A DNA stretch of 64,000 nt from Malacoraja senta (taxonomy: Eukaryota), in contig CM075991.1 of assembly GCA_038087875.1 (NCBI GenBank), positions 9,302,001 through 9,366,000 of the forward strand, read 5' to 3'. The notes under the pieces were generated by a model. That model worked only from the letters and a program-made list of their open reading frames with translations, ran no database searches and had not been told where the DNA came from. Below are positions 1-64,000 of the stretch, piece after piece; the stretch's first letter is position 1; every line of letters starts with the position of its first letter. The position numbers and the translations under genes were made by a program.

Positions 1-691
1 AAGATGAATACGTTGCAGTCACAATCGATACAAAATGCAACCCGGGTCAAGGGGACTAAAATGAGATTCCACCCAGCTTGTTACGGGGTGGAACATTTTC
101 CCATCGCACGTGCTGTGAAATGAATTGTGAAATAGGTGGCAAGGTGGCGCAGCGGTAGAGTTGCTGCCTCACAGCGCCAGAGACCCGGGTTCCATCCTGA
201 TTACGGGTGCTGTCTGTACGGAGTTTCTACCTTCTCCCCATGATCTGCGTGGATTTTCTCCATGAATGCATCTGCTTCTACCACCACCCCTGCCAGTGTG
301 TTCGAGGCACTCACCATTCTGTCTAAATAACTTGCCCCACACAGCTCCTTAAAATGTTGCCCCTCATACCTTAAAGCTGGGATAAAAGTTCTGACTGTCT
401 ACCGTGTCTATCCTCTCATCATTTTAGAAACTTTGATCAAGTCTCCCCTCAATTTGCAACGCTCTAGGGAAAACAATCCAAAACAAGAGTCTGAAGAAGG
501 GTTTCGACCCGAAACGTTGCCTATTTCCTTCGCTCCATAGATGCTGCCTCACCCGCTGAGTTTCTCCAGCATTTTTGTCTATCTAAAACAATCCAGGGTT
601 GTCCAACTCAAAGTTCCTTTAATATTCAGAAATTTACCTCTCAGACTCAAGGTCTGTGAAGTTTAATTGTATTCAGTGCCCCAGACTAGAT

Positions 692-1092
692 GGGCAACAG
701 CATGGTGGCACAGCGGTAGAGTTGCTGCCTTACAGCTCCAGAGATCCAGGTTCGATCCTGACTACGGGTGCTGTCTGGGCAGAGTTCGCACTTTCTCCCC
801 CTCCATGACCTGCGTGGGTTTTCTACGGGTGCTCCGGTTTCCTCCCACACTCCAAAGACATACGGGTTTGTAGGTTAACTGGCTCCAGTAAAAATTGTAC
901 CTTCTCCCGAGTGTGTCGGATAGTGGTGGTGGGTATGTCACCATGGTTTTGGTTTTGGTTTCGTGTTGAAATTAAATAAATTATTTTTTAACACAAAAAA
1001 AAGTGTGTAGGATAGTGCTAGTGTACGGGGTGACCGCTGGTCAGTGCGGACTCGGTGGGCCGAGGGGCCAGTTTCCGTGCTGTTTCTCTGGA
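692..1092 (+). mobile_element. HE1-type tRNA-derived V-SINE, with a small poly(A) insertion at 926-1001
   Basis: A box tggcacagcgg, B box ggttcgatcc, V-domain ctccggtttcctcccacactccaaagac, CR1-like tail; insert flanked by agtgtgt(c/a)ggatagtg. Confidence 0.88.
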
Positions 1093-1552
1093 GTCTAGAG
1101 ATAAAAGGAGAGCAGATGCTGTCAGGGCTCTCAAGGAAGATGTCACAGCTGCTTATTCATCTCGTAAAAATGGCTTCAACACCTCTTTAGTTCATTAGTG
1201 GAACACTGGCTGGATTGTCACCTGATGCAGTTGTTCCCCCTGGAGCCCATTAGTGATAACAGCTGGCCAGCACAGCTCACAATAGCATTTATTCGACAGA
1301 GTTCCTCTGCTCGCCGTATATGGTGAGAATGAGTTACTGCCTTTGATCCGCTGCCTATTGTCTCATCTGTCATTACATCTCCTGCCTGGCTCTCTGCAGG
1401 TGAGTCCAGGATAGAACTGAAGGTTGGACAAAGTTAAGGACACCTCGCCAAGATTGGACCATGATAATCTCACATCTGTTGCGTTTTATAATATGCTAAA
1501 CTGCCTCACTGAAGGAGAAAGCTAGAGGTGTAAGACAGACCGTGATCTCTTA

Positions 1553-2178
1553 AGGGCCTGTCCCACTTGGCCGTCATTTACGCGCCATTTACACGACCTG
1601 GTAGCGTGTGGGTAGTGCGGGACGGGCGCATGGAGTGGCGTGGAGGAGTGTGGAGTTGCGCGCGGTATCGCGCAGTGCGCCAGGATTTCGTGCTGCACGA
1701 AATCTTCACGTGCCATCGGCCTGTCGCGTAAATGACGGCCACGTGGGACAGGGTGATGTTTTGGGTCGAATGGGTGACGTTTCGGGTCGAGACCCTTCTT
1801 CAGACTGAAACATCATCCATTCCTTCTCTCCAGAGAAGCTGCCGGTCCCGTTGAGTTACTCCTGCATTTTGTGTCTATCTTCAATTTAAACCAGCATCTG
1901 CAGCTCATTCCCACACATTAATTTGGTCTGCCGCTTGCTACTTTTCATTCACCTCTTTATTTTGAATAGGGGCATTACATCTGCAGTTTTTCCAATCACC
2001 ACTCAAGAAACTGGAACATTTTAGAAAATCACCATAAATATCATAAACTGGGTAAATATCATAAACTGGGTATTCAAATGACGTCACGCACTCCAGACGG
2101 CTGTGCGGACGCATGATGACGCGTGCGACAGTCACTACCGGCCTGTCGCGTAAATGACGGCCAAGTGGGACAGGCCCT
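1553..2178. mobile_element. PIF/Harbinger MITE, composite (one left end, two right ends, PLE remnant between)
   Basis: Left TIR AGGGCCTGTCCCACTTGGCCGTCATTTACGCG at 1553; degenerate right end at ~1752; intact right TIR ends 2178; TTA on both outer sides. Confidence 0.7.
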
Positions 2179-2191
2179 TTATGTACTGTAA

Positions 2192-2798
2192 AGGGCCTGT
2201 CCCACGAGCATGCGACTGCATGCGGCAAGCGCGACCAAGCCGGTCCCACTTCGATCGCCGGAGCCGTATGGAGTTGTGCGGAGCTGGTCCCGACATCGCG
2301 CGGGGCTCCGAAAAACTGACACTGTCCAAAAATTCCGCGCGGCAACGGCCTGCCGGCCCACAGCCGCATTGAGGCCGTACGCACCGCCTTCGACGGGCGT
2401 GCGCAGCGTCTCGACGCCGTACACAGCGTCTTGACGCCGTACGCAGCATCTTGACGGCGTACGCCTAGCGCGAACTTCCCGCGGACTTCACTCGAACATC
2501 ACGTCAACTCGTACTGGATCACTCGACCTCTGCGCGGCCCCCGCTTCCGGTTTGGTCGCGCTCGCCGCATGCAGTCGCATGCTGGTGGGACAGGCCCTGT
2601 ACGGGAAACACTCGGCCTCCGCGCGGGCCCCGCGCGGCCCCCGCTTCCGGTTTGGTCGCGCTTGCCGCATGCAGTCGCATGCTGGTGGGACAGGCCCTGT
2701 ACGGGGAACACTCGACCTCCGCGCGGGCCCCGCGCGGCCCCCGCTTCCGGTTTGGTCGCGCTTGCCGCATGCAGTCGCATGCTCGTGGGACAGGCCCT
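2192..2798. mobile_element. PIF/Harbinger MITE with triplicated right end
   Basis: TIR AGGGCCTGTCCCACGAGCATGCGACTGCATGCGGCAAGCGCGACCAA; TSD TAA (2189-2191, 2799-2801); right end repeated with 100-bp period (ends 2598, 2698, 2798). Confidence 0.88.
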
Positions 2799-2869
2799 TA
2801 AGTGAGGTGGATTTGTGAAGCCTTTTTTTTAACAAAAATAAAATGTAATCAATTATTGCCAGAATAACA

Positions 2870-3162
2870 CATAAAATTCTTAAAAGATTGGACAGGCTAG
2901 ATGCAGGAAAAATGTTCCCGATGTTGGGGGAGTCCAGAACCAGGGGTCACAGTTTAAGAATAAGGGGTAGGCCATTTAAGACTGAGATGAGGAAAAACTT
3001 CTTCACCCAGAGAGTTGTGAATCTGTGGAATTCTCTGCCACAGAAGGCAGTGGAGGCCAATTCACTGGATGTTTTCAAGAGAGAGTTAGATCTAGTTCTT
3101 AGGGCTAAAGTAATCAAGGGATATGGGAGAAAGCAGGAATGGGATATTGATTTTAGATGATC
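2870..3162 (+). mobile_element. CR1 LINE 3' fragment
   Basis: SRTRGHSLRI...FFTQRVVNLWNSLP ORF2 C-terminal signature. Confidence 0.9.
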
Positions 3163-3909
3163 ATCTAAATGATTATTTTTGTTGCATTCTTTCTAGTCAG
3201 CGGAAAGACTATACTGCATATAGTCTGACTGCAGAAACAGAATTTCGTTTGAACTTAGGTTCAAATGACAACAAATAAATATCTATACATGATTACAATC
3301 AAGCCGTCTACAGTGTACAGATGCAGCATAAAGGGAATAACATTTAGTGCAAGTTAAAGTCCAGTAAAGTCCAATTAAAGATAGTCCAAGGGTCTTCAAT
3401 GAGATAGATAGTAGCTCAGGACCACTCTCTAGTTGGTGATAGAATGGTCCAGTTGCCTGATAACAGCTGGGAAGAAACTGTCCCTGAATCTGGAGGTGTG
3501 CGTTTTCACACTTCTGTACTTCTTGCCCGATGGGAGAGGGGAGAAGAGAGAGTGACCTGATGAGTCTCGTCCTTGATTAAGCTGGTGGCCTTGCCGTGAA
3601 GTGTAGATGGAGTCAATGGAAGGGAGGTTGGTTCACGTGATGGTCTGGGCTGAGTCCACAATTCTCTGCAATTTCTTGCGGCCTTGCGGCATCATAGCGT
3701 GGTCTGTTCCCAGACCACGCTATGATGCATCCCGATAAAATGCATTTCAACGAGCATCTGTGTGCGAGCATGGTAGCTGACGACATCGTGTCATTTGAAC
3801 CAACTTCATTTTAAGCCATCTGAATCCACTGTTACAGCAGAGGAATAGGGCTCAATAAAACTCCAATAATCTGGCAGTCCCAGGACTTTGTTGGTGTTGA
3901 ATTGGCAGA

Positions 3910-4157
3910 TTCCGCACCGACCAGCGATCCCCGCACATTAACACTATTCTACACATACTAGGGACAACTTACATTTACATCAAGTCAACTAACCTACAAA
4001 GCTGTACGTCTTTGGAGAGTGGGAGGAAACCAAAGATCTCGGAGAAAATGTACGGGGAGAACGTACAGTCAGCACCCGTGGTCAGGATCGAACCCGGGTC
4101 TCTGGCAATGTAAGCGCTGTAAGGAAGCAACTCTACCGCTGAGCCATCATGCCACCC
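3910..4157 (-). mobile_element. HE1-type V-SINE
   Basis: Reverse-complement A/B boxes and V-domain. Confidence 0.85.
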
Positions 4158-4562
4158 TGAATATAAATCCATTCCCATAGAGGCTCCACTTAATTGGAAT
4201 TGTTTCAGCATCCATTACATTCCCAAGTGGCCTTTCATTACATAATCCTTAAGCCAATTATTAAAATAAACTTATGAAGAACTTGAACAATTGCTGCCAC
4301 ACTCAGTTTACTTACGGTTAATTGAAACCAAGTATCTCCATTTCATTCACGTGTCCCTTGAGACCACATGGGATTAGTTAATTTTTTGCAACAATAGTCA
4401 TGAGGTCCCATGGAACTCATTGAAGATTCTGCAGCAAAACTGGATGGGATTTCCTCATCTGTTTCTGCATCTCTGTCTTTCCTTAGCTTTATCCTTCAGT
4501 GCCAGCGAAAGGCATCTTCTCTCCAACAGGCTGCTCACTCATCACCCGTGGGTCAGCTGGCA

Positions 4563-4832
4563 TCATGAGGAAAAACTTTTTCACCAAGAGAGTTGTGAAT
4601 CTGTGGAATTCTCCGCCACAGAAGGCAGTGGAGGCCAATTCACTGGACGTTTTCAAGAGAGAGTTAGATATACATTTAGGGCTAATGGAATCAAGAGATA
4701 TGGGAAGAAAACAGGAACAGGGTACTGATTTTGGATGATCAGCCATGATCATATTGAATGGCGGTGCTGGCTCGAACGGCTGAATGGCCGATTCCTGCAC
4801 CTATTCTCTATGGTTTTTGTCTATGTTTCTAT
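4563..4832 (+). mobile_element. CR1 LINE 3' fragment
   Basis: RVVNLWNS motif and 3'UTR gatcagccatgatcatattgaatggcgg...cctgcacctatt. Confidence 0.88.
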
Positions 4833-5249
4833 CTCAGGGCAAGAAAGTCATGTTCATAAGGCTGAACGGGTAGCATAGTGGGGCAGCAGTGGTTGCCTTA
4901 CAGTGCCATAGACTGGCATCGATCCTGACTAAGGGGGCTGTCCGTATCGATTTTGTACGTTCTCCCTGTGACTACATGGGTTTTCTCCACGTTGCACCGA
5001 TTTCCTCCCACAATCCAAAGAAGTGCAGGTTTGTAGATTAATTCAATAAGTTGTAAAATTCTACCTAGTGTGTATAGGTTAGTGTATGGCCGGCGTGGAC
5101 TCAGTGGGCCTGCTCTTGGTCCATATCCCTCCAAACCTGTCCTATCATATTTAGTTTATTAAATGAGTCCAGTGAAAAAGTACGTCTCGGAAATAATCAC
5201 CATGAGAAAGACTCAGGCTCGGATTGATGGGGACCACGGTCCAGGGCAT

Positions 5250-5655
5250 TGTAGTTTGCTATTAACCGCCCTCTGGAACAACCCTGTTAGTCACTCACGT
5301 CAAGGGCACCAAGGTGGTTATTAAATGATGGGGGTGCCGGCAATATTCTGTAAGCAAGGAACAAATTAAAGGTCCAGTGTATTTGATCGACAGTAAGGTC
5401 AGAGGGAGAATGTGATGGGATGGTGGCGAAAATATTCTCATCAGTCCCCATGTCACTAACATCTATAGAGAAGATGTTGTGATATTGCAAGGACTACTTT
5501 GTTATATCACAAGGACTACATGTATATGTGGGGATGACGTAATATGGGCAGGGCACTCTGGTTCCAGATTGTCGTGAAATAAACAGAGCCTTGATTTATG
5601 CTCAGCTTCAAACCCCTAAATACGTGTGCTTATGGTCATTAACAATGGTATTACA
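5250..5655 (+). mobile_element. Possible solo LTR
   Basis: TGTAG...TTACA ends, internal caaggactac repeats, AATAAA at ~5578; no clear TSD. Confidence 0.3.
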
Positions 5656-5734
5656 GATACCGGACCATGAAGTACAACTGAAGACATCACTTGAAGAAGG
5701 GTCTCAACCCAAAACGTCACCCATTCCTTCTCTC

Positions 5735-5927
5735 CAGAGATGCTCCCTGTCCCACTGAGTTACTCCAGCATTTTGTGTCTATCTTCAGAGACGCTGCCTG
5801 TCCCACTGAGTTACTCCAGCATTTTGTGTCTATCTTCAGAGATGCTGCCTGTCCTGCTGAGTTACTCCAGCATTTTGTGTCTATGCTCAGAGATGCTGCC
5901 TGTCCTGCTGAGTTACTCCAGCATTTT
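5735..5927 (+). repeat. ~4 x 51-bp tandem amplification of a PLE pLTR segment
   Basis: Unit cagagatgctgcctgtcc(c/t)(a/g)ctgagttactccagcattttgtgtctatctt starting at 5735, 5786, 5837 and 5888. Confidence 0.9.
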
Positions 5928-6567
5928 ATTCCTATCTCCAGCTAAAAGCAGACAGTCGTTTAATTCGAAGATACGCACAAGATGGTGGAGTAACTCAGCG
6001 GGACGGGCAGCGTCTCTGGAGAGAAGGAAAGGGTGACGTTTCGGGTCGAGACCCTTCCAATTCGTTTCAGTTGATAAAATGACTGCTTCACCTTCACCTG
6101 TTTAACATTCGAATGTAGTTCCGTTTTTTTAGTTTATTTTATTACTGTCACGTGCACCGAGGTACGGTGAAAAGCATTTTTGTTGCGTGCTATCCGGTTA
6201 ACGAAAAGACCATACATGGTTACAATCAGGCTGCCCACAGTGTACAGATACAGGAAGAAGGGTATATCGTTTCGCGCAAGAGAAAATGCTACTGCTGAAA
6301 TAAAGATTTAGAAGCCTGGAGCGATTGTAATGTATGATAGCAGATCCCCTTCTGGGACCAGCAGTCAAGGAGTCTTCCAGCTTGGGCACCATCATCTCAT
6401 CTAGTCTTGTCGCTGATCATGTATAAGATCATGAGATGAATAGATCGGGTAGATGCACAGAGCCTCTTGCCCAGAGTAGGGGAATCAAGGACCAGAGGAC
6501 ATAGATTTAAGATGAAGGGGAAAAGATTTAATAGGAGTGCAGGTGGGTGACCTCCCAACTGCGCTTA

Positions 6568-7040
6568 AGGGCCTGTCCCACTTGGCCGTCATTTGCGCCT
6601 CATTTACGCGTCATATGTAAAATAAGTTGACGCGTTGTGACGCACGGGTAGCGTGTGGGTAGCGCGGACGGGCGCATGGAGAGGCGTGGAGGAGTGTGGA
6701 GTTGCGCGCGATATCGCGCGGCGCTCCAGGATTTCGTGATGCACGAGATCCTCGCCCGCCACCTGCGTGACGTATCGCGTACGCACGCTGACGCATTGGG
6801 TATGCACGCTGATGCATTGACGTCGCACGCTGCGTCCCGACGTCTCACGTGTATCGGGTGGTGACGCATGGTTACGTCACCGTGTGTAACCACGCATCGC
6901 CGCGCGCCGCAGGGTATTCTAATGACGTCACGCGCACCAGACGGCATGATGACGTGTGATTTGCGCGCGATGTTGCATCGACCTATTTTACATATGACGT
7001 GTAAATTTGGCGCAAATGACGGCCAAGTGGGACAGGCCAT
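6568..7040. mobile_element. PIF/Harbinger MITE
   Basis: TIR AGGGCCTGTCCCACTTGGCCGTCATTTGCGCC; TSD TTA/TTA; CpG-rich interior. Confidence 0.9.
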
Positions 7041-7445
7041 TTACAGTACATCCCTCGTCCTACTTGATGGTAGTGTTTATATCATTGGTGCGGCCTGGCT
7101 GAGTTACAACAAATTTCCTACCTGATCTTTGGTCTCCCTGTAGACTAACTGGGTGAATCAGTTAATTCTAAACTGCCTGACCGCTCTACTCTTTAGACTT
7201 ACGACTTTAGAAATACAGCATACAAACAGGTCCTTCGGCCCACTGAGTCCAGCAATCGCCCCGTACACTAGCACTACCCTACATACTAGGGATAATTTAC
7301 AATTTACAGAAGCCAATTATCCTACAAACCTTTGCGTCTCTGGAGTGTGGGAGGAAAACGGAGAACCCTGAGAACGTACCAACTCCATATAGACAGCACC
7401 TGTAGTCAGGATCGAACCTGGGTCTCTGGCACTCCCAGGCAGTAA

Positions 7446-7684
7446 AGGGCCTGTCCCACTTTCACGACCTAATTCACGATCTTTTTTACTCGTGGACATT
7501 TTTCATCAGGCTAGAAAAACGCCCCGACCTAATTGATGCCACAAGTACCTACGACTAGCATCACGACCTACGTACGACCTACCTACGACCTCCTACGACC
7601 TTGTGACGACCATGCTGCGAGTATGAGTCAAGGGCAAACTCGGCAGAGGTCGTGAATTAGGTCGTGAAAGTGGGACAGGGCCCT
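7446..7684. mobile_element. PIF/Harbinger MITE in an HE1 SINE
   Basis: TIR AGGGCCTGTCCCACTTTCACGACCTAATTCACGA; TAA/TTA flanks. Confidence 0.88.
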
Positions 7685-7845
7685 TTACTCTACCGCTGCA
7701 CCACTGCGCCACCCCTCGTTCTCAGCTTTGGATTGAGCTCCTGGGTTTACGGTTAGAGTGAATGAATTGACTGTTGCAATAACTCCTTTCTCTCAAATAT
7801 TATTTAATCCTGAATTGTCATATAGTCATTAGAGTAAAGAACCTG

Positions 7846-7985
7846 GGGGTGGAAGATTGCAACCTTGACGTGGTCCACCCTGTTTCGACTAATGCAATCA
7901 ACCTGACGTGCACAAACAAGATCAAACAGAACAAGTTGTCCTACAACTTTAGGCTGTGCACGCCATACGCAAGAAGAACAAGAAG
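7846..7985 (+). mobile_element. HDV-like ribozyme-headed short retroposon, copy 1
   Basis: GGGGTGG-AA-GATTGCA-ACC-TTGACGT-GGT-CCACCCT-GTTTCGA-CTAA-TGCAATC (P1/P2/P3 nested pseudoknot), then GACGTGCACA..TGTGCACGCC hairpin and GAA tail. TSD agtaaagaacct/agtaaagagcct (one mismatch). L3 carries a C>G change relative to the other copies. Confidence 0.85.
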
Positions 7986-10444
7986 TAAAGAGCCTTAATG
8001 TTTGGCAAAAAGCACTGCATAAGATCAGCTGGAAGCAAATCATCTGAGGAAAGGACTTTGGAGATGCAGAAGAAGCCCAGCCGCGATACAGAATCAAAGA
8101 TCAGAGAACATTGACAACCTCATAAGTTCTGCAGCAACAAATGTTTTTAATGATGAAAGTTTGAGGGGGTAAATTGTGTCAGATTATTCCCACTGTGAGG
8201 CTAATCAGTAAAACAGAGACAATTAGTTCGCTTGAAAAGAACAAAGACTTTATGTGGAGGATTGCCGCTGGAGTTATTGCAGTGTAAGCGATGGCATCGT
8301 ACATTTGCTGAGGCACAGATTAGTTCAGAGATACGGGGTGGAAACAGGACTTCCCGCCCACCGAGTCCACGCCAACCATCGATCACCCATTCACACTAGT
8401 TCTATGTTATCCCACTCTCTTTGGATGGGGAGAGGATGTTTCCACTAGTGGGAGAGGACTAGAGGTCACAGCCTCAGAATTAAAGGACGTTCTTTTAGGA
8501 AGGAGATGGGGAGAAATTTATTGAGGGTGGTGAATCTGTGGAATTTTTTGCCACCGAAGGCTGTGGAGGCCAAGGCTATAGGACAGGTTTGGAGGGATAT
8601 GAGCCAAACGCAGGCAGGTGGGACTCGTGTAGGTGGGACTTGTTGGTCGATGTGGGCAAGTTGGACCAAAGGGTCTGTTTCCACACTGTATCACTCTTAC
8701 GACTCGATGACTCTAGTATGTCAGCTTTGTTTCATGAGAGTTGTGAGACCGCAGCAAGATACAGATTCGTAAAATCAAAGTATCCATAAATTTTAACATC
8801 AATGGCTAAGCTGACAATTTGCTATTGTTAAAAAGGAGTCTATCATGGCAAGAATTAGAACCTAGTGCAATAATTACAGCATGTGCACCTTCCTGTCCTG
8901 ACCTGCCCAACAAGGAAGATTAATTGATTTATTAATTAATTCAATATAGAAGGGCCAGCTCATAATATTTACCTCAGTTTTGCATTCCTGGCAGTCAAAC
9001 CATCTACACATTGGAAATGGAACCCTACACAGAGACAGCACCAGTGATGTCACCTTAAAGGGTGATATACCTGCAGTTTATTGCATGTGTGTTAAGAGAG
9101 GCGTAGATAAGATAGATAATCACTCTCCCATGATGGAGAAATCAAATACTAGAAGGCTTAGCTTTAAGGTGAGAGGGGCAAGGTTTAAAGGAGATGTGCG
9201 GGGCAGGTTTTTTACACAGAGGGTGATGAGTGCCAGGAACCCACAGCCTGGAGTGGTGATTGAGGCAGTTACAATAGTGGTGTTTAAAATACTCGAATTG
9301 CAGCTTCTCGTGATAAGAGCAGAGAGACTATGAGGCGTTTGAACACAAGGAGAACCCTGAGGCCTTGTTTAATCAGAAGCCAATGTGTGCCGACCATTAT
9401 CACAACCCCATTTACACTAAACGTGCACTAATCCTACTACCCCACACTTCTATCAACACTTCCTGAAAAGGCACTTGGGCAGATACATGTATAGAGGGAT
9501 GTGGACCAAGTGCTGGCAAATGGGATGAGCTTAGATAGGGAATCTTGGTTGACATGGAGGAATTGGGCCGTGGGACCTGTTTCCATGCTGTATGCTATGA
9601 CCCCCTCCCAGCCACCTACACACTAGGGATAATTTTATGGTGTAGGAAGGAACTGCAGATGCTGGTTTAAACCGAAGATAGACACAAAAAGCTGGAGTAA
9701 CTCAACAGGATAGGCAGCATCTCATCTTCAGTTTCAAGAAGAGTCTCGACCCAAAACGTCACCCATTCCTTCTCTCCAGAGATGCTGCCTGTCCCACTGA
9801 GTTGCTCCAGCTTTTTGTGTCTATCTATAATGTTATGGTGGCATGCAGGAGGTAGACAGAGCATCAGGAGGAAGCCCGTGCGGTCACAGTGAACGCTTGC
9901 AGACAGCGTGGTGTAGGAAGGAACCGCAGATGCTGGTTTACACCGAGGATAGACATAAAAAGCTGGAGTAACTCAGCGGGTCTGGCAGCATCTCTGGAGA
10001 AACGGTCCTGAAGAAGGGTCCCGACACAAAACGTCACCTACTCCTCTTCTCCAGAGATGCTACCTGACCCGCTGAGTCACTCCAGTATTTTGTGTCTGTT
10101 ATTCCTGACTACGGGTCCTGTCTGTACGCAGTTTGTACGTTCTCCCCGTGACCTGCGTGGGTTTTCCCCGAGATCTTCGGTTTCCTCCCACCCTCGAAAG
10201 ACGTACAGGTTTGAGGGCTAATTGGCTTGGTACAAATGTAAATTGTCCATAGTGTGTGTGTGGGATAGTGTCAATGACCGCTGGTCGGTGCGGACTCGGT
10301 GGGCCGTAGGGCCTGTTCCCGTGCTGTGTCTCTAACCCAAACTAAACTAAACTGAACTAACTTCACATGCAAATGGCTGGCAGACAGCATCAGAGGTCAG
10401 GATTGAACCTGGGTCTCTGGAGCTGTAAGGCTGCAGCTCGACTA

Positions 10445-10843
10445 GATACATAGATACATAGAAAATAGGTGCAGGAGTAGGCCATTCGGCCCTTCGAGCC
10501 TGCACCGCCATTCAATATGATCATGGCTGATCATCCAACTCAGTATCCCGTACCTGCCTTCTCTCCATACCCCCTGATCCCTTTAGCCACAAGGGCCACA
10601 TCTAACTCCCTCTTAAATATAGCCAATGAACTGGCGTCAACTACCCTCTGTGGCAGAGAGTTCCAGAGATTCACCACTCTCTGTGTGAAAAAGTTTTTCC
10701 TCATCTCGGTCTTAAAGGATTTCCCCCTTATCCTTAAGCTGTGACCCCTTGTCCTGGACTTCCCCAACATCGGGAACAATCTTCCTGCATCTAGCCTGTC
10801 CAACCCCATAAGAATTTTGTACGTTTCTTTTAGATCCCCTCTC
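10445..10843 (-). mobile_element. CR1 LINE 3' fragment
   Basis: ORF 10540-10863 with CR1 C-terminus and tail. Confidence 0.9.
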
Positions 10844-11275
10844 AGATACTGATGTGAGTTCACAGCAGAACTTGGAGCAGGCTGGTGGGGGATGATTATG
10901 GATGGTTAACCAGGAAGGTGTCAAGAGATCCAGGTCTGCTGGAACTGCAGCAATTTACAGAGAACATCGTGGCAATAACACAGAACCGAGCAAATATTGA
11001 ATAAACCAAAAAACATTTTTTGGAATTTGAGAACTGTGTTCTGACTCATTAACCCTCAGCCAACATTGCTGAATTTGTTTGTACAGTCAGTATCATATGT
11101 GGGGCTTACTGGGTATAGATTGTCTGCGAGAATCCTACATTAGAACAGGAATTACCCATCAAAGTTAAAGAAATTGAGAATATGATGTTATGAAAAACCA
11201 GGGAGAATCCAATCACCTCTTTGATTCCCCTTCTATTAACATCCCAGAGGTGGCATCTCTGAGATTAACATCTCA

Positions 11276-12070
11276 GAGTGTGGCACAGTGGTATAGAGCT
11301 GCTACCTCACAGCACCAGAGACTCAGGTTCGATCCTGTCAACAGGTACTGTCTGTACAGAGTTTGTCTATTCTCCCTGTGACTACGTGGATTTTCTCCAG
11401 GTGCTCCAGTTTCCTCCCTTATTCGAAAGACATGGAGGTTTGTAGGTTAATTTGCTTCTGTAAAATGTCCCTAGTGTGTAGGACATAGAACTAGTGTAAA
11501 GGTGATCCCTTCTTCTTCTTCTTGCGTATGGCGTGCACAGCCTAAAGTTGTAGGACAACTTGTTCTATTTGATCTTATTTGATTGTGCACGCCAGGTTGA
11601 TTGCATTCGTCGAAACAAGGCGGACCACGTGAAGGTTGCAATCTCCCACCCCAGGTGATCCCTAGTCAACACAGACTCGGTGAAGGGCCTATTTCCATGC
11701 TACATCTGTAATGAAAAGTCTAAAGTCCCCTCGCTTGCAGCTCTTCCCCTCGTGAAACACACACTCTCAGGACTGGCACAGAGGCACAGCAGTAGAGTTG
11801 CTGCCTTGCGGTGCCTGAGACTCGGGTTCGATCCTGACAACGGGTGCTGCTGTCTGTACAGAGTTTGCACGTTCTCCCTGTGACCATGTGGGTTTTCCCC
11901 GGGTGCTCCGGTTTCCTCCCACACTCCAAAGACGTACAGGTTTGTAGGTTAATTGGCTCCGATAAAAGTTGTAAGTTGCCCTAGTGTGTAGGGTAGTGGT
12001 GTCGCAAGTCGGCCCATTCTCGGTGGGCTGTGGGCCTGTTTCCACGCTGTATCTCTAAACTAAACTGACG
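11276..12070 (+). mobile_element. Two tandem HE1-type V-SINEs (the first hosts ribozyme-SINE copy 2)
   Basis: A/B boxes at ~11280-11335 and ~11782-11835; (TAAAC)n tail. Confidence 0.85.
11511..11652 (-). mobile_element. HDV-like ribozyme-headed short retroposon, copy 2 (inserted in an HE1 SINE)
   Basis: Reverse complement reads GGGGTGG-GA-GATTGCA-ACC-TTCACGT-GGT-CCGCCTT-GTTTCGA-CGAA-TGCAATC...(GAA)n. Perfect 11-bp TSD aggtgatccct at 11500-11510 and 11653-11663. Confidence 0.9.
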
Positions 12071-12804
12071 TAAACTCAACATCATCCAGGTCAAACCAAC
12101 CTGCTTTAAAGAAAAGCAGCGAAAACAACGTGTTAAAAAAAATTGCCTCGAAAGTCTCCCTAAAACTTTCCCCTGCTCACCTTGAAGCTATTAACCATCA
12201 AGATAAATGCACATATCTTAGGAATGCCATGGATTTAATTGAAATCATAAAATGCTAGTAACACACAACTGGTCAGGCAGTATCTACGGAGAGAGAGAAA
12301 GAGAGAAAAGTTTCAAATCGATGTCCTTTCATCTGAAGCGATGATCCGAATCTTTGCGAGGAAAGGCCATCGACTTGAAACATTGACACTGTTTCTCTCT
12401 CTGCAGATACTGCCCGACCTGCTGCCACGCGGACCAGCTAGAAAGTACACCGCCGTTTCACGTCCAGTCTTCTCCAACGCCGTCTGCCAAACCCGCGACT
12501 TCTGCCACCACGGCACACTTCATCCCAGCACGGAAGGATGTCAACTGTCCTTCGCTGTCACTGGGTCTAAGTCCTGGAGCACGCTCCCCAACAACACACT
12601 GGGAACGACCTTCACCCTTCGTTCTACGGCGGTTCAAAGAGACGCCTCTTCGCCACCTACCCAAGACCGATTGGGAACGACCGATAAACATTGACCATGC
12701 CAATGACATCCACGTCCCATAAAAAAAATATATTTCCATTATTTTATTTTTGTCCTGTTTTCAGAATGGCTTAATTATACTCCTTTCCCTTATGACCATA
12801 TCAG

Positions 12805-13176
12805 AATAGTGAAAGGCTTGGATAGAGTGGATGTGGGGAGGATGTTTCCATTGTTGGCAGTGTCTAGGACTAGAAGTCATAGCCTCATAATTAAAGGACG
12901 TTCTTTTAGGAAGGAGATGAGGAGGAATTTCTTTAGTCAGAGGGTGGTGAATCTGTGGAATTCTTTGCCACAGAAGGCTGTAGAGGCCAAGTCAGTGGAT
13001 ATTTTTAAGGTAGAGATAGATAGATTCTTGATTAGTACAGTTGTCAGAGGTTATGGGGAGAAGGCAGGAGAATGGGGTTAGGATGGCGAGATAGATCAGC
13101 CATGAATGAATGGCGGAGTAGACTTGATGGGCCGAATGGCCTAATTCTACTTCGATTCCTCATGACCTTATGACCT
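12805..13176 (+). mobile_element. CR1 LINE 3' fragment (second subfamily)
   Basis: ORF 12809-13081 FFSQRVVNLWNSLP; tail atgggccgaatggcctaattct. Confidence 0.88.
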
Positions 13177-13357
13177 CCTCATCCGCTCCCCACACAATAC
13201 GGGCAATTTGCAGCTACCAATTAACCTACAAAGCCACATGTTTGAGGAAACTGGAGCACAGCAGTGCAGCAGTAGAGTTGCTGCCTTAGAGAACCAGAGA
13301 GCCGGGTTCGATCCTGGCTACGGGTGATGTCCGTATGAATTTGTGCACTTAATTCTA

Positions 13358-13562
13358 CTTGTTCTTGGTTCTTGGTTTCTCGTTCCTCCAAAATATTCCA
13401 AATGGAATTTAAACTGGAGGTGGTGGAGGGAGGACAATCCAGAAAGGGTTTTTGGGAAGAAAGAGCTACCTTAAATTTAGTTGCATCTGGTTGGGTAACT
13501 ATGGTAGGGTGGAGATTATTCCATGCTTTAATTGTGCGGGGCGAAGGACGAATTGCTGTACC
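13358..13562 (-). mobile_element. LINE 3' fragment of another CR1/L2-group family
   Basis: PRTIKAWNNLHP...FKVAL ORF2 C-terminal motif; (AAGAACC)n tail. Confidence 0.6.
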
Positions 13563-14422
13563 CATCTGTCTTGGTAGCTGGAATCACAAATTGGATCTCC
13601 TATTCCTTATGACCTTATGACCTTAATCCCAGGGTGCGCTTTGATGAAAAATATAGCTAGCCAATATTTTGTAGCGCTGTGCTTTACATTTCACAAATTC
13701 CCTAATTTTTTGCGCCCCCCCCCGTTCTAAACTGATAAAGAAACTCCGATTGCAATTAAAACTCAAACGTCAATTAGGATTTAATTGAAAAATCAGTTGG
13801 CATATCTAATTAAAGATGACAGAGACTGGAAGATGCACATGAATACTTAGATTAGCAATGAAAAGTTAATAGCTCATAAAACATCATTAATTGCCAGATT
13901 ACGCTGAAGAAGTATATTGTTATTGAAGTGTAATTCACTGATTCTGAGAGAGATATTTAAAAATGCAATATTCTTTTGAATTCAAGCCGCAAGCACTTTG
14001 GGTTGGGGGATGGCGGGTATATCTGCATTGCATCTAATCTATTAGATCTTCAGTGATGCTACAATGAATTTTGCCTTGGATGCTGCTGTAGGACACCTTC
14101 TCCTGCGATTGTGTTTTGGTGGGAGCAGGGTTCAACCACTAATGGTAATAAAAAGGAAAATATGTAAAACCTGACATTATGGTTTTATTTCTCTGGTAGG
14201 GCGGAGGCTAAGGGGAGCAGTAGGTAAAATTATAAGGCCTCGGCGAGGCCAGCAGCATTATCAAGGACCAGTCTCACCCCGGTCACTCCCTCTTCTCCCC
14301 TCTCCCATCAGGCAATAGGTACAGAGCTTTGAGAGTGCGTGCTGCCGGATTCAGGGACAGTTTCTTCCCAGCTGTTATCAGACAACTAAACGGTCCTCTC
14401 ATCAGCTAGAGTGCGGTCCAGA

Positions 14423-14912
14423 TATGGTTGCCAACGTTCTCACGCCCAAATAAGGGACAAAAGATCAAAATACGGGATAAATTCCCGACGGCAATTCGTT
14501 GCCCGACTCGACCGTGGCTGGGTGAATGATGAGTTGGGCTGCACACAAAGCCCAGCAGGCGGGCCAGCTGAGGAGTTGTGGTGGCCGGCGCCCCATCCAA
14601 CTCATGAACCGATGATCGGCCACGAGAAGGAGGGGGTGGTGGTGGTGTCGGCGGTAAGCGAAGGTCCGAAGGTGGGACAGCTGGCCGGGCTGCCGACCGA
14701 CGGGGCCGCGGGCGAGGCGCTGCTGCTGCTGCACTCCATGGGCTGCACTATGTCGGGTGAGGTGGGGCCGGACGCGGCGCTCCGACCCAGACAGTCCCCT
14801 CGACCCGAGTAGTAGCAGTCAAATATGGGACAAGGGCGGTCCCGTATGGGACAAACCAATTTAGCCCAATGTACGGGATGTCCCGGCTAATATGGAACAG
14901 TTGACCACCCTA
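14423..14912. mobile_element. Non-autonomous hAT (Blackjack-like) DNA transposon
   Basis: Ends TATGGTTGCCAAC...GTTGACCACCCTA (TAGGGT-type TIR), subterminal ACGGGA/GGGACA repeats, perfect 8-bp TSD ggtccaga (14415-14422, 14913-14920). Confidence 0.88.
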
Positions 14913-16023
14913 GGTCCAGACCACCCATGTACCTCATTGAAGACCTTTGAACTATGTTTATACATGATTTATTGGACTTTATCTTGCACCAATTGTTGTA
15001 CCCTTTATCGTTCATCAGTACACTGTGGACGGCTTGATTGTAAACATGCATAGTCTTTTCTTTGACTGGATAGTACGCAGTAAAAAGCTTCTCACTGTAC
15101 CTCGGTACATGTGACACCAAAAACCCAAACTAAACTAAACTAAAACTGGGGTAGGATGGAGATAAGCAGCAAACAGGTAAACATGGTAGACAGTCACAAC
15201 CTTTTTCCCAGGATGGAAAAATGAAATACAAACTTTAAGGTGAGAGGGGCAAAGTTTGAAAGAGATGTGTGAGGTGAGAGGGTGGTGAGTACTGCTGGAA
15301 CGTGGTATCGAATCAAATGTGATGGTGGCATTTAAAATCTTTTGGATAGGCACATGGATATGCAGATTACGGAGGGATATGTGTTATGTACTGGTAGGTA
15401 AATGATGGTCTTTGCAGCATGTTCAGCACAGATATTGTGGGCTGAGGGTCTTATTCTTATGTAGGAAGGAACTACAGGTGCTGGTTTAAACCGAAGATAG
15501 ACACAAAAAATGCTGGAATAACTCAGCGGGACAGGCAGCATCTCTGGGTGTCGTTTCGGGTCACGACCCTACTTCAGACTGAAGAAGTAAGACTGAAGAC
15601 CCATCCAGAGACGCTGCCTGTCCCGCTGAGTTACTCCAGCGTTTTGTGTCTGTCTTATCCTTGTGCAGCACAAGTTGTGCTGCACTGCTCCATGCTCTAT
15701 ATTCTAAGGTTATCCGATCAAGGAGTGAATGGGAGAGGTGAGAGATTGTGGACATAGTCGAAATAAAACGTAGATAAAATAAAGGAACAGCAGCGAGATC
15801 TGCCGATGTTGGAATCTTGAGTAAAACGCAAAGTGCATTCAGGCAGCATGTGTGGAGGGAATGGTTAAGTGGTGTTTCGGGTCAGCACCCTTCTTCAGAC
15901 GAAGAAAGGGTCCCGACACAAAATGTCACCCATAGAGATAAAGCTGAGAAAATGTTGCAGAGATTGGTAGATTTGTATTGACTGATTTAAGGAACAGGGA
16001 ACAGGGGGCTTATGAAGTTATCA

Positions 16024-16317
16024 ATAGACAATAGACAATAGGTGCAGGAGTTGCCCATTCGGCCCTTCGAGCCAGCACCGCCATTCAATGTGATCATGGC
16101 TGATCATCCCCAATCAGTACCCCGTTCCTGCCTTCTCCCCATATCCCCTGACTCCGCTATCTTTAAGAGCCCTATCTAGCTCTCTCTTGAAAGTATCCAG
16201 AGAACCTGCCTCCACCGCCCTCCGAGGCAGAAAATTCCACAGACTCACCACTCTCTGTGAGAAAAAGTGTTTCCTCGTCTCTGTTCTAAATGGCTTACCC
16301 CTTATTTTTAAACTGTG
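16024..16317 (-). mobile_element. CR1 LINE 3' fragment
   Basis: ORF 16114-16326; (CAATAGA)n tail. Confidence 0.88.
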
Positions 16318-16821
16318 GATAGCCATAATTCTAAAGCTCCACCAAGTTTAGAATTTCTACAAACATCGATGTGGAATTGTTGCCATGGACACTGTTGGTG
16401 GCCGAACTGTGCTGAGCAGGCGGGAAGAGATGAAGGACACTTATATAAATGGAAGTGTTTTAAGTACACTATAATCAAAGCACAAAGTGACCTTAATCAA
16501 AAGGCCATCTCATTTCCTTCTGAACCTTCCACACTTCTCCTCCTCACTCATCCCCCCACGAGCACCTGAAGTGTATTGTAATTTATTTATTTCGTTTTAT
16601 CTGATTTTCTTCCTTGCAAATTGGCCACCATGCTTACTGCGTTAGGATCATGCTACCACGCAAATGTTTATTGCTAATAAAGCAATTTAAGACATTCTGC
16701 AGTTGTGAAATGTGCTTGTATTTCTCTCCTGCATCTTCCAATTTCATACTACCGTCGTAAACGGTCGCCGCTGACTACTGAAGCGGCGACGCGGTGGCGC
16801 AGCGGTACGCCTGCAGCCTTC

Positions 16822-17028
16822 AGGGCCTGTCCCACTTTCACGACCTCTGCCGAGTTTGCCCTTGACTCATACTCGCAGCATGGTCGTCACGAGGTCGTGG
16901 GAGGTCGTAGCAGGCCGTGATGCTAGTCGTAGGTACTCGTGGCATCAAGTGGGTCGGGGCGTTTTTTCTGGCCTGATGAAAAATGTCCACAAGGTCATGA
17001 ATTAGGTCGTGAAAGTGGGACAGGCCCT
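16822..17028. mobile_element. PIF/Harbinger MITE in an HE1 SINE head
   Basis: Same family as 7446 and 37915; sits at gcctt(a)|cagcgccag. Confidence 0.88.
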
Positions 17029-17602
17029 TTACAGCGCCAGAGATCCGGGTTAGATTCCTACTACGGGTGCTGTCTGTGCGGAGTTTGTACGTTCTCCCCG
17101 TGACCACGTGGGTTTTCCCTGGGTGCTCCAGATTCCTCCCACACTCCAAAAATGTAAGTTAATTGGCCTGGCCTAACTGTAGATTGGCCCTGATATGTGT
17201 GCAGGATAGTGTTAGCGTGCGGGGATCGCTGGTTGGGACTCGCTGGGCCGAAGGGCCTATTTCCAGGCTGTATCTCCAAAATAAAAAAAAGGCATCTAAA
17301 ATCACTGCCTTCCCAGGCAGCTCCTTCAATCCATCTCCTGGACAAGGTCATTATTTTAAAAGTGTCTATTTATTGTTGATTTAATGAGAATAAATTGGTT
17401 CTCCTTGATGTGATGGTGATATCGAATAGGCTCAGTACTGGGGAACGCTTCTGTTGACATTTCATTGAGAATGACTGCATATTACAGAGTAACATCCTAC
17501 GCTTGTTCATGTTTGGGATCAAATACTCTTCAGGGAGTACATTTAGTTGGGTAACTCTAACAGTTCGCTAGCACAAGCATTACATGCTGAATGGTCACTT
17601 TC

Positions 17603-17981
17603 TACATATAGAAACATAGAAACATAGAAAATAGGTGCAGGAGTAGGCCATTCGGCCCTTCGAGCCATTCAATATGATCATGGCTGATCATCCAACTCAG
17701 TATCCTGTACCTGCCTTCTCTCCATACCCCCCTGATCCCATTAGCCACAAGGGCCACATCTAACTCACTCTTAAATATAGCCAATGAACTGGCCTCAACT
17801 ACATTCTGTGGCAGAGAATTCCACAGATTCACCACTCTCTGTGTGAAAAATGTTTTTCTCATCTCGGTCCTAAAAGATTTCCCCCTTATCCTTAAACTGT
17901 GACCCCTTGTCCTGGACTTCCCCAACATCGGGAACAATCTTCCTGCATCTAGCCTGTCCAACCCCTGAAGAATTTTGTAAG
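17603..17981 (-). mobile_element. CR1 LINE 3' fragment
   Basis: ORF 17602-18000 with CR1 C-terminus. Confidence 0.9.
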
Positions 17982-18173
17982 TAAATATGTAGAGGTACAT
18001 AAAAGTATGAGAGGCATAGATATGGTAGACAGGCAGAACCCTTTTCCCGGGATGATAAAATCAAATATCAGAGGGCATAGCTATAAGGTGAGAGGGGCAA
18101 AGTTGAAAGGAGATCTGCGGGGCAAGTTTTTTTGCCTAGAGAGTGGTGGGTGATTTGGAACTTTACAGCTTTG

Positions 18174-18496
18174 GGCGACACGGTGGTGCAGCGGTGGAGT
18201 TGCTGCCTTACAAAGCTTGCAGCGCCAGAGACCCGGGTTCGATCCTGACTACGGGTGCTGCCTGTACGGAGTTTGTACGTTCTCCCCGTGTCCGCCATGG
18301 GTTTTCTCCGAGATCCACGGTTTCCTTCCACACTCCAAAGACGTACAGATTTGTAGGTTAATCCACTTGGTATAAGTGTAAATTGTCCCTCGTGTGTGTA
18401 GGGTAGTGTTAATGTGCGGGGATCGCTGGTCGGTGCAGACTCGGTGGGCCGAAGGGACTGTTTCCGCGCTGTATCTCTAAACTAGACTGAACTAAA
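18174..18496 (+). mobile_element. HE1-type V-SINE, full length
   Basis: gggcgacacggtggtgcagcgg...ggttcgatcc...gggccgaagggactgtttccgcgctgtatctctaaacta. Confidence 0.9.
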
Positions 18497-19889
18497 CACT
18501 GCTCGGGGTGATGGTGGAGGCAGATATGATAGTGGCATTTAAGATACTTTGGGGTAGGCACCTTTCTAGGCATGGAGTGGAGGGATATGGATCATGCGCA
18601 GGCAGATAAGGATTGGTATTAAAATATAATAAAAATGAATCGCCAATGCTGGCTTATACCAAAGATGAACACAAAGCGCTGGAGTAACATCTGGGGGTCA
18701 GGCAGAATCTCTGGAGAAAACAGGTAGGTGACGTTTCTGGTCCGGACCCTGCTTCAGACTAGATTAGGATTGATGCAAAATGCTGCAGTAACTCAATGGG
18801 TCAGACAATATCTCTGGAGAAAAGGAATAGGTGACGTTTCGGGTCGAGAACCTCCTTCAGACTGAGAGTCAGGGGAGAGGGAAACCAGAGGTGTGAAAAG
18901 GAAGAGAGAACAAAAGAATGAAAGGTATGAAAAAACAAATCAGAGTCTGCAAGGATGATCAAGGGATGGTGGAGCCCACAATGGTCCATTGTTGGCTGTT
19001 GAAGAGGTGATAGCGAGTGGGTACGAATGGTGAAACTAAACAGGACTGGGCTCCTCCACCTTTCCTTGATCAACCTTGCCGGCCTTTCTTTTTTCTTTTC
19101 GTACCTTTCAATCTTTTATTCTCTGTACCTTACATATCTCTAGCTTCCCACTCCTCTGACTCTCAGTCTGAAGAAGGGTCTCGACTCGAAACGTCACCTA
19201 TTCCTTTTCTCCAGAGATGCCGCCTGTCCCGCTGAGTTACTCCAGCATTTTGTGTCTGTCTTCAGTGTAACCAGCATCTGAAGTTCCTTCAGCCATGATC
19301 ATATTGAATGGCGGTGCAGGCTCGAAGGGCCGAATGGCCTACTCCTGCACCTATTTTCTATGTATCTATGTATGTATAAGGATTGGTCTTGGATGCATGT
19401 TCAGCAGCGGCTTATGGGCCGAAGGGCCTTATCCTGTGCTGCATTGGCCTACGGGTGTCAGGGGTTCTGGGGAGAAGGCAGGAGAATGGGGTTAGGAGGG
19501 AGATAGATCAGCCATGATCGACTTGATGGGCCGAATGGCCTAATTCTGCTCCTATCACTTATGAACTGTTCTACCTTCTGTTCTATGTATATTTGCAATA
19601 CTTTCAGAACAGATACATGTACGAAAGCACTGTTTAAGAAAGAACTGCAGATGCTGGAAAAATCGAAGGTAGACAAAAATGCTGGAGAAACTCAGCGGGT
19701 GAGGCAGCATCTATGGAGAGAAGGAATAGGTGACGTTTCGGGTCAAGACCCTTCTTCTCAAGCCGAAACGTCACCTATTCCTTTTTCTCCAGCATTTTTG
19801 TCTACCTCATTTGGCTAAATCATTGATATTTGCAACAGGCAGGAGATCAGCCAAAGTAACCATGGTGTTCTCTCAACTTTCCTTTGCAG

Positions 19890-20114
19890 ACTCCTCTTCC
19901 CATGAACATCACAGCCTTTTACAACTACGAGCAGCCGCTGGTTGGGTACTGCAAAGCACACCAGACTCTTCATATACACAAGCGCTTCGAGGCGCCCCTG
20001 CAGGAAGAGGCACAGCCCAGCAGCGTCGAGCTGCCCGCCAACCGCAATGTCATCAGCACAGTCGCTCGCTCCGCCATCCCCAACATACATCTCGAACCCC
20101 CTCACACGCCGTAG
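19890..20114 (+). CDS. Terminal coding exon of an unidentified host gene (TPLPMNITAFYNYEQPLVGYCKAHQ...HLEPPHTP*)
   Basis: Polypyrimidine tract plus AG acceptor (ctctcaactttcctttgcag, ends 19889). 74 codons with strong C/G third-position bias, TAG stop, followed by repeat-free UTR-like sequence with AATAAA at 20372. Confidence 0.7.
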   Translation, partial: TPLPMNITAFYNYEQPLVGYCKAHQTLHIHKRFEAPLQEEAQPSSVELPANRNVISTVARSAIPNIHLEPPHTP

Positions 20115-22434
20115 GAGGGCACCCCAACCCCAGCGGCTCACTTTGTGTGCGGCCAGCTCCAGACGGGAAGGAAGTAAAAATACAGGATAGCAACAAACAT
20201 TTGAAAGTTCTTTCCTGCGTTTAAAATTTAAAAAAATGGACATCCCCGAACAATTGGTAGCCGTTGAAAACTCAACGGCCAAACTATCCGAAATTTGCCG
20301 TTCTTCTGATTTTCTGTGCTTTGGTATTTGACGATGTAAATATAAGACTCTGCTTATCATGTTCTTAAGAAAATAAAGTAAAAACTGTAAAGGAACGGGT
20401 TCAACTCTTTTCGACGTCATGTTTTTCCACCACACATTCAGGTCCCCAGCCAGGAGAATGTGGTTATTAAAAGGAATCGAGTTTACATCAGCGAAGTTAC
20501 TTTTCTTTGGAGTGTCAGTCGTACCTGCGGTGAACAACCATATCAACTGAAATGCTGAATTTGTGACAAATACTCAAGAGTTTACAGGTGAATGACTTTG
20601 GCACAGTGGGGGAGGTGGGTCTGAATATTTACAGTCACAAAGAATTGGTGCGCGAAGGAACTTCAGACGCTAGTTTACACCGAAGGTAGTCACAACATGT
20701 TAGAGTAACTCAGCAGGTCAGGTAACATCCCTGGGGAAAAGGAAGAGGTGAAGTTTCGGGTCAAGACCCTTCATCAGACTGGGAGGCAGGGAGGGGGTGA
20801 AACGAGAGGTGCGGAACGGTACAGAACAGAGCAGAGCCTGCAGCGATGACTCAGGAAAGGTTGAGCCCACAATGGTCCATTGTTGGCTGGGGACGAGGTG
20901 AAATCGAAGGAATCCAAACAGCGAAAAGAGGGTCAGGGTGGGGGAGGGGTGGAGAAGGAGGGAATGCTAGGGTTAATTAAAGGTGGAGAAATGACTATTC
21001 ATGCCGCTGGGTTGTAAGCTGCCCGAGTGAAATATGAAGTTCTTTTGTTTACGTACATATTGTATAAAATTGTATAATGTATAAAATTGGCTTTGGTATA
21101 CTTACATCCTTCTGTATTTTCATCATAAGAAGTATATATGATATGGTCAGCATTCCCTGGATTCACAGAAGGTTGCAGATGCTCAAATCTGTATTAAAAT
21201 GTGGAGCAACACATTGGAGTTTAAGAGAGAAGAACTTGAATTAAAATATAAGGTCCTCTGAGATTGTGATAGGGTTGGCTTTGGGAGAATACTCCACTTG
21301 GGTCGATACCCTGCATTGGGATCTATCATAGTCGGAGAGTGATACAGTGTGGAAACAGGCCCTTCGGCCCAACTTGCCCACACTGGCCGACATGTCCCAG
21401 CTAAGCTAGTCCCACCTGCCTGCATTTGGTCCATATCCCTCCAAACCTGTGCTATCCATGTACCTGTCTAACTGTTTCTTAAAATTTCAGATAGTGCCAG
21501 CCTCAACTACCTTCTCTTATTCCATACACCCACTACCCTTTGTGTGAAAAAGTTACCCCTCAGATTCGTAATAAATCTTTTCCCCTTCACCTTTTTTAAA
21601 CCTATGTCCTCTGGTCCTCAATTCTAATGCAGAGACTCGACCCGATTATGGGCAGCATGGTAGCACAGCGGTAGAGTTGCTGCCTTACAGCGCCAGAGAA
21701 ACCCTGGTTCGATCCTGACTACAGGTGCTGTCTGTGTGGAGTTTGCAGTGTACGGGGATCGCTGGTCGACGAGGACTCGGTGGGCCAAAGGGCCTGTTTC
21801 CGTACTGTATCTCTAAACTGAACTAAACTAACAGCTATCACTTTGCCTCCACAGATGCTGCTGGACCTGCTAAGTTCTTCCAGGTTTGTTTTTTTCCACT
21901 GGATGTTCTCCTGCTTCTATTTTCATCCATTTTGATTCAAGTTGAGTCTATTGTCATTTGCAGTAATACAGTGATATACAAGTACAATGAAAAAGCTTGC
22001 CCGCAGCAGCATCACAGTCACATAGACAACAGCCAGAAACGTAAATTATAAACAAATTGCACATGAATTTTACGAGGCAGTTAAAATAAAACGACCGGGC
22101 AAAAAATAAGACATTAGTGAAAAGACATTCATTCATCATTGCCAGTTCTAATGGTGAATCTTTCTTTACTATACTAGAGCAGAGCCTAATACACATTGTA
22201 GGAATTCCATCCCTTTATCCAATTTCTTCAGTTCAGTCAATATTGGAATTACTGAAGTCCCCCATGTTTTTATCTTACGTCATAGTCAGGGAGTGATACA
22301 GCATGGAATCAGGTCCTTCGGCCCAACTTGCCCACACCGGCCAACATGTCCCAGATGCACTAGTCCCACCTGCCTGCATTTGGCCCATTTCCCACTAAGC
22401 CTGTCCTATCCAAGTACCTGTCTAACTGTTGCTT

Positions 22435-22570
22435 CTTCTTCTTCCGTGTGGCGTGCACAGCCTAAAGTTGTTGGACAACTTGTTCTATTCGATCTTCCGT
22501 TTGTGCACGTCGAGTTGATTGCATTAGTCGAAACAGGGCGGACCACGTGAAGGTTGCAATCTTTCACCCC
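22435..22570 (-). mobile_element. HDV-like ribozyme-headed short retroposon, copy 3 (inserted in a CR1 3' end)
   Basis: Reverse complement GGGGTGA-AA-GATTGCA-ACC-TTCACGT-GGT-CCGCCCT-GTTTCGA-CTAA-TGCAATC...(GAA)n. 12-bp TSD taactgttgctt at 22423-22434 and 22571-22582. Confidence 0.9.
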
Positions 22571-23429
22571 TAACTGTTGCTTAAACGTTGGGATAGTCCC
22601 AACCCTAACTACATCCTTTGGCAGCTTGTTCCATACACCCACCACCCTTTGTGTGAAAAAGTTACCCCTCAGATTCCTATTAAATATTTTCCCCTTCACC
22701 TTAAACCTATGTCCTCTGGTCCTCGATTTACCTACTCTGGGCAAGAGACTCTGTGCATCTACCCGATCTATTCCTCTCATGATTTGATTATGTGCATCCC
22801 TTATTCTTTTAATTTGTCTTCACTTTTGTTCTTCCATCTATTTTTCACTATTATATTCTGTAGACACCACTCATTAGCATCATTTATCCTTTATAAATGT
22901 TTATCGTCCTCTAAATTAATTCTGATTCTGTTTTCATTATCAGCGCATTCTCTTTTCCCAACTGGCATCATTTTATCCCTAATAACTACTGTTGATCCAC
23001 CTGCCTTATTTAGAGTCACAGGGAGAGGCAGCTCAGAAACAGGACCTCTGGGCCCACTAAATTCACACCAACCGACCATAAGCTTACCTTAATCCCATTT
23101 TTAACGTCTCTCCATGTGCTTATCAACTCTCCACAGATTCTGCACTCATCTGAAATTTATAGGGGCCAAGTAATCTAGCAACCAGCATGGCTTTGGGATT
23201 TGGGAGGAAACCTGAGCACCTGGACCAAACCCACGTGGCAACAGGAAGAATGTGGATCAGAAGAACGTGTACACTCCCTGTAGACACCGTTGGAGGTCAA
23301 GGTTGAATCTGGCTCTCCAGAACTGTGAGGCAGCAGTTTATTTAATTTTAGTTTAGTTTAGAGATAGAGCGCGGAAACAGGACCTTCGTTCCGCTGAGTC
23401 CGCGCCGACCAACGATCCCCGCACACTAA

Positions 23430-23748
23430 TGGGCCTGTCCCACTGTACCAGCTAATTCAAGAGTTCTCCCAAGTTTCCCCTGATTCGAACTCGGAGAATT
23501 ACGGTAATAGCCGCTTGTAGGTACTCGGGGCTCTCGTGGACATTTTTCAACATGTTGAAAAATCTTCATGAGTCTTCCCGAGCTTACCGCGTTTCCCGAG
23601 TACCTGCTGTTAGCGTTACGAGCCGCTAAGAGATGCCCCTGAGCTCCGACGTACCCACTACGTACATTCTACGTGCTTACCATGAGTTTGATTTTCTTTT
23701 AAACTCGGGAGAGCTCTTGAATTACCCCGTACAGTGGGACAGGCCCCT
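23430..23748. mobile_element. PIF/Harbinger MITE in an HE1 SINE
   Basis: TIR GGGCCTGTCCCACTGTAC..AATTCAAGAG; TSD TAA/TAA; same family as 39170. Confidence 0.88.
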
Positions 23749-25169
23749 TAACACTATCCTACACAATAGAGGATTTTTACCGAAGCCAATTAACCTACAA
23801 ACTTTAGAGTGTGGGAGGGAATCTGAGCACCTGGAGATAATCCACGCGGTCACAAGGAGAACATGCAAACTCTGCACAGACAGCACCCGTAGCCAGGATC
23901 GAGCCCGGGTCTCTGGCATGGTAAGGTAGCAACTCTACCGCTGAGCCACTGTGCCGCCCCGTTGCCTACCTTTTGGACCAAATGATGGCACTCTTGAATC
24001 CTCTCCCTCCCCATGGCTTTTTTGAACTCACAGTCCTTCTCCTGCTTGGATCATTTTGTAAATACTCACTGTCTAATTAGCCCTCTGGGAACGATTATTC
24101 CTGTCAGAGAGCCTGCAACTGGCAAAGCCAGTATTTGGTACACATCCCTGGGCCAAGTGGTTTAATTAGGCTATTTCAGCAGTTAGTGTTGCAGTCACAC
24201 ATAAACTGGATGAGGTAAGGACTACAGGCTTTCTTGCTAATGGATATGGGTGGCGTTTCAGGTCGAGACCCTTCTTCAGACTGAGAGTCAGGGGAGAGGG
24301 AGACATGGAGATAAGGAAGGGAGAGGTGTGAAAATACGTCAAAGGGGACTATGATCAAGGAAATGTAGAATGTAGAATTGAATTTTGATACAACAATGTA
24401 CCATTCTACATCATCGCTCCCTTTGATCAGTGTTTTCACACCTTACCCTTCCATATCTCTAAGTCTCCCTCTCCCCGATTCGTAGTCTGAAGAAGGGTCT
24501 TGACCCGAAACATCACCCATTCCTTTTCTCCAGCTGAGTTAGTCCAGCATTTTGTGTCTATCTTCGGTGTAAAGCAGTTCCTTCCGACACAATGTTCATT
24601 TCACAGCTTGTTTCGAATCATTCGTGCTATCTTCTGAAAATAACCACTTGAGTTTGTACTTTGAATAAATCAGCACCAACTGCTCACGTCAACATGAAGC
24701 AAATACCCTCCACCGATCACTCGTTGAAATGTTATTTCTGCACGTGAGTTTTAAATAATAAACTTTATTCAGGGTAAAAATATATACAAAAGCGGAACTG
24801 TGCCGACATTCTCGGAGGCTATACTGACGTTCAATGCATCGTAACGTAGTGTTTACACGATTTTACCCGACTGTTCAGTCACTCTACACCCCCACCAGAA
24901 AGACCTTAAAACCCACCGTTTCTTCCTTGACCACAGAACCAGCCAATTTCCCTCCACTAACGCGCTCCTCCACCAAGTGGAGCAGGTCCTAACCCATAAC
25001 AACTTCTCCTTCAACTCCTCCCATTAAAAAAAAAGCAGTCTGAAGAAGGGTCTCGATCCGAAACGTCACCCATTCCTTCTCTCCAGAGATGCTGCCTGTC
25101 CCGCTGAGTTACTCCAGCATTTGATGTCAATCTTCGATGTAAACCAGCATCTGCAGTTCCTTCCTGCAC

Positions 25170-25700
25170 CTTCGCCACTCATGTGGCCTCCTGGGGTGAT
25201 ATCCCTTCCCTTTTTGGAGGAGGGTCTCCACATACCTGCCCCCCCAATGCCAAGCAGCGGAGAGACCCTAGACTGCCTTCAGAGCTAGAGATAGTGGCCT
25301 GGTGCTCGTCAGTGGGGTCATGGTCCTGGGGTAAGTAGGAGGAAGTGTCCGAGAGTTGGCGCGTGGCCTCAGCTTTGTAGAGATCGACCCACCAGACTAC
25401 CACGGCACCTCCCTTGTCGGCGGGTTTGATAACCCAGTCTGGGTTGTTGCAGAGTGAGTCAATGGCAGTGCGTTCAGGGGGGAGAAGAGATTGGAGTGAG
25501 ACAGGGGAGTGGAGAAGTTGAGGCGGTTGATGTCCCGACGGCAGTTTTGGATAAAGACCCTAGACTGTGGTCCTCCCCCACAGAGCCTTGGCGCTGGCTA
25601 CACCGGGTTTCATTGCGTCCCTCAGCGCGTACTCCTGCAGTCTGGAGTCACCACTCTCCTTTCCCAGATCCATTCCCCAACCCTTTGGGATGAAGCGTCT
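25170..25700 (-). mobile_element. Penelope-like element RT fragment
   Basis: Minus strand reads ...NNPDWVIKPADKGGAVVVW...RQLSDTSSY, a PLE RT motif. A plus-strand PLE RT piece (VLTHNNFSFNSSH) lies at ~24900-25025. Confidence 0.82.
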
Positions 25701-26969
25701 TGTCGTGGACTGAGTCCTAACCATCCACTTTCCACCGAGAGCACGTCTGATTCACATTCTGTTGCGAGCCCAATTTCTTCGCACCCTAGCTATCATTCTG
25801 GATCAAAGACATCCAGATTAGTCTTGGCAACAATAAAATGGAGCACCTGTTAATGTTAGTGATCAGAACAGTTACATCATTCCTGTTAATTACAATGATC
25901 TGAACACTTTTGAACCAATGCCATTAATCAAACCCATCCAAAAGTTGCCTGATCTGTTGTACCACTGCCGCTAGAGAAGAAAATAACAACTGCGCTATTT
26001 CAGTTCAGTTCCATTTAGTTTATTGTCACGTTTGTATACTTGGTATAAGTGTAAATTGTCCCTAGTGCGTGTAGGCTTGTGAAGGGATCGCTGGTCGGCA
26101 CGGACTCGGTGGGTCGAAGGGCCCGTTTCCGCGCTGTATCTCTAAACTAAACTAAACGTGTACCGAGGTACAGTGGAAAGCTTTTGTTGCGTGCTATCCA
26201 GTTAGCGGAACGACAATACATGATTACAATCGAGCCATTTATAGTGTATAGATACATGATAAGGGAATAATGTTTAGTGCAAGGTAAAGTCTGTAGAGTC
26301 CGATCAAAGATAGTCCGAGGGTTACCAATGAGGTAGATAGTAGTGGTTGCAGTAGGATGGTCCTGTTGCCTGATAACAGCTGGGAAGAGACTTTCCCTGA
26401 ATCTGGAGGTGTGCACTGCCCAACGGGAGAGGGGAGAAGAGAAGATTTGTACCGGTATCAGGGGTTAAGGGGGGAAGGCAGGAGAATGGGGTTAGGAGGG
26501 AGAGATAGATTAGCCGTGATTGAATGGTGGAGTAAACTTGATGGGCCGAATGACCTAATTCTGCTCCTATCACTTATGAAGAGTGAGTGGCCAGGGTACG
26601 GCCCGTCCTTGATTTTGCTCTTGGCCATGCTGAGGCAGCATGAGGTGTAAATCGAGTCATTGGAAGGTTTGTGTGATGGTTTGGGCTGCGTCCACAATTG
26701 GCTGCAATCATCATCTGACAAGCAGTGATTGACATTGCAGCAGCACCTTTGCTTCATTACTGTTAATGAGTGATTAAAATGGTAATTGTGCAAATTCGCA
26801 TTTGTTACTAATTAATGATTGAAATAGTTGCAACATTAATAGCATCGTCATTGCGCCAGAGCCTCAGAATAAAAGGACGTACCTTTAGAAAGGAGATGAG
26901 GAGGAATTTCTTTAGTCAGAGGTGAGAATCTGTGGAATTCATTGACACAGACGGCTGTGGAGCCCATGT

Positions 26970-28289
26970 CCAATTGGACCGATTGCTCCTAATTGGGCCC
27001 CACGCCTAAGGGGGCCTCGCGCTAATTTTTCGTATTTCGTACGGAAATGCGAATTCGCATTGTTAAATACAGATTTATTTTTTTAAACATTCGCCTTGTT
27101 AAATACGGATTTTTTTTTTAAACGAACATGGATAAAAACCGCTGCACCGGCCATCAGACAAAAACGATTTGTTAACTACCACTGTTAGCACTTGTTAACA
27201 GCCAGTAGTTAATACGTAGTTATATAATATGTCATCAATGCATCGATCCACATTCCTCAGTAAATGTAATTGTGTTTTACTGAATGGGTGGGGTGGGTGG
27301 AGGGTGACAGCAGGTGGAGAGATGGTGGGGAAAACGGGAGCACACCGGGACAAGTTGAATCAGTTGTGATCTTATTGAATGACAATACTAGTTCAAAGGA
27401 CCAATTGGAGGGAGAGTTCCTTTTACAGCATGTGGGGAGTCTGGCCAGGGGTAAAGTTGCGGGGAGGGCAGGAGCGTTGAAAAGGAGGGTGCCGAGGATC
27501 ATGCCATCAGCCAGCTCAAGAGCGGGTCAGCGGGCGATGGATATCAGGACAGCCGGCAGTGGAGCTTACTCCATGTGTCAGTCCGAGTAACCTCAATTTG
27601 GTCCCTTGTTCGTGCTGACACAGGAGTAAGCTCCACTGCCCGCTGTCCTGTTATCCATCACCCGCTGACCCACTCCGCTCTATGATCTTTGCTCTTGAGC
27701 TGGCCGCCTCACTGTTCAGAAGGTGCTGAGGTCCCGGCGGCCGCTCATAGCCACACGAGCTGCTTCCCTCCCCGGCCACAATGCAGTGGCTCCGCTCCCG
27801 GAACACCGCGGCAGCGGTGAGTGAGTGAGCTGCTGGCATGATCCCCGACCTCCTCCTTCTCAACGCTCCTGGCCAGACTTCCCACACGCTGTGAAAGGAA
27901 CTTTCCCTCCAATTGGTCCTTTGAACTAGTATTGTCATTCAAAAAGATCACAACTGATTCAACTTGTCCCGCTGTGCTCCCGTTTTTCCCACCATCTCTC
28001 CACCTGCCATCACCCTCCTCCCCCCACCCATTCAGCAATTCAGAAAGAAGGAGATTTGGAAGCCTTAGGCAAATTGAATTGTTACTTTCTTTATTTTTAT
28101 TTTTTATTTTTATGGAGAGGAGAACAATCAGCGCATGCGCGGTTTAAGATTTTTAAAAAGCCGACTGACTGCCTACCCGGAGTAATTACTCACGGCACGT
28201 GCCTGAATATGACTCATTTATAATTATATATTTATATTTCTATGAAAATTGTTCCCAATTGGGCCCCGCACCTCCTAAGGCCGGCCCTG
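26970..28289. mobile_element. hAT-like non-autonomous element (left TIR missing) carrying a large internal palindrome
   Basis: Right end CCTAAGGCCGGCCCTG (CAGGGCCGG-type TIR); subterminal aattgggcccc motif at both ends (26991, 28257). Confidence 0.6.
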
Positions 28290-28831
28290 CTTACAGCCCC
28301 AGAGACCCAAGTTCGATCCTGACCACGGGTGTAGTCTGCACATTCTCCTTGTGGCCTGCATGGGTTTTCTCCAGAATCTCCGGTTTACCTCCCATACTCC
28401 AAAGATGTACAGGTTTTTTCTTTCCATGCTGTGTCTCCAAATGAAACGAAACAAAACATTCTCGATCAGTACGGGTGTCGGGGAATGCGGGGAGAATGGG
28501 GTTGAGAGGGAGAGATAGATCAGCCAGGATTGAAAGTAGACCTGATGGCTTAATTCCGTTCTCTGAACCTATGAACTTATGAAACAGTGATTGAAACGGG
28601 GACAATACAGTTGCAGGGTTGTTGTTCCTAATGATCAAAGTAATGATTGCAATGACACACTCTTTGCATAAATTTGTGGTTGAAATAGTGCCTGCTCTGC
28701 TGAACCATTGCTGTGAATTCGTAGCCATGAACATGTTCGCACATGATCGCACTAATCAACACAGAGACCTCACTATTGCAGATTTCCTCCTAATTGGTGG
28801 TCGAAATGGTGAATTGTCTGTCGTCCCATTT

Positions 28832-29169
28832 TTTTTTTTTTTTAATATTTTAATTTTATTAGAAGTACAATCATATGGCATCAAAGTGCCTAATATATAT
28901 TGACATCATACATTTTATGTACAGCTTCTTTTTTTTAAAATTATAATGAAGAAGAAAAAGAAAAAGAGAATATTGAATAAAAGATTGAAAAACGTGAGAT
29001 ATGTGTGAAAAAGAAAAAAAAGGGTGAAAGAAGAAAAGTGAAGAAAAGAAAATAGAAAGAAAGAGTGTAGAAAATAAAAAAAGAAAAATAAGGAGATCGT
29101 TATTTATAATCTTGCCCATCCCTCACCCAGTCCTGGAACAGTTAGCTTCTACAATTGTGTTGCACCATA
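28832..29169 (-). mobile_element. 5'-truncated poly(A) LINE (L1-like) 3'UTR
   Basis: Poly-T at 28829-28843 with nearby ttttatt (AATAAAA); 13-bp TSD tgtc(g/a)tcccattt at 28819 and 29170. Confidence 0.75.
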
Positions 29170-29974
29170 TGTCATCCCATTTCTGTTAAGTGACGATCAA
29201 AGTAGTAACTGCACGGGAGCAGTATTGCTGCAAATTGACGATGGAAATGGTGACTGCATTGCAGCTGCATTGCTGCTCGTTAATGATCACTCATGGGTGC
29301 ACTGTGGTGGCCTTGCTATTCATTGGCAACTGAAACAGTGACTGCACTGTTGTAGCAGTGTTGCTGAATACTGATGGAGACAGGAATCTAAAACCAGAGG
29401 GCACAGGGTTAAGCTGAGAGGGGAGAGATTTAAGAGGGATCTCAGGGGCAACCTCTTCACTCAGAAGGTAGTCTGTATCTGGAGCGTGCTGCTAGAGGAA
29501 CCTATAGGATACAAATACGACTAAAAAGACATTTGGACAGATGTATGTAGGAAGGAACTGCAGATGCTGGTTTAAACCGAAGATAGACACAAAAAGCTGG
29601 AGTAACTCGGCGGGAAAGGCAGCAACTCTGGAGAGAAGGAATGGGTGATGTTTCTGGTCGAGACCCTCGTTCGAGACCGAAGAAGGGGCTCGACCCGAAA
29701 CGTCACCCATTCCTTCTTTCCAGAGATGTTGCCTGTCCCGCTGAGTTACTCCAGCTTTTTGTGTCTATCATTTGGACAGATAGATGGATATGAGGGATCT
29801 GGGCCAAATGCAGGCAAATGGGACTACCCCAATATGCCAACGTGGTCAACATGGACACGGTGGGCCAAAGGGCCTGTTTTTCATTACTTCAAAAGACTGT
29901 GAGTGTTCCTCATGAGCTTGTACACCTCAATAAGGTCACCTTAATTGGTTTAAGCATTTCCATCAGCATATTCC

Positions 29975-30432
29975 ATTGAAGGTAGACAAAAATGCTGTAG
30001 AAACTCAGCGGGTGAGGCAGCATCTATGGAGCGAAGGAAATAGGCGATGTTTCGGGCCAAAACCCTTCTTCAGACTCATGTGAGGGTGGGGGCGGCGGGA
30101 AGAAGAAAGGAAGAGGTGGAGCCAGAGGGGTGAGGGAGAGCTGAGAAGGGGAGGAGACAGTAGGGACTACCTGAAATTAGAGAAGTTAATGTTCATGCCG
30201 CTGGGGTGCAGACTGCCCAAGCGGAATATGAGGTGCTGCTCCTCCAATTTACGGTGGTCCTCACTCTGGCCATGGAGGAGGCCCAGGACAGAAAGGTCGG
30301 ATTCGGAATGGGAGGGGAAGTTGAAGTGCTGAGCCACCGGGAGATCAGGTTGGTTATTGCGAACCGAGCGGAGGTGTTCGGCGAAGCGATCGCCAAGCCT
30401 ACGCTTGGTCTCACCGATGTAGAGCAGCTGAC
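29975..30432 (-). mobile_element. Penelope-like element 3' fragment (GIY-YIG + pLTR)
   Basis: ORF 30167-30460 YIGETKRRLGDRFAEH...GMNINF. Confidence 0.9.
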
Positions 30433-31344
30433 ACGTAGACACATTCCATTGCCGCAGCATGTCCCGAAAGGGACGTGATAGGCGCTATAGAAATTCAAGC
30501 CTTTTGCTTCAGGACAAGACTGGTGTTTGCCTTGGGTACAGGAAACTCATAATGTGCCTTCCCTGGGATATATTAGTTTCCATGACTCTAATTGTCACGC
30601 AACAAGATCCTGAAAACGTGATGGACAAAAATCTGCCCACGGATATTGGATCACTGGAAATTTTACACCCACCTTGCTCCCCAAAAAGATGGTACCTTTT
30701 AGCAGCGTGGCAACTCCCCATACCACAGCACAGGAGCATCAGCCAAGAATGCTGAATTGAGACCTGAACACACGGCAGCCACGTACCTCACCAACACACA
30801 GAAAATCCATCAGAAATACAATTCTAATCTGAATCAAATGGATATTAGTGGAAAGTGGAAGGTGCGCCTCATATAACAAAAAGAAGAGCCTTAATTTGTC
30901 TGACACTTTTCATCACTTCACAAGGTCTCAAAGGTTTTCAAAGCCCACAATATAGATTTGAAACGCGCTCTGGTTATTACTTATTCTGACTTTGCTGACT
31001 TTGGAGCCGGGAGCAGTAATTGGGTCGAAAAATCTTCTATCTTCATAATGATTGTCACAAAAAAATCAAAGGCTCTCACACCTGCAATAAACAGCCTTTT
31101 ATAATGGATCTCTGTACTTTAAAATCTGTTATTAGTTTTCTTACGAGTTCTCTCGGCGTTCAAACAAACCACTATCTACACAGAAAGACCTCGATGACAA
31201 TAGAAATATCAGACTCACAGTCTTCAATGGTAATTCCCCTTCAAGTAGTGCAAAGCTTGGTTTAAATTCGATAGACATAAAATGCTAGAGTAATTTAACG
31301 GGTCAAGCAGCATCCCTGGAGAAAAAGGATGGGTGACATTTTGG

Positions 31345-31900
31345 GTCAAGTGGACCTCAAATAGTCTTACCAGGTGAGGCAGAGGTTCACTTGCTCCTCC
31401 TCCAACCTCATCTACTGTCTCCGCTGTTCCAGGTGTCAAGTTCACTACATCGGTGAGACCAAGCGCAGGCTCGGTCATCGTTTCACTGAACACCTCCGTT
31501 CAGTCCGTCTTAACCTACCTGATCTCCCGGTGGCCCAGCACATCAACTCCCCCTCCCATTCCCAATCTGACCTTTCTGTCCTGGGCCTCCTCCATTGTCA
31601 GAGTGAGGCCCAGCACAAATTGGAGGAACAGCACCTCATATTTCGCTTGGGTAGCTTACATCCCAGCGATATGAACATTGACTTTTCTAACTTCAGATAG
31701 CCCTTGCTTTCTCTCTCCATCCCCTTCCCCTTTCCCAGTTCTCCCACAAGTCTTACTGTCTCCGCCTACCTTCTACTTTTGTCCCGCCCCCTCCCCTGAC
31801 ATCAGTCTGAAGAAGGGTCTCGACCCGAAATGTCGCCCATTCCTTCTCTCCAGAGATGTTGCCTCACCCGCTGAGTTACTCCAGCATTTTGTGCCTTCAT
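31345..31900 (+). mobile_element. Penelope-like element 3' fragment (GIY-YIG + pLTR), preceded by an inverted pLTR
   Basis: ORF 31374-31700 LIYCLRC..YIGETKR; inverted pLTR at 31258-31350. Confidence 0.9.
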
Positions 31901-33548
31901 GATGGTGCAGATGGACATATTGGTTGGTGTGGGCATGTTGGGCCAAAGGGCTTGTTTGTGTGCTGACTATGAATCTATAAATGAGAGAATATGAAGTGAG
32001 GTTATTAAACAAATGGTTAGGATGTGCAGGAAAGAACTGCAGATGCTGGTTTAAATCAAAGGTAGACCCAAAATGCTAGAATAACTCAGCGGGACAGGCA
32101 GCATCTCTGGAGAGAAGGAATGGGTGACGTTTCGGGTCGAGACCCTTCTTCAAAAATGTTTGTTAAGTTAGCAGAGTAATAATGATTATGTTGTTTTACC
32201 CACAGTCAATAAATTGACAATTACAATAAGAATTCTTCAATCTTAGGATTAATTTTATTTAACCTTGCAAAGTTAAATTTAACAGTCTGGGAATTAAGCC
32301 AATGTTTATACCCAGGGCTTCACAGTGACATGAGATTATCTTTGTCTTGTATCTTTGCTTTTAGTCACCTGTAGATGAGCAATTATTCAATGCCTTAGCA
32401 CATCATCACACAGCACCATTCCCAAGTGCTTTGCCTGCCACCGAGAGCTCTGGATGTGACTTGACCCTTTGTGTGTAAAACACAATAGGATTGTAAATCG
32501 GCAAACAATCAGATAAGCTTAAGATAGACACAAAATGCTGGAGTAACTCAACAGGACAGGCAGCATCTTTGGAGAGAAGGAATGGGTGACATTTCGGGTC
32601 GCGAACTGAAACGCCACCCATTCCTGCTCTCCAGAGATGCCGCCTGTCCCGCTGACTTACTCCAGCATTTTGTGTCTACATTCGGTTTAAACCAGCATCT
32701 GCAATTCCTTCCTACAGAATCAGATAAGCTTTCTGTTTGACTGGCATTGGTTTACGAAACGATGTCAGAGGCTTCATCAATTGGTCCAGCAACAATGGTG
32801 GGTTTATATATTGTATAAAGTAAAACTAGTGGGCAGGTGATCAGCGCAGACTCAATAGACAATAGACAACATTGAATCGGCAACACCGCCATTCAATGTG
32901 ATCATGGCTAATCATCCCCAATCAGTATCCCGTTCCTGCCTTCTCCCCATATCCCCTGACTCCGCTATTTTTAAGAGCCCTATCTAGCTCTCTCTTGAAA
33001 GCATCCAGAGAACCTGCCTCCACCGCCCTCTGAGGCAGAGAATTCCACTCTCTGTGAGAAAAAGTGTTTCCTCGTCTCCGTTCTCAGTGGGCCGAAGGGC
33101 CTGTTTCCACGTTGTATCCCTAAACTGGACAATAAACTCAATTTAAATAATCCACCAACATGCTTACAAGACAAATAAATAGTCTGGATCTTCTTGCTTG
33201 ATATAAGATGAACTCCACGACCATTCCAATATGTGGATGTTGGTGCAGAAGGCACCAGAATGTTGTGTTCTTTCCCTCAGTGTTTTCCCTCAGTATTATT
33301 CTGGTTAAGGTCACTAGACTGATAGCCTGTCTTCTGCACCATCAACCCTGACATGTGAGTTTGAATTCCATTGTGTCTGCAGGCAGTTTAGATCAAGCAA
33401 CTAAATATAACGGAAATGTCAACAAAAGCTGATCTCAGGAATGATGGACTTCAACCACAAACAGTACAGCACACGAACGGGCCCTTCGGCCCATATTGTT
33501 TGTGCTGAACATGATGCCAAATTAAAATGATCTCAGCTGCCTGTACAT

Positions 33549-35069
33549 TAGTGATAATTTTTCAAAACTCTTTAGATTCTGGAGTAGTTCCTGAGGATTG
33601 GAGGGTAGCAAACGTAACCCCACTTTTTAAAAAGGGAGGGAGAGAGAAAACAGGGAATTACAGACCAGTTAGTCTAACGTCGGTAGTGGGGAAACTGCTA
33701 GAATCAGTTATTAAAGATGGGATAGCAGCACATTTGGAAAGTGGTGAAATCATTGGACAAAGTCAGCATGGATTTATGAAAGGTAAATCATGTCTGACGA
33801 ATCTTATAGAATTTTTCGAGGATGTAACTAGTAGAGTGGATAGGGGAGAACCAGTGGATGTGTTGTATCTGGACTTTCAGAAGGCTTTCGACAAGGTCCC
33901 ACATAAGAGATTAGTATACAAACTTAAAGCACGTGGTATTGGGGGTTCAGTATTGATGTGGATAGAGAACTGGCTGGCAAACAGGAAGCAAAGAGTAGGA
34001 GTAAACGGGTCCTTTTCACAATGGCAGGCAGTGACTAGTGGGGTACTGCAAGGCTCAGTGCTGGGACCCCACCTATTTACGATATATATTAATCATTTGG
34101 ATGAGGGAATTGAATGCAACATCTCCAAGTTTGCGGATGACACGAAGCTGGGGTCAGTGTTAGCTGTGAGGAGGATGCTCGGAGGCTGCAAGGTGACTTG
34201 GATAAGCTGGGTGAGTGGGCAAATGCATGGCAGATGCAGTATAATGTGGATAAATGTGAGGTTATCCACTTTGGTGGCAAAAACAGGAAAGTAGACTATT
34301 ATCTGAATGGTGGCCGATTAGGAAAAGGGGAGATGCAACGAGACCTGGGTGTCATGGTACACCAGTCATTAAAAGTAGGCATGCAGGTGCAGCAGGCAGT
34401 GAAGAAGGCGAATGGTATGTTAGCATTCATAGCAAAAGGATTTGAGTGTAGGAGCAGGGAGGTTCTACTGCAGTTGTACAGGGTCTTGGTGAGACCATAC
34501 CTGGAGTATTGCGTACAGGTTTGGTCTCCTAATCTGAGGAAAGACATTCTTGCCATAGAGGGAGTACAGAGAAGGTTCACCAGACTGATTCCTGGGATGT
34601 CAGGACTTTCATATGAAGAAAGACTGGATAGACTCAGTTTGTACTCGCTAGAATTTAGAAGATTGAGGGGGGATCTTATAGAAGCATACAAAATTCTTAA
34701 GGGGTTGGACAGGCTAGATGCAGGAAGATTGTTCGCGATGTTGGTGAAGTCCAGAACAAGGGGTCACAGTTTAAGGATAAGGGGGAAATCTTTTAGGACC
34801 GAGATGAGGAAAAAAAAATTCACACAGAGAGTGGTGAATCTCTGGAATTCTCTGCCACAGAAGGTAGTTGAGGCCAGTTCATTGGCTATATTTAAGAGGG
34901 AGTTAGATGTGGCCCTTGTGGCTAAAGGGATCAGGGGCTATGGAGAGAAGGCAGGTACAGGATACTGAGTTGGATGATCAGCCATGATCATATTGAATGG
35001 CAGTGCAGGCTCGAAGGGCCAAATGGCCTGCTCCTGCACCTATTTTCTATGTTTCTATGTTTCTATGTT
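33549..35069 (+). mobile_element. CR1-clade (HER1-like) LINE, 5'-truncated, with RT domain and 3' tail
   Basis: ORFs 33527-34294 and 34198-34968 give [35 protein letters not shown] and FTQRVVNLWNSLP. Frameshift near 34150. (TTCTATGT)n tail. Confidence 0.95.
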
Positions 35070-35158
35070 CATGATTCAAAACCATTTATTCCCTGCACTT
35101 TTATGTGCCTATCTAAAAGCCCCTATCATATCGGCCTCCACCACCAACTCTGGCATTG

Positions 35159-35539
35159 ACATTAGACAATAGACAATAGGTGCAGGAGTAGGCCATTTGG
35201 CCCTTCGAGCCAGCACCGCCATTCAATGTGATCATGGCTGATCATCCCCAATCAGTACCCCATTCCTGCCTTCTCCCCATATCCCCTGACTCCGCTGTTT
35301 TTAAGAGCCCTATCTAGCTCTCTCCTGAAAGCATCCAGAGAACCGGGCTCCACCGCCCTCTGAGGCAGAGGATTCCACAGACTCACAACTCTCTGTGAGA
35401 AAAAGTGTTTCCTCATCTCCGTTCTAAATGGCTTACTCCTTATTCTTAAAATGTGACCCCTGGTTCTGGACTCCCCCAACATCGGGAACATGTTTCCTGC
35501 CTCTAGCGTGTCCAAGCCCTTAACAATCTTCTCAGGATT
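35159..35539 (-). mobile_element. CR1 LINE 3' fragment flanked by a 105-bp direct duplication
   Basis: ORF 35252-35515; tail tagacaatagacaatagg. Confidence 0.88.
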
Positions 35540-36956
35540 ATCTCAGCTGCCTGTACATGATTCAAAACCATTTATTCCCTGCACTTTTATGTGCCTACCT
35601 AAAAGCCCCAATCATATCGGCCTCCAGCACCAACTCTGGCATTGCAATCCAGTTACCTTACCGCTCTGTGTGTAAAAAAACATGCTCCACACACCTCCAT
35701 TGGATGTGGAGAGAATGTTTCCACTAGTGGGAGAGTCTAGGACTGGAAGTCATAGCCTCAGAATTAAAGAATGTTCCGTTAAGAAAGAGATGAGGAGGAA
35801 TTCATTTTGTCAGAGGGTGGTGAATCTGTGAAATTCTGCCACTGAAGGCCACGGAGGCCAAGTCAATGGATATTTTTAAGGCAGAGATAGATTCTTGATC
35901 AATATGGGTGTCAGGGGTTATGGGGAGAAGGCAGGAGAATGGGGTTAGGAGAGAGAGATAGATCAGCCATGATTGAATGGCGGAGTAGACTTGATGGGCC
36001 GAATGGCCTAATTCAGCTCCTATCATTTATGACCATATAACCATTAAACTTCCCCCCACTCTCACCTTATAGCTATGCCCGCTATTGATGGGCATTTTCA
36101 CCTTGGGAAAATGGTTCTGGATGTCCACCCCATCTACGCCTCTCATAATTTTAGATACTTCTATCGTCTCCCTCTCAACCTCTGACGTTCCAGAGAAAAC
36201 AACTCAAGTCTATCCTAGGTCTCCCTGTAGCTGAAGCCTTCTAATCCAGGCAACATACTGATAAAATTGAAACCACAGTAGATGTCATAAAAAACCAATC
36301 TGGTTCCTAAATGCCCTTTGGGGAAGGAAATCTGCTGACCTGATTTAATCCATCACTAAAGTTCATAAATTCGTAAATTCAGGGAGAAGAATAAAGGGAA
36401 TCGACCCATCATGTCTACTACGCCATTCAATCATGGCTGATCTATCTTTCCCTCCCAACTCCATTTTCCTGCCTTCACCCTCTAACCCCTGACACCCGTA
36501 CTAATGAAGAATCTGGCCATCTCTGCCTTCAAAATATCCATTGACGGCCTCCACAGCAATGAATTCCACAGATTCACCACCCTCTGACTAAAGAAATTCC
36601 TCCTCATCACCTTTCTGTAGGTACGATGGTCCTTAGACTCTCCGGCTAGTGGAAACATCCTTGCCACACTCTCCCTATCAAGGCCTTTCACTATTTGGTA
36701 AGTTTCAATGAGGTACTCGTCATCCTTCTAAAGTCCAGTGAGTAGAGGCCCTGTGCCATCAAACGCTTATCATATGTTAAACCAATATTCCTGGTGTTAA
36801 CCCAATCATTCCCAAAAGTGCCTCCAAACCCATTGATGAGGTGGATCCTTAACAGCTTCCTCAATCCCAATTGAAGATGGACAATAAATGCAGTCGGTGC
36901 CGTTATTGTCTGCATCTTGTGAATATGTAAATGAATGAAATGTTCATCACTACTCA

Positions 36957-37266
36957 TTTTAGTTTAGCCTAGTTTAGATTAGAGATACAGTGCAGAAACA
37001 GGCCCTTCGGCCCACCGATTCCGCACCGACCAGTGATCCCCACACATTAACACGACCCTACACACTCTGGGGACAATTTTACATTTATACCAAGCCAATT
37101 AACCTACAAACCTGTACATCTTTGGAGTGTGGGAGGAAACTGAAGATCTCGAAGAAAACCCACGCAGGTACAAACTCCCTACAGACATGCAACTGTGGTC
37201 AGGATTGAACCTGGGTCTCTGGTGCTGTAAGGTAGCAACTCTGCCGCTGTGCTACCGTGCTGCCCC
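36957..37266 (-). mobile_element. HE1-type V-SINE
   Basis: (TTTAG)n tail, V-domain and tRNA head on the minus strand. Confidence 0.87.
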
Positions 37267-37914
37267 TTGGAATGCTTCAGGGAGATCTAGCCAAAGTCTG
37301 CTGATCTCACGAGGCCCATCACCATTGTTTGACATCCCTTAACATCAGCAGGTGAGCAACCGTTCCAAAGGTGCGTTAACCTCATCAGGTAATTGCTCTG
37401 GTTCTGTCACAGGAGGTGCTTGTGCAGCCACGTACAGGCTTGTGCAGCATTCATTGAATACATTAGCGCAATTCTGACATGGTTTTGTTAACCTGCTTGG
37501 AGGAACACACAGCTTTGCTCATCGTCATCCATTACTTAAGCAGGGATGCCTTTCAACTGAAGCACATCCAGGCGTTCAGTCTGAAAGAAACCTTCAATAA
37601 GGTCGGTCACTGGCTCGCCTGATAAATCCTCTTCAGAAGGCTGGCGTGCGCCAAAGATCCCGCACACTTCCTTAAACTTGCCGGCGGTATGGTGGCGCAG
37701 CGGTAGAGTTGCCTCCTTATAGCGCCAGGGACCCGGGTTCAATCCTCACCACGGGTGTTTGTCTGTACGGAGTTTTTTACCTTCTCCCCGGGACCTGCAT
37801 CAGTTTTCTCAGAGATCTTCCGTTTCCATCCACCACTCCAGAGACATACAGCGTTGTAGGTTAATAGGCTCGGTAAAATAGTAAATTGTCTCGAGAGTGT
37901 GCAGGATAGTATTA

Positions 37915-38150
37915 AGGGCCTGTCCCACTTTCACGACCTAATTCACTACCTCTGGCGAGTTTGCCCTTGACTCACACTCACAGCATGGTCGTCACAAGGT
38001 CGTAGTAGGTCGTAGGTAGGTCGTAGCAGGCCGTGATGCTAGTCGTAGGTACTCATGGCATCACATAGGTCGGGCGTTTTTCTAGCCTGATGAAAAACGC
38101 CCACGAGTAAAAAAGGTCATGAATTAGGTCGTGAAAGTGGGACAGGCCCT
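37915..38150. mobile_element. PIF/Harbinger MITE in an HE1 SINE
   Basis: TIR AGGGCCTGTCCCACTTTCACGACCTAATTCA; TTA/TAA flanks. Confidence 0.88.
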
Positions 38151-39059
38151 TAAGGGTGCTGGGTTAGTTGGTCGGCGCGGATTCGGTGGGCTGAAAGGCC
38201 TGTTTCCACACTGTAGATCTAAACTAAACTAAACTAAACTAAGGTGTGCAAAAATAGGTATTCAATAGGAAGAACGCACCAAATTAAACAAATAGAACTA
38301 TTGTCATTTAGCTCCCATTAAAGTGTATGCATTTTAATGATCAATTACTTGTCATTAAATTACACACTGTGTAAATAATTTGAAGTTATATCCCTATAAT
38401 TAAAAGTGGCTATCTCTCTCAGACTTGTGCTCACATCAATAAGCAGATCATTTGGTCATATAATTTCATTGCTGTCCACAATTCAGCAATCACAAATATA
38501 AAATGCCCAGGAATGGCCTGGTCATGGAAGGTGCTTTAAGAAATGCTACCTCCTTTATTTCTTTATCTAAGTATCAATTATCTCAAGTTGATAGAGATAC
38601 TTAAGACATAGGTTCAAGGTGAAGGGGGAAAGGGGTGACTTTTTCACACAAAGGGTGGTGGGTGTATGGAATGAGCTGCCGGAGGAGGTAGTTGAGGCAG
38701 GGACTATCCCAACATTTAAGAAGCAGTTAGACAGGTACATGGATAGGAAAGGTTTAGAGGGATATGGACCAAATGCAGGCAGGTGAGACTAGTGTTGATG
38801 GGACATGTTGGTCGGTGTGAGGAAGTTAGGCCGAAAGGCTTGTTTCCACGCTGTATAACTCTCCATGACTCTATCTATCCCAAAAAAGTGTTCCTGAACA
38901 GAGTCACTGAAAAGTGTTATTAGTTTAGTTTAGACACAAAAAGCTGGAGTAACTCAGCGGGACAGGCATCATCTTTGGCGAGAAGGAATGGGTGACGTTT
39001 AGGGTCGAGAACCTTCTTCAGACTGGTTAGGGATAAGGGAAATAAGAGATATAGATGAT

Positions 39060-39113
39060 GGGGTGGGAGATTGCAACCTTCACGTGGTCCGCCCTGTTTC
39101 GACGAATGCAATC
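39060..39113 (+). ncRNA. Minimal HDV-like (CPEB3-type) self-cleaving ribozyme motif, best-preserved copy
   Basis: P1 GGGGUGG/CCGCCCU with G1-U wobble, P2 GAUUGCA/UGCAAUC, P3 ACC/GGU, L3 UUCACGU, P4 reduced to U-UUCG-A, J4/2 CGAA carrying the putative catalytic C. Confidence 0.8.
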
Positions 39114-39169
39114 AACCTGGCGTGCACAATCAAATAAGATCAAATAGAACAAGTTGTCCTACAACTTTA

Positions 39170-39476
39170 AGGGCCTGTCCCACTGTACGAGGTAATTCAA
39201 GAGTTCTCCCGAGTTTCCCCTGATTCGAACTTGAGGAATTACGGTAATAGCCGTTCGTAGGTACTCGGGGCTCTCGTGGACATTTTTCACAGTGCTGAAA
39301 AAACGTCACGAGTTACCGCGTTTCCTGAGAACCTGCCGTTAGCGTTACGAGCCGCTACGAGACATCCACGAGCTCCGACGTAGCCGCTACATACATTCTA
39401 CGTACTTACCACGAGTTTGATTTTTGTTTAAACTCGGGAGAGCTCTTGAATTACCTCGTACAGTGGGACAGGCCCT
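39170..39476. mobile_element. PIF/Harbinger MITE inserted in ribozyme-SINE copy 4
   Basis: TIR AGGGCCTGTCCCACTGTACGAGGTAATTCAAGAG. Exact TTA TSD, confirmed by the empty site acaacTTTAggctg in copies 1-3. Confidence 0.93.
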
Positions 39477-39834
39477 TTAGGCTGTGCACGCCATACGCAA
39501 GAAGAGAAGAAGATATAGATGATGATGTAGAGAGATAAAGAACAATGAATGAAAGATATGAAAAAAGTTACGATGATAAAGGAAACAGGCCATTGTTAGC
39601 TGTTTAGTTTAGATTAGTTTATTATTGTCACATACACAGTACGGTGAAAAGTTTTTTTGCATGCTGTCCAGTCAAAGAAAAGATTATGCATGGTTACAAT
39701 CAAGCCGTCCACAGTGTTCAGATAAAAGATAAAGCCTGACCTGCTGTGTATTCTCAGAATTTCCTCTTATTATTGTCAATTTTTGCTCTGACATCATTGA
39801 TACTTTGTGCTGTATCTTCGATCTGTGAAGCTAT

Positions 39835-40337
39835 AGGGCCTGTCCCACTTGGGCGACCTAATCCGGCGAGTTTGTCTTCGATTCATACTCGCAGCATGAT
39901 CGACACAAGGTCGTAGGAGGTCTTCGTAACTCTCCTTCATGCTCGAGAGTGGTCTCCGTGTACTCGAGGCCTCAGCTAGGTCGCCACGTTTTTTTCAATA
40001 TGTTAAAAAATGCACACGAGTAAAAAAAGGTCACCATGGAAAAAAATCTATACTTTTTTTACTCATAGGTTTAGTCGTAGTAGGTCGTAGTAGGTCGGCA
40101 TGCAAGTCGTAGCTAGTCGAAGGTAGTCCTAGATAGTCTTCACCATCATCGAAGGGAGGTCGATGGGAGATCGAAGGAGGTCGTCTTCACTCTCCACTAT
40201 TCGATGTCCAATTTTCCCGAAGTTAGTCGTAGCTAGTCGAAGCTGGTCTTCAACATAGTCGAAGGATGTCTTCAACATGTCATTTTTTCAAACTCTTCTA
40301 AACTCGCCAATTAGGTTGCCCAAGTGGGACAGCCCCT
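39835..40337. mobile_element. PIF/Harbinger MITE
   Basis: TIR AGGGCCTGTCCCACTTGGGCGACCTAAT / ATTAGGTTGCCCAAGTGGGACAGCCCCT; 3-bp TSD TAT/TAT; gtcgtag-type internal repeats. Confidence 0.85.
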
Positions 40338-40589
40338 TATTTTTCATTATGTCGAATAGTATTCCATCTTTAACCACATGAACACACCTTGTTGTGTACA
40401 CATATCAAAGCACCCAAAATAGATATCATCCATACATTCTGATTGATGAAATTTCATTTAACTATTATTTTCCAGGAATTTTTTTCCTTCATAAATTGAA
40501 GTATTATTGTAGTCCAATGATCAATTCGTCTTCCCATCCATTGTCAATTGCTGAGAAGATAAAATGGCACGATGTGGGCCTCAATGGAT

Positions 40590-41115
40590 TAGTTTATTGT
40601 CACGTGTACCGAGGTACAATGGAAAGCATTTTGTTGCGTGCTAACCAGTCAGCGGAAAGATAATATATGATCACAATCGATATGTCCACAGTCTACAGAT
40701 ATAGGATAAAGGGAATAACATTTAGTGCAAGAGAATGTCTGGTAAAGTCTCAGTAAAGATAATTTGAGGGTCTTCAATGAGGTAGATAGTAGCTCAGGGC
40801 TGCTCTCCAGTTGTTGGTAGGATGGTTCGGTTGCCTGATAACAGCTGGGAAGAAAGTGTCCCTGAATCTGGAGGTGTGCGTTTTCAAATTTCTGTTCCTC
40901 TTGCCTGATGGGAGAAGGGAGAAGAGGGAGTGACCGGGGAGAGAGTGGTCCTCGAATATCCTGGTAGCCTTGCCCAGGCTGCGTAAAGTGTAGATGGAGT
41001 CGATGAAAGGGAGGTTGGTTTGCGTGATGGTCTGGGCAGTCAGCGTCCGGAATTCTCTGCAATTTCCTGCGGATTTGGAAGGAGCTGTTCCCAAACCATG
41101 CTGTGATACATCCCA
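40590..41115 (-). mobile_element. Rex1/Babar LINE 3' fragment
   Basis: CITAWFG and HSLFSLLPSGKR...TSRFRDTFFPAVIR motifs. Related pieces at ~3180-3760, 14240-15120, 26160-26700, 47020-47330 and 54200-54840. Confidence 0.82.
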
Positions 41116-41129
41116 ATAGGTCCAGGAAA

Positions 41130-41451
41130 TAGAAGTCCAGGACAAGGGGTCACAGCTTAAGGATAAGGGGGAAATCCTTTAAGACCGAGATGAGAAAAAA
41201 CTTTTTCACACAGAGAGTGGTGAATCTCTGGAACTCTCTGCCACAGAGGGTAGTTGAGGCCAGTTCATTAGCTATATTTAAGAGGGAGTTAGATGTGGCC
41301 CTTGTGGCTAAAGGTATCAGGGGGTATGGAGAGAAGGCAGGTACGGGATACTGAGTTGGATGATCAGCCATGATCATATTGAATGGCGGTGCAGGCTCGA
41401 AGGGCCGAATGGCCTACTCCTGCACCTATTTTCTATGTATCTATGTATCTA
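41130..41451 (+). mobile_element. CR1 LINE 3' fragment
   Basis: Near-identical (inverted) to the copy at 10445-10843. Confidence 0.9.
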
Positions 41452-42184
41452 ATATAATGCTTTCTACGGCGTATCTGTCGAAGATGCGTTAATAGATCCG
41501 TTAATCACTGAATGGTGTCAGGGGTTATGGGGAGAAGGCAGGAGAATGGGGTTAGGAGGGAATGATACATCAGACATGATTGAATGGCAGACGATGGGCC
41601 GAATGGCCTAATACTATTCCTACCACTAATGAACATGAATTTAAGAATGGATCTTGCTATGTACACTTTGCTGGGAGTAATAAACACTCACTCTTCCTCC
41701 AGCCAAAGAACAGGGTCAGATGGTGAAGCATGCCTTTCATTCCAGACTGGGATGGGAGATGAGTGTACGAAGGAAGGGGGAAGGGGAGGGGTGACTGGGG
41801 AAGAGTGGAGGTGGTTGGAGAAATTGGTGCTCACTTGGATGGGGAAGGGGCATTACATAGGTTTAAGGTGAAGGGGAAAAAGATTTAATGGGAATCTGAG
41901 GACACCTTTTCCACACAAAGAGTGATGGGTGTATGGAACAAGCTGCCAGAGGAGGTGGTTGAACCAGGGACTATCCCAACATTTAAGAAAAAGTTAGACA
42001 GGTACATGGAAAGGACAGGTTTGGACCAAATGCGGACAGGTAGGACTAGTGTTGCTGGGACATGTTGGCCGGTGTTGGGCCGAAGGCCTGTTTCCACACT
42101 GTGTCACTCTATGACTCGCCTTAAACATGGAAAAATCAATGTTCATACGTAATGTGCAGGGAAGAAACTGCAGGTGCTCGTTTA

Positions 42185-42440
42185 TCCTACGACCACCCCG
42201 GGCCGCGGTGTTTGAGCCGTGGGACTGATTTAACATCACCCGGGGGTATCGCCTCAGCGCAGAGGGAGAAGAGGAGGGAAGAGACTGCAGACCGAAGACT
42301 TTTGCCTCCATCACAGTGAGGAGATGCTGGGTGCACTCACTGTGGTGGATGTTAATATGTGTTTATTGTTGTTTTTACTGTATTATATGTATGACTGCTG
42401 CAATTTCGTCCAGACTTCGGTCTGAACGACAATAAAGGCA

Positions 42441-42487
<47 letters not shown>
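42185..42487 (+). mobile_element. Unclassified short retroposon with Rex1-like tail and (TCTA)n end
   Basis: Splits a PLE remnant; stem-loop ttcgtccagac-ttcg-gtctgaacga, AATAAA, (TCTA)n; related sequence at ~60400-60668. Confidence 0.55.
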
Positions 42488-43313
42488 ACTGAAGATGGAC
42501 ACAAGAAGCTGGAGTAACTCAGCGGGGCGGGCAGCATCTCTGGAGAAAATAGGTGTAGAAAGCGGTGGATTGATGGTCGGTAATCTGGGTTGGCTCCGAC
42601 CTGGGAGGTCTGTAGCCAGAGTCGGAAACCGCTTGTCGCACTCGTTAGCACCTACTCCACAGACAACAATACACCGTTGTGGGCTCCACCGTTCCTTGAT
42701 CATCGTCGCTGGCTTTGATTTGTCCTTTTGCATTACTTTTCACTCATTTGTTTCTTTGTACCTTTTCCATATCTTTCGTTTCCCCTCCCTGACTCTCAGT
42801 CTGAAGAAGGGTCTCAGCCCGGTACCTCATCCCATCCTTTTCTCCAGAGATGCTGCCCGAATCCACCGAGTTACTCCAGCCTTTCAAGTCTATCTTCAAT
42901 GCTGATACGGTTGCGTTGTAAGCTGGCACTTGACTCACCACTCGTTCAGATTTTTAAAAGCAGCAAAGACAGATGGAGGAGAGCAGCCTTGCCAGACCAT
43001 TACACTCCCGTCAATGCTCTTCATCAGCCACATAACTTGTTAATCAGTAAATAAAATGCATGTTGGAGCCCAGCCATCAGTGTTGAGAGCATTCCTGAGA
43101 GGGAAAGCCAATCGTGCTTGCTGCTGTTGTTCTTCTCAGAAGCGACCACCGGGATTCAGCCCCAATAGACTAAATCTGACTCCCAGCTAGGTTTCACCAC
43201 TCAGTTTAGTTTAGTTTAGCGTAGAGACACAGCGCGGAAACAGACCCTTCGGCCCCACCGAGTCCGCACCAACCAGCGATCCCCGTGCCCTAACACTATC
43301 CCACACACGCTCG

Positions 43314-43347
43314 AGTCTGAAGAAGGGTCTCGACCCGAAACGTCACC
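43314..43347 (+). ncRNA. Minimal hammerhead-ribozyme motif of a PLE pLTR (representative of ~30 copies)
   Basis: AGT-CTGAAGA-A-GGGT CTCG ACCC-GAAA-CGTC-AC: CUGANGA and GAAA cores, 4-bp stem II, GUC triplet, palindromic ACGT stem III. Confidence 0.65.
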
Positions 43348-44008
43348 CACTCCTTCTATCCAGAGACGCTGCCTGTCCCGCGATGAAACTGCGATGTCAG
43401 GCTGAGATGCAACCTGCCAGAAAACCTTCTGCAGCGCATCTGCTGAAGTTCAAGAGAATTCTCGTGGTCATGCCGGATCTTCTCAGACACCTAAACAAAA
43501 ATAAAGATGACGCATCTTGTTGATCACCACATCAGTGTGAAGGGACCAACTTATGTTGCTGGCAGTATGGGTGCCTAGGAGCTTAAAGCTCTTGCCCATC
43601 ACCACAAGGTTCTGTTCCTTTCTCTTTTGCACTTCATTGCATTCATATTTACGTATAAACATACATACATGCTATACATGAATACAATCATACCAGTCAT
43701 CATATGTTTGAATGGTGTGATTGTACTCATGTACGGGATAATTTGCCTGGGTATCGTGCAAAACAACATATTTCACTATATCTCAGTCCATCGAACCATA
43801 TTAATAAACCAAATAGCTCCAAACCAATATTCCTAATTTTGATAGCAGAGGTTGGCTGGAGCCTGGATAGAGTGGATGTTTCATCCTCCCCACGTCCACA
43901 TGGGAGTGTCTAGGATATACCTTTAGAAAGAAGATGAGGAGGAATTTCAGTCGGAGGGTGGTGCATCTGTGGAATTCACTGCGGAGGCCAAGTTATTAGG
44001 TATTTTTA

Positions 44009-44252
44009 AGTCAAGTCAAGTCACATTTATTTATATAGCACATTTAAAAAACAACTCTCGTTGGCCAAAGTGCTTTACATTTGTTATAAGAATAGTATAA
44101 ACAAACAAACTACATACATATATACATGTAGCCCTCGCTCAGAGGACGTCAAGAAAGGCTTGGGAGTATAGATAAGTTTTTAGTCTTGACTTAAAGGAGT
44201 CGATGGAGGGGGCAGTTCTGATGGGAAGGGGGATGCTGTTCCACAGTCTAGG
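44009..44252 (-). mobile_element. L2-clade LINE 3' fragment
   Basis: Minus strand ...LWNSIP...SFKSRLKTYLYSQAF, tail tgtaaagcactttg..tgctatataaataaa(tgact)n. Confidence 0.75.
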
Positions 44253-46024
44253 ACTGTGCGAAGTTTAAGGCACAGACTGACAGATTCTTAATTAGTACAG
44301 GTGATAGGAGTTATGGGGAGAAGGCAGGAGAATGGGGGTTGAGAGGGAAAGATAGATCAGCCATGATTGAATGATGGAGTAGACTTGATGGGCCGAATGG
44401 CTAAATTCTGCTACTAGAGCTTTTGGAACTGAGTTGAGATTCTTGCTACTTTCAAAAACAAATTGATAATGTCCTTGTAGTAAAGGAAAATATTATGCAT
44501 TTGGTCATTAAATATGGCGAAATAATTTATATCTTTTGAGAACAAGATCGTGCCAGTACGCGAGAGTTCGAAGAGTTGAGAGTTGATTGGATTGTGACAT
44601 TAAACGCCAGCAGCACTCGAGAGGATTAATGCATGATGTTCTCTCCCATGAAAGTGGGACACATCGTAAGAACACAGAAGATAGAAGCAAAATTTTGGAG
44701 TAACACAGCGGGGCAGGCGGCATCTCTGGAGGTAAAGAATGTGCGAAGTTTCGGGTCGAGGCCCTTCTTCAGAATCAGGGCAACTGTGCAGGACAGAGAT
44801 GAGATGAAACATCTTCATCCAGACACAGTGAATTTTTAGGATTCACTACCTGAGTGGATTCAAGATCAGCAGATTATTGGAGATAAGGGGGCTCAAGCGA
44901 TTAGGGATCAATGCAGGAAGGAGTGCAGAGATTAAAGATTAGACAGGATCTTATTGAATAGCAGTTTAGGTCCAAGAGGTGAATGGCTTTTTCCTTCTAT
45001 TTCCTATCAAAGTATCTTTCGCACTACCATTGTTAGAGATCCTTGGTAAAATGGCAGCAGGGATGGCTACAATAATATAAATAGCTGCTCCTTAAACTGA
45101 ATCTAGTATCCATTGGCTGTCTTTGACAATGTTGCATCCAGGCAAAAAAAGAAGCTTCTTCTGCGAATTATTCCCAGTCGGATTTTCCCATCGGCCATTG
45201 TCGATTGGTGAACCGTTGGCGGAGTAGACTAAAGATTCACACAAAAAGCTGGAGTAACTCAGTGGGTCAGGCAGCATCGCTGGAGAGAAGGAATAGGTGA
45301 TGTTTCAGGTCGAGTTCCTTCGGGTCGAGACCCTTCTTCAGGCTGAAGGAGGGTCTCGACCCACAACGTCACCCATTCCTTCGCTCCAGAGATGCTGCCT
45401 GACCAGCTGAGTTACTCCAGCTTTTTGTGTCAATCTTCGGTTTAAACCAGCATCTACAGTTCCTTCCTACACATTTCGGCGGCGTAGATTAGATGGACCG
45501 AATGGCCTAATTCCGTTCCTGTGATTAATGAACATGAAACCATTTGGTTTGTTTTTCCAGCTGGAAAACCAGGGTTCATCGACTATTCCCACAGTACGGT
45601 TGTGTCTGTGGGAAGGTTCAACAATGCCACCTGATTGTACATCATGAGACCTGAGCCACACACACACACGGGTGTATTAATGACACGGAGGTGAAGTAAA
45701 TGATCGGCGATCGTGGTAATAAAAATCACATGCCTTAGCAAAGATTCTCATGGGTTTTTGAATTATGAGCCTGGACGTTATGGAGAATCAATACGCTTTA
45801 TTCATTTGCAGCCTTGAAATAAATAAAAAGGAATGCAGAAACTGCACAAATTTCTGGCATGTTGGCGTGACTCCAAGCTTGTGGAAAGAAGGAGGGACAT
45901 TTGGATAATTCTGTGCTCATTTGGAACATAGATTCATAAGTGATAGGAGCAGAATTAGGCCATTCGGCCCATCAAGTCTACTCCGCCATCCAATCATGGC
46001 TGATCTATCTCTCCCTCCTAACCC

Positions 46025-46386
46025 AATAATAATAATAATAATGGATGGGATTTATATAGCGCCTTTCTAATACTCAAGGCGCTTTACATCGCATTATTCA
46101 TTCACTCCTCAGTCACACTCGGTGGTGGTGAGCTACTTCTGTAGCCACAGCTGCCCTGGGGCAGACTGACGGAAGCGTGGCTGCTAATCTGCGCCTACGG
46201 CCCCTCAGACCACCACCAATCACTCACACACATTCACACACATTCACACACATTCACACGCAGGCAAAGGTGGGTGAAGTGTCTTGCCCAAGGACACAAC
46301 GACAGTATGCACTCCAAGCGGGATTCGAACCGGCTACCTTCCGGTTGCCAGCCGAACACTTAGCCCATTGCGCCATCTGTCGTCCC
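46025..46386 (-). mobile_element. tRNA-derived CORE-type SINE with L2-like tail (resembles teleost AFC-type SINEs)
   Basis: Minus strand: A box TGGCGCAATGG, B box GGTTCGAATCC, CORE-like GTGTCCTTGGGCAAGACACTTCACCC, tail GTAAAGCGCCTTGAG..AAAGGCGCTATATAAA, (TTA)n end; splits a CR1 3' tail. Confidence 0.8.
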
Positions 46387-48349
46387 AATAGTCCTGCCTT
46401 CTCCCCATAACCCCTGGCACCCGTACTAATCAAGCATCTATCTATCTCTGCCTTTAAAATATCCATTGACGGCCTCCACATCCTTCTGTGGCAATGAATT
46501 CCACAGATTCACCGCCGCCTGACTAAATAGATTCCTCCTCATCTCCTTCCCAGAGGAACGTCCTTTAAATTCTGAGGCTATAACCTCTGGTCCTAGACTC
46601 TCACACCAGTGGAAACATCCTCTCCACATCCACTCCATCCAGGCCTTGGGTGACGTTTCCGGTCTCAATCTTTCTTCATGGCATCAACAGAATAATATAG
46701 AACTAGTGTATGGGTGATTAATGGTTGGCGTGGACTCGGTGGGCCGAAGAGCCTGTTTCCATGCTGTATCCTTAGCTCCCCCTTTCCTTTTCTCCAGAGG
46801 TTTTCTCAAGACTCGGAAGAAGGGTCTCGACCCAAAACGTCACCCATTCCTTCTCTCCAGAGATGCTGCCTGACCTGCTGAGTGACTCCAGCATTTTGTA
46901 TCTATCTTCGGTGTAAACCAGCATCTGCAGTTCCTTCCAGCACATCATGGATGGGTTTTTTCAGGAGAGTGTCACAGTACTTACCTGCCAAGTAGAAGTC
47001 CTTGATTAATACCTCATCTGAAAGTTGTGAATGTAGCCCAGTCCACCAGACAGACCAGACTCCCCACTACTGCCTGCATCGACACTTCGCCTTGCCTCGG
47101 CAAACAGCCAACATAAACAAGGACCTTTCCCATCCCAGTTAAACCTTCTCCCCACTCCTGTCAGGCAGAAAATACAGAAGCTTGAAACCACATCCCACCA
47201 CTCTGGAACTCTGGAACAGCTTCTTCCCACTAAAATCAGGCTTCTGAACAGTCCATCCATAAGCTGGAGAACTGTCCGATTCACCTCTATCTCACTGCAG
47301 ACATTGGACTTTATCTCTGGAACTGAAGTGCAACAATTCCTTAAGAATAAGAATAAGCAGATGCTGGAAAAATCGAAGGTAGACAAAAATGCTGGAGAAA
47401 CTCAGCGGGTGAGGCAGCATCTATGGAGCGAAGGAATAGGTGACGTTTCGGGTCGAGACCCTTCAACAATTCTTTAGTCAGAGGGTGGTGAATTTGTGGA
47501 ATTCTTTGCCACAGAAGACTGTGGAGGCCAAGTCAGTGGATATTTCTTAAGGTAGAGATAGATAGATTATTGATTAGTACCGGTGTCAGAGTTTATGGGG
47601 AGAAGGCACCAGAAAGGAGGGAGAGATAGATCAGCCATGATTGAATGGCAGAGTAGACTTGATGGGCCGAATGGCCTCATTCCACTTCTGACAATGCAGA
47701 GAACTGTACACTGCAATCTGTATCTTTTCCTATACTCTACCCATTGAGCTTGATTGTAGTTGTGTGTGGTGTTATCAAGCTTGATTGCTCCACTTGCAAC
47801 ACAAAGCTCTGCACGGTACCAATAACAACCCTAATCCTAAACCTAAAAGACATTTGCACTGACATTGAAGCAGTCACACGGCACTCCACTGGGGGAATCA
47901 ACCCACTGTATATGCTGGACGGGTTAACGACATGGGATTTGAGCACGCAGCACTCTGAAGGCACCAGCAGCCGAGCCACCGCCAACACTTTCAAAGGCTC
48001 GACAAAGAAAGGAGAGGTGGAACTAAAAAGACCGGTCGATGCTGTCTGCAATCAATCAGTGCCGCTGCCGCTGCCTGGAAGAAATATGACTGCGACCATT
48101 TCCAGAAAGAAAGAACTGGGAAATTCTTTGTCAAAGGCAATCATACAAACCCCTGAACCAGTAGAAATTTCTTCCTGACTCAGGAGTTTACCACGTTCCT
48201 TCCTCAATCACTGTCAGTCAATGTAAATATCGCTTGGGCAGCTTACAGCCCAGTGGTATGAATATTGATTTCTCTCACTTCAGGTAGCCCCAGCATTCCC
48301 TCTCTCTCTATTCCTCCACCACCCAAGTCTCGTTTTCACCCAACAAACA

Positions 48350-49656
48350 GCTCAGCACTTCAACTCCCCCTCCCATTCCGTATCCGACCTCTCTGTCCCG
48401 GGCCTCCTCCATGGCCAGAGTGAGCAACCACCGGAAATTGGAGGAACAGCACCTCATATTCCGCTTGGGCAGTCTGCACCCTGGTGGTATAAACATTGAA
48501 TTCTCCCAATTCAATCACTATCTCCATCGCAGGTGATAGACTCCTTACCGACATCCACTACAAACCTACCGACTCCCATGGCTATCTGGACTACACTTCT
48601 TCCCACCCTGCTTCCTGTAAGGACTCCATCCCCCACTCCCAATTCCTCCGTCTACGCCGCATCTGCTCCCAGGATGAGGGGTTCCACACCAGGGCATCTG
48701 AAATGTCCTCATTCTTCAGGGAACGGGGGTTCCCCTCCTCCACCATAGATGAGGCTCGCGCCAGGGTCTCTGCCATGCCCCGCAACACTGCTCTCTCTCC
48801 CCATCCCCCCACTCACAACAAGGGCAGAGTCCCCCTAGTCCTCACCTTTCACCCCACCAGCCGTCACATACAACAAGTGATCCTCCGTCAGTTTCGCCAC
48901 CTCCAACGTGACCCCACCACTCGCCACATCTTCCCATCTCCCCGCATGTCTGCCTTCCGCAAAGACCGCTCCCTCCGTAACTCCCTTGTCAATTCTTCCC
49001 TTCCCTGCCATACCACCCCCTCCCCTGATACTTTCCCTTGCAACCGCAAGAGATGCAACACTTGTCCCTTCACCTCCCCCCTCTACTCCATTCAAGGACC
49101 CAAGCAGTCGTTCCAGGTGCGACAGAGGTTCACCTGCATCTCCTCCAACCTCATCTATTGCATTCGCTGCTCTAGATGCCAGCTGATCTACATCGGTGAG
49201 ACCAAGCGGAGGCTTGGCGATCGTTTCGCCGAACACCTCCGGTCGGTCCGCAATAACCAACCTGAACTCCCGGTGGCTCAGCACTTCAACTCCCCCTCCC
49301 ATTCCGTATCTGACCTCTCTGTCCTGGGTCTCCTCCATGGCCACAGCGAGCAACACCGTAAATTGGAGGAAATGCACCTCATATTCCGCTTGGGCAGTCT
49401 ACATCCTGGGGGTTTGAACATTGAATTCTCCCAATTCTGCTAGCCCTTGCTGTCCCCTCCCCTTCATCAGCCATCTGGTTGTCTCCTCCCCTCCCCCAGC
49501 CCTCGGGCTCCTCCTCTGCCTTTTTCCTTTTTTCCTTTCTTCTCCCCACCCCCTATCAGTCTGAGGAAGGGTTTCGGCCCGAAACGTTACCTATTTCCTT
49601 CACTCCATAGATGCTGCTGCACCCGCTGAGTTTCTCCAGCCCTTTTGTGTACCTTC
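48350..49656 (+). mobile_element. Penelope-like element (RT C-terminus + GIY-YIG endonuclease + pLTR), partial-tandem 5' end, nested in an older PLE
   Basis: ORF 48496-49443: YKPT...YLDYTSSHP, CNRKRCNTC, LIYCIRCSRCQLIYIGETKR...RFAEH, GLNIE. 48350-48512 duplicates 49276-49437. Flanked by aacagct repeats. Confidence 0.93.
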
Positions 49657-50432
49657 ACCTAACAGCTAACAATGGCCTGTTTCCTTTATCATCATTACTT
49701 TTTTTGCATATCTTTTATTCATTGTTCTTTATCTCCCCACATCGTCGACTGTATCTCTGGTTTCCCTTATCCCGAACCAGTCTGAAGAAGGGTCTCGACC
49801 CGAAACACCCAGAGATGCAGCCTGTCCCGCTGAGTTACTCCAGCCTTTTGTGTCTATCTCTGCCGTTTGGTGCTCCTGCACATCCACCCCAGAGACATGC
49901 CACAAGGAAATACATTCATTCTTATCTTCTGCCGATGGTTTTTTATTTCCCTTTAATTTATCTGTCAGGAACTGGACATTACGGGCCAGGCCAGCGTTTA
50001 TGACGTGGAACAAAGGAACTGCAGATGCCGGGAAGGGTCTCGACCTGAAACGTCGCTTACCCAGGTTCGCCAGAGGTGCTGCCTGACCAGCAGAGTTACC
50101 GTGTGGCCTTTCCAGCATTTAGCACCCTTGAGGAGGTAAGGGGAAGTTGCTTTCTTGAACTGCGGTGTCCTTCAGGTGTTAGACACACAAAAACTGGAGT
50201 AACTCAGCGGGACAGGCAGCATCTCTGGAGAGAGAAGGAATGGGCGACATTTCCCATGGAGAGAAGGAATGGGAAACGTCACCCATTATTCCCTCTCTCC
50301 AGAGATGCTGCCTGTCCCACTGAGTTACTCCAGTTCTTTGCGTCTGTCTTCGGTTTAAACCAGCATCTGCAGTTCCTTCTTACACAGTCCATCAGGTGAC
50401 GGTGTTCCACCAGACGCGTTGGCCAGAGAGTT

Positions 50433-51056
50433 AGAAACATAGAAACATAGAAATTAGGTGCAGGAGTAGGCCATTCGGCCCTTCGAGCCTGCACCGCCAT
50501 TCAATATGATCATGGCTGATCATCCAACTCAGTATCCCGTACCTGCCTTCTCTCCATACCCTCTGATCCCTTTAGCCACAAGGGCCACATCTAACTCCCT
50601 CTTAAATATAGCCAATGAACTGGCCTCGACTACCCTCTGTGGCAGAGAGTTCCAGAGATTCACCACTCTCTGTGTGAAAAAAGTTCTTCTCATCTCGGTT
50701 TTAAAGGATTTCCCCCTTATCCTTAAGCTGTGACCCCTTGTCCTGGACTTCCCCAACATCGGGAGCAATCTTCCTGCATCTAGCCTGTCCAACCCCTTAA
50801 GAATTTTGTAAGTTTCTGTAAGATCCCCTCTCAATCTCCTAAATTCTAGAGAGTATAAACCAAGTCTATCCAGTCTTTCTTCATAAGACAGTCCTGACAT
50901 CCCAGGAATCTGTCTGGTGAACCTTCTCTGCACTCCCTCTATGGCAATAATGTCCTTCCTCAGATTTGGAGACCAAAACTGTACGCAATACTCCAGGTGT
51001 GGTCTCACCAAGACCCTGTACAACTGCAGTAGAACCTCCCTGCTCCTATACTCAAA
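50433..51056 (-). mobile_element. CR1 LINE 3' fragment
   Basis: ORF 50529-51023 (LVRPHLEYCVQFWSP...RVVNLWNSLP) plus (AGAAACAT)n tail; near-identical to the 3' part of 33549-35069. Confidence 0.93.
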
Positions 51057-52075
51057 GTTCTAGGAGTTCTAGGATTTAGACCAGGATTTAGAGGGGAAGA
51101 AGTTCCAGTGACTCAGTTTCAAATCACAATGATGTGTGACTTGGAGAGTCACTCGCAGGAGGTGGTAGATGCTTGCTTTAATTTACTTTAAGAGATACAG
51201 CATAGAAACAGGACTTTCAGCCCACTGAGCCACTGTTGTCCACCGTTCACCCCTTCACACCAGTTCCATCATATCCCACTTCCACATCCACTCCCTGCAC
51301 ACTTGGAGATAGGCACAAAAAAGCTGGAGTAACTCAGCGGGGCAGGCAGCATCTCTGGAGAGAAGGAATGGGTGATGTTTCGGGTCGAGTTTCGACCCGA
51401 AACGTCACCCATTCCTTCTCTCCAGAGATGCTGCCTGTCCCTCTGAGATACTCCAACCTTTTGTGTCTATCTTCGGTATAAACCAGCATCTGCAGTTCCT
51501 TCTTACACCCGACACATTTGGGTCAATTTGCAGCAGCCTATTAACCCACCTCTTTGAGATGCGGGAGGAAACGTGGATGGGAAGGGTTTAGGAGTATAAG
51601 GGCCAAACACAGTCAGACAGGACTGCCATTGATGGGGCATTTTGGTCGGCACCGACAAGTTGGGCCAAAGGGCTTAATGACTCTATGATTAGGAAACCTG
51701 GAGGAATCCCATGCGGTCACAGGGAAAATGTGAATTCCACACACACAGCTCTGCCTCTGGAGGTCAGGATCGAACCCAAGTCTCTGGCACTGTATGGCAA
51801 CAACTCTACCTCTACGCCAACCTGCCATACTACAAGTTTCTAAACTAAACTTACTTAAATTCTACGTTTTTTTTTTACCATAGGACTAATGTCCACTCTG
51901 CTCTTTTTAAAATATCTACAGAAACTCGTACCGCCCATGCTAACTTCATTTCATGCTCTAATCATTTGCTCTTGATGTTAATCTTGTTGTCACTCTTTTT
52001 GCCATTGTTAAGGATTCTGCCCAATCTACTGGCTTTGGACCAACATGGACCAGGATAATGGAGTTATGGATAATT

Positions 52076-52294
52076 GGGCAGTCACGGTGGGGCAGCGGTA
52101 GAGTTGCTGCCTAACAGCAAAATGCAGCGCCAGAGACCCGGGTTCGATCCCGACTATGGGTGCTGTCTGTATGGAGTTTGTACGAACTCCCCGTGATCTG
52201 CGTGGGGTTTCTCCGAGATCTTCGGTTTCCTCCCACACTCCAAAGACATACAGGTTTGTAGGTTAATTGGCTTGATAAAAATGTAAAATTGTCC
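52076..52294 (+). mobile_element. HE1-type V-SINE, 3' truncated
   Basis: A/B boxes and V-domain. Confidence 0.85.
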
Positions 52295-52780
52295 AACTTG
52301 GCGATATGCAGAGTACCGCCCTGCCGACTACAGAATTCAGAAGGTTCAGAAGGATACGGGATGGTTATGGTATGAGGATTAAATGAGGATATGCCATCAT
52401 CTTAGCACCACGGCACTGTGTTTCGTAGAATGCTAGAGTAATTCATTGAGTCACACCAGCGCTCTGACCTTAAGAGAAGAATTGATAAGTAATTACTCAT
52501 CGGTAGAAATAACTGCAGCGATTATTATTTACTGGATGGAACCATTGATCAGGATTTTGAGGTTTCAAGGCATAGATTGATTACCTACATTTACTGATGC
52601 TCACAATGCATAAATGTGAAAGTTAGCGAGTGGGAATTAGACATGGGTGGTTTCCAAATCTGAAGAAGGGTTTCGGCCCGAAACGTTGCCTATTTCCTTC
52701 GCTCCATAGATGCTGCTGCACCCGCTGAGTTTCTCCAGCATTTTTGTGTATCTTCCAAATACAATTAATTGATGTGTGGA

Positions 52781-53885
<1,105 letters not shown>

Positions 53886-55629
53886 TAAAAAAGGAACATG
53901 ATTCACATTGCATGAGGTGTGTCGTGGGGACGTGTACTATCGTTGTTATCTACAGGACTGAACTACATCTGTATGGAGGTGCTGGGGGATACCGGTGGAA
54001 CTAGAAGCAGCAAGTTATTTGTTTTTGCGCTCAGCGCTGACTGTTCAGTGATGGGCAGCATGCAACACCCACAAATGCAGATAAAATGTTCTCTGCATCT
54101 GAGGGACCAATGTGTAACTGTAAAAGCAACCTCGGAAACATGCAAAAACACAAGGAGTTCTTTTGTTTACTTGGCTCAGGTGAAGGCGATCAGATCCAGC
54201 TCAGTTTAGTTTATTGCCACGTGTACCGAGGTACAGTGAAAAGCTGGTGCTGCATGCTATCGAGACAACGGAAAGATAATACATAATTACAATCGAGCCA
54301 TTTACAGTGTATAGCTACGTCATAACATTTAGTGCAAGGTAAAGCCAACAAAGTCCAAACAAGGATATTCTGAGAGGGCACCAATGAGGTAGATAGTAGA
54401 TAGACACAAAAAGCTGGAGTGACTCAGCGGGACAGGCAGCATCTCTGGAGAGAAGGAATGGGTGGTATTTCGGGTCGAGACCCTTCTTCAGACTGGTTAG
54501 GGATAAGGGAAACGAGAGATATAGACGATGATGTAGAGAGATAAAGAACAATGAATAAAAGATATGCAAAAGAGTAACGATGATAAAGGAAACAGGCCAT
54601 TGTTAGCTGTTTGTTGGGTGAAAACGAGAAGCTGGTGCGACTTGGGTGGGGGAGGGATAGAGAGAGAGGGAATGCCGGGGCTACCTGAAGTGAGAAAAAT
54701 CAATATTCATACCACTGGACTGTAAGCTGCCAAAGCGAAATATGAATAGTAGTTCAGCACTGCTCTCTGGTTGTGGTAGGGTGATTCAGTTGCTTGATAA
54801 CAGCTGGGAAGAAACTGCCCCTGAATCTGGAGATGTGCGTTTTCCATTTTCCACCTGTCCATTTTTGATGGATCAGTCCGAACCACTCATCTTTTTGTCA
54901 TCGCCTTCTCCCTGAAAACTCACACAGCTGTCTCACAAATCCATTAACACCAGTCTGCTTCAATCGATCCTCCTCGCCGTTAATTCCGCAACTCTGCTGC
55001 TGACAAGGGAACGGACTGAGACAGGGGAAGGGGCAAATTTAACTCTGAGCATTCGGAGATTATTTTTCGCTGCGGCATGAAGTCCTGATGATCTTGAATT
55101 TGGGTGTAACTGTGGTCTCTGTAATCATAAAAAAAAGGTTCAGTCGATCCCCGGGAAGCTGATAACCAGTTCTGTGAAAGAAAGTCATGCCATCACGGTT
55201 ATATCCGTCAGGGATAAGATGGGGAAGCTTATTCTCCCTTCTCTAGAAAATGTACGGTTGACTGGAGGACCAATGTAGACCATAGAATGCAAAGTGCTGG
55301 AGTAATTCAGTAGGTCATAGAGTCATAGAGTGATACAGTGTGGAAACAGGCCCTTCGGCCTAACTAGCCGACACCGCCCAACATGTCCCAGCTACACGAG
55401 TCCCACCTGCCTGCGCTTGGTCCATATCCCCCCAAACCTTTCCTATCCATGTAAAGGTCAGGCAGCATCTCTGGTAGACATGGATAGGAGATATTTCGAC
55501 TTGAGTCCCTTCTTCAGGCTAATGGTGGTGAGGTAGTGAGAAGAATTCTGGAAGAGAGGAGGTTAACACCAGTTAAAAAAAGCTGGAGTAACTCAGCGGG
55601 TCAGGCAGCATCTCTGGAGAAAAGGAAAA

Positions 55630-56232
55630 TTGAATTGAATAAATTTTATTTGCCAAGTATGTATACATACGAGGAATTTGCCTTGGTGCTTTGCTCGCAA
55701 GTAACAATACGATATACAATAAACAATTAAGAATAAAACATTATGATTTAAACATGTGAAGAATGAAACAAAATACCAGAGCAAAAGGAGGCTACAGACT
55801 TTTGGCTGTTGAGTAGAGCTGCTGCTCGTGGAAAAAATGTTGTTTTTATGTCTGGCTGTGGTGGCTTTGACAGTCCGGAGTCGCCTTCCAGAGGGAAGTG
55901 ATTCAAATAGTTTGTGGCAAGGGGTCAGAGATCATCTTGCCCGCTCGCTTCCTGGCCCTTGCAGTGTACACTTCATCGATGGGGTGAAGGTTGCAGCCAA
56001 CAACTTTCTCAGCTGATCGAACGATGTGCTGCAGCCTCCGGATGTCATGCTTGGTGGCTGAGCCAAACCAGACCATGATGGAGAAGGTGAGGACGGACTC
56101 TATGATGGCAGTATAACACTGGACCATCATTGCCTGTGGCAGATTGTGTTTTCTGAGTTGCCGCAGGAAGTACATCCTCTGTTGGGCCTTTTTGACCGTG
56201 GAGTCGATGGTAGCCCCCCCATTTAAGGTCCT
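55630..56232 (-). mobile_element. Rex1/Babar LINE 3' fragment
   Basis: ORF 55903-56175 MYFLRQLRK...YTAIIESVLTFSIMVWFG...LQHIVRSAEKVVG; aataaaatttattcaattcaatt tail. Confidence 0.85.
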
Positions 56233-57096
56233 TGGTGTTTGATGGTTCCAAAGATGATGTTTCGGGTCAAGACCCTTCTTCAGACTGAGACCTATTCCTT
56301 TTGCGTTTCACGCGGGATTCCAGCATCTCCAGTTCCTTCTATCTCCACCTAATGTAAGTCTTTATAATCAAGCAAGGTTTTGGTAGCGTTGAAGAAAGTT
56401 ATTGTGGTCAGTATCATTCATTGCACTGCAGAGTAACATCACTACCCTTCAGGGCGGCTAATAGAAAAATCAGGGGGTTGAACACCTATATATAATCTTC
56501 ATCAATAAATTCTATTTGAGGATGTTACAGCCTATTTATTCATTCATTATTTTGCCTTTCTTTTTCAGTATACCGACAAAATCATATGAGCTTAAAGATT
56601 GATTTCCAAACACTTTCATCCTTTGTTTCCCCAGGATGTTGTGATACCTGCCAGCACTGTTTCACCGCTCTTTCCGAACTGCATTCGGAAAGGCAAAAGG
56701 AATGTTAAAAATCATGCATCGCGGTTATTAGTGGCCCACCCACTGTGCTGTCAAAGGAATGGCATAGAGTGACATATTGTACGCCATTTACTCTGCTGAA
56801 TTAATAACGAGGTGTTCAGTAACTGCTCAGACATTATTTGTGACAAGAGCTATCATGCTGCAAAACAAAGTTGTCACCTCACTGATTTTAAATGGTGAAA
56901 GTGGTGGTAAAGTTGCTGCCTTACAGCGCCAGGGACCCGGGTTCGATCCTGACTACAGGCGCTGTCTACATGGAGTTTGTACGTTCTCCCTGTGAACGCG
57001 TGGGTTTCCTCCGGGTGCTCTGGTTACCATCCACTTTCCAAAACGTGCAGGATTGTAGGTTGATTGGTTTCTGTAAGTTATCCCGACTGTGTGTAG

Positions 57097-57557
57097 GACT
57101 GTCATATGAGGAAAGATTGAAAAGACTAGGCTTGTATTCACTGGAGTTTAGGAGGATGAGGGGGTATATTTTAGAAACATATGAAATTATAAAAGGACAG
57201 GACAAGCTAGATGCAGGAAAAATGTTCCCAATGTTGGGCAAGTCCAGAACCAGGGGCCACAGTCTTAGAATAAAGGGGAGGTCATTTAAGACTGAGGTGA
57301 GAAAAAACGTTTTCACCCAGAGAGTTGTGAATTTATGGAATTCCCTGCCACAGAGGGCAGTGGAGGCCAAGTCACTGGATGGATTTAAGAGAGAGTTAGA
57401 TAGAGCTCTAGGGGCTAGTGGAGTCAAGGGATATGGGGAGAAGGCAGGCACGGGTTATTGAGAGGGGACGATCAGCCATGATCAAAATGAATGGTGGTGC
57501 TGGCTCGAAGGGCCGAATGGCCTCCTCCTGCACCTATTTTCTATGTTTCCATGTTTC
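57097..57557 (+). mobile_element. CR1 LINE 3' fragment inserted in an HE1 SINE
   Basis: GLSYEERLKRLGLYSLEFRR...RVVNLWNSLP; SINE halves lie on either side. Confidence 0.9.
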
Positions 57558-58630
57558 TAGAACTAGTGCGAGGGGACCACTGGTCGGCGCCGACTCGGTG
57601 GACCGAAGAGCCTGTTTCCATGCTGTATCTCCAAACTAAACAAAACTAAAGTTGCTGCCTGGCCTGCTGAATTCCTCCAGCAGTTTGTTTTTTGCAATGG
57701 GAAGTAAGAATTGGCCAAGTAAATGTTATCATTTGATTATCACGGTAATAATGGCCCCCTTTTTTGGTCCAAGTGTCCATGACGAGAATCAGTTCACCCA
57801 CCTGATCCTCGTAATTAGACCTGAGTGTTCAACACTTCAAACTCATAGCATTTAACTGGGTCAATCCCCAGCAGTCTCCCTTTAATCTGTGAGTTTCGTG
57901 TGTTTAGAGAGATACAGTATGGAAACAGGCCCTTCAGCCCACCGGGTCCACACTGACAATTGATCACCTGTTCACACTGGTAATCTCACTACACACTCGG
58001 GGCAATTCACAGAGGCCAGTAAACCTACAAACCCACACATATTTGGTGATGTGGGAGGAAGCCGGAGGACCCGGAGGAAACCCACGTGGTCACAGGGAGA
58101 TTGTGCAAACGCAGACAGCACCCGAGGTGGGGATCGAACCTGGGTCTCTGGCGCCGTGAGGCAGCAACTCTACCGCTGCTCCACAGCAGCACTAATGCTT
58201 AAGCAAAATGGGCCTTTACCTCACAGTGGTTTAGCTATGTTACGAGTCTTGCAAGAGGAAGGCCCGGACTAATGATCCAGAAATTTATTCAAATCTCACC
58301 ACTGCAGCTGGATAATTTAAATACACTTAATTAAATAAAAATAAATCTAAAATAAACAGCTGGCACGCTCGTAAACCCATCCAGCCTATAGACATTCCAT
58401 TGGGAAAGATCTACTGGTCCCTCTGGCTTGTACGTTCCACAACAGTGTTAACTGTAGTGTCCCAGCACACCGTTAGTTAACGGGCAATGAAAGAGCTGGT
58501 CCTCCTCTGCATGAATACAATAATTAAAAGAGCCCTACCCCCCCCCCAAAAGGGCAGATTTAGTTTAGTTTAGTTTAGTTTAGAGATACAGCGCGGAAAC
58601 AGGCCCGACTCTGCGCCGACCGTTCACACT

Positions 58631-58916
58631 AGGGTCTGTCCCACTTAGGCGTCATTTGCGGGTTACTCAGATTGGCGCGCGAAGATTTTGTACATACTAA
58701 AATCCTGGGGCGCCAGTGCCTATGTCACTGCCTACGTCACCACGCACCATGCGCGCATCACGTGCGTGCGTCGTGACGCGTAAATCATGACACATAAACT
58801 ATGCGCAAATGACGCCCAAGTGGGACAGGGCCTTAATGGGCCTGTCCCACTTAGGCGATTTTATAGGCGACTGCCAGCGACTAGGACAATGGAATTCACC
58901 GAAGTCAGCACCGGTG
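58631..58916. mobile_element. PIF/Harbinger MITE (58631-58833) abutting the left end of a second, truncated MITE (from 58837)
   Basis: AGGGTCTGTCCCACTTAGGCGTCATTTGCG...CGCAAATGACGCCCAAGTGGGACAGGGCCT, then TAA, then TGGGCCTGTCCCACTTAGGCGA. Confidence 0.8.
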
Positions 58917-59290
58917 ATGATGTGCCTCAGGGAATCCAATTCCAGTTACCAGTGGAATGAAGTGCTGTGCCCATGAGCTGTTCCCACCATCTCAATAATA
59001 CTAAAATGGGGTCATGATTATCTTTGAATTTAAGTTGCTCGTGGCTACTCTGTATTTAAAAGTCGGTGAACTTACCTCTTATTCAACTGTGCCCCTTTAA
59101 ATTTATGCATGAGCGTTTAAAGGTTCAAGCATTTCTCCAGATGACATTAAGGAAGGTTAAGGAACATCATCACAAATACATATATTGGTCCTTGCTATAG
59201 GGCTACCGAGCAATGGTGATTACACTTCAAAAAAGCATTACAAGCTGAATATATCCGGCACGGTGGCGCAGCGGTAGAGCTGCTGCCTTA

Positions 59291-59578
59291 AGGGCCTGTC
59301 CCACTTACGCGACTTTACAGGTGACTGCCGGCACCCGTCATAGGTCGCCGAAATTTTCAACATGTTGAAAATTCAGCGGCGACCAGATAGACATGACTCT
59401 TTGGAGACCTCTCACGACCATAGGCTGTATGGTCGTGAGAGGTCTCCTATGGTCGTGAGAGGTCTCCAAAGAGTCGTAGCATCTTTCTGGTTGCCGCTGA
59501 ATTTTCAACATGTTGAAAATGTTGGCGACCTATGATGGGTGCCGGCAGTCACCTGTAAAGTCGCGTAAGTGGGACAGG
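59291..59578. mobile_element. PIF/Harbinger MITE, almost fully palindromic, in an HE1 SINE head
   Basis: ~135-bp inverted arms; inserted after gcctta; right TIR lacks its last 4 bp. Confidence 0.88.
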
Positions 59579-60782
59579 TGTGCTTTGGCTGTACGGAGTT
59601 TGTACAACCTCCCCGTGACCTGCGTGGGTTTTCTCCGAGATCCTCAGTTTCGTCCCACTCTCAAAAGACGTACAGGTTTGCAGGTAAATTGGCTTGGAAT
59701 AAATGTAAATTGGCCCTAGTGTGTGTAGGACAGTGTTAATTTGCGGGGATCGCTGGTCGGCGCAGACTTGGTGGGCCGAAGGGCCTGTATCCGCGCTGTG
59801 TATCTAAACCAAACTAAAACAAACTAAATCTTTAAAAAAACAATCAGGCTTACCAAGGTCAGAAAAATGTGATAGAAATGCAAGATTTTCCTTCATCTCC
59901 AATCTATTTTGTCCTTTAGGCATCGAGTTCTGCCTTTGATATTTTATCATATTTGATCAACAAACTCATTGATCCGTTGCTTGTAGCAAGAGGTTACGAT
60001 TTCCAGTGAATTGAAAACACCATCATCAGTGTAAGGATCAGACTGTGGGACCGTACCTGCTCATCACAGATCCAACCATTTATTTGTGACCTTTACAGAA
60101 AAAATATCATTCAGTTGTTGGAAAGATCCAGCTGTTTAATCGACTGGCAATTTTATTTCTGTTTTTCCTTTTTTTATGTCATGGAGTCATACACCATGGA
60201 AACTGGCTCCTTGGCCCAACCTGTCCAAGCCAACCAAGATGTCTTATTTGCCTGTGTTTGGCCCATATCCCTCTAAACCTTTCCTATCCATGCACATGTC
60301 CAAATGCTGTAAGAGTAACTGAAACAACTACCTCCTCTGGTTCCCTGTTCCTTATACAACTACACTCTGACTGGGCCTCCTTCATTCATGGGTGATTCTG
60401 GACTTACCTGGACTTTTTACCTTGTCTGTACATCTGGACGCCCACAGCGACGGCTGCGGAGGGTTGAGGTCCCGACCACGGGGGAAAATGGAGGAGGACT
60501 GGCCAAATTTTGTGCCTTCCACCACAGTGATGAATGCTGTGGCGGATGTTAGTGTTAAAGTTTTTGTGTGTTTTTGTGTGTTCTTTATCATTGTACTGCT
60601 GCTGGCAAATTCATTTCACTTGCACTTTATGTGCAATGTGACGAATAAAACTGATTGTATTGTATTCTGTTCGAGCTACCAAACCAGGCTGTTATACAAC
60701 CAGCCATTATGCCCCACACCATGCACTTAGCTTGATACCGGGGCAATGTAAAAAAAGCTGTATTCTGCATCGAACCCTTGCT

Positions 60783-60816
60783 ATAGAGAGATAGAGAGAG
60801 AGTGGGGGGGGGGAGC

Positions 60817-60859
<43 letters not shown>

Positions 60860-60870
60860 AGGGAGAGAGA
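60783..60870. repeat. (GA)n / (GGGAGA)n microsatellite at the Tx1 5' junction
   Basis: Directly visible. Confidence 0.95.
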
Positions 60871-61342
60871 GGCTGGCTGTGTTTTTTCAGCTCTGCAGTT
60901 GAGAAGGATTCAAACAGCTTTTCAAGGACGTTGTCGATGGGGAAGGAACAGAGGCAGAGGGGCTTCATGGTCTAACTTATTGTTGGACTGGTGAAACTTT
61001 TCTCTGCTCTAGGAATTCTCCACAAGGGCGGACATTCCGGAGATATTTTTCCATTGTCGAGGGTGCGGTTGTCGTTGGCGGACTGCCAAGAGTGGAGGCA
61101 ACGGGAAAAAAGGCATTTTGCTCCGGCGGATGTCGGGTTTAATGTGAAGATGGTACTGTTGAGTCCGGAAAGAATGGGATAGAGCTTCCCAAAAGCTGCT
61201 GTCGGCTGTGGACGTCTTTGGGGATTTTCTGGCTGTAGCTGGAGGCTTCAGAGTTCTGCTACTTGTTGACTGTGACTATTTGAAGGAGTTAACGTGGAGC
61301 TGAGCTGCCGGGGCGATTGGAGCTGGTTGTGCCTCTGTCAGG

Positions 61343-63601
61343 ATGGCGAAGGCTGGGGCGAGGCCGAAGAACCGGAGTTACGCAGTGGCGGCATCAGAGG
61401 CGGATGCGAGGACAGTGGAGCATGAGCCTTATGTGAACTTGGATTGGGGCAGGTTTGGTATCTCGGTCCAAACTGGGCCCCAGATGTCTAGGGGTGCAAT
61501 TACCAAGGCCGTGAATGACCTTATTGGGGGGCGGCCTGTTGTCTCTTCCGAGCTTGTAAGAGGCAAGGTGGAGATGATTTTGAAGACCGAGGAGGGTGTG
61601 AAAATGGCGTTGGAGAGGGGGATAACAGTGGGGGGGATCCAATTACAGGTGGATCCGTGGTTATCGAGGGTGAGACCGGTTCTCCTGCGGAGTTGCCCCA
61701 CATTTATTTCGGATGCTGCACTTATGCCACACCTGTCTACGATTGGGGAGGTGAGGTCTAAGTGCTTTAGGCTCAGGCACCTTGGGGGGGACCCGGAGGA
61801 AAGAGGGATCTTCAGTTTTAAGAGGAGGGTGTTCATGAAGGTGGGTGAGGGCGAAGGCGCGGAGGGGAGCTTTGAGGTGGATTGTCAGGGTCTCCATAGA
61901 ACCGTGTATTGGAGTTGGGGGAAGGCACGGTGTCATGAGTGTGGAGCATATGGACATTTCCGTAACGAGTGTCTTTCTCGCAGGGGCGTTGCTAGAAGTT
62001 CTAGCGTAGTGGCCCAGGATGGCAATGCTGGCCCATCCGGGGTGGTACATCATGCCTCGGTGGCGCGGGCTGGCACTGCTGACCTGGCTAGGGCGGCTAG
62101 CTCCACCTCGGGGATCCGGGGCGGAAGTGATAGGCCATCTGGGTCTGAAAGTTCTGCCTTGGGGACCCGGGGCGGGGAAGGCCTCAGGCCCCTGCGTCCT
62201 GAGACTGTGGAGGTGGTGGTGGCTAATGGTGAGGGGGAGGGAGAGGGTGGAGAGGGGGAGGATGAAGACGGGGAGGGGAAGTGGGAGGTGAAGAAGGGGA
62301 GGAAGAAGAGGGGAAAGGGCCATCCGGAGAGTAAAAATATGCGTGTTAGTTCTAGTGAGGTCCAGAGTGTGCTTGATGTGGCCCAGCAAGGCGATGAGAT
62401 CGCTCAGACGGGGGAAGGGTTGGTAAAGGGTGCGGGGGGTATAGTGGATGGGGGTAGGGAGGGGGTGGAAGACCCTTCCTTTATGGAGGTCACCGTACTG
62501 CCGCATGCTAGTGGGGTGAAAAGGAATAGGCCTGGCGAGGAAGAGGAAGGGCGTGAGGCGAAAATTAGGGCAGGTGAGGGGGTTGATTCCGCTGGAGATG
62601 TGTCCTCTGGGCGGGGGGCTGTCTCTTCATTTCAGGGGCCCTCCGATGGAGTTATCTCATCGGGTGGTGAGGTGAGCTCCCCTGGGGGTGTGTCCTCTGG
62701 GTCAGAGGATGTCCCCTCGTTTCAGAGGCCTCTTGAGGGTGATGGAACGCCAGAGGATGGGGTATGTGCCCCTGGTAGGGGGGCCCCTGAGATGGAGGAT
62801 GAGCAGAGTCAGCCTGAGGGGGGTGGTTCGGGGGCTGTGGTGTTCCAGTCTATGCTGCACATCAGTGCCAGTGGTGGTAATGGGGGGTGTGCTGCATCGC
62901 CGGATGAGGTGGAAGGGGAGAGGCTAAAAGTAAGAGGCGAGCCTCTGGGTATTGCTAGTGGTGGGGATGCTATAGGTGGTGTGGAGGTCGGGGATAGTTT
63001 GGGTGGTGATGTCCCTTTAGTTTCAAGGGGTGTCAGTGTATCCCAGGCCCTGGGGGAGCCTAGTGTTTTTGCTTCCCCAGGCCAAGGCGTGGAGGGTGAG
63101 GGTAGCGTGCAGGGGCCAAGCCAGTCAGGGGGATGCTTGTTGCAGTTGGGGGTTTCGGGGCCCTTACCTGGCATTGATCCTGGGGGTGGTGTCTTGCTGG
63201 AGGAGCGGGAGGGTGAACTGGAAAGTTTGGGTAGTGGGGGTGGAGAGCTTTTGGAGAGCTCTGGGCGTTCAGTTACAGAAAGAGACCTTGAACGTTGTGA
63301 TGTGGAGTCTGATGGTGCAGGTGCAAGTGCGTTGGCCGAGTGCCCAGACTCCAAGGCCGAGGCTCTTGATTGTGAGATAAAGGTGGTTCGAGAGTTTCTC
63401 AGAACAAACCGCTCCGCAAGAACAAGAGTGGATGCTGCTAGTAGGCGGTGGAAGGATCTGCCAGGATTGATTCCGATTCTCGAGGATATTCTTGGCAGCA
63501 GGGAGAGTGCTCTTACTGACGTAGAGGTGGGGCAGTTTGGGGACTTTTTGGGGTTACTCAGAGAGAAATTTGTTGTGTCTATGGGGACTGAGGGGGTTTA
63601 A
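61343..63601 (+). CDS. Tx1 ORF1 gag-like nucleic-acid-binding protein
   Basis: 752-aa open frame with zinc knuckle CHECGAYGHFRNEC, basic patch WEVKKGRKKRGK, long G/S/E-rich low-complexity tail, directly upstream of an APE ORF. Confidence 0.85.
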   Translation: MAKAGARPKNRSYAVAASEADARTVEHEPYVNLDWGRFGISVQTGPQMSRGAITKAVNDLIGGRPVVSSELVRGKVEMILKTEEGVKMALERGITVGGIQLQVDPWLSRVRPVLLRSCPTFISDAALMPHLSTIGEVRSKCFRLRHLGGDPEERGIFSFKRRVFMKVGEGEGAEGSFEVDCQGLHRTVYWSWGKARCHECGAYGHFRNECLSRRGVARSSSVVAQDGNAGPSGVVHHASVARAGTADLARAASSTSGIRGGSDRPSGSESSALGTRGGEGLRPLRPETVEVVVANGEGEGEGGEGEDEDGEGKWEVKKGRKKRGKGHPESKNMRVSSSEVQSVLDVAQQGDEIAQTGEGLVKGAGGIVDGGREGVEDPSFMEVTVLPHASGVKRNRPGEEEEGREAKIRAGEGVDSAGDVSSGRGAVSSFQGPSDGVISSGGEVSSPGGVSSGSEDVPSFQRPLEGDGTPEDGVCAPGRGAPEMEDEQSQPEGGGSGAVVFQSMLHISASGGNGGCAASPDEVEGERLKVRGEPLGIASGGDAIGGVEVGDSLGGDVPLVSRGVSVSQALGEPSVFASPGQGVEGEGSVQGPSQSGGCLLQLGVSGPLPGIDPGGGVLLEEREGELESLGSGGGELLESSGRSVTERDLERCDVESDGAGASALAECPDSKAEALDCEIKVVREFLRTNRSARTRVDAASRRWKDLPGLIPILEDILGSRESALTDVEVGQFGDFLGLLREKFVVSMGTEGV

Positions 63602-64000
63602 TAAAGTGGGCCTTTACATTCACCGTCGCAACATTAAACTTAAACGGGAGTAGATCGAGTTTTCGTAGATTTCAGCTTTTATCAGGCCTTAAAGAGGGGA
63701 GATTTGCAGTGTGTTTTCTGCAGGAGACGCACACAGTTGTTAGTGATGAACCTACCTGGAGACTGGAGTGGGAAGGGGGGGTTTACATGAGCCATCTCAG
63801 CTCAAATTCGAGTGGGGTGGCCTTTCTGTTGGCCCAGAATTTCCTGCCAACGATTTTAAAAGTGAATGAAGTTGTGCCTGGACGTTTGCTCCATCTGGCA
63901 GTGAGCTTGGATGGCATGCCGTTGCATTTCATTAACGTGTATGCCCCTAGCTCCAGCACGATGCAGGCTGGCCTAATTCAGGAGGTGACTGCTCTGTTGA
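63592..64000 (+). CDS. Tx1 ORF2 N-terminal APE endonuclease (partial; absent from the ORF track)
   Basis: Manual translation: ...FTVATLNLNGSRSSFRRFQLLSGLKEGRFAVCFLQETH...WRLEWEGGVYMSHLSSNSSGVAFLL...EVVPGRLL...FINVYAPS. These are the canonical APE motifs (N-x-NG, LQETH, GVA, GR, NVYAP). Confidence 0.9.

What the first reader, a model, noticed from the sequence alone, without database searches (positions are those of the whole stretch)
39060..39510. A ~140-bp SINE-like retroposon family headed by a minimal HDV/CPEB3-like ribozyme (4 copies in 64 kb)
Seen in sequence: four dispersed copies (7846+, 11652-, 22570-, 39060+) begin GGGGTGG-RA-GATTGCA-ACC-TTCACGT-GGT-CCRCCCT-GT-TTCG-A-CKAA-TGCAATC. 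This gives a 7-bp P1 with a G1-U wobble, a 7-bp P2, a 3-bp P3, loop L3 UUCACGU, a P4 shrunk to U(UUCG)A, and J4/2 C-K-A-A. Established: this is the nested double-pseudoknot topology of HDV-family ribozymes; the L3 matches that of mammalian CPEB3 as I recall it, and such ribozymes process the 5' ends of R2, RTE and Ingi/L1Tc retrotransposons. The copies have no tRNA/5S/7SL Pol III boxes, end in (GAA)n and carry 11-13 bp TSDs. Inference: a promoterless SINE that cuts itself out of host read-through transcripts and is copied by a LINE RT. If this density holds genome-wide, the genome has a very large number of latent self-cleavage sites. I do not know of such a family described in chondrichthyans, but I cannot search.
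Basis: partly seen in the sequence, partly recalled or inferred. Interest (0 to 1): 0.95.

Follow-up and report, generated by a model that had tools for sequence, protein, structure and literature searches.

The report
Ribozyme-headed SINE family, thousands of copies
A 140-base mobile DNA family begins with a small RNA motif of the hepatitis-delta/CPEB3 self-cutting type that most likely trims its own front end, a known retrotransposon trick seen here in a very small and abundant form.

Summary
Four ~140-bp copies lie at 7846+, 11652-, 22570- and 39060+. Each has target-site duplications and a (GAA)n tail. The 39060 copy is split by a 307-bp MITE.

The family has about 8,000-9,500 copies in this 1.94-Gb genome. 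That is roughly 1 per 200 kb, so the window's density does not hold genome-wide.

The first 54 nt fit every sequence-level hallmark of an HDV-like ribozyme of the CPEB3 type, with P4 reduced to 5 nt. Rfam's CPEB3 model scores the family below threshold (15.4 bits against 35). The same genome holds sister families that pass it (43.7-64.2 bits). One heads a 3.1-kb RTE-like LINE with a (GAA)n tail, the likely reverse-transcriptase donor.

Across these families P1, P2, P3 and P4 covary while the core loops stay fixed. Two covariance models built without this family find exactly the four window copies.

In 61 of 74 copies with a detectable duplication the element starts within -1 to +2 nt of G1, the predicted cleavage site.

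Self-cleavage, read-through transcription and the LINE partnership remain inferred, because no raw RNA reads were available. The mechanism is a known kind (R2 SIDEs, NARTc, RTE). The family itself, and its closeness to the mammalian CPEB3 ribozyme, may be new.

The parts
39049..39059 (.). 5' target-site duplication (atatagatgat) of the 39060 copy. Its partner is at 39513-39523.
   Evidence: Read.
39060..39113 (+). Ribozyme head, identical to my 138-base family reference string (itself this copy read across the inserted MITE). P1 39060-66 with 39089-95 (G1-U). J1/2 39067-68. P2 39069-75 with 39107-13. P3 39076-78 with 39086-88. L3 39079-85 (UUCACGU). J1/4 GU 39096-97. 5-nt linker in place of P4 39098-39102. 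J4/2 CGAA 39103-06, with the presumed catalytic C at 39103.
   Evidence: R1 gives 25.9 bits and R2 30.3 bits.
39114..39169 (+). SINE body, family positions 55-110. Holds the 5' arm of a long-range stem (39119-28) and the inner hairpin AAGTTGT-CCT-ACAACTT (39151-67).
   Evidence: Fold of an uninterrupted copy.
39170..39476 (.). 307-bp element with terminal inverted repeats (AGGGCCTGTCCCACTG.../...CAGTGGGACAGGCCCT), inserted into the SINE. TTA duplication at 39167-69 and 39477-79. Not part of the family.
   Evidence: Read. BLAST break.
39480..39512 (+). SINE 3' end: 3' arm of the long-range stem (39483-92), the motif ATACGC, and the (GAA)n-like tail.
7846..7984 (+). Copy of the subfamily with A32 and CTAA. 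Ribozyme at 7846-7899. L3 C22 is changed to G, which would break P1.1. Target-site duplication GTAAAGARCCT.
   Evidence: R1 25.1 bits, R2 28.7 bits.
11510..11652 (-). Near-consensus copy. Ribozyme at 11599-11652. One P1 change gives a G-U pair. Target-site duplication GGGATCACCT.
   Evidence: (99.3% to the family reference). R1 22.0 bits, R2 27.2 bits.
22433..22570 (-). Copy of the CTAA / ...CGG-linker subfamily. Ribozyme at 22517-22570. G7 is changed to A, one P1 mismatch. Target-site duplication GCAACAGTTA. Inserted in the 3' part of a CR1-like LINE.
   Evidence: R1 24.5 bits, R2 33.5 bits.

Best explanation
This is a ~140-bp non-autonomous non-LTR retroposon family, called SINE-A here, with about 8,000-9,500 copies.

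Its first 54 nt encode an HDV-like self-cleaving ribozyme of the CPEB3 type in which P4 is reduced to a 5-nt linker.

Inferred mechanism:
1. A copy is transcribed as part of a longer host or neighbouring transcript. It has no Pol III-type head.
2. The ribozyme folds into the nested double pseudoknot and cuts just 5' of G1. The RNA then begins exactly at the element's first base.
3. The 3' half, made of a long-range stem, an inner hairpin, a short ...ACG... motif and (GAA)n, is used by the endonuclease and reverse transcriptase of an RTE-like LINE for target-primed reverse transcription.
4. The likely donor is the 3.1-kb family F1 of this genome, which has its own CPEB3-type ribozyme head and a (GAA)n tail.
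5. Insertion gives 10-13-bp target-site duplications.

Shown here: the family, its limits, the fold's sequence hallmarks, covariation across sister families, and the existence of the LINE.

Inferred: catalysis, read-through transcription, and which LINE supplies the enzyme.
For: Fold hallmarks, seen in the sequence:
- 7-bp P1 starting with G1-U.
- 7-bp P2 pseudoknot.
- 3-bp P3.
- 7-nt L3 UUCACGU.
- J1/4 GU.
- J4/2 CGAA or CUAA.

Chance control: my descriptor hit once in 150 dinucleotide shuffles of 64 kb read on both strands. It hit two of the four window copies.

Sister families: Rfam RF00622 run on the whole genome gave 60 matches, 39 over the gathering score and the best at 64.2 bits. Six fetched examples rescored at 43.7-64.2 bits. 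One of them is a second SINE-like family with the same 5-nt P4 replacement.

Cross-family alignment A1, 24 sequences:
- 93.5% of cells pair, against 36-45% when partners are slid.
- 18 of 26 pairs change on both sides, against 2-5 when slid.
- P2, which the Rfam model does not contain, has 6 of 7 pairs changed on both sides and 96.9% paired.

Models built from the 20 non-SINE-A sequences find exactly the four window copies:
- R1 (P1+P3+P4): 22.0-25.9 bits, next best 7.8.
- R2 (P2+P3+P4): 27.2-33.5 bits, next best 14.9.

5' end: of 86 copies sampled by a mid-element word, 74 had a detectable target-site duplication. The duplication ends at G1 in 34, at +1 in 17, at +2 in 5 and at -1 in 5.

Subfamilies: four subfamily majority sequences differ in the head only at position 8 (J1/2), position 32 (G/A opposite U5, which stays paired) and position 45 (second base of J4/2). 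They differ at a dozen or more places downstream.

The LINE, family F1:
- A ribozyme at the very 5' end, one 940-aa frame and a (GAA)n tail.
- Exo_endo_phos at 33 bits and RVT_1 at 113 bits.
- An 11-bp target-site duplication.
- 213 copies of its 3' end, at least 100 of them exact.
- Its terminus GACACGAAAAGAAGAAG resembles CACACGAAAGAAGAAG, as read by eye in many copies of one SINE-A subfamily. The aligned window copy of that subfamily reads CACACGGAAGAAGAAG.

Relatives of this LINE on metagenome contigs carry the same kind of ribozyme upstream of the frame in 8 of 80 loci. Many of the 80 lack a 5' end.

Literature:
- P4 is dispensable, and a natural ribozyme with 5 nt in its place is known (PMC3774820, passages).
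- Promoterless RTEs with HDV-like ribozymes, and SINEs that use them, are reviewed in PMC6765202, section 11 (passages).
Against: - SINE-A itself fails Rfam's curated threshold. The 39060 copy scores 15.4 bits (E 0.077) against 35. The 11652 copy gets only 12.1 bits, to another HDV family.
- The nested MFE fold is P1+P3, but it is no more stable than shuffles (z +0.92).
- Within the family there is essentially no covariation. There was 1 double change in 1336 pair cells. A genome-wide look for that compensated pair found 8 copies with the first change and none with the second.
- No RNA evidence. All runs found are contigs, so neither cleavage products nor read-through transcripts were seen.
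- F1's helices differ from SINE-A's. The shared 3' sequence is only about 8 nt plus the repeat, so the partnership is weakly based.
- The descriptor and the helix parsing were written after I had seen the sequence.
Confidence: 0.72

Rival explanations
1. The head is a relic. It descends from a LINE ribozyme but no longer cleaves, since P4 is lost. It would now serve as an internal promoter or as a protein- or RT-binding 5' structure, and the fixed 5' end would come from transcription initiation, as proposed for the dual Pr77/L1TcRz system of trypanosomes.
For: - SINE-A scores below the Rfam threshold.
- The nested fold is not unusually stable.
- A fixed 5' end is also what a defined start site would give.
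- A DNA segment that is both promoter and ribozyme is described for L1Tc/NARTc (PMC3383444, abstract).
Against: - Every position that is conserved across the sister families is kept in the SINE-A reference, and all 17 helix pairs are kept.
- Subfamily differences avoid or preserve pairing.
- P4-less natural HDV-like ribozymes are reported active or known (PMC3774820, passages).
- The start coincides with the one base that the fold predicts.
- No promoter was tested, so this reading has no support of its own.
Confidence: 0.15
2. The ribozyme reading is right, but the enzyme comes from another LINE: an unseen relative with a matching 3' end, or the abundant CR1/L2-like elements. F1 would not be the donor.
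For: - Only about 8 nt plus (GAA)n are shared with F1.
- F1 has about 200 3' ends, against roughly 9,000 SINE copies.
- About 160,000 RT candidates exist in the genome, and only 150 were scored.
Against: - F1 is the only LINE seen here with a (GAA)n tail, matching target-site duplication length and the same ribozyme type.
- The one CR1-like copy examined (nested in L031) ends ...ccatgctgtaattattatatgtttatatggtt with no (GAA)n.
- No other candidate was searched for systematically.
Confidence: 0.25
3. The resemblance to an HDV-like fold arose by chance in an ordinary repeat.
For: At the rate seen in shuffles (1 hit in 150 x 64 kb read on both strands), a 1.94-Gb genome would hold a few hundred chance matches to my descriptor.
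Against: - The match sits at base 1 of the element.
- It also shares L3, J1/4 and J4/2 with families that pass Rfam's threshold.
- It is found by two models built without it.
- Its helices covary with those of the sister families.
Confidence: 0.01

Closest known systems
R2 SIDEs and R2/R1 hybrid SIDEs of Drosophila (Eickbush and Eickbush 2012, PMC3414825; abstract read)
   Same: Short non-autonomous non-LTR elements made of a 5' HDV-like ribozyme joined to a LINE-type 3' end. The ribozyme sets the 5' end by cutting a co-transcript, and a LINE supplies target-primed reverse transcription.
   Different: SIDEs are rare and sit in rDNA at the R2 or R1 site. Their ends are recognisably those of the parent LINE. 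SINE-A is dispersed, has thousands of copies and lacks P4. Neither its helices nor most of its 3' half match the candidate LINE F1.
L1Tc / NARTc and the Pr77 hallmark of trypanosomatids (PMC3185411, PMC4035085, PMC3383444; abstracts read)
   Same: An HDV-like ribozyme occupies the first ~77 nt of both a LINE and its truncated non-autonomous partner, and releases the element from long co-transcripts.
   Different: That system is in a protist and belongs to the ingi/L1Tc clade. There the ribozyme DNA is also a promoter, and the non-autonomous element shares its sequence with the LINE. None of this is shown here.
HDV-like ribozymes of RTE and Baggins LINEs (Ruminski et al. 2011, not held here; known to me through the review PMC6765202 section 11 and through PMC3774820, passages)
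   Same: Promoterless LINEs are cut at their exact 5' junction by an HDV-like ribozyme. F1 matches this by architecture: 3.1 kb, one APE+RT frame and a simple-repeat tail. The review also says some SINEs use HDV-like ribozymes.
   Different: I could not see which SINEs or which species that paper lists. F1's clade was not placed on a tree.
Mammalian CPEB3 ribozyme (Rfam RF00622; features from bioRxiv 10.1101/2022.09.22.508989, passages)
   Same: Both have a 7-nt L3 UUCACGU with the ACGU palindrome, a weak P1.1 (one C-G pair plus U-U), J1/4 GU, J4/2 CGAA and a G1-U wobble. Sister families F1-F5 pass the model's threshold. F4 also shares most P2 and P4 letters with its consensus.
   Different: The CPEB3 ribozyme is a single conserved intronic copy with a full P4. 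SINE-A is a repeat with no P4, different helix sequences and 15.4 bits. None of the 60 genome matches lies on the same stretch as a CPEB-type gene.
Minimal HDV-like ribozymes without P4 (abalone example cited in PMC3774820; theta ribozymes, PMC10879173, search listing only)
   Same: P4 is replaced by a few unpaired nucleotides. PMC3774820 says P4 is not required for HDV ribozyme activity, and cites the abalone example only as found.
   Different: Those are single or few-copy sequences, or phage sequences, and are not heads of a high-copy retroposon.

Membership tests
HDV-like self-cleaving ribozymes | P1 of about 7 bp that begins at the cleavage-site nucleotide, with its 3' strand directly after P3 (as stated in PMC3774820) | tested here: met
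   GGGGUGG pairs with CCGCCCU, 7 of 7 including G1-U. The 3' strand abuts P3. Across families, 3 of 7 P1 pairs change on both sides.
HDV-like self-cleaving ribozymes | P2 pairing that crosses P1, giving the nested double pseudoknot | tested here: met
   GAUUGCA pairs with UGCAAUC. Across six families, 6 of 7 pairs change on both sides and 96.9% of cells pair. Model R2, which carries P2, scores the copies at 27.2-33.5 bits.
HDV-like self-cleaving ribozymes | Short P3 closing an L3 loop with the conserved U...G, and a C that pairs with the G of J1/4 (P1.1) | tested here: met
   ACC/GGU closes UUCACGU, and C22 faces G37. P3 covaries in 2 of 3 pairs. The P1.1 pair never changes to another pair type (CG in 22 of 23 rows, unpaired in 1), so it is neither supported nor contradicted.
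HDV-like self-cleaving ribozymes | Catalytic C at the start of J4/2 | tested here: met
   The C of CGAA or CUAA is invariant in alignment A1. It is lost in 4 of the 58 sampled copies (of 86) whose heads have no gap. Its catalytic role was not tested.
HDV-like self-cleaving ribozymes | Mg2+-dependent self-cleavage 5' of G1 | not testable with these tools
   No experiment was possible. No raw RNA reads were on offer.
Rfam RF00622 (CPEB3 ribozyme) | Score at or above the curated gathering score of 35 bits | tested here: not met
   SINE-A gives 0 matches at the gathering score in the window. Its best score is 15.4 bits. Sister families of the same genome score 43.7-64.2 bits.
Rfam RF00622 (CPEB3 ribozyme) | A single conserved copy in an intron of the CPEB3 gene | tested here: not met
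   CEBP_ZZ exons lie at C2259, C2128, C15:8.16 Mb and C17:7.68 Mb. None of the 60 model matches lies on those stretches. Only the best candidates were scored.
SINE / non-autonomous non-LTR retroposon | Dispersed copies with variable target-site duplications, a 3' simple-repeat tail and no coding capacity | tested here: met
   74 of 86 sampled copies have a detectable duplication. Tails are (GAA)n. The element is about 140 bp. Exact words occur 4645-6074 times.
SINE in the strict sense (Pol III head) | A 5' part derived from tRNA, 5S or 7SL with an internal promoter | tested here: not met
   No such Rfam match appears at E up to 10 on two copies. ARAGORN finds no tRNA at any copy.
SIDE (internally deleted LINE) | 5' and 3' ends that are those of an identifiable parent LINE | tested here: not met
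   Against F1, all three helices differ. Only about 8 nt plus the repeat align at the 3' end. Other LINEs were not examined.
RTE-clade LINE (for the candidate partner F1) | About 3.2 kb, a single APE+RT frame, a short 3' UTR ending in a simple repeat | tested here: met
   3.14 kb, a 940-aa frame, Exo_endo_phos and RVT_1, a ~220-nt 3' UTR and (GAA)n. Relatives are 900-1000 aa, many on contigs of about 3.0-3.4 kb. Placement on a tree was not done.

The most novel reading that the evidence does not exclude
The mammalian CPEB3 ribozyme may be a domesticated head of this retrotransposon lineage.

In this genome, whose taxon I could not establish, an RTE-like LINE and several short elements carry heads that pass Rfam's 'mammalian CPEB3 ribozyme' threshold at up to 64 bits. 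In one family (F4) at least 48 of 62 aligned positions equal that model's consensus, including P2 and P4. Relatives of the LINE in other organisms carry the same kind of head.

If the genome is non-mammalian, CPEB3-type ribozymes were mobile in vertebrates before or beside the CPEB3 intron copy. SINE-A would then be their most reduced and most successful form.
Probability: 0.3. Interest if true: 0.8.

Novelty: new member of a known kind. Interest (0 to 1): 0.6.

Why it matters
Three things follow if the ribozyme is active.

1. The genome carries roughly 3,000 intact self-cleavage sites. That figure is 30 of 86 sampled heads applied to about 9,000 copies. Many of these sites presumably lie inside transcribed regions, where a sense-strand copy would cut the host RNA. 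That is a testable cost or regulatory effect.

2. The family shows how little is needed for a successful retroposon that has no promoter of its own: a 54-nt head and about 85 nt of 3' structure.

3. LINE and SINE heads of the CPEB3 type coexist in one genome, and some are close in sequence to the mammalian CPEB3 ribozyme. This gives concrete material for testing where that ribozyme came from. The papers I could read describe it only as mammal-specific and of unknown origin.

Tried and rejected
- **RNA evidence.** The one run search returned only Logan contigs, so starts and ends of RNAs could not be read. The single read-laying run (four DNA-like runs of four coded organisms, 16 kb) was swamped by repeats. 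It showed only that contigs of three of those organisms contain family members at about 88-90% likeness. No empty site was visible.
- **DNA search of the own genome** with 110 bases of the element found nothing. That search skips very common words. Pattern searches worked instead.
- **L031** looked like a 3.4-kb element with the SINE's head and tail. It is a SINE copy with a 5'-truncated CR1-like LINE nested at positions 51-55. It has an AATCA duplication and one outer target-site duplication. It is not the partner LINE.
- **Tail-anchored copies** without an exact head (20 fetched) were mutated or 5'-truncated SINE copies, not LINE ends.
- **Compensated P2 variant.** One sampled copy had the 13A/51U pair. 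Genome-wide, 8 copies carry A13 and all keep A51, so there is no compensated lineage.
- **Nested thermodynamic fold** gave no support (z +0.92).
- **RVT_1 scan** found about 160,000 candidates and could not by itself point to a partner.
- **Proximity to CPEB genes:** none.
- **Earlier notes of this scan** held nothing on this genome or sequence.
- **Papers not held:** Ruminski 2011, Webb 2009 and Webb and Luptak 2011. Whether they list vertebrate SINEs or CPEB3-like retrotransposon heads is therefore open.
Full report
**1. The observation**

A 22-mer from the head and a 28-mer from the tail, searched with up to 3 mismatches, each hit exactly these four sites. None of 100 shuffles gave any hit.

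Element limits read from the sequence:

| Copy | Span | Strand |
|---|---|---|
| 1 | 7846-7984 | + |
| 2 | 11510-11652 | - |
| 3 | 22433-22570 | - |
| 4 | 39060-39512 | + |

Each copy is flanked by a 10-11-bp target-site duplication and ends in a (GAA)n-like run.

The 39060 copy is long only because a 307-bp element with terminal inverted repeats sits inside it. That element spans 39170-39476 and has a TTA duplication. It lies after family position 110.

**2. Size of the family**

The window lies in a 1.94-Gb assembly. Exact words of the family occur there as follows, with 0 matches for every reversed control:

| Word | Count |
|---|---|
| head 22-mer | 4645 |
| middle 19-mer | 6074 |
| tail 25-mer | 2837 |

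- Of 86 distinct copies sampled by the middle word, 42 have the exact head word.
- Of 30 copies sampled by the head word, 22 have the exact middle word.
- These ratios give about 8,300-9,500 copies.
- That is about one copy per 200 kb. The window's four copies in 64 kb are a local excess, not the genome's density.
- 4 of the 90 fetched stretches were duplicates of another stretch. These are segmental duplications, not separate insertions.

**3. The fold**

The family reference reads:

GGGGUGG-GA-GAUUGCA-ACC-UUCACGU-GGU-CCGCCCU-GU-UUCGA-CGAA-UGCAAUC

The parts are:
- P1: 7 bp, opening with G1-U.
- P2: 7 bp, crossing P1.
- P3: 3 bp.
- L3: 7 nt.
- P1.1: a possible C22-G37 pair.
- A 5-nt linker where P4 would be.
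- J4/2: CGAA, or CUAA in two subfamilies.

A descriptor I wrote from the general definition of the family hits 39060+ and 11652- in the window. It requires G1-U, a 7-bp P1, P2 of 6-8 bp, a 3-bp P3, L3 of 7-8 nt with C at the third place, a G after P1, and C-N-R-A before the P2 3' strand. The other two copies carry one disabling change each. The descriptor hit once in 150 dinucleotide shuffles of the window. I wrote it after seeing the sequence, which weakens it as a test.

**4. Rfam**

- At the gathering score the window has no match to any family.
- With permissive settings on 131 bases, the two best families are both HDV-type. CPEB3_ribozyme scores 15.4 bits (E 0.077, threshold 35) and HDV-F-prausnitzii scores 14.4 bits.
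- On the 11652 copy only HDV-F-prausnitzii appears, at 12.1 bits.
- By Rfam's own rule the family is therefore not a member of RF00622.
- No tRNA, 5S or 7SL likeness appeared in either scan. ARAGORN finds no tRNA at the copies.

**5. Sister families in the same genome**

RF00622 run over the whole genome gave 60 matches. 39 were over the threshold and the best scored 64.2 bits. Only 59 of a rough 102,000 first-look candidates were scored. I fetched twenty. They fall into five groups:

| Group | Description |
|---|---|
| F1 (9 copies) | Full ribozyme with a long P4, followed at once by an open frame |
| F2 (2 copies) | Another full-P4 form |
| F3 (6 copies) | A ~190-bp element with target-site duplications and an AAGAAG tail; its P4 is again replaced by 5 nt (UUUCA or UUCCA) |
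| F4 (2 copies) | At least 48 of 62 aligned positions equal the model consensus, including P2 and P4 |
| F5 (1 copy) | A single distinct copy |

Six examples rescored at 43.7-64.2 bits.

All groups keep L3 (UUCACGU or a near variant), GU after P1 and C-N-A-A before P2'. Their helices differ.

A core pattern, TTCACGT-N6-CCCTGT, occurs 5776 times against 30 for the control. Of the first 100 listed, 99 are SINE-A and 1 is F3. SINE-A is therefore by far the main carrier of this motif.

**6. Covariation**

In the 24-sequence alignment of all groups (A1), I tested a structure with P1, P2 as a pseudoknot, P3, P1.1 and P4.

| Measure | True structure | Partners slid by 1-3 columns |
|---|---|---|
| Cells paired | 93.5% | 36-45% |
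| Pairs changed on both sides (of 26) | 18 | 2-5 |

The observed values for cells paired and for pairs changed on both sides were reached in 0 of 500 shuffles.

Per helix, the pairs changed on both sides are:
- P1: 3 of 7
- P2: 6 of 7
- P3: 2 of 3
- P4: 7 of 8

P2 is the independent part, because the Rfam model that found these sequences does not contain it.

Caveats:
- There are only about six independent lineages.
- The sequence ends were chosen with a parser that maximised pairing.

**7. Membership by models that never saw the family**

I built two covariance models from the 20 non-SINE-A sequences (A2). Each was run over the whole window with filters off.

| Model | Helices | Scores of the four copies | E-values | Next best hit |
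|---|---|---|---|---|
| R1 | P1+P3+P4 | 22.0-25.9 bits | 1e-4 to 1e-3 | 7.8 bits |
| R2 | P2+P3+P4 | 27.2-33.5 bits | 8e-7 to 4e-5 | 14.9 bits |

Both find exactly the four copies, end to end. The E-values are rough because calibration was shortened.

**8. Within the family**

Copies are young and alike, so they say little about pairing.
- 97.2% of 1336 pair cells are paired, with one double change.
- That double change is not a lineage. 8 genome copies carry the first change and none carries the second.
- Four subfamily majority sequences (26, 20, 13 and 6 copies) differ in the head at only three places. These are position 8 (J1/2), position 32 (G/A opposite U5, still paired) and position 45 (second base of J4/2).
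- The same four differ at a dozen or more places in the next 74 nt. This fits constraint on the source copies but is not significant on its own.
- By strict criteria 30 of 86 sampled heads are intact.
- In the CGAA subfamilies the presumed catalytic C lies in a CpG. It is lost in 4 of the 58 sampled copies (of 86) whose heads have no gap.
- The nested minimum-energy fold is exactly P1 plus P3, but it is no more stable than shuffles (z +0.92).

**9. The 5' end**

Of the 86 sampled copies:
- 6 were set aside as truncated or interrupted.
- 6 showed no target-site duplication.
- 74 had a detectable duplication.

Among those 74, the upstream duplication ends at these offsets from G1:

| Offset from G1 | Copies |
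|---|---|
| 0 | 34 |
| +1 | 17 |
| +2 | 5 |
| -1 | 5 |
| elsewhere (-9 to +6) | 13 |

Positive offsets are mostly cases where the target happens to end in G.

The element therefore begins at the base before which an HDV-like ribozyme cuts. A defined transcription start would give the same picture, so this result is consistent with cleavage rather than proof of it.

**10. The 3' half and the likely partner**

The 3' half folds into a 10-bp long-range stem (GGCGUGCACA with UGUGCACGCC). This stem encloses a 7-bp hairpin and is followed by AUACGC and (GAA)n.

One full F1 copy (L142 + L161) has these features:
- 3.14 kb in length.
- It starts with its ribozyme.
- A single 940-aa frame, with Exo_endo_phos at 33 bits and RVT_1 at 113 bits.
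- A ~220-nt 3' UTR.
- It ends ...GACACGAAAAGAAGAAGAAG.
- It is flanked by an 11-bp duplication.

F1's last 25 bases occur 213 times with up to 2 mismatches, and at least 100 of these are exact. Several lie about 3.1 kb downstream of F1 heads.

F1's terminus resembles CACACGAAAGAAGAAG, as read by eye in many copies of one SINE-A subfamily (the aligned window copy reads CACACGGAAGAAGAAG). It also resembles GACUCGAUAAGAAGAAG of F3. Only about 8 nt plus the repeat are shared, and the heads differ in every helix. SINE-A is therefore not a simple internal deletion of F1. The partnership is an inference.

Relatives of the F1 protein are 900-1000 aa, many on contigs of about 3.0-3.4 kb. The names given by sources come from very different animals, including lancelet, sea urchin, insects, a lizard and a fish. 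This suits an RTE-type element, but no tree was made.

On 80 metagenome contigs that encode relatives, R1 finds a head upstream of the frame in 8. Many of the 80 lack a 5' end. Of the 20 of these contigs that I gave to Rfam, one has a match, and it passes RF00622 at 43.3 bits.

**11. Comparison with what is known**

- The review PMC6765202 (section 11, passages) states that RTE and Baggins elements carry HDV-like ribozymes. It says they lack promoters and are transcribed from introns or from upstream elements. [quoted passage not shown]
- PMC3774820 (passages) states that cleavage at the 5' junction is seen in R4, L1 and RTE. It states that P4 is not required for activity, and that an abalone ribozyme has 5 nt in place of P4.
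- R2 SIDEs (PMC3414825, abstract) and NARTc (PMC3185411 and PMC4035085, abstracts) are non-autonomous elements with such heads.

The mechanism is therefore a known kind.

My searches for such a family in sharks, cartilaginous fish or lamprey, or for a retrotransposon origin of the CPEB3 ribozyme, found nothing relevant. The key primary papers are not in the library. Dfam and Repbase could not be searched. The taxon of the genome was not established.

**12. Verdict**

The family is best filed as a new member of a known kind, a ribozyme-headed non-autonomous non-LTR retroposon. Three things stand out:
- its size, with a 54-nt head lacking P4;
- its copy number;
- its kinship with heads that pass the mammalian CPEB3 model.

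Catalysis, the mode of transcription and the enzyme donor remain to be shown.

Noticed in passing
window 39170-39476: A 307-bp element with ~40-bp terminal inverted repeats (AGGGCCTGTCCCACTGTACGAGG...) and a TTA target duplication, inserted in the SINE copy. It looks like a MITE of the PIF/Harbinger kind; that label is recalled, not tested.
   Followed up: partly
L153, L154, L157-L160 (own genome): A second short family (F3, ~190 bp, AAGAAG tail, target-site duplications) headed by a CPEB3-type ribozyme that also has 5 nt in place of P4. It passes Rfam RF00622 at 43.7 bits. Most copies lack the first G of P1.
   Followed up: partly
L152, L155 (family F4) and L145, L149 (family F2): Copies within each family share only the ribozyme plus about 30 nt downstream and then diverge completely. 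This is odd for elements that are normally truncated at the 5' end. F4 is the closest in sequence to the mammalian CPEB3 consensus.
   Followed up: partly
L031 (G000:C1:20849300-20853100): A SINE-A copy with a 3.25-kb 5'-truncated CR1-like LINE (APE+RT frame of 781 aa) nested at family positions 51-55. It has an AATCA duplication inside one outer target-site duplication.
   Followed up: yes
window 22270-22432 and 22571-22640: The 22570 copy sits inside the 3' part of a CR1-like LINE. The flanks encode the ...VWNKLP... C-terminal motif and the usual 3' end.
   Followed up: no
window 46309-46383 (-): ARAGORN calls a tRNA-Ala (GGC). Whether it is a gene or a tRNA-derived repeat was not examined.
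   Followed up: no
G000:C1 pairs 4268393/4324933, 15821405/15829387, 24789640/24795656: SINE-A copies with identical flanks a few kb to tens of kb apart. These are segmental duplications that inflate copy counts slightly (4 of 90 fetched stretches were duplicates).
   Followed up: partly
window 7000-23000: The stretch is almost entirely repeats. Contigs of four coded organisms pile up on it at depths of 10^5-10^7, with thousands of joints. Only 19816-20349 looks single-copy.
   Followed up: no
L165-L169, L178, L179, L228 (metagenome contigs): Relatives of the RTE-like LINE from other, unnamed organisms carry CPEB3-type heads upstream of their frames. One (L165) passes Rfam RF00622 at 43.3 bits.
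   Followed up: partly
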